Assembly: GCA_032718475.1 (NCBI GenBank)
Contig: JAUCBJ010007108.1
Coordinates: 1-64,000 of the forward strand
Source: Nemertoderma westbladi
Taxonomy: Eukaryota; Animalia; Xenacoelomorpha
Length of the DNA: 64,000 nt
Direction of reading: 5' to 3'
Position 1 is the first letter of the stretch, and each line of letters opens with the position of its first letter. Made by a program: the position numbers and the translations under genes. The notes below the pieces were generated by a model. The model was not told where the DNA came from, made no database searches, and saw nothing but the letters and a program-made list of their open reading frames with translations. This document shows, piece by piece, positions 1-64,000 of the stretch.

Positions 1-141
1 TACGGAGGAAATAGGTCTTAGATCCTCTAAAAACACCGATACAGCAATAATACGGTCTCTTACACTTATTAAATCAACTACAGAGTATTTTAATGTAAAA
101 GATAATAAAAATAACGGGGCAATTCAGCAAAGGCTTTTACA
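1..141 (-). mobile_element. End of a diverged LTR related to the BEL/Pao LTRs at 24148-25317 and 41609-42788 (element continues left of the window)
   Basis: Collinear similarity to 25186-25317 (tcctctaaaa.cacc, caactacagagta, aaaataac, gcaaa.gcttttaca), ending in the same GCTTTTACA terminus at 141. Confidence 0.75.
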
Positions 142-186
142 GTATATAAAGCAGAAGGTTATTGCAGCTGTACCGACAGAATATAA

Positions 187-840
187 ACAACTTTTTTTTG
201 AAATTTTGTTTAAAAAAATTATGGCATTTTTCGTTTCAAAAATACCGAAAAATTGAAAAAATCCTAAATTTCGCGATTTTTTACGCACAAAAAATGCCAT
301 AACTTTTTTTAAACAAAATTTCAAAATTCTGACAACAATTTTTGTGCAGAATATTCATCTACTACATAATTCTGCAAACAGAACGAAAATCGGTTGAGTT
401 GTTAAAAAGTAGATAGAGAAAGTGTCCCAAAAAAAGCCAATGCGAGAAAAATAACATTTAAATTTCCTCCTGATTATAACTGACCAAACATGCACTTAAA
501 GTGAAAATTTTTAAAAAATTTTCAAATATGACCTTCGCGTTGGCGGTTTTGATACCTATAGGCTAATTTTTAGCGCTCATTCCGAAAATGACAAAATGTT
601 TCGACATTTCTGGGTGTTTCATTGTCTTTTTTGGTGTCAAATGTGGTGCTGCACCAGAATTAAAATTTTTCAAATTTTGGGTGAAAATTACAAAAGTTGC
701 CATAATTCGAGAACAAAACAACTTATCGAAAAACTGATTTCAGAGTCAGAATCACCATAAAAGTTTACATTGGAAAACACATGAAAAAAATCGGAAGAAA
801 ATAAGACTGGGGGTGAACGATGACCCCCCCCCCCCCCCCT
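187..840. mobile_element. Truncated copy of the Kolobok-like foldback MITE (full copy at 5957-7071)
   Basis: Highly similar to ~6440-7071; ends ...CCCCT followed by TTAA at 841-844. Confidence 0.75.
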
Positions 841-863
841 TTAAGAGGATATAATTAGTGTTT

Positions 864-1137
864 GCGCCCATGTGAAGAATACCAGGATTTCACTTTTCGG
901 TCGACTTTTTATTGGAATTTTATATATGAAGATTTTTTATTTTTTTTAATTTATCTTTATTAAGTGTTTTATAGCGCTTATTTCTGTCTTATAACCTGTA
1001 CATATACTAATTCGTTTATTGTTTTGGTTAGATTCAGCCCTTCTGTAACCTGTGGTTTTGGTGAAAATTGGGTTAACTTGGGGTAACTGCAAAGTGAAAT
1101 ATAACGGCAGAAAGTCTGGTATTCTTCACATGGGCCC
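864..1137. mobile_element. MITE with ~20-bp TIRs and 6-bp TSD
   Basis: GCCCATGTGAAGAATACCAG ... CTGGTATTCTTCACATGGGC; flanking GTGTTT at 858-863 and 1138-1143; second partial copy at 59757-60019. Confidence 0.8.
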
Positions 1138-1838
1138 GTGTTTGTGTATGTGTTTTGATGTAATATAAAACTTCAAATTCGCGTAAGTTGATGAAGTTAA
1201 CATATCCTGGAGTGGAGGCCTGTTGCGCGTAGCGCTTTAAACTAATAAATGAACTACAGTAAGATAAAATACAAGAAAATAAAATACAAAAAAATAAAAA
1301 ATATTGCGATTTTATCCAGTTTCATATCCTAAACGTACAAATTAAATTAATTAAATAAAATGAATAAAAAGTAAAATAAATATACAGTACTTTGTGGGCA
1401 AAAAAGAAAAGAAAAAAAAAAGAAATCACCTGAGCTGTTGCTGGTTGGATAGGCTAGTCACCCCCCCCCCCCCCCCCCCCCTGATAGCAGTTGATAATAC
1501 TAGCTTCGGCTACTTCCAACTACTATCAGTGCACTATCAATATTCAAAAACTAAATCCCTTTAATAGAAATTATTAAATTATTAAAGGCTTACCCTGCGA
1601 ATTAAAAATAATGATATTATTGTTATAATTAATGTGTACGACCATTCGGTATAAATAAAAACAAATAATAAATAAAAATAAATAATAGCGGTGAAAACTG
1701 AAAGAAAAATTGTCAAAATGCCAAATGTCTACACTGCAGTACCGGTACTGTTTTATGTACCATTTTTTTAAAAATAATTATCCTATAATATATACCCTGC
1801 TACCAGACTACAGGTCTTTTCACCGGTACGGGTACCGG

Positions 1839-2913
1839 TGTCCCAGTCAAAATTGCCCCCTGTAGAATACGCCCCCCCCGGGCGTAATCGCCTAGCGCGT
1901 AATGACCCCCCGGGTATACTCGCCTAGCGCGTAATGACCCCCCGGGTATACTCGCCTAGCGCGTAATGACCCCCTTCCGCGCCAAATGCCCCACCCCAAC
2001 TGCAAAGAATTAAGATAAGATTCAGAATTAAGATACTAAATAAGCTGACAGTGCAGCAGTTAACGGTAACGGTAGGGCTGCGAATTAATATCCCGCCTCA
2101 ATGTTAAAGTCTCAATTTAGGGAAAGGAGCAGGTTACAGTGGCACGTTATTTTAACCAAAACAATAAACTAAGCACAATAGAACAGGTTACAGTTTTATT
2201 TTTGAGAATAATCAGCTGTTATTTGCGTCGAATTTCCAGCCCACCCCCCCCCCCCATATATTGGCATTCGTGGGCTATCTTGTGTAACTAAACTGAAATC
2301 GAACCTTGCTCTTAATTCAATTCAAGTTAAGAGCCAGACTTGGTCTCGAATTGGAATCGATTTAATAGGGCCGCTACCGTTGACGCTGAAGGGAAATGCG
2401 TATATAATGACATGTACGGACTACTTTACTAAATGGCCCGAAGCCAAGGCTCTTCCTGGAAAAGACTCGCGTTGCGGAATTTCTGTACGAATTGTTGACT
2501 CGCTACGGGGTGGCGGAGCCGGAGATCGTGATGTCAGATCAGGGACGTGAGTTCGTGGCAGAAGTTAATGAGCAGCTTTTTAAGTATTACATTAATACCA
2601 CCCACTGTACATTGTTATGTATCATTGTATATTGTTTATGGTATTCTGGTATACTTATGATATGTAATAAATAGGCCTAATGTAATGTGTAATGAAATTA
2701 CAATTGAATCCCTTATTTCAAACCATAAAATCACCGGGGGGGGGGGGGCATTCTGCGCGGTAGGGGGCCATATGGCGCTAGGCCTATGTGACCCGGGGGG
2801 GCATTTGGCGCTAGGCGAATATGCCCCCCTGGGCATTCCGCGCGGGGGGGGGGGGGGGGGGGGGGGGGGTGGGGGGGGGGGGGGGGGGGATATTTTCACC
2901 TGTGACTGTGACA
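1839..2913 (+). mobile_element. Internally deleted Ginger DNA transposon (Gypsy-like integrase fragment between TIRs)
   Basis: Termini TGTCCCAGTCA...TGACTGTGACA; flanks CCGG/CCTG; inverted subterminal CGCCTAGCGC repeats; 2356-2580 translates to IDLIGPLP..TDYFTKWPEA..SDQGREF (rve integrase core, frameshifted). Confidence 0.75.
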
Positions 2914-4989
2914 CCTGTACCGATATACACAGTCTGACAGTCAGATGCCCAGGCGGTCGGCACCACAAATACATAATTGGCCAACTCAAATTCAAACTTG
3001 AAATGTACCTAGTAAATCACTGGAAGTGACTACGCCTACTACTGCAGTACCGTACTGTAGGCCTACTGTCTGACAAGTTCAATCTTGAAATGTACCGTAC
3101 CGTAGTAAACCACTGGAAGTGCCTACGCCTACTGCTGTACTGTCAGACAATCTGACCGTACAGCCGTACGCATACCAGACTGGCATACAGCCGTATGCTG
3201 GTATCAGGTATGCAATGAAAACCGATTAGACCTCCTAGCTGCCTATGGCCTAGATCGCCTCGACTGTAAAAGTTAACTGCAGTCTGCCCCAGACCTGCCT
3301 GTCTGCAGAACTGGCAAGTGGATGACTGCAGACTGGTAGCGATAGGTACAGTACCGGCTGACCGGTACACAATAACCAGACTGCCAGATAACGTAGGTAA
3401 CCAGTTGCCAGTACCCACCCCCACCACCCACTCCACGTCCACACCATGCTGCCATGCAGCCACCAGGCAGCCAGGCACCAGCCGCAGCTATGCACACGTC
3501 AGCGGTCAGCAGGCAGCAGCAGCAGCACTCAGCATACACGCACAATTTTTTAAATAATGGAATCTGTTGCTATGGCTGTATGGTTTGGCCCTGGCAGCCT
3601 GGGTCCACAATTCTTCGATTTCAACCACCATCATACGTCCATACATGCCATACTACAGTACTATCAGTCAGGGAGATCATCAATTTTGTGGTTACCCCAA
3701 ATTTCGAATTCTGGTAATAGACTGTCTGACTGTCAGACTGTCGAAAATTGGGGTTTTTTGTTCAAATTTGAGGTATCTTTAGGCTCATAATATCGAGTGT
3801 TGCTGCGACTTAGGGAAACTGTTGGAGCAACTTCTACTTTTAATATGTTAAAATATAATGTAAAATAAGAACTTTTATCGGAGCAACTTCTACTTTTAAT
3901 ATGTTAAAATATAATGTAAAATAAGAACTTTTATCGATGCAATAAAATATTTCACCGATGCAAACATGCTTTTATTGGGGCGAAAATTGAAATTTGAGGT
4001 TAAACCTCAAATTTAAGACAAAACCTCAAATTTCGCCAGTCTTTACAACATCACCAGCCTGCCAGCCGTAGGGTGTAGCAGTAGGCTTTGCTGCTTAGTG
4101 CTTATATCAGTATAGAGCTTGGTGAGAATGGGTGACCAGTGTAACCTGTGACATGACATGTATGCAGGGTAGGCTTAACCTTACAGCACAGCAACTTACA
4201 GTCAATAACTTTAATGATTGTTAACTCCGTTGGTGATTGGTGAGAAAATTCAGAAGACTAGAGAAATCGCTATCCTTACAGCCTTACTGTTGGTAAGAAG
4301 AACAGTAGACCAAATCCTCACTGTTGCGAGATTCAAGCTCACACAGCTGCACAGTCACAGACTCAGGAAGGCCTACTACAGTACTTTATCTTATAGATGT
4401 TGAATCAATTCCAGATTTGGAAGTTTACATATTCTGGCATTCATCTGTTCTGTTCATCATTCATATCACACATCTTCGGAAAAAAATATGTTTTCTGGTT
4501 GTTGATGTCCTCTTTAAAACCTTGTATATCAAATGAAGCCATTCGTCTCCTGACAGCCTGAAGACTTATGTAATATTCGCCTGCCCTAGCTCTATCTGTC
4601 AATTGGAATACTGTACCATCATTCTTCCACAGTTTGGAGCCAATATCTAGACAAATGTTGGGGCCGCAAAGGTTGACGTGGTTTATACAATATATGTGGA
4701 CTTGATTCTTTTGTTAGTTATTCTATACGACTGGAGACTATAAAGTTGGAACCACTACCTACTGCAGTAGGCCTATACATCAATTAAAGATCAATTTGAT
4801 AATGTGCTTTAAACTTATATGTAAAGATCTGAACCTGATCCTCCATTACAACAATGTGCAACATCCTCGCAGACTATTTTAATATCCCAGCCAGACATCC
4901 AATGCAATCATGACCTGGCCATATATATAAAATTATGAAGCAAAGGCCATGCCCCCGCCCCGCCCATCTGCCCATGCTGCCATGTCTGC

Positions 4990-5105
4990 ATGTTCCATAC
5001 AACACCTCTTCTTTATCAGGGTCATTAACATATGGAACATGCTGGACCTGGAACACAGTAGAAACATCATCATCACTAATCGCTATTCTTTTAAACAGTC
5101 TTTAG
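4990..5105 (+). pseudogene. 3' relic of a CR1/L2-type LINE ORF2
   Basis: Translation HLFFIRVINIWNML...SFKQSL matches the FF..R.I..WN.L...FK..L C-terminal motif of non-LTR RT proteins. Confidence 0.5.
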
Positions 5106-5414
5106 ACTCTGCTTTCTTATCAAGACATCTGAAATGTTTTAGAAATCTAAGTGACTGTTTGTTTATACTATACATACGATACATACATCCTTTTAAGTTG
5201 ACCTTATGAGGAACCAGAATCATTGATAACTTGGGCAAAAAGTATAACCTTTTTCACTAACCTATTCTCGTGGCTTTATCTCATCTCTGGAGTACACCTT
5301 GCAGGCACTAAAGTTGCATTGCAATAGTGTGTAGGGATGGATTTTGCTCAAATTTCGATCAAAAATTTTGATCAACACATTCAATGAAATTTTAGAAATT
5401 CCACCAAAAATATT

Positions 5415-5670
5415 TTGGCACTTGTGTCAAATCAAATAGGTGACCCCCCTAATCTGCTAATCCTGAAATCACCAGCTAATCCTGAAATTTAGTGCAGGGC
5501 AGGTGATATCAATATTCCTAACTCTTGTTTATTGTTTTTTGGTTACTTTTACCTCTCAGCCTCTGTAACCTTTGCTAACCCTGTAGCCGGGCACTTCGTG
5601 AAAGTGACTTTAGTTTAGGTGATTTCAGGATTAGGAGCTAGGAGGGTCCCCTATTTGACACAAGTGCCAA
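5415..5670. mobile_element. MITE
   Basis: TIR TTGGCACTTGTGTCAAAT / ATTTGACACAAGTGCCAA plus internal inverted CTAATCCTGAAATCACC / GGTGATTTCAGGATTAG. Confidence 0.65.
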
Positions 5671-5956
5671 TGTTTTATTTTACTTTTTTTACCGGGAGAA
5701 AAAGTAAAATCAATGCAAAATTATGGCTCTATGGTACATTATTATGTGGCAATATTATTCAATATTATTGTAGGTTGCTGTGTTCGTGTTGCCGACTTTG
5801 CAAAAGCTGTGCCCAACAAAAATTACAATATTCAGATATTATGGGGACAACTTTTTCCCTACCAGTAGGGAAAAAAGGTAGGCCTACTACTTTTTCTCCG
5901 ATTTTACGGCATATTCAAGCAAAAAAAGTAACAATATAAAAGTATAAGTTCTTTAA

Positions 5957-7071
5957 GGGGGTCACCCCCAGTCTTTTTTTTCATCATATTTTTTTTAATG
6001 TGTTTTCCGATGTGAAATTTTATGGTAATTCCGAATCTGAAATCAGTTTTTCGATAAGGTATTTTGTTCTCGAGTTATGGCAACGTTTGTAATTTTCACC
6101 CAAAATTTCAAATTTTTAAATTTTGGTGCAGCTCCACATTTGACACCAAAAATTACCATCAAACACCCATAAATGTGCAAATATTTTGCCATTTTCGGAA
6201 TCAGCGCCTAAAATTAGCCGATAGGTATCAAAACCACGAAAGTAGATTATATTTGAAAAAATTTTCACTTTTGGTGCATGTTTGGTCAGTTGTTATCAGG
6301 ATGAAATTTAAATGTCATTTTTCTCGCATTGGCTTTTTTGGGACACTTTCTCTATCTACTTTTTAACTACTCAACGGACTTTCGTTCTGTTTGCAGAATT
6401 ATATAGAGGAATATTCGCCGCAAAAATTGTATAGACAGAATTTTGAAATTTTGCTTCAAAAAAAGTTATAGCATTTTTCGTTTAAAAAATACCGAAAAAT
6501 CTAAAAAATCCAAAATTTAGCGATTTTTTACACAAAAAATGCCATAACTTATTTTTGAAAAAAAATTTCAAAATTCTGTCTATTCAATTTTTGCGGCGAA
6601 TATTCCTCTACATAATTCTGCAAACAGAACGAAAATCCGTTGAGTAGTTAAAAAGTAGATAGAGAAAGTGTCCCAAAAAAAGCCAATGCGAGAAAAATGA
6701 CATTTAAATTTCATCCTGATAACAACTGACCAAACATGCACCAAAAGTGAAATTTTTTTCAAATTTTTCAAATATAATCTACTTTCGTGGTTTTGATACC
6801 TATAGGCTAATTTTAGGCGCTGATTCCGAAAATGGCAAAATATTTGCACATTTATGGGTGTTTGATGGTAATTTTTGGTGTCAAATGTGGTGCTGCACCA
6901 AAATTTAAAAATTTGAAATTTTGGGTGAAAATTACAAAAGTTGCCATAACTCGAGAACAAAATACCTTATCGAAAAACTGATTTCAGATTCGGAATTACC
7001 ATAAAATTTCATATCGGAAAACACATTAAAAAAAATATGATAAAAAAAAAGACTGGGATGCCCCCCCCCCC
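5957..7071. mobile_element. ~1.1-kb foldback (palindromic) MITE, Kolobok-like
   Basis: Left and right ~530-bp arms are near-perfect reverse complements (ORFs 6064+ and 6960- give almost the same translation); TTAA before the GGGG terminus, TTAC after the CCCC terminus. Confidence 0.75.
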
Positions 7072-8119
7072 TTACTGCCTTAAGCTCTGTACTTCGTTTT
7101 ATATGTCTACCATCTGATCATACCACCCCCAGACCCCACTGCACCCCTACCCACTACCAGTAGCCTTTTTAAGTATAAGTCTTTTTAAACCTATACTGAA
7201 TATGTTTTAAATATTATATTTCACAACACTCAGACACTAGGCCTACATCAGTTTATTTTTTTACCTTTGCAATACAGTAACAAGCTAACAACTACTGAAC
7301 TAGGCCAACTATGACTTACTGTCTGTATCTGACTATGCTGCTATGAAATTCAAATTTGGGGTAAAACAAAAATTTAGAGAATTAACCTAACCTTGTATTA
7401 AATTTGAGGTAATTCCAAAATTGGGTCTATAATTTGAAATTTGAGGTATTCTCAAATTTGATGATCTCCCTGACTGACTTGACTATGGCAGTATGGATCG
7501 ACCGAATTTAAAATTTTGCCGAACCGAACCGAATTTGAAAAAAATTCGGCAATTTTGGTACCGAATAGGCCTACCGAATATTGAACAATTTGACACTACA
7601 GTGCCAAGGTTATAATATTCAGTTTTAAATGTAAATGTAAAAAATTTGTCAAAAAATTCAGTATTTACTAAAAAAAAGAAAGGAGGAAAATCGACTACGG
7701 TACTACTACTGTACTATAAAAACTACGGTTTTTGTGAGTCCATCTAACTCTAACAGAGTGCAGGTGTGACATTCTACTATGCAAATTACCAATAGTACTA
7801 TCTACACGATTTAAATTACACTTGTATTGTTGTATACACGTTTTGCAAGCGTTTCCCACTCCTTTGTACTCTTTTGTACTATTTTTGCACTTTATTGTAC
7901 TCTTTTGTACTATAGGCCTATTGTATATTGTACTACCGGTAGGCTATTTTGTACTTTTTTTGTACAAATTCGTCGGACCCCTATAACCGACAGATCAGTA
8001 TACTGGTATGGTATACCTATCATGTCCTACATTTTCTGTTTTCTGATGTGCATTTATTATTATTGTAGGCCTAATTTATATATCTGTATATTATTATATT
8101 GTTATTATTGATATATATA

Positions 8120-11100
8120 ATGGCCGAAATACCGATAATTAATTTGTCAGGATTTACAAGTTTAACTGATGTTCTTTCTGATCTACCACTCCCGGCACCT
8201 TTACCAAAACATTCTGCTAATTTATTAGACAAACCCGAACTAGTTGCTCGAGCTCGACAACTCCTTCACTGTCAAGATGAAGCTCTTGTTTCGAAATTGG
8301 TAAATGCATTAGGTTCTGTATCAACGGAATATCTGGACTTAAAGAACCCTAATATTAATTCCGACGTAATCAATCATAATGAATTACCTCCGTTGCTACA
8401 AGCTGTGCTACAGAAAGATCCACATGTTTTTAAGAAACAACGTTTGCACCGCAATTCCCCCATAACTACGAAGTTACCTGAGACTACTTTAGTTGCTACA
8501 GAAGTAGATGAAGCCGGGATTGAGTCTTGCGATACTGCGGAAATGGAATCGAAACAACAGCCTTCCGATATTCCGCTATCTAACATTGATGCGCCTTTCT
8601 CTCCCGAACAGAGTCCGGGTTCCCACGCCCTTCCTCAGTTCATGTCGTCTTCGTCACCCATCCGTCCAGCCCGTCCGTGGCCACAAGTTACCAAATACAA
8701 CCTACTTAACTCCTGCGGTGTTGTCTCCCAGGAATCAAATGCCTTAACTGGCAACCCCGTTAAGGATGAGCCTCCAGGATACGGCTCCTCCTTGAATATC
8801 ATCAACCAATCAGCAACCTTCCAAATGCCGCAGAAGAAACAGATCCTAAAGAAGCAGCACGAGATGATGGGGAATCACTATCCCGCGGTCCATCTCACCG
8901 ATGTTATGGATCCGAGCCGTGCCGGGAGTAAACCCATTAGTAGCAACGGTACCTCGGGCTCGGAGTGTCGGATGTTGCATCCGGTGGTCGTGCTGGAGCG
9001 CACGGTCTCGGAACATCTCTTCCAACAGGCGAGCGAGACTTCGGACGTCCGTGAGCCCGGGAAGAAGTCCCGCGAGTTGGACAAACTCAAGGACTACTGG
9101 CAACCGGACCCCGGGGAGGCCGACTTCTCTACTCGGAAGAGGAAGGCCGCCTCTGTCGCCCAGTATAAGTTTAAACACGAGTTCAACCAGGGCGCCGACG
9201 TGCCCAGTCCGGATTCCGGCGAGGACTACCAGCGGGTCACTAAGAGACGACGACTCGACAGCAGTGGGGAGTCCGAACCCGACGACGATGGGGTGGCTCC
9301 GCATAAGAGGCTGGTCTCTCGGAAGGATTTCGCAAAGGTTAAAGCCGGTCGATTTCTAACCCGCGAGGAGATGCTGGAGTCCCGGGTTTATTCTCGGTTT
9401 ATTTCCGCCATCGATAATGTATTGGAGGCCGTGGAGGAGCTCGACATAGTGGCCGACGTCACATCTGTCGACGACGAATGGGAATGCCCGCCCGAGTTTG
9501 TCATTCCGTTGCCCGCCGTCAAAGAGTTATCCACCTTAACCGCCGAATTCAAAAGCATCGGAGGTATGAAACAGGTTTCCCATAAGAAACTAGTTAAGTT
9601 GCTGCAGCTTCTCGATAAGAACATTCGCGATGCGTGTCGATCCCGACTGGATCAGGAGCCGTCGTCCACGGCAGGAGAGGACAGGATCTGGCGGCAACTG
9701 ATGCTGGACAAAATCAACAGATCTCTCGAGTCCACCCTCATCACTCTCAACATTCTCACTTCCAATGAGATGCCGAAAAAGGTCTATCTGGAAGACGCCA
9801 TTGAGGATTCCATCGCGTTCACTAAGTTCCACCTCACCAACACCATTTACCCGCGGTTCGATCCGGCCTACAAAACCGGTGACTCAAAGAATAAACCTTC
9901 GGCAAAGGTTTTACGCGCAAAAGGTCCCAAAACGGACACGCGATTCCTCATCATGTACAACAAGTTGTGCGAGATCGTCAACTGTTTCAGCGTGTTGGTC
10001 CAATGCCAGGAGTTAACTGACACTCTCATCCTCCCACTTTCCTCTCTCGCTATCAGTACCTTCTTCGTCGAGAACGTCTCCGAACTCCAACTCAATGCGC
10101 TCAAACTCACCACCGTTATCTTCTCCATCTACCCCGCCCATCGGCAGCTCATCCTCGACGACATTCTCGCCTCGCTCTCCCGGCTCCCCACCACCAAGAA
10201 GAACCTCCGTGTGTTCGCGGTGTCGGACACGGAATCAGTGCAGATGGTGACGGCCTTGGTGCTGCAGCTGGTCCAGGGTTGCGTCGTCCTGCCGAGGGAC
10301 GAAGGCCGCGAGGAGGAATCCATGTCGCTCGCCGCCCTTCTCAACAAGTCGAGTAAAAAACAAGCCGGGATCAATGCGGAGAACAAGAAGAAGGACCAGA
10401 TGCAGGACTGCGACGTGATCCTCCAACAAGCCTACGACAACTCCTCCCGAGTCGCACAGAGTTTCCTCAGCGTTTTTCTCTCAAAGTGCAGCAGTAAGTG
10501 CGGCGAAGAGGATTTCCGTCCGATCTTCGAGAACTTCGTCCACGACCTCCTAGTCGTCGTCAACCAACCCGAATGGCCAGCCGCCGAGCTCATCCTCAGC
10601 CTCCTCGGCTTCCTCCTTATGAAGCATTTCTCGAACCGCTCCACCGACATGTCGTTGCGAACTGCCTCGCTCGATTACCTCGGGATCGTCGCTGCTAAGC
10701 TGCGGAAGGACGGCGTCAGCGGGGAACACAGCGTCGACGAGATCAAGTCCATCCTCGAGGAGATTGACGAGGCCAAAGTCGACGACGATGTCGATATAAC
10801 GCAGCGATCGCAACACGAACTCTGTAGATATCTAACGGCTAATAAGTCGGTGGATTGTTCGTTCGAATTCGCGAGGAACTTTTATTTCGCTCAGTGGTTT
10901 AAGGATTGTTCGTTGGAAGTGGAGAAAGCCCAGGGATCACCTAACAAGAAGCAGGAGGTCGACTCTGTAGTCGACATGGATGATGTTAATGCTAAAGTAC
11001 AAGTTGTAGAGAAATGTCGGGAATTTCTGAGAAGTTTAGTTAGCGATTGCGAAAGTGAAACTAAAAAGAACACCGTGTTTTTAACGGATAAACAATCTCA

Positions 11101-14100
11101 CGTTTTCTCTATTTACTTGGCGTCTAAACGTTCGTTTAATCGATCCTTCAATGTCTATTTAACTCAGATCCTACGAACTCTAACTGAGAACGCAGTGGCC
11201 GTTCGAACCAAGGCGATGAAGTGTCTGGCCTTGGTGGTTGAATCGGACCCAGGGATTCTAGCGAGGAAGGACATGCAGCTGGGAGTCCACGGTAGGCTCC
11301 AGGACTCCTCCACCAACGTCAGGGAGGCCGCCATGGAGCTCCTCGGTAAGTTCATCCTGCTGAAACCCCAGTTGGTGGACCAGTACTACGACATGATCGT
11401 CACCCGTATCCTAGACACCGGGGTTACTGTTAGGAAGCGGGTTATTCGCATCCTCAGGGACATCTGTGTTTCCCACCCCGGATACCCGAAAACAACCGAA
11501 ATCTGCATAAAAATAATTCGTCGTGTCAACGACGAGGAAAGTATAAAGAAACTGGTTAACGAGGTGTTTACATCAATGTGGTTCACGCCGATAAAGGCGA
11601 GGGATGAGGATCTCCTCATTAAGAGGGTTCAGTGTATCAACGATGTCGTCGGGGCGTGTATCGACAGCAGGGGTGGCGGCCTCGAGTGGTTCGAAGCCTT
11701 GCTCGCAAACCTGTTCACCGCGGAGGACGGGAACAAAGCGAGCGCCGAAACATCCGCCAACCTCAAACAGATTCGTCGCGCTTGTCAACAGATCGTTGAC
11801 TGTTTAGTCGAACACGTTCTCAACATCGAGGAGCGAGAAGCCGATAAAGAGGTTGACGATGAAGCTGCAGGTAACAAGCGGGTGGTGGCCTGCATGGCAA
11901 CCCTCTACCTTTTCTGTAAAGTTCGACCGGAATTGGTCGTGATCCACGCGGAGACACTCCACCCCTATCTGTCCACAAAGTGCTCCAATAAACACGACCT
12001 CCTTATAATTGACTACGTTTGCAACATCCTTGAGATACTTATGCCTCTCCTCTCCAACCCGTCCCCCACCTTCTTGGCCACTATCGAGGAGGCCATGCTG
12101 AAGATCATGATGAACCAGAATCCGCGACAGGTTCAGAGTTCCATCAGCTGTTTGGCCGCCGTCATTAACGGGGTTAGCCACAACGTTAAGTTCGCCTACG
12201 ATTGCTTCAAGCGGTTCTTCGATTGTCTCGAACAGATCCGCGGAGTTATGGACCGCAACTCATTGACCTCGATGGATCCGCAGCGCTACAGTTTTATGCT
12301 CCGGTCGCTATTCGTTACCGGTTTATTCGCCAAACATTTCGAATTAGATAAAGATTTAACCGATTCTGACGATAATCACGATAACAAAACTCCGTTGAGC
12401 GAGAAAACTTACGATTTATTGTTTAGTTTCAGTGAGCATAAATTCGTGGAGGCGCGTTTAAAGGCCATTAATGGTCTGGGCTTCCTCTGTCTGTCCAACC
12501 CCCATCTCCTACTGGGGCACCGGATGCGCGAACTCTATACGGACATCATGGAGAATGGGTCCCCGCGAATGAAGGCCGCCGTTTTGGGGAATATCCAGGG
12601 TTACTTACAGTACGAGGAGATCAGATCCAATAAAATCGACTTGATGTGGTCGAAACGCGCCAAGGATGAGGACCTAAAGGAGATGCAGGACGTTCAGTCC
12701 GGGATGGCGAGTTCCGTAATACAGATTTACCTTAAACTAATATTCGATACTTGTTTCAGTTTGGTGACGGATCTGCGAGCGCTCGCGCTCAATGTGATCT
12801 CGTTGACGCTTCAGCAGGGACTCATCCACCCAGTCCGGTGCGTTCCTTACCTGGTCGCCATGGAGTCCGATGTGGACGCGACGATTCGCGATGTAGCTTC
12901 TGCCGAGTTGCTAACCATCGAGCGGAAGTACCCCGGCGTCATACAGATGAAGGCGACCCAAGGCGTCCGGGACTCCTACCGACTGCAGTGCGCGCTCAAC
13001 CCGCCCTCCAAGAACCGCCTAATCGTTCGGGGATTCCGGGACGAGGCCTGTAGACGGGCGCATTGCCACCATCTCTACACGGTAATCCGTTCGAGTCGAC
13101 AACATCGTCGAGCTCTCGTCGTTCAACTCCTCACTCTCCTCGATTGCAACGATTTGCCTCTCGTTCTCTACCTCTGCGACAATCTCGCCTACTTCCCGTA
13201 CCAAACCCAGGACGAGATACTCTTCCTCGTTCACCACTGCGATGTCTGTCTCTCCGTTACTGGCACCGACATATTGAGTAACTTCCAACGCGCCATAGTT
13301 CCGAAACCCTCGGGTCTGGAGGAGGGCAAATCCTACTCGGTTCTCATCGAGGACCTGCCGCGGAAGAGCGTCGCGCAGGAGGAGACCCTGGATGAGGTTC
13401 TAGAACGTATCCCGGACAACCCGACTCCGGCTCTCTGGGATTGGTACGAGTCTATGCTGTGCTCCTCCTTGCAGGTCTATCTGAAGACCTTCCTGAAGGA
13501 GGCGTATGCTCTGAGTGAGCAGCGGTGCCAGCAGTACTCGCCGACGGACGCCTCCAAGTCGAACGATAAACCGGCGAGTTGTCGCGCCTCGTCGATGGAG
13601 TTCCGACCCGCGCCGGTGTTGGCCTACCTCGAACGGCTCAACGGGTCGCCGCTCACCCCGGACGTTAAGCGAGAGATTGCGGACCAGTACCTCTGGTACA
13701 AGGACACCATGTTGTGTTTGGACCCGGTGGAGGAGGAAGTTTCCGACTTCCCGCCTCCCGGGGCTGACGGGACCGATCGGCCGCCACCTCGGCTCCCCAA
13801 GATGCGGATCCATCTCGCGGCCACCGCGTTGACCGGGTTGCGTAGCGACACGACCAGTCCGTCGTTGTCCACAATGAGCGGCGTGACAGACGCGTCATCG
13901 GGAGCGACGGACCAAGTTTCCATTGGAGATGACATCATAGATGACGTCGTTCCGGCACCGGAACCGGAACCGGATGAGGCGACCGCAAAGAAGAAGAAAA
14001 GTAAACGCGGTAAAGATAAAAAGCCAAAGAAAAAACAGCGTAAGAAGAAAAGGAAGAGGTATTCCTTCTTGAGTAGCGAAGGGACATCGGGGGATGGCGG

Positions 14101-14128
14101 GGAATCCGATCCAGACTTCCGTTGCTGA
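8120..14128 (+). CDS. NIPBL: Nipped-B-like protein / Scc2 cohesin loader, single coding exon, ~2002 aa
   Basis: ATG at 8120; N-terminus IPIINLSGFTSLTDVLSDLPLPAPLP (MAU2-binding region); PVVVL HP1-binding motif; conserved HEAT-repeat blocks FENFVHDLL..VNQPEWPAAELIL, AVRTKAMKCL, VREAAMELLG, DTGVTVRKRVI, QGLIHPVRCVPYL, DNLAYFPY; basic C-terminal tail. Confidence 0.96.
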   Translation: MAEIPIINLSGFTSLTDVLSDLPLPAPLPKHSANLLDKPELVARARQLLHCQDEALVSKLVNALGSVSTEYLDLKNPNINSDVINHNELPPLLQAVLQKDPHVFKKQRLHRNSPITTKLPETTLVATEVDEAGIESCDTAEMESKQQPSDIPLSNIDAPFSPEQSPGSHALPQFMSSSSPIRPARPWPQVTKYNLLNSCGVVSQESNALTGNPVKDEPPGYGSSLNIINQSATFQMPQKKQILKKQHEMMGNHYPAVHLTDVMDPSRAGSKPISSNGTSGSECRMLHPVVVLERTVSEHLFQQASETSDVREPGKKSRELDKLKDYWQPDPGEADFSTRKRKAASVAQYKFKHEFNQGADVPSPDSGEDYQRVTKRRRLDSSGESEPDDDGVAPHKRLVSRKDFAKVKAGRFLTREEMLESRVYSRFISAIDNVLEAVEELDIVADVTSVDDEWECPPEFVIPLPAVKELSTLTAEFKSIGGMKQVSHKKLVKLLQLLDKNIRDACRSRLDQEPSSTAGEDRIWRQLMLDKINRSLESTLITLNILTSNEMPKKVYLEDAIEDSIAFTKFHLTNTIYPRFDPAYKTGDSKNKPSAKVLRAKGPKTDTRFLIMYNKLCEIVNCFSVLVQCQELTDTLILPLSSLAISTFFVENVSELQLNALKLTTVIFSIYPAHRQLILDDILASLSRLPTTKKNLRVFAVSDTESVQMVTALVLQLVQGCVVLPRDEGREEESMSLAALLNKSSKKQAGINAENKKKDQMQDCDVILQQAYDNSSRVAQSFLSVFLSKCSSKCGEEDFRPIFENFVHDLLVVVNQPEWPAAELILSLLGFLLMKHFSNRSTDMSLRTASLDYLGIVAAKLRKDGVSGEHSVDEIKSILEEIDEAKVDDDVDITQRSQHELCRYLTANKSVDCSFEFARNFYFAQWFKDCSLEVEKAQGSPNKKQEVDSVVDMDDVNAKVQVVEKCREFLRSLVSDCESETKKNTVFLTDKQSHVFSIYLASKRSFNRSFNVYLTQILRTLTENAVAVRTKAMKCLALVVESDPGILARKDMQLGVHGRLQDSSTNVREAAMELLGKFILLKPQLVDQYYDMIVTRILDTGVTVRKRVIRILRDICVSHPGYPKTTEICIKIIRRVNDEESIKKLVNEVFTSMWFTPIKARDEDLLIKRVQCINDVVGACIDSRGGGLEWFEALLANLFTAEDGNKASAETSANLKQIRRACQQIVDCLVEHVLNIEEREADKEVDDEAAGNKRVVACMATLYLFCKVRPELVVIHAETLHPYLSTKCSNKHDLLIIDYVCNILEILMPLLSNPSPTFLATIEEAMLKIMMNQNPRQVQSSISCLAAVINGVSHNVKFAYDCFKRFFDCLEQIRGVMDRNSLTSMDPQRYSFMLRSLFVTGLFAKHFELDKDLTDSDDNHDNKTPLSEKTYDLLFSFSEHKFVEARLKAINGLGFLCLSNPHLLLGHRMRELYTDIMENGSPRMKAAVLGNIQGYLQYEEIRSNKIDLMWSKRAKDEDLKEMQDVQSGMASSVIQIYLKLIFDTCFSLVTDLRALALNVISLTLQQGLIHPVRCVPYLVAMESDVDATIRDVASAELLTIERKYPGVIQMKATQGVRDSYRLQCALNPPSKNRLIVRGFRDEACRRAHCHHLYTVIRSSRQHRRALVVQLLTLLDCNDLPLVLYLCDNLAYFPYQTQDEILFLVHHCDVCLSVTGTDILSNFQRAIVPKPSGLEEGKSYSVLIEDLPRKSVAQEETLDEVLERIPDNPTPALWDWYESMLCSSLQVYLKTFLKEAYALSEQRCQQYSPTDASKSNDKPASCRASSMEFRPAPVLAYLERLNGSPLTPDVKREIADQYLWYKDTMLCLDPVEEEVSDFPPPGADGTDRPPPRLPKMRIHLAATALTGLRSDTTSPSLSTMSGVTDASSGATDQVSIGDDIIDDVVPAPEPEPDEATAKKKKSKRGKDKKPKKKQRKKKRKRYSFLSSEGTSGDGGESDPDFRC

Positions 14129-14314
14129 CCGGTCTGTTCATCGTTATTAATGATAGGACTTCCGGTTACACTAACCAGGTTGACCAGGGCGATATTCTAA
14201 CCTCTGGTCGGCTTCACGGTAGCCGACAGCATGAATTTTGGCGTTTCACTGGTGGTTATTTCAGGATCGGTGCATAATGGCCTCTCATATCGGCATATTG
14301 TATGTGTTGTACGT

Positions 14315-16367
14315 TACCGGGTGGTCGCACTGAGTTCGGTATCTGGTTATACCGGGTGTTCGCACTCAGTTCGGTATCTGGTTGTACCGGGTGTTCGCAC
14401 TCAGTTCGGTATCTGGTTGTACCGGGTGTTCGCACTGAGTTCGGTATCTGGTTATACCGGGTGTTCGCACTCAGTTCGGTATCTGGTTGTACCGGGTGTT
14501 CGCACTCAGTTCGGTATCTGGTTGTACCGGGTGTTCGCACTCAGTTCGGTATCTGGTTGTACCGGGTGTTCGCACTCAGTTCGGTATCTGGTTGTACCGG
14601 ATGTTCGCACTCAGTTCGGTATCTGGTTGTACCGGGTGTTCGCACTCAGTTCGGTATCTGGTTGTACCGGGTGTTCGCACTCAGTTCGGTATCTGGTTGT
14701 ACCGGATGTTCGCACTCAGTTCGGTATCTGGTTGTACCGGGTGTTCGCACTCAGTTCGGTATCTGGTTGTACCGGGTGTTCGCACTCAGTTCGGTATCTG
14801 GTTGTACCGGGTGTTCGCACTCAGTTCGGTATCTGGTTGTACCGGGTGTTCGCACTCAGTTCGGTATCTGGTTGTACCGGGTGTTAGCACTCAGTTCGGT
14901 ATCTGGTTGTACCGGGTGTTCGCACTCAGTTCGGTATCTGGTTGTACCGGGTGTTCGCACTCAGTTCGGTATCTGGTTGTACCGGGTGTTCGCACTCAGT
15001 TCGGTATCTGGTTGTACCGGGTGTTCGCACTCATTTCGGTATCTGGTTGTACCGGGTGTTCGCACTCAGTTCGGTATCTGGTTGTACCGGGTGTTCGCAC
15101 TCAGTTCGGTATCTGGTTGTACCGGGTGTTCGCACTCAGTTCGGTATCTGGTTGTACCGGGTGTTCGCACTCAGTTCGGTATCTGGTTGTACCGGGTGTT
15201 CGCACTCAGTTCGGTATCTGGTTGTACCGGGTGTTCGCACTCAGTTCGGTATCTGGTTGTACCGGGTGTTCACACTCAGTTCGGTATCTGGTTGTACCGG
15301 ATGTTCGCACTCAGTTCGGTATCTGGTTGTACCGGGTGTTCGCACTCAGTTCGGTATCTGGTTGTACCGGGTGTTCGCACTCAGTTCGGTATCTGGTTGT
15401 ACCGGATGTTCGCACTCAGTTCGGTATCTGGTTGTACCGGGTGTTCGCACTCAGTTCGGTATCTGGTTGTACCGGGTGTTCGCACTCATTTCGGTATCTG
15501 GTTGTACCGGGTGTTCGCACTCAGTTCGGTATCTGGTTGTACCGGGTGTTCGCACTCAGTTCGGTATCTGGTTGTACCGGGTGTTCGCACTCAGTTCGGT
15601 ATCTGGTTGTACCGGGTGTTCGCACTCATTTCGGTATCTGGTTGTACCGGGTGTTCGCACTCAGTTCGGTATCTGGTTGTACCGGGTATTCGCACTCAGT
15701 TCGGTATCTGGTTGTACCGGGTGTTCGCACTCAGTTCGGTATCTGGTTGTACCGGGTGTTCGCACTCAGTTCGGTATCTGGTTGTACCGGGTGTTCGCAA
15801 TCAGTTCGGTATCTGGTTGTACCGGGTGTTCGCACTCAGTTCGGTATCTGGTTGTACCGGGTGTTCGCACTCAGTTCGGTATCTGGTTGTACCGGGTGTT
15901 CGCACTCATTTCGGTATCTGGTTGTACCGGGTGTTCGCACTCAGTTCGGTATCTGGTTGTACCGGGTGTTCGCATTAAGTTCGGTATCTGGTTGTACCGG
16001 GTGTTCGCACTCAGTTCGGTATCTGGTTGTACCGGGTGTTCGCACTCAGTTCGGTATCTGGTTGTACCAGGTGTTCGCACTCAGTTCGGTATCTGGTTGT
16101 ACCGGGTGTTCGCACTAAGTTCGGTATCTGGTTGTACCGGGTGTTCGCACTCAGTTCGGTATCTGGTTGTACCGGGTGTTCGCACTCATTTCGGTATCTG
16201 GTTGTACCGGGTGTTCGCACTCAGTTCGGTATCTGGTTGTACCGGGTGTTCGCACTCAGTTCGGTATCTGGTTGTACCGGGTGTTCGCACTCAGTTCGGT
16301 ATCTGGTTGTACCGGGTGTTCGCACTCAGTTCGGTATCTGGTTGTACCGGGTGTTCGCACTCAGTTC
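14315..16367. repeat. 35-bp tandem array, ~58 copies
   Basis: Unit CGCACTCAGTTCGGTATCTGGTTGTACCGGGTGTT, head to tail, occasional single substitutions, no spacers. Confidence 0.97.
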
Positions 16368-17820
16368 ACTTTACATCATTAGTTTACTCCATTGATATAA
16401 TATTTTTTTATTTACAGTGCGATGTATTTTATTAGGATGTCTCTGCTGTTATTTTTATATATTTTTTCTCACAGGTTAAAAAGGAGAAGGTTTGTTGTTG
16501 TTACCTTTACTTTCGGTTTGCACTTATATTTTCCAATATATTTTTGGTAATAATATATTTTGTGGCTTGGTTTATTAATTAGCTTGATTTTCACGATAAC
16601 CCATGTTCAGTTTATGTTATACAGCGAACTCACTTTCTCATATCACAATATTGGCATTTATAGTTCGGCCCGGTCGGCTGATTGTTCGTTCATTTGTTGG
16701 CTTACTGTACTATCTTCAGTTTGAATTAAACAAAATACATTAAATTCTATGAATTATTATATTATGTTGTTCTAAACCTAAACTGGAATATAAAGGCTCC
16801 AATATCTTGTTATTTTTTTATTTAATCATTGAAAGCATTCATCAATGAAGGTGCATTAGATATAAACTAGTTGGGCTCTTTACGCTTTCAGTATAATATA
16901 GTTTAATGGTAGTCCTTATATGCCTATAATTTGTATCAGGAAATTTTAACTTCTATTGATAATAATAATCGACTTATATTTCTTATATGAGAAAGGGAAA
17001 TGGATGAAAAGTTCCATTTCCGTTTTATGCCCTTTTTGTTTTGTGGTGGTAAACATTCTAGTAAAAAAAAACAATAAGAAAACGCAGCTCATAATGTCAA
17101 CAAAAATAAGCGGAAAAAGGTGTCATTGTGGTTTCATTGTTCTAAAAAATGCGGCCACAAACGCAGTAAAAATTCGCGGTCCTAAGCTGAAAATCACCGA
17201 AATTAATATATTTGTGCCAAACCCTATAATACGAAATGTTTAATTAGAAACTAAACGTTTCCACAGCGTCTGTGTACTTTATTGAGATTTATTCCTCGAA
17301 CTGTTTTTCTAACTTTTGTTATTCAAGGGCCCGAGTCTCTCATCGAATTATTTTGTCTACTTATAAAATGTGCCGCCAAGTTTTTAATAACAGAAAATAA
17401 ATTTTTAATGTTATGTTTGTTAATATATTATTTCCTTTCGTATTTCATTTTAATTCAATTATTTGTACAAGTACAAGATTACATGTTATGTTGGTTACCG
17501 TTTGTTTTATATTTTATTTATGTTAAAAGCGAATCGCAATATGTTCAATTAGTATAGAATGTTTGCTAGCTTTCTACATCTCTCTTTTTCTTGAAGCGGC
17601 AATTTTGAAACAGTTTATCGTATTCCAAATTTCTGCGATAATGGATATCCGTACTTATTCTGTATAGAAACTATAAATAGTTTAATTCAGCAGTATTTTA
17701 ATTTGCTTTTGTAATTGCATCACTGTTATGGATGTGCAGAGCAGAATATCGAGAACTAATCCGTGTATGATTAAAACAATCCCACATAAAAAGTCGGGAG
17801 GTGTGGGGAATCATGCCCTT

Positions 17821-18196
17821 ACGTTCCGCTACACTACAGTCCGCTTCCCACGTTCCGCTACACTACAGTCCGCTTCCCACGTTCCGCTACACTACAGTCC
17901 GCTTCCCACGTTCCGCTACACTACAGTCCGCTTCCCACGTTCCGCTACACTACAGTCCGCTTCCCACGTTCCGCTACACTACAGTCCGCTTCCCACGTTC
18001 CGCTACACTACAGTCCGCTTCCCACGTTCCGCTACACTACAGTCCGCTTCCCACGTTCCGCTACACTACAGTCCGCTTCCCACGTTCCGCTACACTACAG
18101 TCCGCTTCCCACGTTCCGCTACACTACAGTCCGCTTCCCACGTTCCGCTACACTACAGTCCGCTTCCCACGTTCCGCTACACTACAGTCCGCTTCC
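17821..18196. repeat. 29-bp tandem array, ~13 copies
   Basis: Unit ACGTTCCGCTACACTACAGTCCGCTTCCC. Confidence 0.95.
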
Positions 18197-18320
18197 TTCG
18201 CGGACCTCCGATGCGCTCCACTACAGCCCTCCGACAGGATTCTATTTTTTGTTTTAGTCGTGTAGTCGGTCCAATGGAGAACTATTCCTAAAAGTTTGCT
18301 ATTTTTTATTAGTCGATTAA

Positions 18321-18478
18321 TAACTATTTACATCATTGTGTGCAAAGTACCACTTTGCAGCGTTATGACCCGATTTTATTTATGTACCGAGCGAGCGAAG
18401 CGAGGGAGGTTTACATAAATAAACAAGGGTCTTTAACGCTGCAAAGTGCTACTTTGCACACAATGATGTAAATAGTTA
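18321..18478. mobile_element. Short palindromic (foldback) element; related half copy at ~45405-45518
   Basis: TAACTATTTACATCATTGTGTGCAAAGT ... ACTTTGCACACAATGATGTAAATAGTTA around a CGAGCGAGCGAAGCGAG core; reverse-complement core CGCTCGCTCGGTACATAAAT at ~45427. Confidence 0.65.
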
Positions 18479-19497
18479 CAAAACAGTTTAAACTTTTTTT
18501 TTTTTAATTTATCGGTCCCATCTATAGGAAAAACGTTTATTTTCTGAGATAATCCCATACTTTATATCTGCCGTGCGATGCGGTTTGTATATTTTAGTTT
18601 TTTTTTAGATATCGTATCGTAGCTGTGTAATGTGTGTGTGTATACTGTATAGCTAATTTCTAACGCATGTTTTCTTCGGATTAAATCTTATGTATCAGGC
18701 CGAATATCTGCTACATCCGTTATAGTTTACTATTACAATATTATATTTAAGTTGTTTTGGCGGCTGTATTGTAGTTTGGCTAATTATAGATGTCATGTAA
18801 TTTTTGAGTTCCTCTTACAAATTAAATAAGGTACTTATTATTATTATAGTGACAAGTTTAGGTTTTATAAGATTCATATAAAGTGCATGGAAAATAAGTT
18901 AGCACTTTATCCCCCATCGATCCCACCCATTGTACATCAGTCAGTGGTTCTTATGGAAAAAACGACTGGACAGAATTGTTTCCAATGCAATAAAGAGGTT
19001 TTTACCTGAATAAAGTAAATTCAATCTATTTCATTGTGACTTCAGCTTTTTTGCCTTTTATACAGTTGGGATTTAAAGTGCTATCTTAAATCGTAAACCT
19101 AAGGGCGGGATATAGACGCAATTAATCGTAAACCCAAGGGCGGGATATAGACGCAATTAAAGATTAAAATATGTATTTTGCGTTTTTGAACGTAAACTAC
19201 TGGATTTATTATTATTTATTTAAACTGCATCACGTTTTTCATCTCAACGGTCGCATCCCAATGATATACAATAATGGCTGCTATAATAATTACTTAGATC
19301 TTTATTTTCTGTTCATGCAATCAATCATCTATTCAACTCAATGCTTGCGAATTTTATTAAACGCAAAACCCTATAAGCTAGCAGCAGTAAGCACCTTTTA
19401 TGTTGCCAGATATTAAGCAATAGTATTTAAATTTTTACTTCTTATTTGATTGAACCACATCTCGTTCGTACTTGGTTATTGTACATCTTTTGTTTAA

Positions 19498-19693
19498 CAA
19501 AGCAGTGCTAGTAACATAAAGCAGTGCTAGTAACATAAAGCAGTGCTAGTAAAATAAAGCAGTGCCAGTAACATAAAGCAGTGCTAGTAACATAAAGCAG
19601 TGCTAGTAACATAAAGCAGTGCTAGTACATAAAGCAGTGCTAGTAAAATAAAGCAGTGCCAGTAACATAAAGCAGTGCTAGTAACATAAACAG
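19498..19693. repeat. 19-bp tandem array, ~10 copies
   Basis: Unit AAAGCAGTGCTAGTAACAT. Confidence 0.93.
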
Positions 19694-20569
19694 CTTTAAT
19701 ATTTGTAATATTATTTGAGGAAGTTTATGATATGAATATTAGTCGATGGAATGCATTAATACCAGTAATACATTGTGCAAATCCTTTGCACCTCATATAC
19801 TTATATTATAGTATAGTAACCATAACCATTAATTTCGCGTTAATATTGTATTAACCTATCCTTCGATTACATAAAACATTAATTATTATATTGTAGTTAG
19901 AACATTTGTATTAGAACATTAAAAATCCTTGTAAAACGAATTTTGTGATTCTTTCTATTTTATAGGATATTCTGTACTCTATTAGAATAGATGATATTAT
20001 ATTCATTAATAATTAATCTCAGTGCTTTTTTGCTTTATTTGTGGCAATATTAGATATAATTATAATTGTTTATAAATTTATAAATATTAGTGTGTTGTAA
20101 ATTGTGTGTGTTGCATTACAAATGAGTATACTGTACGGTACGTGTGATATGTTTCTGTTACGTTTGTATACCGTCGATATTGTTTGATGTGTAATAATAC
20201 GTATAATTATATTTCTTTATGATTCTAGTGTATTATTAATTATAATTTTGCTGAATAGCCAATAACTTTATTTCTACAACAGATACATATTATATATATA
20301 TATATTATATATATATCTTTCTTTGTAATTTAATTTTAACGTTCTTTAACTCAACGTCGAAAGTAAGATACTCATCTTACATGTCGCCACTTTCAACAGA
20401 TTTAAAAGTAACTTTTGGATAACTATTATTAATTATTATTGTTAATTTGATGAAATATTTATTATTATCACTCTTAAATAATTAATATACATTCGGTTTA
20501 CAATTAATTTGTTAGACAATTACTTCGATTCGATACCAAATGGTCCCGCAGTGCAACATCTTCAGAATG

Positions 20570-21943
20570 TTAAAACCTTAAAAATAAATCTCTATTCGTC
20601 GCGCCCCTTTGCGGACTCGCTTCGGGGCTGGCGTTCTCGGATCCCGGTTTCGATAGCGACGGGTTAGCCATGACGTCACCGGCACTCAACCCCACTGCGG
20701 GACTGTGCCACGATCCGATCTCGTCCCGTAGACTCCCGATGGACTCGGTAAGCTCCCGAATCCTACCGCGGAGCTCCGCGGCAACTCGGTTGCGTTCATC
20801 CAGCTCCCATCGCGGTAGGAGATCCACGGGATCTGGCTCCCCCTCATTGGTCGACTCCTCAAACACAGTGCTCAACCCTCGCATCTGGGTCCCGTGTCCC
20901 TCTTCTGTCTCCACATCTTTTGCTGCCTCGATAACTTCATTAACGTAGTCCACAATATGACCAGAAGTTCTTTTATCAATTTGGGCTTGAAGATTTATAA
21001 TTTCTGCCTCCAAATCTTTCCTTTCAGCCACAATCGCATCAATATCTTCATTTGGTTGGTTCTCAAGAACATAGAGTCTATCTTTCAAATCATCATTAAT
21101 GGCGCGCTCTTCTCCAAGAACTTCCACCAGATTGTCCATCAACGCATCCATCTTCTCATAAATCTCGCAAACTTTGCGTTTCTCATTCTCTCCGTTATCC
21201 TGTTGGTCGTCCACGGCCGCGACTAACTTCCGGATATCCTCCGAGAGGGCCGCGTTCTCGTAACTAATTTGTCGCGTTTCCTCGTTTAGATTATCTTTCT
21301 CCATCACCTCGTCCTGCTTCAAACAACGTAGCTCGATAACGCGGTAGGTGTAGGACTCAATAATTTCCTTTAATTCCACCGCTGACATTCTTTGTAACTC
21401 CTTGGACAAGCGATGTTTCGAATTATTGCTGGAAATCGTTTCTTCCGCAGAGTCGACAACAGGTAGTTGTGACCTAGTACCTCGTTCGCTCTCTAGTTTA
21501 GCCGGTTGTTCGCTATTGACCCGATGGCTGTCTGGTATAGCCACTCCAGTAAACCGTCGTTGACACACACAAACGGAGCCTTTAATCTCGTCTATTAAAC
21601 TCGGATACCCTAACGCCAGCGAGGTACCCGATGGCTCAGAGGACTCGATGACCGATCGCCCACCCGGGATTAGAGAATCGTCCGACAGTCCTGCCCCCTG
21701 ACCCTGTACATCCGAACGACCTGCCCCCTGACCCTGTACATCCGAACGACCTGCCTCCAGTCCCCGCCCCTGACCCTGTACATCCGAACGACCTGCCTCC
21801 AGTCCCCGTATATCCTCCTCCCTCCCTATGCTAGACGGCTCTGTCTCCAATCTCTCAGCAGTTTCCATTCCCCCCTTTCCGTAAACATTGCACCGCAGTT
21901 GTAGCTCCTCTGGCAATGTCATCAACGGACTCAATTCAGATTT
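20570..21943 (-). CDS. Large (probably last) coding exon of an uncharacterised acidic coiled-coil protein
   Basis: 457 open codons; minus-strand acceptor tttttacaattatAG directly before 21943 (phase 0, KSELSPL...); heptad-rich E/L/K segments; internal GRSDVQGQ repeats. Confidence 0.7.
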   Translation of the reverse strand, partial: KSELSPLMTLPEELQLRCNVYGKGGMETAERLETEPSSIGREEDIRGLEAGRSDVQGQGRGLEAGRSDVQGQGAGRSDVQGQGAGLSDDSLIPGGRSVIESSEPSGTSLALGYPSLIDEIKGSVCVCQRRFTGVAIPDSHRVNSEQPAKLESERGTRSQLPVVDSAEETISSNNSKHRLSKELQRMSAVELKEIIESYTYRVIELRCLKQDEVMEKDNLNEETRQISYENAALSEDIRKLVAAVDDQQDNGENEKRKVCEIYEKMDALMDNLVEVLGEERAINDDLKDRLYVLENQPNEDIDAIVAERKDLEAEIINLQAQIDKRTSGHIVDYVNEVIEAAKDVETEEGHGTQMRGLSTVFEESTNEGEPDPVDLLPRWELDERNRVAAELRGRIRELTESIGSLRDEIGSWHSPAVGLSAGDVMANPSLSKPGSENASPEASPQRGATNRDLFLRF

Positions 21944-22543
21944 CTATAATTGTAAAAAATATCCTGTCACTGCGAGAGATATGTTAGTTCTAGAACAGAT
22001 ATTGGTTTTCTATAACATTTTTTGTCAAGAAAAAAATAAAACTGGAGCGTATATAAATCCAGGGATCGTTATACCGATTGTAAAAATGTATTTCTTTTAG
22101 AGACTAATAATATAACACTAGGTAACATGATAATGAGGTTGATTTCTAACACTCCCATCCGACTCCCATCCGGACCCATCCGACTCCCATCCGGACACAA
22201 AGTAATTAGTTATATTTTATTTAATTATTTACATTCTATTTTAATTTAATTTAAATTAAATTTCAAATTTTTAAATCTTAATCACATTGCTTGGAATTTG
22301 AAACACATTTTTTATAAGATTTAAGATTTTTATAAGATTTTTAAAAAATTATCTTTTGCGAAATCGCACTCACTGATCGTGGCCATTCTTCACATTAGTC
22401 GTATTTTTTTTTCATATCAATAGAAAGCTTGCGTTGCAAGGATTTCAATTATGTAACAATGTCTGAATTTCGTTGAGAAACAGCTGAGCCTGAGATGTAT
22501 GCGTTCAAATTTGCGAGAATTATTGTTCACCCAAGGCCATTTA

Positions 22544-24147
22544 TTGGACGGATCCATCATGCTTGTCCTTATTTTTGGACGGATCCATCATGGATGTCCT
22601 TATTTTTGGACGGATCCATCATGGATGTCCTTATTTTTGGACGGATCCCTCATGGATGTCCTTATTTTTGGACGGATCCATCATGGATGTCCTTATTTTT
22701 GGACGGATCCCTCATGGATGTCCTTATTTTTGGACGGATCCATCATGGATGTTGGACGGATCCATCATGTATGTCCTTATTTTTGAACGGATCCATAATG
22801 GATGTCCTTATTTTTGGACGGATCCATCATGGATGTTGGACGGATCCATCATGGATGTCCTTATTTTTGGACGGAACCATCATGGATGTCCTTATCTTTG
22901 GACGGATCCATCATGGATGTCCTTATTTTTGGACGGATCCATCATGGATGTTAGACGGATCCATGATGGATGTCCGTATTTTTGGACGGATCCATCATTG
23001 ATGTTGGACGGATCCATCATGGATGTCCTTATTTTTGGACGGATCCATCATGGATGTTGTACGGATCCATCATGGATGTCCTCAGTTTTGGACGGATCCA
23101 TCATTGATTTTGGACGGATCCATCATGGATGTCCTTATTTTTGGACGGATCCATCATGGATGTTGGACGGATCCATGATGGATGTCCGTATTTTTGGACG
23201 GATCCATCATTGATGTTGGACGGATACATCATGGATGTCTTTATTTTTAGAAGGATCCATCATGGATGTTGGACGGATCCATCATGGATGTCTTTATTTT
23301 TGGACGGATCCACCATGGATGTTGGACGGATCCATCATGGATGTCCTTATTTTTGGACGTATCCATCATGGATGTTGGACGGATACATCATGGATGTCCT
23401 TAGTTTTGGACGGATCCATCATGGATGTTGGACGGATCCACCATGGATGTCCTTATTTTTGGACGGATCCATCATGGATGTTGGACGGATCCATCATGGA
23501 TGTCCTTATTTTTAGACGGATCCATCATGGATGTTGGACGGATCCATGATGGATGTCCTTATTTTTGGACGGATCCATCATGGATGTCCTTAGTTTTGGA
23601 CGGATCCATCATGGATGTTGGACGGATCCATCATGGATGTTGGACGGATCCATCATGGATGTTGGACGGATCCATCATGGATGTTGGACGGATCCATGAT
23701 GGATGTCCTTATTTTTGGACGGATCCATCATGGATGTTGGACGGATCCATGATGGATGTCCTTATTTTTGGACGGATCCATGATGGATGTCCTTATTTTT
23801 GGACGGATCCATCATGGATGTTGTACGGATCCATCATGGATGTCCTTATTTTGGACGGATCCATCATGGATGTTGGACGGATCCATGATGGATGTCCTTA
23901 TTTTTGGACGGATCTATCATGGATGTTGGACGGATCCATGATGGATGTCCTTATTTTTGGACGCATCCATCATGGATGTTGGACGGATCTATGATGGATG
24001 TCCTTATTTTTGGACGGATCCATGACGGATGTCCTTATTTTTGGACGGATCCATCATGGATGTTGGACGGATCCATCATGGATGTCCTTAGTTTTGGACG
24101 GATCCATCATGGATGTCCTTATTTTTGGACGCATCCATCATGGATGT
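22544..24147. repeat. 31-bp/22-bp mixed-unit palindromic tandem array (resumes at 42789-42884)
   Basis: Units TTTTTGGACGGATCCATCATGGATGTCCTTA and TTGGACGGATCCATCATGGATG; resumes in register after the right LTR. Confidence 0.95.
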
Positions 24148-25317
24148 TGTTTGCGCTTTTAAGACCTTTGACAGTTTAACCTGCCAAAATTAGAATGTCT
24201 TTTGGATGATAGATAGTCTTTAGCCTATGACGAGTATTTGATACACTACATTAGCTGAAGCCAGTCTATGCGCAATCATTCACCCGCTGGATATACCCGG
24301 GAGACTGAATTCGGAAGCTTAATGATTGATGGTGTAAGCCTACTGTATTATTCGACTGATCGTAATATATAATCTCTGACAAATATTATTCACTTTCGGG
24401 AAATATTAACAGTTCCTTTAGGACGTGGCGCTCTAAATATGTAAACAGAGTTATGACTTAAACTAGACACAACGAAAAGGCTATAGATTCACGTATATGG
24501 CGCATTCTTTAGGAGATGCTTTGTTATCAGTTACACTCATACACAATGCTGCACAATACTGCACACTAATCTGCCGACCTTCACTAAATTTGGTCACGTA
24601 TAAAGAGAGCAACATACAATTTATGTCGGGCATATGAAATAGCATTAGATTCACTTCAAACCACCGTCGCAATCGTTTATCTGTAACCGGTCTCTCTAAC
24701 CTTTAGTATATCAAGAAGATTGGGATGTCGGACTATTGATCAGTATTCCGATATAATATTTCATCAACAAATATAACGAATAACCGACAGTAAAAGCAGT
24801 AAAGTTAAGGTATAAATGATTATTAAGTGAGTGAATTAACTCGGTAACTCGTTTGCATTGGTATGGTTAGGTTAGATAACAGATATACGTTCTATAATTA
24901 AGCCTACTAATGTAAGACTAAAGACTGAAACACGGAGGTGCCAAAAGCCGGTGTTCTTAGGCTCTGGGCAAAAACATAACACTGAATTCCTGAGTTTCTG
25001 TATCCACCTCCAACACAGAGACAAAAAACGCTCTGATTGGTCGACCGAACAACGAGAGAACAAAGAAACAAAGAAATGTCGACGTGGCAATATCAGCTGT
25101 TAGATCATCATGGTAGCGACACTGTTTTCAAGAGTATCGAGCTTATTGCGTCCCGAAATTGCGGATTATGTCCTCTAAAGTACAAATACAGAAGAAATGG
25201 CTTTTATGTCCTCTAAAACACCAGTACAGTAAGGACACGGCCTTTTTATGCCCAGTAAACCAACTACAGAGTACTTTACGGGGAAAATAACCGGCTAATT
25301 ACGCAAAAGCTTTTACA
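24148..25317 (-). repeat. 3' LTR (1170 bp)
   Basis: TGTTTGCGC...GCTTTTACA, direct repeat of 41609-42788 with a few substitutions and small indels. Confidence 0.95.
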
Positions 25318-25395
25318 CCGCTCCCAGAAAATGGGATTTAAGTCTATAAAATATAACAAATCACAGTTTCTAAAATATAAAGATACTCTAAACAG

Positions 25396-28300
25396 TTAGT
25401 CTTTCTTACGCGGACGGCGTTTACGCAGTTTTTTGAGGCTAGTAAGAGTCCTTTTCTCTTTGGGGCGAGCCACTTTACTAGGAGGGCTGTAACTCCTGGG
25501 TGAAGGGTGCAATACAATTGCATCAGAAGGTTTCGGATTGCGATCGGTGTATCCGCCGGTCGAGGTACCTGGTTGATCGATATCAACTTCCGTGGAGCGA
25601 GGTCTAACAGCCTTTAGGGCGCGCCTCAGGACAGCAGCTCCTACGGGTCCTTGACGGGTTGTCTGGGCAATGGCGGTAGGTGGACCGTGAGTGGTGAGAA
25701 ACTTCCTTGGTTTAATAGTTCTTTCCAACTCGCGTTCTCGGGCTCGATATTCGTAGGGCCGTCGAGATACTTCCTGTAACTCAGGGTGCGAGTTGATAAA
25801 TAAATCGCCATACTCAGGGTCTTGACGGATATAATTGATCAAATGGTATGAAGTAATATCGTTAGGATTGACGTTCCTAAGGTATCTTCTAACAAATTTA
25901 GTGGAAATACACTCACCAACACGCTTCATTAGCTCGTAACTCGGTATGCGTGTTTTTTGTTCCACAGACGCTAATAAATAAGGATGGAACGCGTAAACTC
26001 CCTCGTAAGAGCGTCCAGGGTAGTATCGATGACGGGACTCACAGTGTAAATCCGCGTTAGCTTCCCAAGCTCGGATGTAGCGCAGGGTAATCATTTCATC
26101 TACGCTCTCTAAATCGTGATTAAAGGGGCAATTATAACTGGCATGTCCTTTAAGTTGACAGTGGTGGCATTGAGTCATAAATTGGGGGCAGACTGCAAAA
26201 ATATGAGAGTTATTAAGTCTGCAATACGCACAATATATCTCCATCATTGGTTGTTCGTGGAAATAGGAACAGGGTACGTCTGAGTCCATAGGAGTGAAAT
26301 GGTCTCTCGATGCGCATAATCGACAACGTTTTCGAGAAACATAGTTAGCGTGTCGATAATCGTATGCGGTGAGACATTGTGGACCTTGATACCACTCTAA
26401 GACGTAGTCGTTATCGCTGCTCCGGGGCGCTGTAGGCTGAATCGCTTCAGCTTCTAAGCATATTGGTTCATCTTCCAATTGCATAGCTGAGGTAGGTGCG
26501 GCTGTCTCCGCAAGCGGACCCACTGTCTGAACTTCGACGACAGAATAACCCGTGGGTATTCGGGGTCTTTGTATAACAGATGAGTGCAAGTTCTGTATAC
26601 AAACGTCCTGAAAAAGGGCAAATCCCGCGCTGTTTAGCTTCTCCGCCGCTGAGTCTCTCAGGCTGAGTTTGGTCAGAGCGCGGTCCTTGAACTGACTATC
26701 AACGTTACGGAACGGAGTCAGAAAGCGCCTGAAACATTCAAAGCGGATGAATTTATTGTGTTCATCTAACTTGGCGAGTTTGGTTCCAAGTATTAAGGGA
26801 TGGGCGCGTATGGTACGACTGCACACATCGGCTAGCCAACCCGCAAGTGCTGCGTTTTCAAAGATCGTGTATATAGCTAAGGAGGGACGAAGTGGAACAC
26901 TCATAAAGCTATACACGGCTCCAGGTGCGGTCAATGGTCCATCAAAGTATAAACGAGAATAATGATCTCCGTATACTTGTTGGTAATTTATAGGATTTCC
27001 AACCTTGAAATTACTTTGAAAGGCAAGATGTCCGATGGAGGTTCGTTGTACTTTGGTAATTCCGCTGGGTGTATTGGCATACATAGTGCGGAAGAAACCT
27101 CGGCCTTCTGCCCAAGGAGCAATCAGCTGAGTATCAACGAAGGGGTATAGAATGTTCTCCATATTCCGAAAGTCGTTCTGTAGGTCTCCATAAACAGCTG
27201 AGCCGATTTTAAGGATTCCTTCGTTAAACAGCATCTCGAGCACGGGTTGGGGTAACATCGATCCATCGATACCCATGGCCGGCTTGCGCTCGGTGTCGGT
27301 GACGTAACGCTGCGCGAGTTCAAATTGTCCATGTCGGAGTTTCTTTTGTGTCTCAGTAAGAGTTTCAAAAGAATAATCAATAACGTCGGAACACGCTCGA
27401 GTAAATACGTGGGTAGAACCAGCGAGTCCTCGTATGTGTATCATCCGCGTAGTTCCAAGTTCTCCAACCGGAACGCTACCTTCGTTATCGTAAGTGACAA
27501 CTCCATACATCTCGATAACGTTAAGAGTTTCGTTCCACTCTTTAGTGGCGTTTTCGAGTGTCATTCCCACAGGATGCCACAAGGTAGCACATTCGCTAGC
27601 ATTATGCAGGTCTTTATACTTTAAATATTGTGTGGTATATGTTTCCACATCTCCATATCGTTGTATTCTTTCCTCCTCGAATAACACATCAAGATTCCAG
27701 TGCACTAAACGAGTTTTGATGAATCCATCAAGATTATACGGAGGTATTGTTTCTTTCTCTATTCTGGAAACATTATATGGTTTTCGAAATGAGTTTACTT
27801 TAACTAACTGATCCAGATGTTTCTGCAGTTGTTCGAGTTCGACAAGATCGAGAGGATTTATTAACGGTAGAAACTTCGGACTATGTGTAGGATCTTCCGG
27901 TTTTACCATGTAATATTGTTTTAGATTGACGTAATAAGGGTGATCTTTGATCCCATAAAACGAGTCCGGTAAAGGTCTAGCGCGTATGTTTACATCGTGT
28001 ACCATGCGACGGACAAGATCTGCTCTATTGTCCGGAGGTTCAACGAGTATACCATCGACACGAGCGGATTCGATGGGCGGACGCTGCAACAGAGGAGCGT
28101 CGGCGATAAGATCGCGAGATCTTAGGTTGATATCAACCGGTTGGGGTTGTGCCGTCGCAAAAAGTTTGTCTCCGAAATGGGGAACCATCGAGGGATGAAG
28201 AATGGTTTTAGAGTAGAGATCCGTCATAAGGATTTGCGCTTCGGGTTGAGCTAAAGCCGCTTCTTCTCTCTCATCCAGTTCTATATGTCTCTCCTCGAGC

Positions 28301-29640
28301 TGATTCTCCTCCGCTTGTTGTTGTAGACGCTCATCTAGAAACTCTTGTAAAGAGTAGGTTCATCCACGTTCGATGTCCTCCTCGAGATTTTGTATTTCTC
28401 TATCGAACTGGGGTAAAGCTAATTCCTTCACCGCTTGGACTTGTTGCTGCAATTTACGCTTCTCCAAACAATCGTACGTTCCCTTTCCGATTTTCTGCCG
28501 AATAGCGTCTAATGCGTTTCGTACGACGCTCTCTTCGACTTCCGTAACGGGTTGGATAGAGGTGAAGCCGGGACGGTTGTATGGGTTAAACGGCGATATG
28601 AGATGACCACGTCCCAATCCAGCTAGGTAGGGTTGGCGAATGTCTCGTGAGCCTACTACCGGAGTGCCACCGATCAACTGTTCGGGTAACACTAGATCTT
28701 TGAACAGTGAGTACAGTTCGGGAGGATCCGTGATACTATTAGGGTCAAGAGTTTGAGGTCTAACTGAGGAATGCGGAGGTCTGACCGAGTATTCCGGAAC
28801 TCTGATCATCGGTTTGTTCAAGGATCGCTTGAGTCGAGCGACCGCAGGGGACACGTCGAACAGGTTTCGCTCGAAACTCCCGTAAGTATATCGTGTAAAA
28901 CTGTGTTTAGCGCAACGTATCCGCGGATGTTTATGTCTTTCCGTTTGCTGATTGGGTCTAGGGCATTCGTCGCAGTAATACCAAAGACGCATGTCCTGCA
29001 GAGGAAACGCGGGTGATCGTTCTCCAGTTTTACAATATTCCTCCATCTGTTCGAAGCTATCCGGGACGACAGGTAGCGGTCGATCGGCGGTAAGATACAT
29101 CATAGTGAAATAGAGTCGTTTGAGTTCTATCATAGGATCATGATGTATACCTTGAGGATATCGAGTTTCGAGATTTTGTTGACTGGCAATATTGAGGTAT
29201 GTTTCTCTCAAGAATTCCAGATAATCGTTGAAGTCGTTGCGTTTATCCGGCTCTTCAACGTCTTCTCTCTCGAGTCTGTTTCGAATAGAGTTCTCGTGTT
29301 CTATTCTTGGCTTATCGTTCCGATTCCGCTGGGTATGATATTTAAATAAAACCATTTCCCTTTCGGTATCCACATCGTCCGTGTCGTGTAAATCGATAGG
29401 ATGGCCGGTAGTTAAGAAGTCCATATACGTACCATTACGATGCGTATAACGAGCGGTGAACTTTCTATAGTCCAATTCACGCGTAAGTTGCTCCGGGGAC
29501 ATCGGCGGTTCGATATAACGACCATCATCCTCCGTAGTAGTTGGACCAGCGTCGCCGTGTATCAAGCTATCGACAAACGCTTGTAAAGGTAGAGTATATC
29601 GCTCCCTGATACCAAGATCATCTTCTATCAACTCAGTCAT
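25396..29640 (-). CDS. Accessory ORF of the BEL element (~1414 codons, one in-frame TGA at 28362-28360): unknown N-terminal region, DEDDy-like 3'-5' exonuclease, CCHC zinc knuckles, basic tail
   Basis: ORFs 29640-28360 and 28227-25396 are in the same frame with 44 open codons between them; motifs VVTYDNEG, ILKIGSAVYGDL, FVDTQ, PLRPSLAIYTIFE; CAYC-x5-H-x4-CP and CHHC-x4-H-x4-CP; C-terminal KKLRKRRPRKK. Confidence 0.8.
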
Positions 29641-31359
29641 ATCTGCTATGAGTTTATCAATATTATAATGAGTTTATATATATATTAGGCTAGCGGGCGT
29701 CGCTGCCTACCCCTCTTTTGCCCCCGGACAGTGTAAGATCCTCAGCGCCGATGTACCGTCGTCGCTGTGCTTTCGCCAACGATGTAGCTACACAACGACA
29801 ACGATAACCGGCACAAGTCACTTCACTGTCCGTCCCAAAGGCTTAGATGTACTGCAGGTTCTTCTTGGAGAGTTAGGGTTACTTTCACAATTGCGACTCG
29901 CTACTGTAAACACACCTTAGTAGTAACATTCACCTACAAACGCACAAATTCAACACAACTGCAACAAACTGCACACATTCGGGCCATTTGTCCGTTAGTC
30001 AGTACCTTCCAGAATGTCACTGTATTTATTATATATCCTTGGATACTAGCGGTGTGCTATTTATTCCCTATGCTATTCAATGGGGCATGCCTTCTATTGT
30101 TCTTTTAACTCACTTCTAATTCTAGCGTGGTTGTTGCCATGGTGACATTATGGAAAGCTAGCGGTAGAATTAGGGTAATTCTCATGCATACAGATCTGGG
30201 ATGCTATTTAATAGTAATTCTTTAATGGTCAATATCCCCTTTATACATGATTCTATGAATTTTATCGGCTATTGACTATACATTAGAGATTCTCGCACAC
30301 AAATACACTTAATAGAGTGAATCTCCGCTCCCATGATCTATTAATTAATGGAATTTTGGGAATGTTATAAATTGTATAAAATGACAATTTATTAAATTCA
30401 TTGAAATATCTGAATTTAAATTTATTCCCGTAAATTTTATTATTTAATGTTAAATAGACACAATTTTATTCCAGAACGTGTCTGGGGACTGGGATCCTTG
30501 ATTCTAGGAATTTTGTCCTTTTAAGAGTATCGGTAAGTGCTACGATATCTTAATCGACTAGAATTTTAAAGGATCTGATATTTGACAGATTTTTGTAAAT
30601 ATTAATAATTAATATTTAGGATGGGCACCAGTTTATTCCAGAACTTGTCTGGGGACGTTAACCATTGATTCTAGAAATTTGTCTTTCAAGTATATCGGTG
30701 GGTGCCGCGATATCTTAATCGACTAGAATTACAGATGGTCAAAGGGTTTAACAGATTTATTTTGCGTTATACGCTACTGTTAAAGGGACATCACGCTACT
30801 ATATGTATTATTTAATATACGGTATGAGAGCAATATCGCACGAAGCAATGTCAGTGTGAAGAGGCAAGTCGTTTCCAAGGTCTACCCAGAGCTTGGTTTA
30901 GCCGAGACACGAGGATCTGAACTTTGCATTCCTAATACTCTGCCTACCAATAATACTTGAATATAGTAGTGGCTTTATTGTACTTTAATAAGTACGAAGA
31001 TTTCATCTTACTGTAGTCACGTATTGATAATGTAATACGGGCAGTAAGGAAAGAGAAAAAGAATTATTTCTCGCCGTCGCACTAAATATATAATATACGT
31101 AATTAAATAATAAACGCGAATATATATTGCACTAATCTACTAAATAATCTCTAAAATACCATACTACTAAATAAAATTAAATAAAACGATTAAAATAAAA
31201 TTACATAATAATACATACATAAATATAAAAATAAAACAAATACAAATATAAAGTAATATGGTCACACACCCACTCCAGCCGTTGTTAAGTTGGGGAGTCC
31301 CTAGATGTTTGTTGGATTAGGGAGGTGGTCGTGGGAAGAGTATCTTGTCTCCCATAGTT

Positions 31360-33045
31360 TCAGGAGAGTTCTCTGTCTCTTTCCAGTAAACATAAACGTC
31401 CCACTGGGCGATTGAGCTGCTGCGTCTCGAAGACAATTCCCGGTTTCTTGAAGTTACGTCGCATGACGACGAGTTCTACCGATCGCACCAAACCGTCATC
31501 CGAGATGTGCGTCTCGATTATACGACCTGTCTGCCACCGCTTACGTGGAAGATCCACATCCACAATAAGCACCATGTCTCCAGCGCTGACGTTTTCTTGC
31601 TGCGCAAACCACTTAGTTCGAAGTTGTAGCGTGGGCAGATAATGTTTTTCGAAATGGTCAGCGAAACGACGGGATAACAACTGCATGAGTTGCCAAGTTT
31701 GTAGACAGTATTCGTCTCCGTCTGTGATTTCCGATTGTGGGAGCATGGCTACAGGTTTCTTCAGTAGGAAGTGCGCGGGTGTTAGCGCTTCCAGGGAATC
31801 GGGACTCGATGAGACTGGCATAAGCGGTCTCTCGTTGAGATAGGCGGCGATTTCTTCCATTAACGTCCGCAAAAGTTCGTCGGTGAGATAAGCGCGGCAA
31901 GGCACTATAAAATGAAATGCTGTCTTCACACTTCTTATTAATCTCTCCCAACTTCCTCCCCACCAAGGGGCGTCGGCGGCGTTGAAGGTCCAACTAGACG
32001 CTGTTACTCGTAGTTGGTCGTCCACCTGTCTTTGGTTCCAATCTTTGACGTAAGCTTTGATTTCATTGTTGGCACCAATGAAGTTTGTTCCCTTATCAGA
32101 TCTCATCGTGTTACTAGTGCCAAAGCGAGCGATCTGTCGTCGTAAGCTTAATAGAAAGCTGTTGGTAGATAAATCGTTCACCATATCGAGATGGATGGCT
32201 CTACAAGTCATACAAACAAAGATTACACACCATCTCTTGACTATAGTCCTAGCACGATATACTTCAATAGGGCCAAATAAATCCACACCGGTATTAGTAA
32301 AGGGTGGTTCATAAAAGCTTACTCATTCCCTAGGTAATTCTGCCTCTCGCTGTGTTAAAGGCCTACTGAATGCTTTCCTACAGGGTATACAGTTCCTAAG
32401 AACTTGGTTCAGAGCTCTACGGGGTTTATAAAAATAATAGCGAGTTCGAATTTCGCTAAGAACTCGTTCTCTACCAGCATGATAAAGCTTACTGTGAACA
32501 TCTACAATCATCTTGACTTGTATTTCAAGATTTCTAATGAGTATGGGGAACTTAGTATCAAAGGATAATGGGGCATTCGTTAACCTTCCTCCAACACGTA
32601 TCAACCCATCTATCATTGTGCTAGAGAAACGATCCCTTAAGCGCATCTGTGGATTTCTCAACAACAGGAAATACTTATCGGAATCTTCATAGCATTGTAA
32701 GAGTCTCAGCATCTGTTTGTTGGTTTCTTCATGCTCCTGATAACTGATCTTCTCCTTCAGAAACCTGTCGGGTATCTTATATGGGGGAAGATCTTTAATA
32801 ACATGGACCTGCACTGATGTGATTGGAGCGGTATCACCCTTTGTTTTCATCCCAGAGTAGTGATGGTGAAAACATCTCTTTAAATATGTAACGGCCTTAC
32901 AAAGCCGATTCCAGGAACTGTAGTGATGCATCGCTCTCTGCAGAAGAGGTGAGAGTCCTTGCGAGACGTCTGGTATGCCAGATTTCCAATCTTTATCACG
33001 GATTTCCACAATGGGTTTATTTGTGGCTGTGGGTTTCTGATCCAA
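31360..33045 (-). pseudogene. BEL integrase region (HHCC zinc finger, DDE core, DUF5641-like C-terminus), in-frame TGA at 32325-32323
   Basis: HSKLYHAG...CIPC; LPRE*VSFYEPPFTNTGVDLFGP; SDKGTNF; APWWGGSWERLIRSVK; LTPAHFL. Confidence 0.92.
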
Positions 33046-33080
33046 AGCGTCGTCTCCGGAAGTATGTAGTACAGACAGAT

Positions 33081-36000
33081 CTACTGTGGGTTTGAATAAC
33101 TTCGATTTACTCGCCTGAGTTTTAGGCTTGACTTTGCCTGTCTAATTTCTGCTGTAGTAAGATGAGGAGGCCATTCTTCTTCTTCTTTGTAGAGGAAGTC
33201 GGGTCCACCTAACCAGTCTGGAGTATCTACCAGTTCTTGTGGAGTTGCTCCCCTGGAAGCGATGTCTGCTGGATTAATCGTTCCGGGGCAATGTCTCCAT
33301 TGATCCATCGTCGTGCGACTGAGTATAATAGCTACTCTGTTGGTAACGAAGACACTGAACTGACAGACTTCATTGGTTATATACTCCAACACGAGTAAAG
33401 CGTCGGTCCAATAGACAGTTTTCTCCAGGGGATAGTCTATCTGTTCTGTTACATTCCGGCCGATGGCTGTAGCGTATAGAGCCGCTTTTAACTCCGCTCG
33501 AGGAACTTTCAACTTGTTGTTTATCAATGCCTTAGAGGTAACCAAGGCGACTTTGATTCCGTCCGGAGTTTCCACCCTTAGGTAGGCTACTATACCGATT
33601 CCCATATCGCTGGCGTCTCCAAACACATGGAGTTGATATGAATACGTAGGGAGAACATGACCAAAATATGAACGGGAAATTATAAAGTTTTCGATGGCTG
33701 GTAGAGAATCTTCCCATTTCATCCACTTCTTTAATAATTCTCCCTTAAGTGGATCGTCCCATGAGTGGTTTTCAAGCCACATTTGTTGTACTAAACTCCG
33801 AGCAATCAATATAACTGGGCTAATAAATCCCAATGGATCGAAATAAGTGCTCAGGATACTTAAACAAATCCGTTTAGTCCGAACTGGATTATCTCGCTGT
33901 TTTAATTGGAAAAACAGGATATCTCTTTCTGTGTCCCATTTCAAACCAAGGGTCTTAGTTTCTGGGAGATCATCCTTTATTAGATCTAGGTCTTTTGTTC
34001 CTCGATCTTCTACCGGGATCGACTCCAGAAACTCACGGGAGTTGCTAGTGAATTTAGTTAATCGAAATCCTCCTTTCTTTAAGCATTCTACCGTTCCTTT
34101 AGCGACCTCAATGGCTTCTTCGACTGATGGAAGGGACTTCAGATTATCGTCCATGTAGATGTCTCGTTTGATATTGTCGATCACTTCTTTAGAGAAGGCG
34201 CCTCGGTTGTCATCCGCAGTGGTGCGCACCACGGAACAGGCGTTTGAAGGGCTCGAGATTATACCAAAGGCTTGGATGGTCATCCAGTACTCAACAGGTT
34301 TCTTATTGAGGTCTCCTTCAGGCCACCACAAAAATCGTAGGCTATCTCGATCCCTATCCAGCGCTTTGACTTGTAAGAACATGCCTTCTATATCTGAGGC
34401 GAAAGCAATGGAGTATTGTCTTAATCTTAATAGTATTCCCAACAAGGATTGGAGTAAGTTGGGTCCGGGTAACAATTCAGAATTAAGAGATTGACCCATA
34501 TAAAGGGCGGAACCGTCAAACACCACTCGTACTTCATGGGGTTTACCGGGTTTGGGAATGTAATGGTGAGTTAAGTAATACGTTCTCTCAGTTATAGGGG
34601 TTTCTTCCGGTACTAGCTCCGCATATCCCTTGCTAATAAACTTCTTCAACTGTGTTTGATACATTTCTTTAGCTGAAGAATTTGCCGTAAGGCGTCGATG
34701 TAGTTGAGCAATTCTTTTCTCTGCCAAAGGTCTGTTGTTAATGAACTTTGGTTCTCGCTTTCGGAAAGGAAGACCGATCTCATATCTACCTTGATCTTTA
34801 AGAAAACGAGTAGTTGTCGCTTGGATCTGCTTGGCTCTTTCTTCCTCCACTGATAGGGCCTTATCGTAGGAGTTGGGCTCTACAACCTCTTGAGTAAAGA
34901 ATCTTACGGCGTGTTCATCCCGAGTCTTGGCATTATAACGTTCAATGACGTCATTAAGCTCGTCGTTATAGTCGTCTCGCTCGGATGGGAGAAGTAGTTG
35001 GCATAAGTTCACTTGATTTTGCCAAGTCTCGCTTTCCTTAAGGAGATCGATGGCATTCTCCTCATCGAAGAGTTGATGTATATCGTCGTTGTCTGAGGAG
35101 TATGGAGTTCCCTCAGTTGGATCGTCGAACTCACTGTTCTCAACTTCCCATTCTCGCACTTGATATACCTGATCTTTAGGTAATCTTTCCATGAGAGTTC
35201 TACGGGAAGGGCCAGTAAAGTACCAACCTACTCTAGTTCTTACCGCATAGGTTTGTAGTGGCTGCGGTTGAGCAGGCCGTTTCTCCAATGTCTCGAGCGC
35301 CTCATGCGCGTTTTGGCCGATGAGTATTTGTACTCCAGGATAATCAGTCTGGAATCGAGGTATCTTAAGATGTTGGATGCTCTCATCCTCGTCCCAATTA
35401 TAAAGGTCTGCTTGAGTAGTAGCGAAGTTCTTTATAGCCACCATTTTCACTGACCTTATACTATGTTCTCCTAGTTCGTCCTGGGGGGTGGACAACGCAC
35501 CTACATAATAATCCGCTGTTACTGTAGATTTCCAAACCTGCATAATTCCTGACATGTTTAGCTTAGTTCGGAACTTGGGTTGTCCAGCGAATATGTCTTC
35601 GGCTAGCTCTTTGTCGATGAATGTTCCTGTACTACCGGAGTCAAGGAGGGCGTTCACTAGATAACTCCTTTTTGGTCCGTGGACCCTTACCTGTACCACA
35701 GGAAATTCTCTAATCCCTACATTGGAAGTTGGCGCTTTCCAAGATGGTTGTCGATCAGAAGTAGTTAGAGCGAGGTCAATGTCTGTATCTTTTTCATAAA
35801 TGAGTGCTCGATACACTGTGGTATTTATCATGTAACAGGATTCGTTTTCGTCGGAGAACTCGTCCGTATAGAATCCTTCCATCTCAGATTGATCAGTGTC
35901 GTTCACATCACTGAATTGGACATGTAGTTCGGAATCACTTACCTGACTCGGACTATTTCGCTCAAATTCAGTGTGCAACAAGATATGATGTTTCGCACCG

Positions 36001-37589
36001 CACTTGGCACATCTTGTGTCAGAGTAACAGGTTCGCCGTTGGTGTCCATGTCTGAGGCAATTATAACACAACCGCTTATCCCACATGACTTCACGTCTCT
36101 CAGTTAATGATTTCTTTAGAAATTCATCACACATATTTAAGCGATGGGTCCCATCACATAGCGCACATTTCGGTTTGATGTTACTTACCTTACTCTGAGT
36201 AATATTGTGTACACTTGTCTTTTCTTCTGGCTTTCTCACCTGAATTCTCTTGGGAGACGTAGGAGGAGTTTTTCTTACCTGTTCTCTCCTGTCATTGGTT
36301 CGAGACTTGAATTTACTTACCTGATCTTTAGGCATTTTATTGACATAATAAGATCTGTCAGTGTCTTTCCCGCTATCCTCTCCTTGAGAAGTCTGGCTTT
36401 CGCCGTCGTCTGTATAACACACTGGTGTTACCTTTCTCCTAGAGACGGGTTTTTCACTTACCTTGTTTTCCGGTGTCTTCTCTCTGGACAGTTTCAGGAG
36501 CTGTAATTTCACTTCTCCATCTAGGAATGACATGAGATCAGCCATGGTAGGGTCTCGTCGTTGTTGTTCCATCATATATAACACTTTCTTATCCCAGCGT
36601 GTACCTACTCCACCCTTCGGTAAAGTAGAAGCCACTGCTCTAATAACCATAGCACTCTGATACTCATGAGACTTACCTAGCCAATCTAATTGTCTGCAGA
36701 TCTCCTGAATCTCATCGGAAAACTCTATAATTCCGCTGCTAATAAACTTTCGGGGCGCTACTAACTTTGCATACAAATACCCAGCTATGTTATTCCTATT
36801 ACCATACCTGATGTTTAGTGTATCCCAAACTTGTCTTAATCCGTCTGGATGTCCAATAAACTTTAACGCCATTAACTTGGGAGATCCTTCCAAGCACTCG
36901 ATGAGGAATCTAAGTTTCTCTCCATTAGAAAGTACAGAGTTCTGTATGTTATCTTTGTAATATTCATTAAAAGGTAACCATTTCATCTCATCTCCATTGA
37001 ACTTGACGATCTCTCCCACCTTTACCGCTTGCCGGGCTTCGGTTCTAGCCATTTGACGCGTAAAACTTTCTTGGGCCATCGTGTTATTTAATATCGAGTT
37101 ATCGGTATATAAATTTCTCGGATTATGATCCGTTCTATAGGGAATATCATTATCAACAGGTCTATAATTACCCTTAATAGGGTTCACTATAGGAGTTTCT
37201 ACCTCGCTAGCAGTATAGATGCGTGTAGGCTCCACACCTTGCGCATGAGATACTTCAGACCTAACAGGTTGACACATTGTTACAGGGGGTGGTGATATAC
37301 CCCTTTGTGTATTTACTAATTTATCGCGTTCTAGCGCGATACTTTGCTGCACTTCTTGCAACTCTAACCTACTTTCCCTTACTGTGCCCTTGAATTGCTG
37401 AACAGTCTCCTGCATCTGTCCGAGCAGGAGATCCATCCCCCGTCGTCTCTCATCCACCCATTCGACCGCCGAAGCGGGATTCGCCAACGTTGTAGCGGGA
37501 GGACGAGGGACAACGGGCGACAAATCTTGAATATTTCGCTGTTGTGCTGTTCTGCTGGGCACAGGTAGCTTGGACTGTGCAATGGGAAT
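33081..37589 (-). CDS. BEL gag-pol core: DUF1759-like gag, three zinc knuckles, aspartic protease, RT, RNase H; frameshifted relative to both neighbours
   Basis: KFNGDEMKW..LSNGEKLRFL; CALC/CYNC/CAKC knuckles; ALLDSGS; RVVFDGS, DIEGMFLQ, YMDD; LHVFGDAS, PRAEL, WTDA, NPADIASRG. Confidence 0.95.
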   Translation of the reverse strand: MPIAQSKLPVPSRTAQQRNIQDLSPVVPRPPATTLANPASAVEWVDERRRGMDLLLGQMQETVQQFKGTVRESRLELQEVQQSIALERDKLVNTQRGISPPPVTMCQPVRSEVSHAQGVEPTRIYTASEVETPIVNPIKGNYRPVDNDIPYRTDHNPRNLYTDNSILNNTMAQESFTRQMARTEARQAVKVGEIVKFNGDEMKWLPFNEYYKDNIQNSVLSNGEKLRFLIECLEGSPKLMALKFIGHPDGLRQVWDTLNIRYGNRNNIAGYLYAKLVAPRKFISSGIIEFSDEIQEICRQLDWLGKSHEYQSAMVIRAVASTLPKGGVGTRWDKKVLYMMEQQRRDPTMADLMSFLDGEVKLQLLKLSREKTPENKVSEKPVSRRKVTPVCYTDDGESQTSQGEDSGKDTDRSYYVNKMPKDQVSKFKSRTNDRREQVRKTPPTSPKRIQVRKPEEKTSVHNITQSKVSNIKPKCALCDGTHRLNMCDEFLKKSLTERREVMWDKRLCYNCLRHGHQRRTCYSDTRCAKCGAKHHILLHTEFERNSPSQVSDSELHVQFSDVNDTDQSEMEGFYTDEFSDENESCYMINTTVYRALIYEKDTDIDLALTTSDRQPSWKAPTSNVGIREFPVVQVRVHGPKRSYLVNALLDSGSTGTFIDKELAEDIFAGQPKFRTKLNMSGIMQVWKSTVTADYYVGALSTPQDELGEHSIRSVKMVAIKNFATTQADLYNWDEDESIQHLKIPRFQTDYPGVQILIGQNAHEALETLEKRPAQPQPLQTYAVRTRVGWYFTGPSRRTLMERLPKDQVYQVREWEVENSEFDDPTEGTPYSSDNDDIHQLFDEENAIDLLKESETWQNQVNLCQLLLPSERDDYNDELNDVIERYNAKTRDEHAVRFFTQEVVEPNSYDKALSVEEERAKQIQATTTRFLKDQGRYEIGLPFRKREPKFINNRPLAEKRIAQLHRRLTANSSAKEMYQTQLKKFISKGYAELVPEETPITERTYYLTHHYIPKPGKPHEVRVVFDGSALYMGQSLNSELLPGPNLLQSLLGILLRLRQYSIAFASDIEGMFLQVKALDRDRDSLRFLWWPEGDLNKKPVEYWMTIQAFGIISSPSNACSVVRTTADDNRGAFSKEVIDNIKRDIYMDDNLKSLPSVEEAIEVAKGTVECLKKGGFRLTKFTSNSREFLESIPVEDRGTKDLDLIKDDLPETKTLGLKWDTERDILFFQLKQRDNPVRTKRICLSILSTYFDPLGFISPVILIARSLVQQMWLENHSWDDPLKGELLKKWMKWEDSLPAIENFIISRSYFGHVLPTYSYQLHVFGDASDMGIGIVAYLRVETPDGIKVALVTSKALINNKLKVPRAELKAALYATAIGRNVTEQIDYPLEKTVYWTDALLVLEYITNEVCQFSVFVTNRVAIILSRTTMDQWRHCPGTINPADIASRGATPQELVDTPDWLGGPDFLYKEEEEWPPHLTTAEIRQAKSSLKLRRVNRSYSNPQ

Positions 37590-39427
37590 TTAGAGGTAGG
37601 TTCAGGGAGTACAGGTGTCTCTACCACCGAAAGGGTGGCTTCGGGAACAGGCCTAATTATTTCAGGCTCATCTACTATAGTAGGGAGTCTTTCTATTGTA
37701 ATTATTTGGTCTGTGGGTTCTGTACTACCTACGTTGGTGTTATTTAGTTGCCTTCTAACAGCTGGGGGCAAATCAGGCAATTTCTGACGGTGGGCCATTC
37801 TTTTACGTCTGCTTAGGCGAGATCGATTTCCTCCGCCTTCAGTGTCGGTGGTATCGCCTTCCTCAGATGATGTATAACCTTGTCTTTTGGGAGTAGATCG
37901 ATTCATCATCTGCATATTACTAGCTGTTAACTGTTTATTAAAGTTGTCTTGTCTCTCTTGAAGATTTTCCAACTCTAGTTGGGTTGTCTCTTCAGATGCC
38001 CTCCGTTCTGCTTCTGCCACTGCTATTTTTCTTTCCGCTTCGGCCGCCTTTCTTTCCGCTTCTGCTGCTGCCACTTTTCTTTCCGCTTCGGCCGCCTTTC
38101 TTTCGGCTTCTACTGCTGCAGCTGCCGCTTTTGCCTCTGCCGCTGCCACTTTTGCCTCTGCCGCTGCCTCTGCCGCTTTTCTATCCACTTCTGCCGCTTT
38201 TCGTTCCGCTTCTGCCGCTGCCACTGCCGCTGCTGCTGTCTTTCTATCTTCTATACGTTTTTTCTTTACTTGTTCTTCTTGAACCTTAGCGATGCGGATG
38301 CTTTCATTGAATTTAGCTTGGTTCGCAGCTAACCTATCCACATCGATTGTGTCCAACACACTCTGGGCTCCTTCACTATTAGGGCTAAGTCCATCTAACC
38401 TTCTCCTCAACTCTTCATCACCTAAAAAACGTTGATAGTCTGACAGATAGATGTCAATGGCATCCCTCTTATGCGGCTTCTCTGCCGTCGCTTCACTTTC
38501 CACTTGGGAAAAAGTAGCGTCTGTTGATTCTCCATGGGTTGAGCGCTCCTCCAGCTGAGCTTTCCACTGAGCCGTTCCTTGAACCTGGAGACTCACCCGT
38601 TGAAACCAAGTCTTTACGGCAACTTGCAACGACGTGTCTTGTCTTCTTTTAGAAGCCTCCTCAAAGGCCGATAAGATTAGCCTAATTCGCAGAATTCTTT
38701 CTCTAACTTGATAAAGCAGTTGTCCCTGCTCTTGAGGTCCTTGAGGTTGTTGAAACAGTTGTTCTTTTACTCGCTCCATAGAGTTGAAGAATCCCTGGGC
38801 GTATCCGGCTGCGGACCTCTTCCATACAGCTGGATCGATGGTTTCCTTGGCTACTCCCATCCGGTGTATGTCTTCCCAGGCAGCTTCTGATAAATCAAAC
38901 GGGAGTCCGGGTCCGGGGAAGTTCCATTGCGACTCGACCATAGACTTCAGTTCTTCCCTTGTGTATCCCTCATAACTATCTTTAGTTGATCGCTTACTTC
39001 TCGCCCAATCGATCTGGTGTTCTTCCACCGCAATCAATAACCTAGTGAGTACGGCTGCAGGAAGGATGAGAAGGGGATCCGAATAAACTGCATCCGTCAT
39101 CCTTGCTTCGCGCTTGGGTGTCAGCTCTACAGTATCCTCACTACTGGAGCTGTCGGGCCGCTGAGAAATAAGTTCTTGGCTCGCGGGTTGTTGCTGTTCC
39201 GCTGCTTCTTGGTCCCGCTTGACCTGGGCTCGAGTGCCTATGATAGACCTATGATGTTGGACCAGCCTCGGTTCTGTTATTACTACTGGAGGGATGACTT
39301 TCCTAACAGTGGGAGGTGAACTGAACTTAGGTGTAGACGGTTCTACACCCTTATCTGAGTCGCAGATAGTTACATCTAATAAACTGTCTGACATGTTCTG
39401 CTTAGTATCAGACATGTTTGTTTGCAC
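37379..39427 (-). CDS. Long N-terminal gag extension of the BEL element with Ala/Glu/Lys coiled-coil repeats
   Basis: 682-codon ORF overlapping the gag-pol frame (which opens at 37589); AAEAERK repeats at ~38010-38240. Confidence 0.75.
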   Translation of the reverse strand: MQTNMSDTKQNMSDSLLDVTICDSDKGVEPSTPKFSSPPTVRKVIPPVVITEPRLVQHHRSIIGTRAQVKRDQEAAEQQQPASQELISQRPDSSSSEDTVELTPKREARMTDAVYSDPLLILPAAVLTRLLIAVEEHQIDWARSKRSTKDSYEGYTREELKSMVESQWNFPGPGLPFDLSEAAWEDIHRMGVAKETIDPAVWKRSAAGYAQGFFNSMERVKEQLFQQPQGPQEQGQLLYQVRERILRIRLILSAFEEASKRRQDTSLQVAVKTWFQRVSLQVQGTAQWKAQLEERSTHGESTDATFSQVESEATAEKPHKRDAIDIYLSDYQRFLGDEELRRRLDGLSPNSEGAQSVLDTIDVDRLAANQAKFNESIRIAKVQEEQVKKKRIEDRKTAAAAVAAAEAERKAAEVDRKAAEAAAEAKVAAAEAKAAAAAVEAERKAAEAERKVAAAEAERKAAEAERKIAVAEAERRASEETTQLELENLQERQDNFNKQLTASNMQMMNRSTPKRQGYTSSEEGDTTDTEGGGNRSRLSRRKRMAHRQKLPDLPPAVRRQLNNTNVGSTEPTDQIITIERLPTIVDEPEIIRPVPEATLSVVETPVLPEPTSKFPLHSPSYLCPAEQHNSEIFKICRPLSLVLPLQRWRIPLRRSNGWMRDDGGWISCSDRCRRLFSNSRAQ

Positions 39428-40759
39428 AGTTGAATGCCTACTGCTATATTACAGTCCAAGCAAGTCTAGTAATTCAGTATTAACTGCTAGCCTAGTAATT
39501 AATTACCGATACTGCTACTCAGTGTAGCGTGATATATATAATATTAGAATACCGGTATGCTTATGGTATATATAAGTATTATTACAGACTAGGTTTTTCA
39601 CAGAAACCGGTATATAATTTTAGCACAAATATATATAAATATATAATAGGCCTATCGTGGATACCGGTATGCAGTTTACACTTATAGTATATATAAGTAT
39701 AATTATTAACTAGAATTAATTACAGAATACCGGTATGATTTCAGCCTAAGTTTATGAAATAAATATAATAAGCCTATTGTAAATACCGGTATGTCAATTA
39801 TTTTAGAATAATTGAATTTCTGAATTTTAAGGGTTACTTGGTTACTTTAACTTACTTTATTACCGTTATTTGAGCAGTAGTCCAACTGATATTGAGACCT
39901 AATTGTTATATGGCAGGCCTACTATTTATAAATCGTTTGAGTTGATTTATAATATATATATACCCGTTTAATGGGTTTTGTCAATGTTTGAAATAAATGT
40001 TATTATTTCTGGGGGAGTCACTACACATAAGCAGTGCGCTCTCAGTGGAGCGCTACTTGTTAGACACTAAAACAAATAATTCTAATTTACCTAAGTTACT
40101 TAATACTACAAATTACATACAATTCGGGTTGAGATTACAATCTCTAAATAAACACAAAATTTTAATGACAAATACACAAATACGAAATTTTTAGGGTAAT
40201 TTTACAAGAAGTCTACTAACCAGCCTAACAAAGGGTTAGAATATCTGGTTATTACAACGGACAGGTTACTACGGTATTTGAAAATAATAAGTAGTAGTAA
40301 ATATACTGCGCTGTCCAGATAGGAAAAATACCACCGCCTGACGACCTATAACCGTATCGCTATAGGTACTACGTTATGTATCACGGAGTGTCCCTACCTA
40401 GAAGTTAATTACCGCGGTCTACCAGAACCAACGTGCCTATTAACCACTTTACAACACAAATACACTGCCTACACACTAATTGCTTTCGGAAAGCACTGTA
40501 CACTAAACCCTAAATTAGGTACAAGTACTTGTATAACAAATAATCAGTAGTTAAAAATACTTGAACAGCCAAAAGAACCACGGTATCTGCCGGAGTGACC
40601 AAAGCACAAAATCTCCAGTCTTTACCTACGCCGAGCAGCCCTGATGTAGTACCGGGGTTAGTTTAACTATAACGGTATGTATAACAAACACAATTACTGT
40701 AGGAATAAACTTGGGGAATGAATGTTGCGAATAATAGCATAAACTCTGAATAATAAATA

Positions 40760-41330
40760 TTACGCTACGCGTACAAACTACTCAAACAAAATGCAGACCA
40801 AATACTGACAGACTACTATCAAGCCTAAACAAACTACGGTATATGCAGACTCCGAAATGATTAGTTAGTATGCGTTCTAACCCAGTAGTACGACTTATTC
40901 TTTCACAGGGGGTTTACCTCACAGCGCTTGAAGCCCCTACTTTCCTAACTTAGCACTTTATCGCACAGATGCTCTACACACACCGAAATTTCCTCAAACC
41001 CAACAACAGCCAGACAACTATCCAGCCTACAAATTATCTAAATAAAATTATACGCTACCCGTACAGACTACACAAACAAAGTACAGAGCAAACGCTGGCG
41101 GACTCCTATCAAGCCTAAATAAACCACAGGACATGCAGTCTCCGAAATGGTTAAGTAGTATGCGTTCTAACCCAGTAGTACGACTTATTCTTTAGATGGG
41201 GGTTTACCTTACAGCTATGGCTGCCCCTACTTCCTAACCGTTCTTTATCAGACATACACTCTACATGCACTGCAATCCGTTCAGACCTAATCAACAGTTA
41301 GCCAACAGTCAAGCCTTCAAATTATCTGTA
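40760..41330. repeat. Two diverged ~290-bp tandem copies in the 5' leader of the BEL element
   Basis: TACGCTAC..TATCAAGCCTAAA..TCCGAAATG..AGTATGCGTTCTAACCCAGTAGTACGACTTATTCTTT occurs from ~40761 and again from ~41051. Confidence 0.8.
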
Positions 41331-41597
41331 CAATCTGAGCAGGCTTACACGCCTTCTGCTCAATACTGGCCTACAAATAAATAAAACTGACAGAAATAAG
41401 TAAGCTCCAAAAGAAACAAGGGGTGTACAGTCCCTAATCTCTTAAACAGCCTACCGGTATACAATACCACAATCGAATAATACTGTTGTACCTGTACTGT
41501 AAGTAAGTACCGGTCCGGATGATCAGGCAGTCAGGCCTACTGGTTACCGGTCGACCGGTACTTTCGACTAGATTGCTTACACCGCAATCCAGAAGCA

Positions 41598-41608
41598 ATA
41601 TCTGTTAT
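41598..41608 (-). promoter_or_regulatory. Putative primer-binding site, non-tRNA, complementary to LTR 42355-42345
   Basis: Minus-strand ATAACAGATAT directly abuts the 5' LTR end, with no TGG at the junction; exact reverse complement ATATCTGTTAT lies in the LTR on the same strand. Confidence 0.6.
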
Positions 41609-42788
41609 TGTTTGCGCTTTTAAGACCTTTGACAGTTTAACCTGCCAAAATTAGAATGTCTTTTGGATGATAGATAGTCTTTAGCCTATGACGAGTATTT
41701 GATACACTACATTAGCCGAAGCCAGTCTATGCGCAATCATTCACCCGCTGGATATACCCGGGAGACTGAATTCGGAAGCTTAATGATTGATGGTGTAAGC
41801 CTACTGTATTATTCGACTGATCGTAATATATAATCTCTGACAAATATTATTCACTTTCGGGAAATATTAACAGTTCCTTTAGGACGTGGCGCTCTAAATA
41901 TGTAAACAGAGTTATGACTTAAACTAGACACAACGAAAAGGCTATAGATTCACGTATATGGCGCATTCTTTAGGAGATGCTTTGTTATCAGTTACACTCA
42001 TACACAATGCTGCACAATACTGCACACTAATCTGCCGACCTTCACTAAATTTGGTCACGTATAAAGAGAGCAACATACAATTTATGTTGGGCATATGAAA
42101 TAGCATTAGATTCACTTCAAACCACTTAACATAGGTCGCAATCGTTTATCTGTAACCGGTCTCTCTAACCTTTAGTATATCAAGAAGATTGGGATGTCGG
42201 ACTATTGATCAGTATTCCGATATAATATTTCATCAACAAATATAACGAATAACCGACAGTAAAAGCAGTAAAGTTAAGGTATAAATGATTATTAAGTGAG
42301 TGAATTAACTCGGTAACTCGTTTGCATTGGTATGGTTAGGTTAGATAACAGATATACGTTCTATAATTAAGCCTACTAATGTAAGACTAAAGACTGAAAC
42401 ACGGAGGTGCCAAAAGCCGGTGTTCTTAGGCTCTGGGCAAAAACATAACACTGAATTCCTGAGTTTCTGTATCCACCTCCAACACAGAGACAAAAAACGC
42501 TCTGATTGGTCGACCGAACAACGAGAGAACAAAGAAACAAAGAAATGTCGACATGGCAATATCAGCTGTTAGCCGTCGTCATGGTAGCGACACTGTTTTC
42601 AAGAGTATCGAGCTTATTGCGTCCCGAAATTGCGGATTATGTCCTCTAAAGTACAAATACAGAAGAAATGGCTTTTATGTCCTCTAAAACACCAGTACAG
42701 TAAGGACACGGCCTTTTTATGCCCAGTAAACCAACTACAGAGTACTTTACGGGGAAAATAACCGGCTAATTACGCAAAAGCTTTTACA
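41609..42788 (-). repeat. 5' LTR (1180 bp)
   Basis: Direct repeat of 24148-25317; minus-strand CCAAT at ~42505 and Inr-like TCAGT at ~42395. Confidence 0.95.
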
Positions 42789-43533
42789 GATATCCTTAGT
42801 TTTGGATGGATCCATCATGGATGTTGGACGGATCCATCATGGATGTCCTTATTTTCAGACGGATCCATCATGGATGTCCTTATTTCTCACGCGTGTTTGT
42901 TTGTTTGTTTGATTGTTTGTTTGTACACACAACTTGTTCCACTTCATGTTGATGGAATTGGATGAAACTTTGATGATAGGTTCATTATCGGACCTAGTTG
43001 TGAATGCAAGGTTTTGGTTGCTAGGGACCTGTTGGTTGCGTAGCAACAGTTAATTAATTATAGAATGACCGATCATAATCGTAGAATTCACTCAATCAAA
43101 TTTCTGTCGACACCCCATAGGGAGCATCTATTGGACATGCTTTCTGCAAAATTTCGCTTTATTTCGTTCCGAATTGTAGGAGAAGATACATTTCTTACAA
43201 ACAGTGTTTTTTTTTACATACAATATATACTACTATATTGTGTACTTCGCCCAATGTTTCGATTTTCGTTATTAGGCTGCCCTGTATAGGCGCGTAATTT
43301 ATTACAACAATATTGGTAGCAATGGATCCGTCCATTATTGCCAGCTCTCGGCTGGCAAGCTTGTTATTATATTTAATAAATACAAAATATTCTGAAACAT
43401 TTTATTTATGTATGATTAGCTACGCAATAGAAATAGGCAAAGGCATACCGCTGTTGACCACATACTCATGAAATAAATAACTCGTTCTAGAATTAAATTC
43501 AAAGTTAAGTTCTAGTATTAAATATAATAAATG

Positions 43534-43930
43534 TACTGATTGCGGCCAATTATTTCCAGTTTTTAATGTTTTTCACCCGGGTGAAAACATCTATCACCCG
43601 GGTGAAAAATATTTAAATGTTTAACTATTGACTTTCGTTTATTGTTTTGGTTAGAATAACATGCCATTGTAACCTGATCCTTTCCCTAAATGGATTAATA
43701 AGATTGGTCGAGATATTAATTCACCAAGAGTGGATTTGGATCCAAATGAGCTTTTGATATTATTTACAAGGAAACTAACTACATGTGTTCATAGTTCTGA
43801 TGTTTTTCACCCGGGTGATAAATGTTTTTCACCCGGGTGATAAATATTTTTCACCCGGGTGATAAATATTTTTCACCCGGGTGAAAAATAATTTAAAAAA
43901 TGGAATAATTGGCCGCAATCAGCCACCGTA
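43534..43930. mobile_element. MITE with internal CACCCGGGTG palindromes
   Basis: CTGATTGCGGCCAATTATT / AATAATTGGCCGCAATCAG inverted ends; TAAATG on both flanks; six TCACCCGGGTGA motifs. Confidence 0.7.
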
Positions 43931-44179
43931 TAAATGGCCTTCAGCGAAAGATAATTCTTGCAATCTTTGAACGCCCCATTGTTACATAATTGGAATCCTT
44001 GCAACACAAGTCTTCTAATATGAAAGTTCTATATGATAGTTCTTCTATATGAAAACAATTACGACTAAAGTGTCAATACAAATGAATCTAAACAATCAAC
44101 GGTAAAATCAACTACTATTTAATAAATTTCACACATAATTAACTAAATTAATGAAGCAATAGTTACATCTCAATCCTAC

Positions 44180-44362
44180 CGTAAAGTCGTCTTCGTTAGC
44201 TGAGCAGTACTCATCTTCCTCCGAGGATATATCGTTGGCGTTGTCGATATATCGTTGTCGAATTTTCCATGTGTCCGAAATATCCGAATAGGGGCAATTA
44301 GTTTGTGAGCCGAGTGAACTGTGTACTGTGGAGTCATTATTAGATAGGCCAACTTGAAGCAT
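44180..44362 (-). CDS. Probable upstream coding exon of the coiled-coil gene
   Basis: ATG at 44362; SSEEDEYCSANEDDFT followed by donor ACG|GTAGGA, phase 0, matching the phase-0 acceptor at 21943. Confidence 0.5.
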
Positions 44363-46848
44363 TTGTGGAGTGCGGACTTCTGTGTACACCTTACTAGTAA
44401 GTGTAGGTGGGTTGCATTAATTTGAGATGGTCCTGTTGTTGAACTGAACCCTCATTGGCTCGGCCACACCATTAGGATGTATCGCATGCTGGACCCACAA
44501 CTACACTACACACCTCCACAGCTCGTGTTCAGCTATATTATCCCCGATTTATCCGCAGTATCCTGACCGGTGTCATTAAGTAGACCTTTCTGGGATGTCA
44601 ATGGCTGACCACGATAATTACTATGGGGAAGCGGTAATGGTGAACAATAATGGTCTACAATACCTTACCCAAGGCTACACAGGCCCTTAGGATTTAGTAG
44701 AAGGCTGTAGGCGTACTAAGTCCATTTTATATTTTAAAAAATTCATGTGGCTTATTTAAATATTATTATTTATTTCTATAATTTATTTCACATGCTTCTT
44801 CCGTTTCACATGTTTCAATAATTCCGATATTTTCCAACTGAAGTATTTCAATGCAATAAAAATAAAATGTTAACGAACTGAAGCCATTTATTTGTGTCAT
44901 AAAAAAGCTACAGCTAACATAAGGTCGTTCTAGAAAAAAATAGTTGATATTTTGAAAAACACATAAAATTTTAAAGTTTATAAGTTATGATGAAGGTTAA
45001 TTTAATAACTTGAATTTCATAAAACCATAGGAAAACATTCAAAGGAATTTAAGATTTAAAAATATATTCAGTAACTAAGATATTGGGTGCAATTGTCCGG
45101 GGGGGGGGGGGGGGGGGGCAATTGTCCGGGGAGCAATAATTGTCCGGCGGGCAATTGTCCGGTCTCCTAAATATAGGCCTAGTCTTGTGTAGAACGAAAA
45201 ATATAGACAGACCAATCAATATCATGCAATAAAAATAAAAATGTATACGATATTTCGAGTCTGCGTGACTCTTATTCATGTATTATTTTTATATAGCTAT
45301 ATATGTACATATATATTATGTTGAATACATATATAAATTATATAACCCTAAATCTTGTGGTGATGTTAGTGAAAAAAAAAATGGGGCCCCAGGCCACACT
45401 TAATGCCGAGTAAACAACCCTCGTTGCGCTCGCTCGGTACATAAATATACATTCTGGTCATAACGCTATAAAGTACCGGTACTAGGCTTACTTTTCACAC
45501 TACAGTATGATGTAAATAAATATTGCTTGTGTCATATAAGATTGGCTTTACGAAAATAATAACTCCTCAGTACTGTAGTTCATTTCTACCTTGTTCTTCG
45601 AGCTCCATTAGGCCTACTCAACAAATTATAAATATGGGCGATGAATATTTAGTAATAGGCCCTAATGTATATCGGTTTATTTGTAATTTATCATGTAACA
45701 TGTATCAATTTGTTGTAGGCCTACTGTTGTATGCCACGCTGTAAAGTACAGGTAGTATCCTAAATAAAATGAGCTACTGTAGGCTAATTAGCTAGCTAAT
45801 TGGTGAGATAATTTTATTTTAGAATATCACAATGCAGTAGTATGAAGTAGTTTCTTTAGTAACACCAGTCAGTGATTTTACATAGTCAATTTTGTTTACA
45901 TTAGGCAGCAGCTTATTTCTGACCATAACTTCGCGAGTTTTGATCGTAGGGAGCAGATTTGGGGTTCATTCTGTTCGGAATATAACAACTTTATTCAAAT
46001 CCATTTCCAATTTTATAATAATATAGATACAGGAATAGAAAAAATACATTTTTTTAATAATTGTGTTTCAACATTCGAGATTTTTAACTCCAATAGAGCA
46101 ATAATTGCTGGTTCGGTTTAAAAATATATGGGTTTTTAGAGGTTTTTATTTCGCAGCATTGTGATAATTACGCCTCAAATGCATCCAAATCGTTGTTTTT
46201 GTGTAATTCAAAAAAACATGAAGATTATGGAATCTTTATTTGAAACACTTAACGGAAACCACTGGCTAAAAACCGCGAGTATAACGTAGCCTACACTGTA
46301 CAACACTCTTTATATACAGTATATGCCTACGTCTTATTATTTGCTTTACCACCTTAACTTCGGTTTATTCCCGTTGTTATGTGGTTTTGGGCTACTTTGG
46401 ACGAACATCCATCGGGGATAATTGATCCGGGACCGGGATAATGTTCCAGAGGTTGTGTGGTTTCGAGCCCTAGAAGTGGACCGGGGAAGTATTCGTCTCA
46501 GCACGGAAGCTGCTGTTAAGGGCTAGCCAGATCCCATTCCTACTGTACCTTACATCCACAAATGTTCGTCTAATTTGTACCAGTTTCCACGGGGGTTTAC
46601 CCTGTACAGTATGTGTAGGCCTAAACTGTGGTTCTGGTTGAGGGTGGACCGCACTGGAAATCATTTTGTCTGACCTTTGTATATATTTTGTATCTCTGTA
46701 TCTATTTTGTATATGTATACAGATTTTCACCCCGTTTTACTACATTCAGTGCTTATTGGAAACACCTAGGTGTAATTGTGCCACATTAATTACAATAATA
46801 TTGTATAATATATTAACTTGAATATCATTACAATAAAGTCGGAATGTA

Positions 46849-47055
46849 ATAATAATAAATGAATTGTTGTGGGGTGAGTGACGGTGAATTAAATATATAA
46901 TGTAGATAGGACAATATGATAATGCTCTCCATAGCGAAAAATATCAACCGACCCTGTTGGGGCTCGAAACCTAGGTACCGGGTTCGAGCCCCAACAGGGT
47001 CGGTTGATATTTTTCGCTATGGAGAGCATTATCATATTGTCCTATCTACATTATA
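46849..47055. mobile_element. Palindromic insertion with tRNA B-box-like core and ~16-bp flanking duplication
   Basis: ~75-bp near-perfect inverted arms 46896-47055; GGGTTCGAGCCCC; ATAAAGTCGGAATGTA at 46833-46848 and 47053-47068. Confidence 0.6.
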
Positions 47056-47289
47056 AAGTCGGAATGTATTAAACATGACATCATGAAATATTATTCAGGG
47101 CCACCTGTTGTCTGCTGCTTCAATTGCTTCTGGATTTACTTATACCAGCGGTGGTTGCCATAAGTCCGTATTGTGTTGCATCCTAACCCGTTATTTACAG
47201 TATTGTCTTATTTTATATTTATTATTAATCTTGCAATGGGACATTAGACTAATTGTTTCTTTCATTGTTAGTAACTATAACAACAAAAC

Positions 47290-47344
47290 ATGTCTGAAAG
47301 TGGAAGCATTACCAATCCCCAACCTCGACAGACAACTACCGGTC
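47290..47344 (+). CDS. SCAMP: SCAMP coding exon 1 (MSESGSITNPQPRQTTTG)
   Basis: AAAC-ATG with in-frame TAA at 47278; donor C|GTAAGT, phase 1, fits exon 2. Confidence 0.7.
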
Positions 47345-47902
47345 GTAAGTATATTACCGTAATAATTTAGAACCTTTAAAATTGGAGAGAACTGGGGGAA
47401 AATGGACGCAAATCCAATATCGACAAATTAATTAATATTAAATTATATTAATTAAATGAAAGGAGCAGGTTGCAATGGTACATTACTCTCACCAAAAGAG
47501 TAAACGAAATTTAATAGGTATATTTTTGCAAGTAAATCAGCTGTCATTTGCTTCGATTTTCCTTTGGAGAGGAATTAATTATGATTGCGTCCAGAGTCCC
47601 TCCCCCCGTATCCGTTCAAGTGCTATCGGGAGTTTCCCAAGGCGTCCTTTAATACGGCTTGGAGTTTCCACATCAATTAATTACATTCTAAAAAATACAT
47701 AGGGCTACAGTACTGTAACTTAATGTTCTATACAAACTGACTATAATTTCAAGGTAGATTTAACTTTGGATTAAATATTTAAGTCGTGGAAAAGTTCCTG
47801 AATTTTTTTGTGTATACCATGAACTACAGTAGGATATAATACACTGCAGTATATTCCAGTACATGGTGTGGGTGTTAATTAAACATAATTAACGTTTATT
47901 AG

Positions 47903-48031
47903 GTCGAATGAACAACTTTCCGCCGCTCCCAAAATGTTTCCCATGTGGTCCCTGTTTCTATCAAGATATCAATCTCGAAATACCCCAGAACAACCAACGT
48001 TTAGTCAGATACATGTATTACTTATGGATTT
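47903..48031 (+). CDS. SCAMP: SCAMP coding exon 2
   Basis: ttattAG acceptor, GTAAGT donor; [25 protein letters not shown]...YMYYLW is the SCAMP signature. Confidence 0.92.
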
Positions 48032-48422
48032 GTAAGTTGAGGATTGCAGTATTATTATATGTTTTACAAATTATGCAGTCGTCATGGTTACAGATTTCGA
48101 ATAAATCAGATACAAAACTCTCATTTCGTGTCAATCATCATCGTTCGCAAAGGTAAAATATAGTTTCATTTTCGGAATTAAAATAAAAAAAGACAATCTT
48201 CTTATCTCAAAATTTGTTTACTCTAAATGTGGAAGATGTTATTCTTATTTTATTATATCACGTATTCTAGCCTATTACGATTATCACAATTTATTTTTAC
48301 TGTATTAGAAGACAATGATTACTGTAGGCCTACAAGTACAATACATAAACACTGTACTGTGTAGGTGTAGTCCTACTCACTGGACAGTAGATAATCCATG
48401 GTCTTTTTGTTATAATTAATAG

Positions 48423-48594
48423 TTTATTCCGTGACGCTACTGTGTAATGTTGTTGGGGCCCTGTTGTATCTGGTCCTGGCCCCTAGCTCGGCCTCTCACA
48501 CTGGAACCATGATGGCTATCGCAGTGGTGTTCGCCTTTCTATTCACACCAGCTTCTTATCTCTGTTGGTTCCGCCCAATATATAAAGCTTTCAG
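48423..48594 (+). CDS. SCAMP: SCAMP coding exon 3 (TM1-TM2 and E-peptide)
   Basis: AG acceptor, AG|GTTAGT donor; LFTPASYLCWFRPIYKAFR is the conserved E-peptide. Confidence 0.93.
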
Positions 48595-48708
48595 GTTAGT
48601 TCTTTGGAAGCGCGCCTATTTATTTAACTTAAAAGTTAAAACGCTTTGTAAGATATTGAGACCTGCTTGTGTATGATCTTGGGCTGTGGCGGCCTCATGG
48701 GGCTGCAA

Positions 48709-49206
48709 TAGTAGGCCCGTAAGGGTAGTGCTAGGCTAGGATACAGCAGCAGTAGGCCCCTAAGGGTAGTGCTAGGCTAGGATACAGCAGCAGTAGGCCC
48801 CTAAGGGTAGTGCTAGGCTAGGATACAGCAGCAGTAGGCCCCTAAGGGTAGTGCTAGGCTAGGATACAGCAGCAGTAGGCCCCTAAGGGTAGTGCTAGGC
48901 TAGGATACAGCAGCAGTAGGCTCCTAAGGGTAGTGCTAGAGTAGGATACTGCAGCAGAGTAGGCCCCTAAGGGTAGTGCTAGGCTAGGATACTGCAGCAG
49001 TAGGCCCCTAAGGGTAGTGCTAGGCTAGGATACAGCAGCAGTAGGCCCCTAAGGGTAGTGCTAGGCTAGGATACTGCAGCAGTAGGCCCCTAAAGGTAGT
49101 GCTAGGCTAGGATACAGCAGCAGTAGGCCTCTAAGGGCAGTGCTAGGCTAGGATTCAGCAGCAGTAGGCCCCTAAGGGTACTGCTAGGCAAGGATACTGC
49201 AGCAGT
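48709..49206. repeat. 41-bp tandem array, ~12 copies, in SCAMP intron 3
   Basis: Unit AGCAGTAGGCCCCTAAGGGTAGTGCTAGGCTAGGATACAGC. Confidence 0.93.
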
Positions 49207-49660
49207 AGCCTCCCTTAGTGTATCAGTGAATTTATATTTCGCGAAGGTATATTTGAAATTAAACGGCAATATTTGAATTATAACCTCTAACTTTTTTGTT
49301 TATGAATACTATCGAACGCTGAACTTGCGAAATGTGCCCCCTATCATTGAAAGCTTTCATCCTTACTTTAACCTTTTTGATAATATAACTTTCGCATAAC
49401 CTTCGGTAGCTTTCGTTGGGTAATTGTCTTCTTTCAGAACTATCCTGAACAGCATTAACTTTTTTTTAATGAAGCTGCTTAATGCCGGACTTATACGTTT
49501 TTGAATATAAAATTTTAATACAAACATTTTAGTTAACTCGTTCATTCATATCACCATGATGGGTATAAATGGCATGGGGAGTGTAACTATCCCTATATTC
49601 ATCCGATTACACTACCTCGGCCTACTACTGTAATTTAGTTGGCTGCTGCAGCTTGTCAGG

Positions 49661-50366
49661 CTGCAACACAATACAGCAACTGCAACACAATACAGCAACT
49701 GCAACACAATACAGCAACTGCAACACAATACAGCAACTGCAACACAATACAGCAACTGCAACACAATACAGCAACTGCAACACAATACAGCAACTGCAAC
49801 ACAATACAGCAACTGCAACACAATACAGCAACTGCAACACAATACATCAACTGCAACACAATACAGCAACTGCAACACAATACAGCAACTGCAACACAAT
49901 ACAGCAACTGCAACACAAACAGCAACTGCAACACAATACAGCAACTGCAACACAATACAGCAACTGCAACACAATACATCAACTGCAACACAAACAGCAA
50001 CTGCAACACAATACAGCAACTGCAACACAATACAGCAACTGCAACACAATACAGCAACTGCAACACAATACATCAACTGCAACACAATACAGCAACTGCA
50101 ACACAATACAGCAACTGCAACACAATACAGCAACTGCAACACAAACAGCAACTGCAACACAAACAGCAACTGCAACACAATACAGCAACTGCAACACAAT
50201 ACAGCAACTGCAACACAATACAGCAACTGCAACACAATACAGCAACTGCAACACAATACAGCAACTGCAACACAATACAGCAACTGCAACACAATACAGC
50301 AACTGCAACACAAACAGCAACTGCAACACAATACAGCAACTGCAACACAATACAGCAACTGCAACA
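49661..50366. repeat. 19-bp tandem array, ~37 copies, ending ~23 bp before the SCAMP exon 4 acceptor
   Basis: Unit CTGCAACACAATACAGCAA, with 18-bp variants. Confidence 0.95.
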
Positions 50367-50389
50367 AATGTTTCAATATTAAATTTCAG

Positions 50390-50491
50390 ATCTGATAGCT
50401 CCTTCAATTTCTTTCTCTTCTTCTTTATATTTTTTGTTCAAATTGTTGTCAACATTGTTGAAGCGGTTGGTGTTGCTCAATTCGGCTCGTG
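50390..50491 (+). CDS. SCAMP: SCAMP coding exon 4 (TM3); later exons not found in the window
   Basis: tttcAG acceptor (phase 2), TG|GTAAGT donor; RSDSSFNFFLFFFIFFVQ continues the E-peptide. Confidence 0.92.
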
Positions 50492-51365
50492 GTAAGTGAA
50501 CTAATTTAATTACATTAGGCCTATATCTTTATATGTTTTATTAAGTTTATCCGTCAGATGTACAAGCGGGAACAGTAACTAATGTACAGTAACACGTTCG
50601 TGGGGGCTTCCGTAGAGGTAGGCCTACAATTAGTGGACGTAGTCATTCGCCCCCTGCCTAACGGTGGACAGATGAATTATAGAAGACTGTCTTTGTGTAG
50701 AATTTCTAAACATTTATAGACTACAATGTGTACCTTGTTTGGTTCCATTTCATCAAAGATTGACCGACGTATTTTCGACAACGGCGGCGGGTGGACCCAC
50801 TACTTATACCCCTACGCTAAGGCACAACTAAAGCTCGCCCCACATGATCCAAGCTGTAAAAGCTCTGTTTATGACTATGTGTCCCCTTGCATCTACATGA
50901 AGGTGAAATGTCAGTGTAGGCCTATACATACTTGATATGCAGTAGTACAACGTGGGTGCAAAAGGTACGATATTTCAATTTGGCGTGTCGTTTCAGCCTA
51001 TGGAAGATTTCTGGGCTTCTAATTGGCTGTTCTGCAAATAAGCTCACCTCATTGGCTAACACCCTCCCTTAGCAAAAAGGGGTTTCGGTTGAGCGTAATT
51101 TGCCAAAAGGGGTTTTGCTTGGGGTAAATGACTGTTTTATAGTGAAATACGGGCATTACTGCACTAAACCTTGGGTACCCATAGTTTGACTAAATCTTTT
51201 CATATTACTCTTTTCATATATTTCAAGGCTTTTATCATGAGGATTTTTTCTAGAACAAATATTTCACCTTCTGACAGTAGGTTGATATTTTTTCCAAAAA
51301 ATGTTCTAAAAAAAATGTGTTCTAGAACAAAAATAATCATCAAAATTTATAGCTAACACGTGTTC

Positions 51366-52761
51366 GGTATTACTACACCTTGGGTCACACCAGACAAATG
51401 TTTTATAGTGTTTTAAGCGTACTGTAACAATAGTAATTGAATTCTAGAATGTTTTATATTTATTATAACCACTTGCACAAAGTGCATAACTGTCGAATAA
51501 CAGTACTTTGTCGCTATGAGTGATGTTTCACGTCATTCACATTTAAGATTGTCGAATGATTTAAATATAAAGTAAATTGGTGCAAAATTATGCTCTGAAG
51601 AGAATGCAATTAACTATGCACAGTCATCCGGATTGTTACCTTCTGCAAACGCTGAATCAACATGTAAGTCAGAAGGATGTACTTATAGTGCATACATTTG
51701 GAGGAGAATGAGATATGGATTTCCTAGGTTGACCTGGCGCTGTAGGGGACCTCACAAACATCAAAGATCAGCTCGTGAAGGTACGTGGTTCAGTTCGAGT
51801 TCTAATTTGCTTGTGGAGCAAATTTTCTGGATCATGTTCTTTTTTATAATCAACATGTCCGCTAGAGTCACACTACGATTGCTTGATGGACTGGTAGGAA
51901 AGTCTATGACTAAGATAGTGGATTGGCAAAATTACATTAGAGAGCTGTTCGCAAAAGACAAAGATAACGCTGAGCTAATGGGGGGAGTTGGGGAAACAGT
52001 ACAAATCGACGAATCATTGTTTCGTGGAAGAAGAAAATATAAACGTGGGCGAAGACTTCTAGGAGATGTACTGTACCTTTCAAAAAGCGTAATCGAAAGA
52101 TAAAACATAAGGTTGTAGGAACTAGATCTAACAATTATGGTACTATGGTTGTTGGACCCTGGATTTTTGGCATAGCTTGGAAGCGACCGGATCGAGAAGT
52201 AGACGTTAGAATGTTCATAGTTAAAAGAAGGAACATGAGAACCTTGCGTCCGATTCTAGAGAGCAATGTCAAAGGTGGTACAACGATATTTAGCGACGAA
52301 TGGGCTGCATACTGCGGCAAAACTGTTGGGATAACTAGCAAACGTTTTCCATGGAAAGCCTGTGACGGTAGCGGTAAATACTTCCACAAACACGTAAACC
52401 ACAGTAAGAAGGGGCGTGGTAGATTCGTAGACCAGATCACCGGAGCGAACACGCAACTTATAGAAGGATTATGGGGACATGCCAAACTTATGATAATGTA
52501 GCAACGGAAAGGCACTAGATTGAATTTACTTCAAAGTCACCTAGATGAGTATCGGTGGAGGATGCTTCACAAACGTTCACCGTTTAACGACCTTATTGAA
52601 TTAGTAAAGCAAGAGTATCCAATTAACTAACTGTTAATATACATTCTAGAACAATTATCTATTTATTAATATACATTGTAGAACAATATTAGTATTCTTA
52701 AATAACCTATTTATGTATTAAAAAAAAATTTCGTAGGTGTGACCCAAGGTGTAGTAATACC
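51366..52761 (+). mobile_element. Merlin (IS1016/ISXO2-like) DNA transposon, transposase disrupted
   Basis: 26-bp TIR GGTATTACTACACCTTGGGTCACACC; 9-bp TSD CACGTGTTC; motifs VQIDES, TIFSDEWAAY, VNHS, NTQLIEGLW split by frameshift/stops. Confidence 0.9.
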
Positions 52762-53029
52762 CACGTGTTCTAACATTTATAAAAAAAGTAGAAAAAAACT
52801 AGCTAACTATAGTATAAAAAATATAAAATTTGTAAAAAGATTTATCAAAATTGACAACTAACACGTGTTCTATAACATATTATAAAAAAAGGTAGAAAAA
52901 TCTAGCTAGTATAAAAAATGTGTTCTAGAACAACAAAAAATGTGTTCTAGAACAACAAAAACTGTGTTCTAGAACAAATATATTTTTTCAAAATTGATAG
53001 CTAACACGTGTTCTTTATAACAGATACAT

Positions 53030-53550
53030 CAGCCACCTTAATCGACAACATATTAACTAACTTATCAGGTTCAATGAACTCCGGCGTTTTAGTATCTGCA
53101 ATTTCTGACCACCTCCCTATATTTCTGCATGTAGACAGATGTGCCAAAATCAACAAAATCAAAAATTAAACAAATTTACACACGAAAATGAAATGATAGT
53201 AAGAAAAAAGAAGCATTTTTATCACAAGTTCAGGCTACGAACTGGGAAGACATCTACTTTTATACTAACCTCAATAACGCTTATGATGTGTTTATAAATC
53301 GCTACAGGAAATCTATAACCAGAATTTCCCCCTTTGGTTGACTGAATGACTTATAAATGCGACAAAAAAACGTGATTGTTTATATGCAAAATACTTAAAA
53401 AACCCAAACTCAGAAAGATTATCAATATACACTAAATACCGTAATGCTTTAAAGTCCATCATACGTAATGCAAAAAAGGAATACTTTAGTATACAATTAG
53501 ACTGTAAAAAATCAAATATTAATTTAATCATGGACCATTTAATCAATTTA
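53030..53550 (+). pseudogene. CR1/L2-like LINE ORF2 fragment (end of APE endonuclease and linker)
   Basis: GVLVSAISDHLPIF at ~53083-53124; degenerate linker (YTKYRNALKSIIRNAKKEY). Confidence 0.75.
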
Positions 53551-53732
53551 TCATTACCAATTTTTCCGTTTTACTAAAATTGTAAGTAAGTAAGTAAGTA
53601 AGTTGTAAAAATCTTAGTAAAATTGGCGATACCATTATCATGAAATTATACGAAATAATTATTATTTGGTAAATCACAATCACATTTAATAGTGTCTCGG
53701 GGATACAATCATAAGAGATAGTCAGTCACGTA

Positions 53733-56700
53733 TAGTGGGGTCGCTTAAGGTGAAAATCGTTAATTGCCGGACAAAAGCATGAAAATATGACTATATATGT
53801 AAAAAAATGTGTAGATTAATCTGAGCCTGTGTACCAAAAAAATTGACTACTTCCCTAGCAACAGAGTGACTTTTACATAGCAACCGGGTAAAATTGGTCA
53901 TTTCTGTTATTGAAACTCACCATATACAAAAATTACGATTATATAACTGGTTTAGTTTATAATATAAGTCTGTAGACGTTTCCATAGCAACAAGGAGACC
54001 TTTACCTAGCAACCGCTCTATATTTAATGGAATTATGATTGAAACTTGGGATAATCAACCTGACTAGCAATAGAAGATGGTTAGTGATGACATAGGCGCT
54101 GATACACGTTTCCTTAGTAACCGGGGACCTTTCCCTAGCAACCGCTGTATATTTAATGAAATTATGATTGAAACTTGGGATAATCAACCTGTCTAGCAAT
54201 ATAAGATTGTTAGTAATAACATTGGCGCTGATACACGTGTCCATAGCAACAAGGTGACCTTTCCCTAGGAACTGCCTGAAATTTAGTGTAATTAATATTG
54301 GAACTGGAGATAAACAGCATTTATAGCAATATAAGATGGTTAGTAGTTATATTGGAGCTGTGATGCACGTTTCCATAGAAACAAAAGGTGAATCATATGT
54401 GATCAATAACAAGAGCAAGTGCATGTGCATAATTCTGTGCATTTAAACCCAGCCTTCCCACACTTGCAGTTTGTGCAATTGCGCTTTTTGGATGCGCATT
54501 TAATGAGTTCGTGGCACATCGTTGCAGCATCTGGCAGTGAGCTCCAGACGGGATTCCATTGAGTATTAAATACCCAACCGAAATCTGCTGGTGAAGGGAG
54601 TATCGGTTTGTCCTGTGTGCAGACTGCCCAAACGCTGGCTTGATATGTAGCCCGCATCACATGTTGGTAAAGGGCGTGTTGAGTTGGTGGCAAGCGATCA
54701 ATCACGCAGTTGCGTTTGGTGAATAGATCCCATCCCGTCTTGTATTATTTATACTCGTTCTGTTTGATTTTTTGTCATGCATACGTATAATAAATTTTTC
54801 CAACGCTTTGAATTCTACACTTTCGATTCCATATGGGAAGGGATTAAATGGCTGATCGTATACTGCCTTGAAAGTTGATGTGATTTCTGGCATGGCCAAC
54901 CAAGTTTTCCAAGCAGTTATTTTGCCAATATTTCTGAAGTGGGACACGGTGTCACAGCCACTAAGGACATGGAACATCAATAAACCCTTTGATTTGTCCT
55001 CACCTAACTTTTGGGATATATTATTCACATTAAAATATTTAAAATGTTTTCCAGAACCGAATGCTAACCATATGTTCAGACTGGGATGATTGGATATTAA
55101 ATAGAAGTGAACTCCGATCAGTATTACTAAAACGTCTGTATCACCTGTGCGCACAATGATATTTGTAGCCCCCATTGACAATGCATGCTGTATGTGTATT
55201 ATAATGCGGGTGTCAGCTTCTTCGTGTGAGCAATTTCCCATAATGGTGCCTCGACTATCCTGACAGAGCACATCTTCTTCCAATGTTGAGTAAATATATT
55301 TCCCTTCTGGGTATTTTTCTAGAATAATTGATTTGGATAAGTAGTTGAACAACTCGTTTTTATTATTAGAGTTCCTTAAGAAATCCATCCAATTTGCTGG
55401 AATTTTGGTTTTATCCTTAATGTTAACTTGGTTTCCACTACCACGTAAGTTTCTGATACCCATTTTCAAGCTTTCATGGCAGTATCTGTCAAAAACAAAG
55501 TCAACCCTGTCAGAATTGTTCAATTCGTGCTTTATATGAGGTATTATTTTATTAGTTAAATAGTCTTGTATGGTGGAACATCCTATAGGTCGAAGGCAAT
55601 GAACTATGAAAGGTGCATCAAAGACTTTAGCATGGAAATACTCAGGGACATCAACACTATATGTTATATCAAAAACCTTTAATATGTCAGATTTAGTCCC
55701 ATAATTGATGTCACCATACTGTAAAAGAGAAGGTGGATAAGGGTGGTTCTCATGAGCAAAGAAGACAGACGGATCTCCTTTTCGGGTTTGATTTGCAATA
55801 AAGAGTTTTCCAAACAATGATGCGTCGGATCGAACCTCAGACATGCGTTTGTTCTTTACATTAGAGAGTCTAGGCGATTTAAAAGTTGGAAACGAGTTGG
55901 ATTTAATGACATCTTTGAACGGCCTTACATTATTAACTAAAACATCAGTTACAAAATTAGTATATTGTTTCTTGCCACATGCTTCAATTTTACTTATGGT
56001 ATTAACTACAGAGTCAGCAGCATATGCTTGACTTGGTATCAATATGAGTTTGTCAGATTTTGAAATAAATGGGTTACCGTGTTCCTTAATGGTAATTACC
56101 AGATTATTGACATCATTTTGAAATGACTTTTGGAAAGCTATCGTTTCTTCATGGTGTTTTTTATCTGTGAGTTACAGATTTGTTCTTGACTCTATTGTTG
56201 TCTCGAATTTGCCAATCAATCTAGCAAATTCTGGTCCGGCTAAGAGCCACCTTCGAAATCCTGCTTCATTCTCAGTAAGATCAATCACACCACCACCACC
56301 ACCACCACCACTACCTTTAACTTTTTCATTTTCCTGTTCATGAGCTTGGTCGAAGGGAATAGCTGAGAAACGTCGACTTGACTTCGATGCAACCCAATTT
56401 CCTTTATTAAACACTTCGAATATGGTTTGTGGGAGAGACTTCATATCTAACAGAAATACACTTACCCATTGACTGTAGTGGTAATGGTCTAAACTAAAAA
56501 AGTAAACAACTAGAGTCTCTAAACAACTTATGAATAGTTGGAAATTTTTCTCTCTGTGAGCTCGAATAAATACTAGAAATAGCCTCTGAATTCTCAAAAT
56601 GAAGTCGTAGAACTGAAAGGTTGGATGCTCTGTTGCCATTAAGTCTCTCCAGTCTGAAAATGAATAACTATCAATGTGATTTGTATTACCATAGCTGGGT

Positions 56701-59700
56701 TGTCCGAAACATTGTAAGCATGGATACTATTGAGGGATTGGAAACATGGCCTCTGTTCATGGATGCATGATGTGCAGCCCATGAAACTGCTTGCTCTTTT
56801 GAGGTAATTTCACTTTCTAGAAGATTCTTAACCTCATGTATCCAAGTTTAATTGTCTTATATTGCATTTGTTAACAGATCGGGTGGAAAAATATGATTTG
56901 TTAGCATGTTTCTACATCTATTTACAGAAGTATTCAAATTCAATGCAGGGAGAACTGTAAATGAAGTGGGAAGTTCTGGTTTTGTGGTTCTAGTTATACG
57001 TACTTCATCAACATGACGTGCCGCTCCTGCATTATTTTCATTTGGAAATTGAGTGATGGAGAGGCCAGTTCCATGAAATGATGACTTTGCTGTGGTTGAT
57101 GATAGATTCACATCAATATTGTCAAATGCTCCAGTTGTAAATAATCCATTACGTAAATTGATAGGGCAAACAATATCATCAATTTGTGCTCGTTCAGCAA
57201 CAGTACATGCAATAGAGTTTTCTATTTGCAATATTCGATCATATGATGAACATATCCCAAGTGAATGCATTTGGTCTATCAATACTTTGAGCCGGGTGGT
57301 GCTATGAATTTTTAATCCAATATATTGGGGTAATGCTGGTTCCCTCTTTGTACAATGCCGAACATGGAGACCTCCAACTGACTGTGTCCTAGATTGTTTA
57401 TAATTATAAGTGATTAACTGAGAAATTGTGAGTCCTTCCTGTAAAATCTCAGCATCAGTATTAATACCAGAACCATACAAGAGCATTGATATTAGAAGTT
57501 GGAGATAACGAGGAGATCCATCTATTTGGCATGAATCGGAAAAGGTGTCAGAAAATGATGGAACTTCATGTTGCAATAAATGATATCGACATAGATTTGC
57601 AGCTTTTGACAATATGGATAGATCAGCATCAACATCACGTACTGAAAATGCCGCCATGGTCATTTCTTTCATCGATTCTGGAAACACCAAAATTACATTT
57701 TTCCTATCAGAAACAACCTGAACATTATATTGTTTGAAATGTTGAATAATGTCATCCTTTAGGTGAGTTTTATTCACTGAGACATAGTATCATTTGACAA
57801 TAACATTTGCGTAACATTTGTAACACGTAACATTTGAAAATCATTCATATCATTTGCCATGTTTGTCAAATTTTGCTGTGCATTTAGCGTGGAATAGTCA
57901 TGTAAGTCGCCAGAGTCACCTTCACAAAAGATACAAGCTTTATTATTATGTAACTGGGTTCTTTTCTGCCGCTTAACATCATCATATATATTATTATCGT
58001 TTGAACTCGCTATACTTTGTGAAGGACGCTGCAATGCTTTCGTTTGTTTAATTTACGTTCCAGTTTGTTATTGCAAAAAACCAACCGACAAGAATGGTGC
58101 CACTTGGCAACATTTCTCAGCAGATAAAATGCCTTGGTTTCTGCACTGAAACTTAATTCGATTGGTAACATTCCAATGTCTCTAAATTGATTGACATTGT
58201 CAAGAAAACGCTCATATATTCCGATGATTTCTTCAGAAGCTGGTGTATTGCACGGGTTATTAAGTTTTTCCGCGGAAGTTTTCTGACATATAATACATTT
58301 ACTAAAGTCTAGAAGGGTCTCCATTGATTTACAAATTCGAGGTTTTAGGTTCAACTACTAGTAAACTATTCTCACCAAATTTATAGTATCATGTTTGTAG
58401 GTAAATGGTAATGAATGTTAAGAATGTTAATGTTAAGAATGTTAATGTTAAGAATGTTAATGTTAAGAATGTCACATTGGTAGTAGTGTAGCGCGTTTCA
58501 ATATTATTCTGCTATTTTTAAAAGCTGTTTTAAAGCTAATACCTTTTGGAGGTATTACGTGGCCTTTTTTGAAATTATAAAAAATTTTATTTTATTTTAT
58601 AGATTATTATAATAATGCTTTAATAATTATAATATGCTTTTTTGGTATTGGTGAAAAAAGAATTTCTAGAACATTTAGTAGATATCAATATTGATGATAT
58701 TATAACAGTTTATAGTGTAATTAAACATCATTTGAGATTATTTGAACATCGTGTGGCGGTACAGTTTTATGAGTCTAAATTCAGCAAAGTGTCGCTGGAA
58801 AGAATAATAAAATAAAACCCATAAAAAATATAGGGTTGTTTACCAACCAACCACACCTATAAATAACGTAACATTAAAAAAATCCGTTTGAAAGATTTTA
58901 AATACTTACTATTACTAGCTACTGTAGTAAAAAATCCACTACCTTCATAAAAACGCAAGCTAATTAATAATGTTAACAAAAATTTTTTTTTTATTTTCAA
59001 AAAATGCTAGCTAGTAAAAAAAACGCAGCTGCTATTAAAAAAAATATCTACTTAAGGTCCTAGAACATTCACCATTACCAAAAAAAACATTGAAAAACAC
59101 AAAAAAATTAATGGTTAAAAAAATTGACAGAGACTGTCGACAGGGCGAAGTAGTGCCAATAAATAATAAACCAAAACAAAAGTTACATAATGTGAATTTC
59201 GAGGGAATAAGCAATAACCAGCTCACTAGTACCAGGATGTACTATTCTGTATCATAATTATAATTCTAGAATCGCAAAATGACTGTGACTATTATATTAC
59301 ACTCTGATTATTGACCATTTTCCTACACGAATAAAATACAACAGCAGCTACCGGTAGTATTGGTATTATATTTATCTGTGTTTGTTTTCATTATATGCGA
59401 AACATTCTAGAACGATTTAAGTTATTGCCAAGGATATCTTGTTCCTCTGGCCTCCTTTCTGTGCATGACGATGTTCTAAAACCGTATTACATCTGGGCCT
59501 GGCAGGTGAAATAGTAAAAAAATTTTTGAAGTTGGAAGTACAGTAGTTCTTACAGATTTTTTAGAGAGATATATCCATATTGTATTATAATATTATTATT
59601 ATTATGGGGTCAGCTCCCCGCGTGGCTACATTTTTGGATTTTTAACTGTACTTTTACACTGTAGTTTTATAAACACACATTATTCCCATAAAGTTAAATA

Positions 59701-60539
59701 TTTTTATGGAAACGTGTATCAATCAGCTCTAATATAACTACAAATAATCTTATATTCGCCCATGCCGCACGTTAAGAATACCAGGATTTCACTTTTCGGT
59801 CGACTTTTTATTGGAATTTTATATATGACTATTTTTTATTTTTTTAAATTTATCTTTTTTAAGTGTTTTATAGCGCTTATTTATGTCTTATAACCTGTAC
59901 ATATACTAATTCGTTTATTGTTTTGGTTTGATTCAGCCCTTCTGTAACTTGTGGTTTTGGTGAAAACCTGGTATACTTCACAAGGGAGTAACTGCAAAGT
60001 GAAATATAACAGCAGAAAGTATTGCTATATATTATATATATGCTATTTATATGCATATATTGCTATACAGGTTGGTTATCCCAACATGATCCCAAGATTC
60101 AATCAGAATTGCAGGCAGTTGCTAGGGAAAGGTCACCTTGTTGCTAAGGAAACGTGTATCAGCGCCGATGTCACTAATAACCATCTTCTATTGCTAGACA
60201 TGTTGTTTATCCCAAGTTTCAATCAAAATTTCAATAAATATACAGCGGTTGCTAGGGAAAGGTCACCCTGTTGCCAAGGAAAAGTGTATCAGCGCAAATG
60301 TCACTATTAACCATCTTCTATTTCTAGACAGGTTGTTTATCCCAAGTTTCAATCATAATTACATTACATATACAACAGTTGCTATGAAAAAGTCACCCTG
60401 TTGCTAGGGAAGTAGTCAATTTTTTTGGTACACAGGCTCAGATTAATCTACACATTTTTTTACATATATAGTCACATTTTCATGCTTTTGTCCGGCAATT
60501 AACGATTTTGCTATATTTCAGCCTTAAGCGACCCCACTA
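53733..60539 (-). mobile_element. Academ (AcademX-type) DNA transposon, 6.8 kb, transposase fragmented
   Basis: Long TIRs starting TAGTGGGGTCGCTTAAGG / CCTTAAGCGACCCCACTA; 3-bp TSD GTA; ~120-bp subterminal repeats; minus ORF fragments 58354-54403 with AFDNID..FHGT, FDQAHEQEN, XPG-like HEEADTR/DTDV/GCDT, LPPT..H..RA.YQ and a C-terminal Cys cluster. Confidence 0.85.
59757..60019. mobile_element. Partial copy of the 864-1137 MITE inside the Academ element
   Basis: AAGAATACCAGGATTTCACTTTTCGGTCGAC... nearly identical to 875-1115. Confidence 0.8.
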
Positions 60540-61089
60540 GTAGGGTTATGTGAACTTTAAATGCTCATGACCTTTGAAGTAAAAGGTTAAGAATGACATT
60601 ATCTCTAAGTAATCCTCTAAGTTACTAGTAACTTAATTTACTAAAATGCACAAATTTTGGAAAAATGTTGAAAATTAATTTTTTGATGATTATGATGTTA
60701 AATTTAACGGAGATTTCAAATCAGAAAATGGCTTAGCAGTAGCTCTTTTAGTTTTCGAGTTATGACACTTTTAATATACTGTGAACAATAATTTTGGTGC
60801 CAATTGTTTAACTGCAATTTTCCCGGAATCTTTTTTCCAGATTTTAGCAAATTCAAATCCCTACTAGGCCCCCTACTAGGCCCCCTACATCAACAATTAT
60901 GTGAAAATTATCTGAAATGATCACTGAATTAATCTAAGACATTATCGTAGAGGATTATTGACTATTATTTACTAGGTACTTAAATTAAATTAATTTTTAC
61001 TAAGATAATAATTTCATGGTAATTTAATCATTTAATCATTTGTATAATGGCCCGTATGCATAAATCAGTGTGGAAATCAATCTCAGTGA

Positions 61090-62210
61090 ACCTCAGTGTG
61101 GAAATCAATCAATTTGCTTATACGAAGAACTGTTCAACCATCTGTACCGTCACTTATATCAGATAACTCGCGCATATACTCCAATGAAAAAGAAATTGCC
61201 AATGCATTCAATAATTATTATTTGCACATAGGGAAAAATCTTGACTCGAAAATTCCGGCTAGTGCCGAATCACCAATTGACTATTTAACACCATTACCAA
61301 ATATTAAAAAGCTGCTCCAATTTAATCTAATCACACCTGGGAATGTTATAGATATATGCAAAAGTCTAAGTTCTAAAACAAGTGCTGGGCATGACAATCT
61401 ACCTGCTTCCATAGTTAAACCCACTGTTGCTGCAATCGCCAACCCAATGGCACACATTATCAACCCATCACTAATTACTGATATTGTCCCCAACAGCATG
61501 AAAGTAGCAAAAGTAATCCCAGTATACAAGGGAATCGTTCCCTAGTTCAAAACTACAGGCCAATAAGTATTTTTAAATATTTTTAAATAAATTAAAAATT
61601 TAAATAAATATTTTTCTAAAATTATAGAAAAAATAGTGTATCAGCAGCTTATTGATCATTTCAATAACCAGATGCTGCTATCCTCATCACAATATGGTTT
61701 TAGACGTAAACGATCAAAACAGTTGGCATTACTGGGTGTGGTTGAAAATATCACTAATGCAACGGATAATTCTCAATTGGGGTATCAGTCGATTTGTCAA
61801 AAGCTTTTGACACAGTCAACCACGAAATTTGATAAAAAACTACATCACTATGGGGTCAATGGCACTGCGCTAGCGTGGCTTAAAAATTATTTAGAAAATC
61901 GCACCCAATATGTCCAAAAGGATCTGGTAAATCTGTGATCTGGCTACAATCTCGGTGGGAGTTCCTCAAGGTTATATTTTGGGTCCTTTGCTGTTTATAA
62001 TAAAAATGTAATGATAGAGTCAATGTTTCTAATATTCTGCACTTTATTTTGCTTGCTGATGACACAAATATCCTAATATCAAGTAAAGATTTAGCTCACA
62101 TAATAGACATAACGAATATTGAATTGGCTAAACTGTCCAGCTGGTTTCAGGTAAATAGGCTCTCACTAAATGTTAAAAAAACTAACTACATAATATTATT
62201 TTCAACACCA
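61090..62210 (+). pseudogene. CR1/L2-like LINE reverse transcriptase, degenerate; probable continuation of 53030-53550
   Basis: IANAFNNY, SAGHD, KVAKVIPVYK, QYGFR, KAFDTVNH, GVPQGYILGPLLF, LADDT, WFQVNRLSLNVKKT across frameshifts. Confidence 0.88.
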
Positions 62211-62329
62211 AATACACTATCTAAAACAAGTAGTATTGCGACCATAGCCTACTATGCGGCCTAACATGTTGTCGATTTGGCCTTAAAAAAAGGGGCCAGT
62301 TTTTTTTTAACATTAAACAATTCATTGGA

Positions 62330-64000
62330 ACAACGATATTGATGTCAATTATCCGTTTGCCAAGTACGAGAGCCTACTGGTCTAAGAATCTTCGCATTTC
62401 GCTAATTGCCGATATACTGAACTGAATGTTAATCGATGGGAGGATACACAACCTTCACTTTAACGATAGCTCACAAATTGACAAAGATAACATAGACCGA
62501 CTTTTCAAATTCCGCCTAATTCTAGAATCAGTTCAGAAAACGTTTCTTGCGCTTCCTAAGGAATCTGAATTATCCCGTGACGAACAAGTAATACCATTCA
62601 AGGGCCGAAGTACTTTGAAGAAGTACAATCCGAAGAATCCACATAAATGGGGATATGTAATGTATGTTCTTTGTGGGAGTTCCGGAATGGCTATGTATTA
62701 GAGTTTAGTACAGGACAAGTTACGATGGCTACAGATGAGCCAAACATAGGGGCCAGCTCCAGTTACTATGGCTCCTGGTGAGCCAAACATAGGGGCCAGC
62801 TCCAGTTACTATGGCTCCTGAAGAGCCAAACATAGGGGCCAGCTCCAAAACAATGGCTCCATATGAGCCAAACATAGGGGCCAGCTCCAGGTACTATGGC
62901 TTCTGATGAGCCAAACATAGGGGCTAGCTCCAGTTACTATGGCTCCTGATGAGCCAAACATAGGGGCCAGCTCCAGTTACTATGGCTCCTGATGAGCCAA
63001 ACATAGGGGCCAGCTCCAGTTACGATGGCTACAGATGAGCTAAACATAGGGGCCAGCTCCAGTTACTATGGCTCCTGATGAGCCAAACATAGGGGCCAGC
63101 TCCAGTTACTATGGCTCCTGATGAGCCAAACATAGGGGCCAGCTCCAGTTACTATGGCTCCTGATGAGCCAAACATAGGGGCCAGCTCCAGTTACTATGG
63201 CTCCTGATGAGCCAAACATAGGGGCCAGCTCCAGTTACTATGGCTCCTGATGAGCCAAACATAGGGGCCAGCTCCAGTTACTATGGCTCCTGATGAGCCA
63301 AACATAGGGGCCAGCTCCAGTTACTATGGCTCCTGATGAGCCAAACATAGGGGCCAGCTCCAGTTACTATGGCTCCTGATGAGCCAAACATAGGGGCCAG
63401 CTCCAGTTACTATGGCTCCTGATGAGCCAAACATAGGGGCCAGCTCCAGTTACTATGGCTCCTGATGAGCCAAACATAGGGGCCAGCTCCAGTTACTATG
63501 GCTCCTGATGAGCCAAACATAGGGGCCAGCTCCAGTTACTATGGCTCCTGATGAGCCAAACATAGGGGCCAGCTCCAGTTACTATGGCTCCTGATGAGCC
63601 AAACATAGGGGCCAGCTCCAATATTATAATTCGATTATGCAGATCCGTTCCACGTCACATGAATCATGGAGTATACTTTGATAATTATTTTACTTCCATC
63701 GATTTACAAGTTTCACTGAGTTATTCGGAGAACTAGCATTGGGTACAGCGCGATCTAACAGACTGAGGGGCTGAGGGGGTGAGGGGCTGCATGATGAGAG
63801 AGGACAATGAGATGAAGAAGAGAGGATCTTATGATGAACGGGTTTGTACCGTTGATGGGCAGGAACTTAGTTGTGTCAAGTGGCATTCTATCTTTTCTCC
63901 ATCTTCGTTGGAAGCCAACCCGTTGGAACTGTGAAACGTTAAAGTCCTAACGAGTAAATTAGACGTAGATTGTCCCGCAGTAATCAAAGTTTACAATCGA
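62330..64000 (+). pseudogene. Degenerate piggyBac-type transposase interrupted by a tandem array
   Basis: LHFND, DEQVIPFKGR, YNPKNPHKWG before the array; YFDNYFTS after it; stops and frameshifts. Confidence 0.85.
62718..63620. repeat. 43-bp tandem array, ~21 copies, inside the piggyBac coding sequence
   Basis: Unit GATGAGCCAAACATAGGGGCCAGCTCCAGTTACTATGGCTCCT. Confidence 0.95.

Follow-up and report, generated by a model that had tools for sequence, protein, structure and literature searches.

A BEL/Pao retrotransposon of Nemertoderma westbladi carries a conserved ORF for a putative DEDDy-like exonuclease with zinc knuckles

We analysed a 64,000-nucleotide stretch of the Nemertoderma westbladi genome (hereafter the window) and found in it a BEL/Pao retrotransposon with a third open reading frame (ORF3) in the env position, predicted to encode a DEDDy-like 3'-5' exonuclease domain followed by zinc knuckles. 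The nuclease region of ORF3 belongs to a multi-copy family and is under purifying selection. Our preferred reading, to which we assign a probability of roughly 0.4, is that ORF3 is an RNA-binding DEDDy-type 3'-5' exonuclease that would act apart from reverse transcription and counter small-RNA silencing or RNA surveillance by the host. Statements about cited papers refer to the consulted parts of their text.

The element and its third open reading frame

The element is an LTR retrotransposon of 18,641 bp on the minus strand. Its features, and the satellite around it, are as follows.

41609-42788, minus strand: 5' LTR, 1,180 bp, TG...CA, aligned against the 3' LTR
37379-39415, minus strand: N-terminal gag-side ORF with low-complexity, coiled-coil-like repeats, in a different frame from the next ORF in the window copy
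33081-37589, minus strand: gag-pol, with DUF1759, three Cys/His knuckles, protease, YMDD reverse transcriptase motif and Peptidase_A17 (Pao RNase H region)
31360-33141, minus strand: integrase, with Integrase_H2C2 and DUF5641, broken in the window copy by a frame change and a TGA at 32323-32325
29641-31359, minus strand: AT-rich spacer, 1.7 kb, with the element's sole TATATAAA
25318-25325, minus strand: purine-rich tract adjoining the 3' LTR
24148-25317, minus strand: 3' LTR, 1,170 bp
22539-24147, no strand: 22/31/53-bp satellite, the insertion target of the element, resuming at 42789-42885

The two LTRs are 99.6% identical (5 mismatches and 3 gaps between the 5' and 3' copies), and the flanks match at 4 of the 5 positions of a 5-bp target duplication. 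Pfam detected DUF1759, Peptidase_A17 (E 4e-36), Integrase_H2C2 and DUF5641, and the motifs run in the order of three gag Cys/His knuckles, protease, YMDD, RNase H and integrase. Because of these Pao-specific families and this motif order, the element is assigned to BEL/Pao. The window copy is dead, as its gag-pol contains two frame changes and one stop besides the TGA in ORF3. An animal-like NIPBL gene also lies in the window.

ORF3 extends on the same strand as gag-pol from an ATG at 29640 to a TAA at 25396, comprising 1,414 codons in a single frame with a lone TGA at 28360-28362. It starts 1,719 nt past the pol stop and ends 78 nt short of the 3' LTR, which bears out the description in an earlier note on this DNA of a 4.2-kb same-strand ORF between pol and the 3' LTR, interrupted by one TGA. 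Its parts are listed here.

28360-29640, minus strand: ORF3 part 1, 426 codons ending at the copy-specific TGA, with a CxxC...HxH...CxxH cluster at ~28974
25396-28359, minus strand: ORF3 part 2, the last 987 codons; residue numbers count from its start
26800-27564, minus strand: predicted DEDDy-type 3'-5' exonuclease domain, aa 266-520, from homology and motif spacing
27489-27481, minus strand: candidate D291 and E293, by spacing
27186-27184, minus strand: candidate D392, profile-supported
26871-26857, minus strand: candidate Y497 and E501, by spacing and P0001 (see below)
25972-26325, minus strand: three Cys/His knuckles and a conserved tail of ~50 residues, common to P0001 and, twice, P0002
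25399-25434, minus strand: basic C-terminal tail, a possible nuclear localisation signal

All the motifs named in the earlier note are present: an ExoI-like VVTYDNEG at 27501-27478, exactly where it had been placed; an ExoII-like ILKIGSAVYGD at 27216-27184, about 19 nt away from the position given; FVDTQ at 27141-27127; and an ExoIII-like PLRPSLAIYTIFE at 26895-26857. They are followed by a CxxC-x4-H motif at 26325, a knuckle at 26232 that is one residue longer than the canonical form (C-x2-C-x5-H-x4-C), and a canonical knuckle at 26169. No membrane segment was found in ORF3; the best 19-residue hydropathy windows reached 0.82 and 1.19. A retroviral-type envelope, which would have a signal peptide and a membrane anchor, is thus ruled out, in agreement with the earlier note. 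The first 426 residues gave no family or structure match in the Pfam and structure comparisons. The TATA-like box TATATAAA at 29680-29673, unique in the element and 40 nt upstream of the ORF3 ATG, hints at a possible internal promoter that would give separate ORF3 expression.

Homology of the exonuclease domain

The window ORF3 protein gave no exonuclease match in a Pfam scan and, used alone, no significant match against PDB sequences or in word-seeded homologue searches. A full HMMER search returned two matches among 1.84 billion proteins, the unnamed database proteins P0001 (the best, E 3.3e-5) and P0002. P0001 aligns to ORF3 residues 351-514, shares ~29% identity with the window protein, has the same ExoIII Glu, and continues from the exonuclease into three knuckles and the conserved tail; its own Pfam exonuclease match has an E of 0.038. 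P0002 contains the knuckle module of ORF3 twice. A further homologue search yielded P0001 and nothing else. No ORF3 homologues were found in viral contigs or prokaryote genomes, and metagenomes yielded only the contig of P0002. Weak tblastn matches in plasmids and phages look like chance, since one of them (H4) matched no exonuclease family and another (H3) extends across annotated genes that are unrelated.

An HMM of 14 bacterial RNase D/PolA-type domains scored P0001 at 27.6 bits and the window at 7.2 bits, values reached by none of 300 shuffles, and other ORF3 windows scored below zero or not at all. Using hhalign, the pair of window and P0001 matched RNase D/PolA exonucleases at 90.8% (E 1.2e-6) over 53 columns around ExoII, D392 being aligned within this match, and the window alone matched them with an E of 0.003 (0/60 shuffles in both cases). 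Searched against four bacterial replicons selected for carrying PF01612-type genes, the profile of the pair had its sole match inside a PF01612 domain (E 0.066). Atlas, which counts as one source, pointed to the same family: 30 of 30 named clusters were PF01612 (best 0.92, one named WRN-like), as were 24 of 30 in the unfiltered list, where two unnamed clusters stood on top. These matches share 157-160 of 256 features, fewer than the 170 typical of true family members. In the PDB, human EXD2 was among three weak matches (E 2.1).

Ungapped RNase D spacing places the putative active site at D291, E293, D392, Y497 and E501. ExoII is statistically supported, and ExoI and ExoIII are placed by spacing: in block tests, 131/500 shuffles for ExoI and 52/500 for ExoIII were as good, neither being significant alone, and 922 of 2,000 were as good as the ExoI pair of window and P0001. 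D291 and E293 fit the RNase D spacing without gaps, although the ExoI block score was not significant, and MAFFT placed another acidic stretch under ExoI. As ExoIII reads YxxxE and not YxxxD in both the window and P0001, the domain would be a DEDDy-like variant rather than a canonical member. AlphaFold models from one and from two sequences both had a pLDDT of 30. The DEDDy assignment is supported through a chain of homology rather than through structure, and the combination of a DEDDy-like domain with zinc knuckles proposed in the earlier note is upheld in this way, the WRN/EXD2 branch being nearest. We consider a DnaQ-like fold very probable, and the exonuclease is probably active.

Sister copies and selection

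Five of the seven listed sequencing runs, from four studies, contain the stretch, and four of them (X1, X3, X4 and X5) were compared. X1 may be the source sample, and one of the four is filed under another organism label. In each run, 30 of 30 bins of the element were covered. At the stop codon in ORF3, all listed contigs (33, 19, 7 and 4 in the four runs) differ from the window, showing that the TGA is private to the window copy; programmed read-through of this codon is thus ruled out. Among 423 indels in sister contigs, the 12 best supported all lie outside the ORFs.

The 721-bp nuclease stretch was represented by 2,768, 936, 28 and 12 divergent contigs in the four runs, a depth that is not taken as copy number. 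Of its 124 variable sites, the 40 best supported were listed and each change was scored singly; 34 of these 40 were third-position and 34 were synonymous, against an expected share of 0.23-0.29 for those sites (p ~1e-11), and pN/pS was ~0.07. None of the six non-synonymous listed sites fell in the candidate catalytic codons D291, E293, D392, Y497 and E501. The predominance of synonymous changes among the listed sites indicates that ORF3 is selected cargo and not a one-off capture. A one-off host capture is ruled out by the many divergent contigs in four runs of four studies. As no contig among those listed spans both ORF3 and pol, we infer their linkage in other copies from the continuous cover.

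Possible functions

Counter-defence would proceed as follows. ORF3 would be expressed separately, from a promoter in the spacer; its knuckles would bind RNA, its basic tail would give nuclear entry, and D291, E293, D392, Y497 and E501 would form a complete two-metal site. The target would be small-RNA precursors or guides directed against the element, which would be trimmed from the 3' end or destroyed. DEDDy ORFs occur both in rotifer Gypsy elements and in the differently replicating Penelope-like elements (PMC5408684), which suggests a job needed by every retroelement and not tied to one priming chemistry. A role outside reverse transcription is favoured on indirect grounds, because this type of cargo is shared across replication modes and because ORF3 lies apart from gag-pol, with a TATA-like box before it, and has knuckles and a basic tail of its own. 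Against this reading, the DEDDy ORFs of rotifers have no clear link with copy number, and small RNAs cover these ORFs too (PMC5408684). An arms race with host proteins would be expected to bring rapid change, but the sequence is strongly conserved. In addition, the last acid is Glu, as opposed to Asp246 in EXD2 (PMC6648332) and Asp in RNase D.

Alternatively, the nuclease may process the RNA ends of the element itself. The evidence for this involves the primer-binding region.

41598-41608, minus strand: primer-binding position, 11 nt directly past the 5' LTR, without a TGG start, its complement inside the LTR
42345-42355, minus strand: LTR-internal complement, an exact 11-nt match and candidate self-primer, with its 3' LTR copy at 24876-24886

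The complement lies 747 nt upstream of the primer-binding position, and an exact 11-nt complement from the first base past the LTR arose by chance in 66 of 20,000 simulated LTRs. By eye, no tRNA matched the primer-binding position, and the 64-kb window contains no tRNA gene. In its strongest form, this alternative has the 11-nt site of the 3' LTR pair with the primer-binding position, whereupon the enzyme would trim the unpaired 3' tail to the duplex and the RNA would become the primer. Enzymes of the RNase D type trim the 3' ends of structured RNA, and the P0001 knuckles are similar to those of nucleocapsids (E 1e-4), which would suit loading onto genomic RNA. Processing of 3' ends has also been proposed for the rotifer ORFs (PMC5408684). 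However, 11 nt is also the length of the self-primer of Tf1, for which cutting by RNase H suffices (PMC7175516), and the consulted text of PMC5408684 does not mention primers. Moreover, neither AATAAA nor ATTAAA occurs in the LTR, so that the RNA end is not placeable at the 11-nt site, and when the 827-nt leader was folded, pairing of this site at the 5' end had a probability of ~0.02. We regard processing of the element's own RNA ends as rather unlikely, and primer trimming as less likely than the countering of host RNA silencing. The earlier note had suggested that the nuclease and the odd primer site could form one system; the 11-nt self-complementary site is real, but Tf1 makes such a primer with RNase H alone, and the joint system is weakly supported. 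An exonuclease would be needed in the version in which the RNA 3' end folds onto the 11-nt site, the knuckles load the D-E-D-E nuclease and the tail is chewed to the duplex. That this BEL/Pao family makes its own primer in this manner is doubtful. If true, reverse transcription would have a third mode of initiation, using neither a tRNA nor an RNase H cut, and the repeated recruitment of DEDDy domains by retroelements would be explained.

The protein might instead be a weak or dead nuclease serving as an RNA-binding decoy or scaffold, comparable to EXD1 or Maelstrom in piRNA pathways. The replacement of the last Asp by Glu would fit this, as would the ~35 residues that are extra relative to EXD2 in each of the two intervals, ExoI-ExoII and ExoII-ExoIII; inactive DEDD derivatives act in piRNA biogenesis (cited in PMC5408684), and in P0002 the N-terminal domain has a weak resemblance to the fold (3.6 bits) and lacks the ExoI Glu, suggesting that decay occurs in the protein family. 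On the other hand, the window and P0001, at their low identity, are acidic at all four positions, with the same Glu and a Tyr four residues earlier, and no listed amino-acid change hits a candidate codon, which makes a decoy a minority possibility. It is improbable that a packaged enzyme edits cDNA 3' ends, by proofreading or strand-transfer clean-up, and so permits an unusually long genome. The length of the element, the presence of DEDDy ORFs in Terminons as large as 40 kb (PMC6431247) and the action of WRN/EXD2-type enzymes on DNA (PMC6648332) accord with such editing, whereas ORF3 and pol are unfused, with the 1.7-kb spacer between them, and the rotifer Juno and Vesta families occur both with and without the ORF (PMC5408684). 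Least probable is a chance resemblance of the motifs in a domain of another fold. The window protein alone has no significant Pfam, PDB or homologue match and its models are of low confidence, but PF01612 is reached by four separate lines of evidence, and RNase D is matched gap-free in motif order and local spacing.

Comparison with known systems

The rotifer precedent for DEDDy cargo cited in the earlier note exists. The Ty3/Gypsy elements Juno and Vesta contain DEDDy ORF3s with a DEED motif, acquired at least twice, for which both 3'-end processing and a role in silencing have been raised (PMC5408684), and the same ORF type occurs in Athena/Terminon Penelope-like elements (PMC5408684, PMC6431247, PMC6338049). 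The nematode precedent also mentioned there was not found, the word being absent from the consulted text of PMC5408684. As in rotifers, a separate DEDDy-type ORF with an altered acidic motif and no membrane segment occupies the env position. In contrast, going by published description, the carriers there are Gypsy or Penelope-like and the motif is DEED (PMC5408684), and here they are BEL/Pao and D-E-D-E. For the rotifer ORFs only a Cys-His-Cys motif is noted, in two families (PMC5408684), whereas ORF3 has 1,414 codons, an N-terminal half without a match, three knuckles followed by a conserved tail, and a basic C-terminus.

With the WRN/EXD2-like family (PF01612), to which its nearest Atlas and PDB neighbours belong, the domain shares the ExoII context LP..v..lL.d..ilKvG...D, the DTQ motif and the order PL-x6-Y-x3-acid. 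The EXD2 site consists of D108, E110, D171, Y242 and D246 (PMC6648332); ORF3 differs from the family in its last Glu, two insertions, the zinc-knuckle module, the mobile context and a score below the Pfam cut-off. P0001 and P0002 are ~650 aa long and lack the long N-terminal half, and the 3.7-kb contig of P0002 has no pol ORF. Self-priming with an 11-nt primer cut by RNase H is known from Tf1 (PMC7175516), and self-priming as such has been reported or predicted for the Tf1/sushi, Tcn1 and TAR lineages (PMC6317226). A primer site of 11 nt complementary to the element's own LTR is common to Tf1/sushi and the present element; those lineages, however, are Gypsy or Copia and use RNase H, and here the carrier is BEL/Pao and the complement lies 747 nt upstream.

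In the open literature, including the consulted parts of PMC2774666, PMC6681497 and PMC11599104, we found no DEDDy ORF in BEL/Pao; subscription journals, Repbase and supplements could hold one. DEDDy cargo itself is known, and the new elements are the BEL/Pao carrier, the WRN/EXD2-leaning D-E-D-E domain, the zinc module and the ~650-residue N-terminal half. To our knowledge, animal retrotransposons encode few suppressors of small-RNA silencing, and a compact, selected nuclease domain would therefore offer a direct handle on this question. Our results add BEL/Pao to the rotifer Gypsy and Penelope-like elements already known to carry DEDDy cargo. That unrelated retroelements have recruited such cargo repeatedly implies a general function. 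Our results also add clear purifying selection among copies, which is absent from the consulted account of the rotifer ORFs (PMC5408684). Together, the D-E-D-E site and the new zinc module define a protein family that is almost absent from databases.

Variation among ORF3 copies

We compared the window's copy of ORF3, the cargo gene of the BEL/Pao element, with sister copies carried by contigs of sequencing runs. Within the stretch encoding the exonuclease domain, all 10 of the 10 indels listed fell at 27012-27016 (~aa 449, counted on the last 987 codons), between the ExoII and ExoIII motifs. This cluster is probably a single variable loop of one subfamily. Some contigs skipped 2.7-2.8 kb within ORF3 (25530-29273), and copies of the element with deletions in ORF3 thus occur.

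The knuckle module was also examined in the database protein P0002, encoded on contig L001:
L001 79-2025, P0002, with two knuckle modules downstream of a degenerate exonuclease-like N-terminus
This contig, 3.7 kb in length, contained no pol ORF.

Other features in the window

Four further features were annotated outside the element:
8075-14128 (+), NIPBL/Nipped-B cohesin loader, a single uninterrupted frame of ~2,000 codons
14175-16400, 35-bp satellite (~59 copies, 97% identity), immediately 3' of the NIPBL stop
51576-52501 (+), broken ISXO2-like (IS1595/Merlin-type) transposase (PF12762, E = 1.7e-8)
54702-57789 (-), one broken gene split into three ORFs, with motifs HEEADT and GCDT

Animal NIPBL genes usually contain many introns; the gene in the window is either a retrocopy or a gene poor in introns. 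The HEEADT and GCDT motifs are reminiscent of XPG/FEN1-like nucleases, and a Pfam search with the three ORFs returned nothing significant.

Leader, purine tracts and primer site

The noncoding parts of the BEL/Pao element contained tandem duplications of 290 bp and 121 bp inside the leader and a duplication of 136 bp in the 3' spacer:
39416-41608 (-), 5' leader, very long (~2.2 kb)

The purine-tract 8-mer before the 3' LTR (25325, -) occurred a second time at 30332 (-), in the pol-ORF3 spacer, and another purine run, followed by TG, lay just past the pol stop (~31270). Judging from sequence, these extra tracts could possibly represent a central tract or the relic of an older LTR.

At the primer-binding position, 11 nt (41598-41608) were the exact complement of an LTR site (42345-42355). 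On this sequence evidence, the element is a candidate for self-priming, and its complement has the same length, 11 nt, as that of Tf1.

Follow-up and report, generated by a model that had tools for sequence, protein, structure and literature searches.

In the stretch of Nemertoderma westbladi DNA analysed here (positions 1 to 64,000 of contig JAUCBJ010007108.1, referred to as the window), we identified a BEL/Pao LTR retrotransposon whose primer-binding site (PBS) has an 11-nt complement within its own LTR. This complement is confirmed as a real feature of the element. As judged from the sequence, it is highly probable that the element primes its own reverse transcription in some form, and it probably does so in cis, by an uninterrupted, intron-less primer that would lie within the RNA at 42345-42355.

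Structure of the element

The element was described as BEL/Pao in the initial annotation, and its Pfam domains bear this assignment out. Its parts are as follows.

24148..42788, (-) strand: whole BEL/Pao LTR retrotransposon, 18.6 kb, within satellite; pol is broken in the window copy
41609..42788, (-) strand: 5' LTR, 1180 nt, with TGT...ACA ends
24148..25317, (-) strand: 3' LTR, 1170 nt
25318..25325, (-) strand: polypurine tract GGGAGCGG, short
37379..39448, (-) strand: upstream ORF, 689 aa from stop to stop, overlapping the next ORF in a different frame
33081..37589, (-) strand: Gag-Pol ORF, 1502 aa, with DUF1759, aspartyl protease (weak), RT motifs and Peptidase_A17 (Pao)
31360..33141, (-) strand: integrase region in two pieces, with H2C2 finger, core and DUF5641
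25396..29673, (-) strand: 3' accessory frame in two parts (437 and 987 aa) with one stop between them, weakly supported

The paired LTRs with TG...CA ends (98.6% identity between 5' and 3' LTR), the polypurine tract and a 5-nt target-site duplication with one mismatch (ATATC/ACATC) are hallmarks of BEL/Pao elements; the insertion site is a 22/31/53-nt satellite. The Gag-PR-RT-RH-IN order is present, and the Pfam set is of the BEL/Pao type, with DUF1759, Peptidase_A17, DUF5641, an integrase zinc finger and a weak match to aspartyl protease. A chromodomain gave no Pfam match in the element, and its pol is not that of a Ty3/gypsy chromovirus. The best protein relatives are BEL/Pao polyproteins with 38-44% identity, whose hosts, where named, are marine invertebrates, and in a tree of the RT-RH region, which holds no named references, all near rows are of the BEL/Pao type. 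Near 33100 the integrase region changes frame, and near 32323 it is broken by an in-frame stop. A Pfam search with the 689-aa upstream ORF matched nothing. The 2.2-kb leader of the element contains a 290-nt tandem duplication at 40745-41327, the copies of which are 78% identical.

The second part of the 3' accessory frame contains a 3'-5' exonuclease-like stretch at about aa 275-515, tentatively assigned, as well as CCHC knuckles. The frame matched a 3'-5' exonuclease cluster of the atlas (0.92, 159 shared features), 50% of whose members carry PF01612, and P0121, the closest relative of the 987-aa ORF (E 3e-05), carries a faint DNA_pol_A_exo1 match together with a CCHC knuckle. The 987-aa ORF itself gave no match in Pfam and none in a word-based search, and a structure predicted for the exonuclease-like region from a single sequence reached a pLDDT of 31, too low for use. 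The accessory product could trim RNA 3' ends.

Other features of the window were noted alongside the element. A second LTR start on the (-) strand (1-141), about 70% identical and belonging to a sister family, leaves the window before its PBS or 11-mer. At 8075-14128 on the (+) strand, a 2017-aa stop-to-stop ORF without intron contains Nipped-B C-terminal and cohesin HEAT domains and is either an NIPBL/Scc2 retrogene or a very large exon. ORFs of 184-489 aa at 20570-21943 (-) and 54702-57789 (-) had no Pfam match. Inverted-repeat (MITE-like) elements, with 129-nt tandem units common to the sites, are located at 196-833, 5962-7071, 53733-54391 and 60056-60539.

The PBS and its complement in the LTR

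41598..41608, (-) strand: PBS position, ATAACAGATAT, flush with the 5' LTR and without TGG
42345..42355, (-) strand: candidate self-primer, ATATCTGTTAT, the exact complement of the PBS
24876..24886, (-) strand: 3' LTR counterpart of the candidate primer

The observations on which self-priming had first been proposed were confirmed on rereading. The 11 nt following the 5' LTR (41608-41598) lack a TGG at the boundary; their exact complement is present at 42355-42345 and 24886-24876, once per LTR and nowhere else in the window; and the match is exactly 11 nt long and flush against the LTR end. With no TGG at the LTR boundary, an 18-nt tRNA PBS of the ICTV type is absent, and a PBS that is complementary to the element's own LTR RNA and abuts the LTR is the arrangement of Tf1/sushi elements. 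The caveats raised at the outset hold as well: the 11-mer is AT-rich (duplex energy with the PBS -10.5 kcal/mol), the loop between primer and PBS measures 736 nt, compared with 45-219 nt in 11 spliced relatives (see below), and no clear TATA box lies upstream, the only TATA-like match being at 41832, downstream of the 11-mer.

In dinucleotide shuffles of the LTR, a flush complement of at least 11 nt arose in 19 of 20,000 cases, or in 56 of 20,000 when offsets of 0-3 were allowed. Outside the element, 30 of 90,342 positions have a complement of at least 11 nt in this LTR; inside it, 5 of 16,261 do. A chance match in an AT-rich LTR, conserved just as part of a promoter, is therefore to be weighed against a chance of about 0.1-0.3% at this fixed position; it would also leave the element without any primer site, and the same relation between PBS and LTR recurs in relatives. 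The internal positions that reach 11 nt speak for it, as does the pattern of conservation described next, and we consider it highly improbable.

42344..42420, (-) strand: conserved LTR block in family contigs, ending 1-2 nt beyond the primer
42260..42343, (-) strand: hypervariable stretch just 3' of the primer, the predicted end of strong-stop DNA

The family is highly abundant in contigs of four public runs, in which 331, 85, 14 and 1 contigs aligned to the region 42300-42420; contigs do not equal element copies, and the substitutions listed exclude differences near contig ends. At a threshold of at least 1%, substitutions were listed solely at 42383 and 42385 and none within 42345-42355. Single contigs differ inside the 11-mer, in X3 at 42352 and in X5, which is from another organism, at 42350. 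Among the contig ends listed, loose ends begin before 42343/42344 in X1 and X4, that is 1-2 bases past the 11-mer, and the summed depth in X1 drops twentyfold, from 153,364 at 42345-49 to 7,605 at 42335-39. The conserved block extends at least 40 nt upstream of the primer, so that promoter constraint could account for the conservation of the 11-mer. Within this block, an Inr-like TCAGTC at 42397-42392 is a possible transcription start. Further upstream, a second Inr-like word (42454-42449) and a CCAAT box (42509-42505) can be read as promoter motifs.

Relatives with predicted junction-built and uninterrupted primers

Relatives were collected from metagenomes (80 loci) and from a genome collection (24 loci, L081-L104, GTDB); a scan of viral contigs found none. 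The 24 GTDB loci are prokaryote genome records with animal-type BEL/Pao sequence, most likely host contamination of bins. For 24 of these 104 loci the LTR pair by itself gave both LTR ends, and 21 relatives were analysed, L021, L053 and L080 being left out because the whole LTR was not delimited.

In most relatives the best uninterrupted complements of the PBS were short, but they lay directly behind a pyrimidine tract and AG. Once the complement was allowed to be divided between a donor and an acceptor, these short matches were completed. With strict, canonical splice sites, the PBS of 13 of the 21 relatives pairs with 10-15 Watson-Crick bases solely across a predicted exon-exon junction in the LTR; the 13 include the near-duplicates L054/L060 and L042/L098 as well as sister families. 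Neither the 436 swapped unrelated PBSs nor the 3,300 random ones gave a single junction complement of this kind. Between L088 and L090, two pairs are changed in a compensated way, on both sides of the duplex, and their swapped PBSs fail. Four more relatives fit the junction model on inspection, L073 with one G-U pair, L084 with one mismatch, and L026 and L055 after the LTR end was reset. An uninterrupted complement is present in three (L045, 12 nt; L064, 11 nt; L049, 10 nt), and the remaining one, L100, has a tRNA site with TGG. Among the 24 loci with readable LTR ends, a TGG site was found only in L080 (56-80) and L100 (7503-7520); we take both sites to be of the tRNA-Tyr type.

Hand-set LTR ends gave further uninterrupted cases in L019, L046 (11 nt) and L069 (15 nt); the match in L059, at an offset of 6, was not counted. 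A junction scan with a free LTR end returned matches of at least 10 nt in 31 of 82 real and 26 of 246 shuffled cases, and the extra matches from this noisy scan were kept as leads only. The single contig of L064 carries an LTR end whose acceptor precedes the second half of the primer (1-326) and another LTR with the uninterrupted primer (6693-7103). The two are 88% alike, which suggests intron-bearing and intron-less forms within one family, in an assembly that may mix copies.

The initial annotation had named missing complementarity in related families as evidence against self-priming. The complementarity is present there, with different letters, and since the PBSs of the relatives are self-complementary in sequences of their own, the predicted self-priming signature of the window element is more strongly supported than before.

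Its proposal that the RNA starts at 42355, as in Tf1, looks doubtful. The paired stretch of the junction-type relatives closes the first exon, and 7 of 16 relatives have TATA-like boxes at a distance of 51-148 nt upstream of the junction, which indicates that the primer is probably internal and not the start of the RNA. A start at 42355 is not required for the self-priming reading. The LTRs of all 16 relatives examined for it contain exactly one AATAAA or ATTAAA each, always downstream of the 3' end of the primer, and neither hexamer occurs in the 6,747 nt upstream of the primer in these relatives; a motif scan of the 5' LTR of the window element found neither.

The window element could itself be of the junction type, with the following acceptor.

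41637..41655, (-) strand: possible 3' splice site CTAAT...GGCAG/GTTA, which would give a 10-nt junction primer with the weak donor at 42349

A 709-nt intron from donor 42349 to acceptor 41641 would join ATATCT to GTTA, pairing 10 bases with the PBS at an offset of 1, and the 11-mer would be uninterrupted merely because donor and second exon both start with GTTA. The position of the donor 437 nt into the LTR and the split of 6+4 resemble the relatives, as do the onset of hypervariability right after donor position +6 and the branch-like CTAAT before GGCAG. However, the donor TCT/GTTATC, the only matching one, agrees with the consensus at 3 of 9 letters, whereas donors of 13 relatives agree at 6-8 of 9, and the strict junction test gives the window element a score of 0, its complement being uninterrupted. 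A fold of the spliced model gave poor pairing, no more than 0.02 for the half in the second exon, and the last 28 nt hold no canonical poly(A) hexamer, compared with one in 16 of 16 relatives. No such joint was found among the joints listed for family contigs, which are 15 of 17, and with 16 acceptor-like sites, one beginning with GTTA is not rare. A junction primer in the window element is thus unlikely.

Priming by half of a host tRNA, by an organellar tRNA or by some other small RNA, at the PBS or at the TGG at 41591-41589, with a secondary role for the LTR match, appears quite unlikely. It would agree with the ICTV description of BEL/Pao as tRNA-primed (PMC8742986) and with half-tRNA priming in Copia lineages, as given in the accessible part of PMC6317226, and L080 and L100 retain a TGG site, one of them nested among junction-type elements. 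Against it, the TGG of the window element is 17 nt from the LTR within a predicted hairpin, and the PBS letters of the relatives vary, tracking their own LTR and not one common RNA. ARAGORN found no tRNA gene in the element and Rfam returned one chance-level match only, hence there is no sign of a tRNA-like primer encoded by the element.

Predicted RNA folding

41952..41989, (-) strand: LTR-internal competitor of the PBS for the primer region, predicted for RNA starts upstream of about 42360
41785..41819, (-) strand: U5 arms of predicted U5-leader helices flanking the PBS

In predicted folds, primer and PBS pair at about 0.65 when the RNA starts at 42355 and at 0.00 when it starts at 42365 or upstream. 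The competing helix has 15 bp, formed by the primer region with 41989-41983 and 41959-41952. This loss of pairing is a serious objection to an internal primer that folds back in cis, even for a program unable to show crossing helices. The best helix overall is the U5-leader helix of 41819-41806 with 41483-41470 (14 bp), which beats 200 of 200 shuffles. The U5 arm 41802-41785 has two possible partners, 41589-41575 (9+5 bp) and 41352-41340 (13 bp), and a further flanking helix joins 41736-41731 to 41617-41612. By our own reading of loose contig ends, family variants at the U5-leader helices keep or improve pairing. In 17 relatives such helices are not enriched, none falling under 9 of 100 shuffles. 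The folds of spliced relatives are mixed, with a mean pairing of 0.58-0.92 in 7 of 11 and of 0.00-0.09 in the other 4.

A downstream intron from 42078 to 41641, whose removal takes the competing helix away, was also modelled. Pairing of primer and PBS then reached 0.89 for a start at 42395 and 0.43 for a start at 42452, and two other acceptors gave 0.00-0.39. This intron was rejected because an intron downstream of the cut vanishes from the progeny in one cycle; moreover, whatever deletes the competitor would raise the pairing.

The same primer sequence might instead act in trans, a short or processed LTR transcript, for example from solo LTR copies, annealing to the PBS of uncut genomic RNA. 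Such priming would need no 736-nt loop, would escape competition from the internal helix, would draw on a family that is very abundant in contigs, and would also account for intron retention in relatives. On the other hand, primer and PBS co-vary element by element in the relatives, and in every case their poly(A) signal is found downstream of the 3' end of the primer, which cleavage in cis predicts and priming in trans does not need. We regard priming in trans as very unlikely.

Proposed mechanism

In the favoured reading, with an uninterrupted primer acting in cis, transcription would start upstream of the primer, at the Inr-like words around 42395 or 42452, leaving the primer internal with a 5' tail. 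The stretch 42355-42345 would fold back onto the PBS at 41608-41598, the site being kept open by the U5-leader helices, and a cut just past 42345 would free a 3' end for reverse transcriptase. The cutting enzyme may be the element's own RNase H; in Tf1, the primer is freed by RNase H. Strong-stop DNA would then copy 41609-42344, through U5 and R up to the cut, and jump to R at the 3' end of the RNA. An end and a jump at 42344 would explain the abrupt variability just beyond the primer. The transfer needs an R that reaches past the cut, which matches the poly(A) hexamer downstream of the primer in 16 of 16 relatives.

In most relatives, the primer would arise only once the LTR intron has been spliced out. 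As this intron lies upstream of the cut, progeny can take it from the unspliced 3' LTR copy, and if both LTR copies were spliced, intron-less progeny with an uninterrupted primer would result. The window element would represent this intron-less state, either through loss of the intron or as a deep branch that never had one.

Tree placement and origin

In the tree (39 of 99 rows kept as representatives, SH-aLRT support only, no named reference elements), all junction-type rows and the TGG-bearing L080 fall into one 34-row group (support 90); the window element, whose branch is long, lies outside it. Uninterrupted-primer forms occur in at least four separate places among the junction-type elements. 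L080 groups, with weak support, with the junction-type L003/L021, and this nested position implies a reversal or more than one origin. Because identity to the closest proteins is no higher than about 44% and the branch is long, the evidence from the junction-type clade bears indirectly on the window element. An independent origin of self-priming in this lineage, as first suggested, looks doubtful: the trait occurs across the neighbouring BEL clades, for the most part in its splice-junction form. For the uninterrupted primer of the window element, the tree is equally compatible with the loss of an intron, with an older state and with an origin of its own.

As a tentative and rather doubtful proposal, a large part of the BEL/Pao elements of marine invertebrates may have replaced tRNA priming by a primer that the spliceosome assembles from an LTR intron, so that only spliced RNA is copied. 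The window element, giant and exonuclease-bearing, would then be the deepest self-priming branch and would keep the uninterrupted, Tf1-like primer from before the intron.

Comparison with known systems

If the reading given here is true, self-priming of the Tf1 type arose in a third LTR superfamily, and most relatives couple priming to pre-mRNA splicing, a link that is absent from the literature searched. Such elements would be immune to control by tRNA fragments, yet dependent on splicing. A missing PBS would turn into a testable rule, by which the PBS is complementary either to an exon junction in the LTR or to the intron-less product of such a junction and the poly(A) signal lies downstream; this rule can correct LTR annotation and predicts transcript start, splice and cut sites. 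The literature searched, which was largely open-access, contained no BEL/Pao self-priming or splice-built primer, and the novelty of both is provisional. A term search of the BEL/Pao papers PMC554778, PMC3118150 and PMC6238403 found no mention of PBS or tRNA, and the accessible parts of PMC8220671, PMC5408684 and PMC5443660 contained nothing on priming.

The ICTV profile of the Belpaoviridae describes tRNA priming from an 18-nt PBS for host tRNA-Arg or tRNA-Gly, genomes of 4.2-10 kb and a replication that it calls poorly understood (PMC8742986). The window element resembles this family in LTRs of about 1.2 kb, in a gag-pol with protease, RT, RNase H and integrase in this order, in Pao-specific Pfam domains, in the polypurine tract and in an extra 3' ORF; in contrast, it has no 18-nt tRNA PBS and is 18.6 kb long (PMC8742986).

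The 3' accessory ORF with 3'-5' exonuclease-like motifs recalls the DEDDy exonuclease ORF3 of the bdelloid LTR elements Juno and Vesta, as described in the available part of PMC5408684. These belong to other lineages, however, and the assignment in the window element is weak (0.92, 159 shared features, no Pfam match) and without a link to priming.

According to the sections available of PMC6317226, PMC4600332, PMC10085805, PMC5445492, PMC6934838 and PMC3601003, Tf1/sushi elements have been described as self-priming, and Tcn1 and TAR are predicted to be so. For plant Tcn1 (gypsy) and TAR/Houba/Osr-1 (copia) it was inferred from sequence alone, as here, and self-priming has thus already been proposed outside Tf1/sushi; these elements differ in superfamily and host, and no splice-built primer was found for them in the part of the source seen (PMC6317226).

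The closest parallel in priming is to Tf1, Tf2, Tj1 and the Tf1/sushi chromoviruses (Ty3/gypsy), which likewise have no tRNA site and an 11-nt stretch of LTR RNA complementary to an LTR-abutting PBS. The Tf1 pretzel, as far as the available text of PMC10085805 describes it, has two PBS-flanking duplexes with LTR sequence downstream of the primer, and these are possible in the window element as well. Its flanking helices are predicted with a crossing topology as in the three-duplex pretzel of Tf1, and one of them beats 200 of 200 shuffles; they are not enriched in the relatives (n=17), and helices that cross as in a pretzel are beyond what the folding program can draw together. Unlike Tf1/sushi, the window element has BEL/Pao enzymes, no chromodomain match and a 736-nt loop, its primer is probably internal instead of the first bases of the RNA, and the primer of most BEL relatives spans a predicted splice junction, which is undescribed in the portions of the Tf1/sushi literature searched. 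Since BEL/Pao membership rests on the enzymes, the missing tRNA PBS marks a variant. The window element would work like Tf1 in self-priming but is a BEL/Pao variant and not a member of Tf1/sushi.
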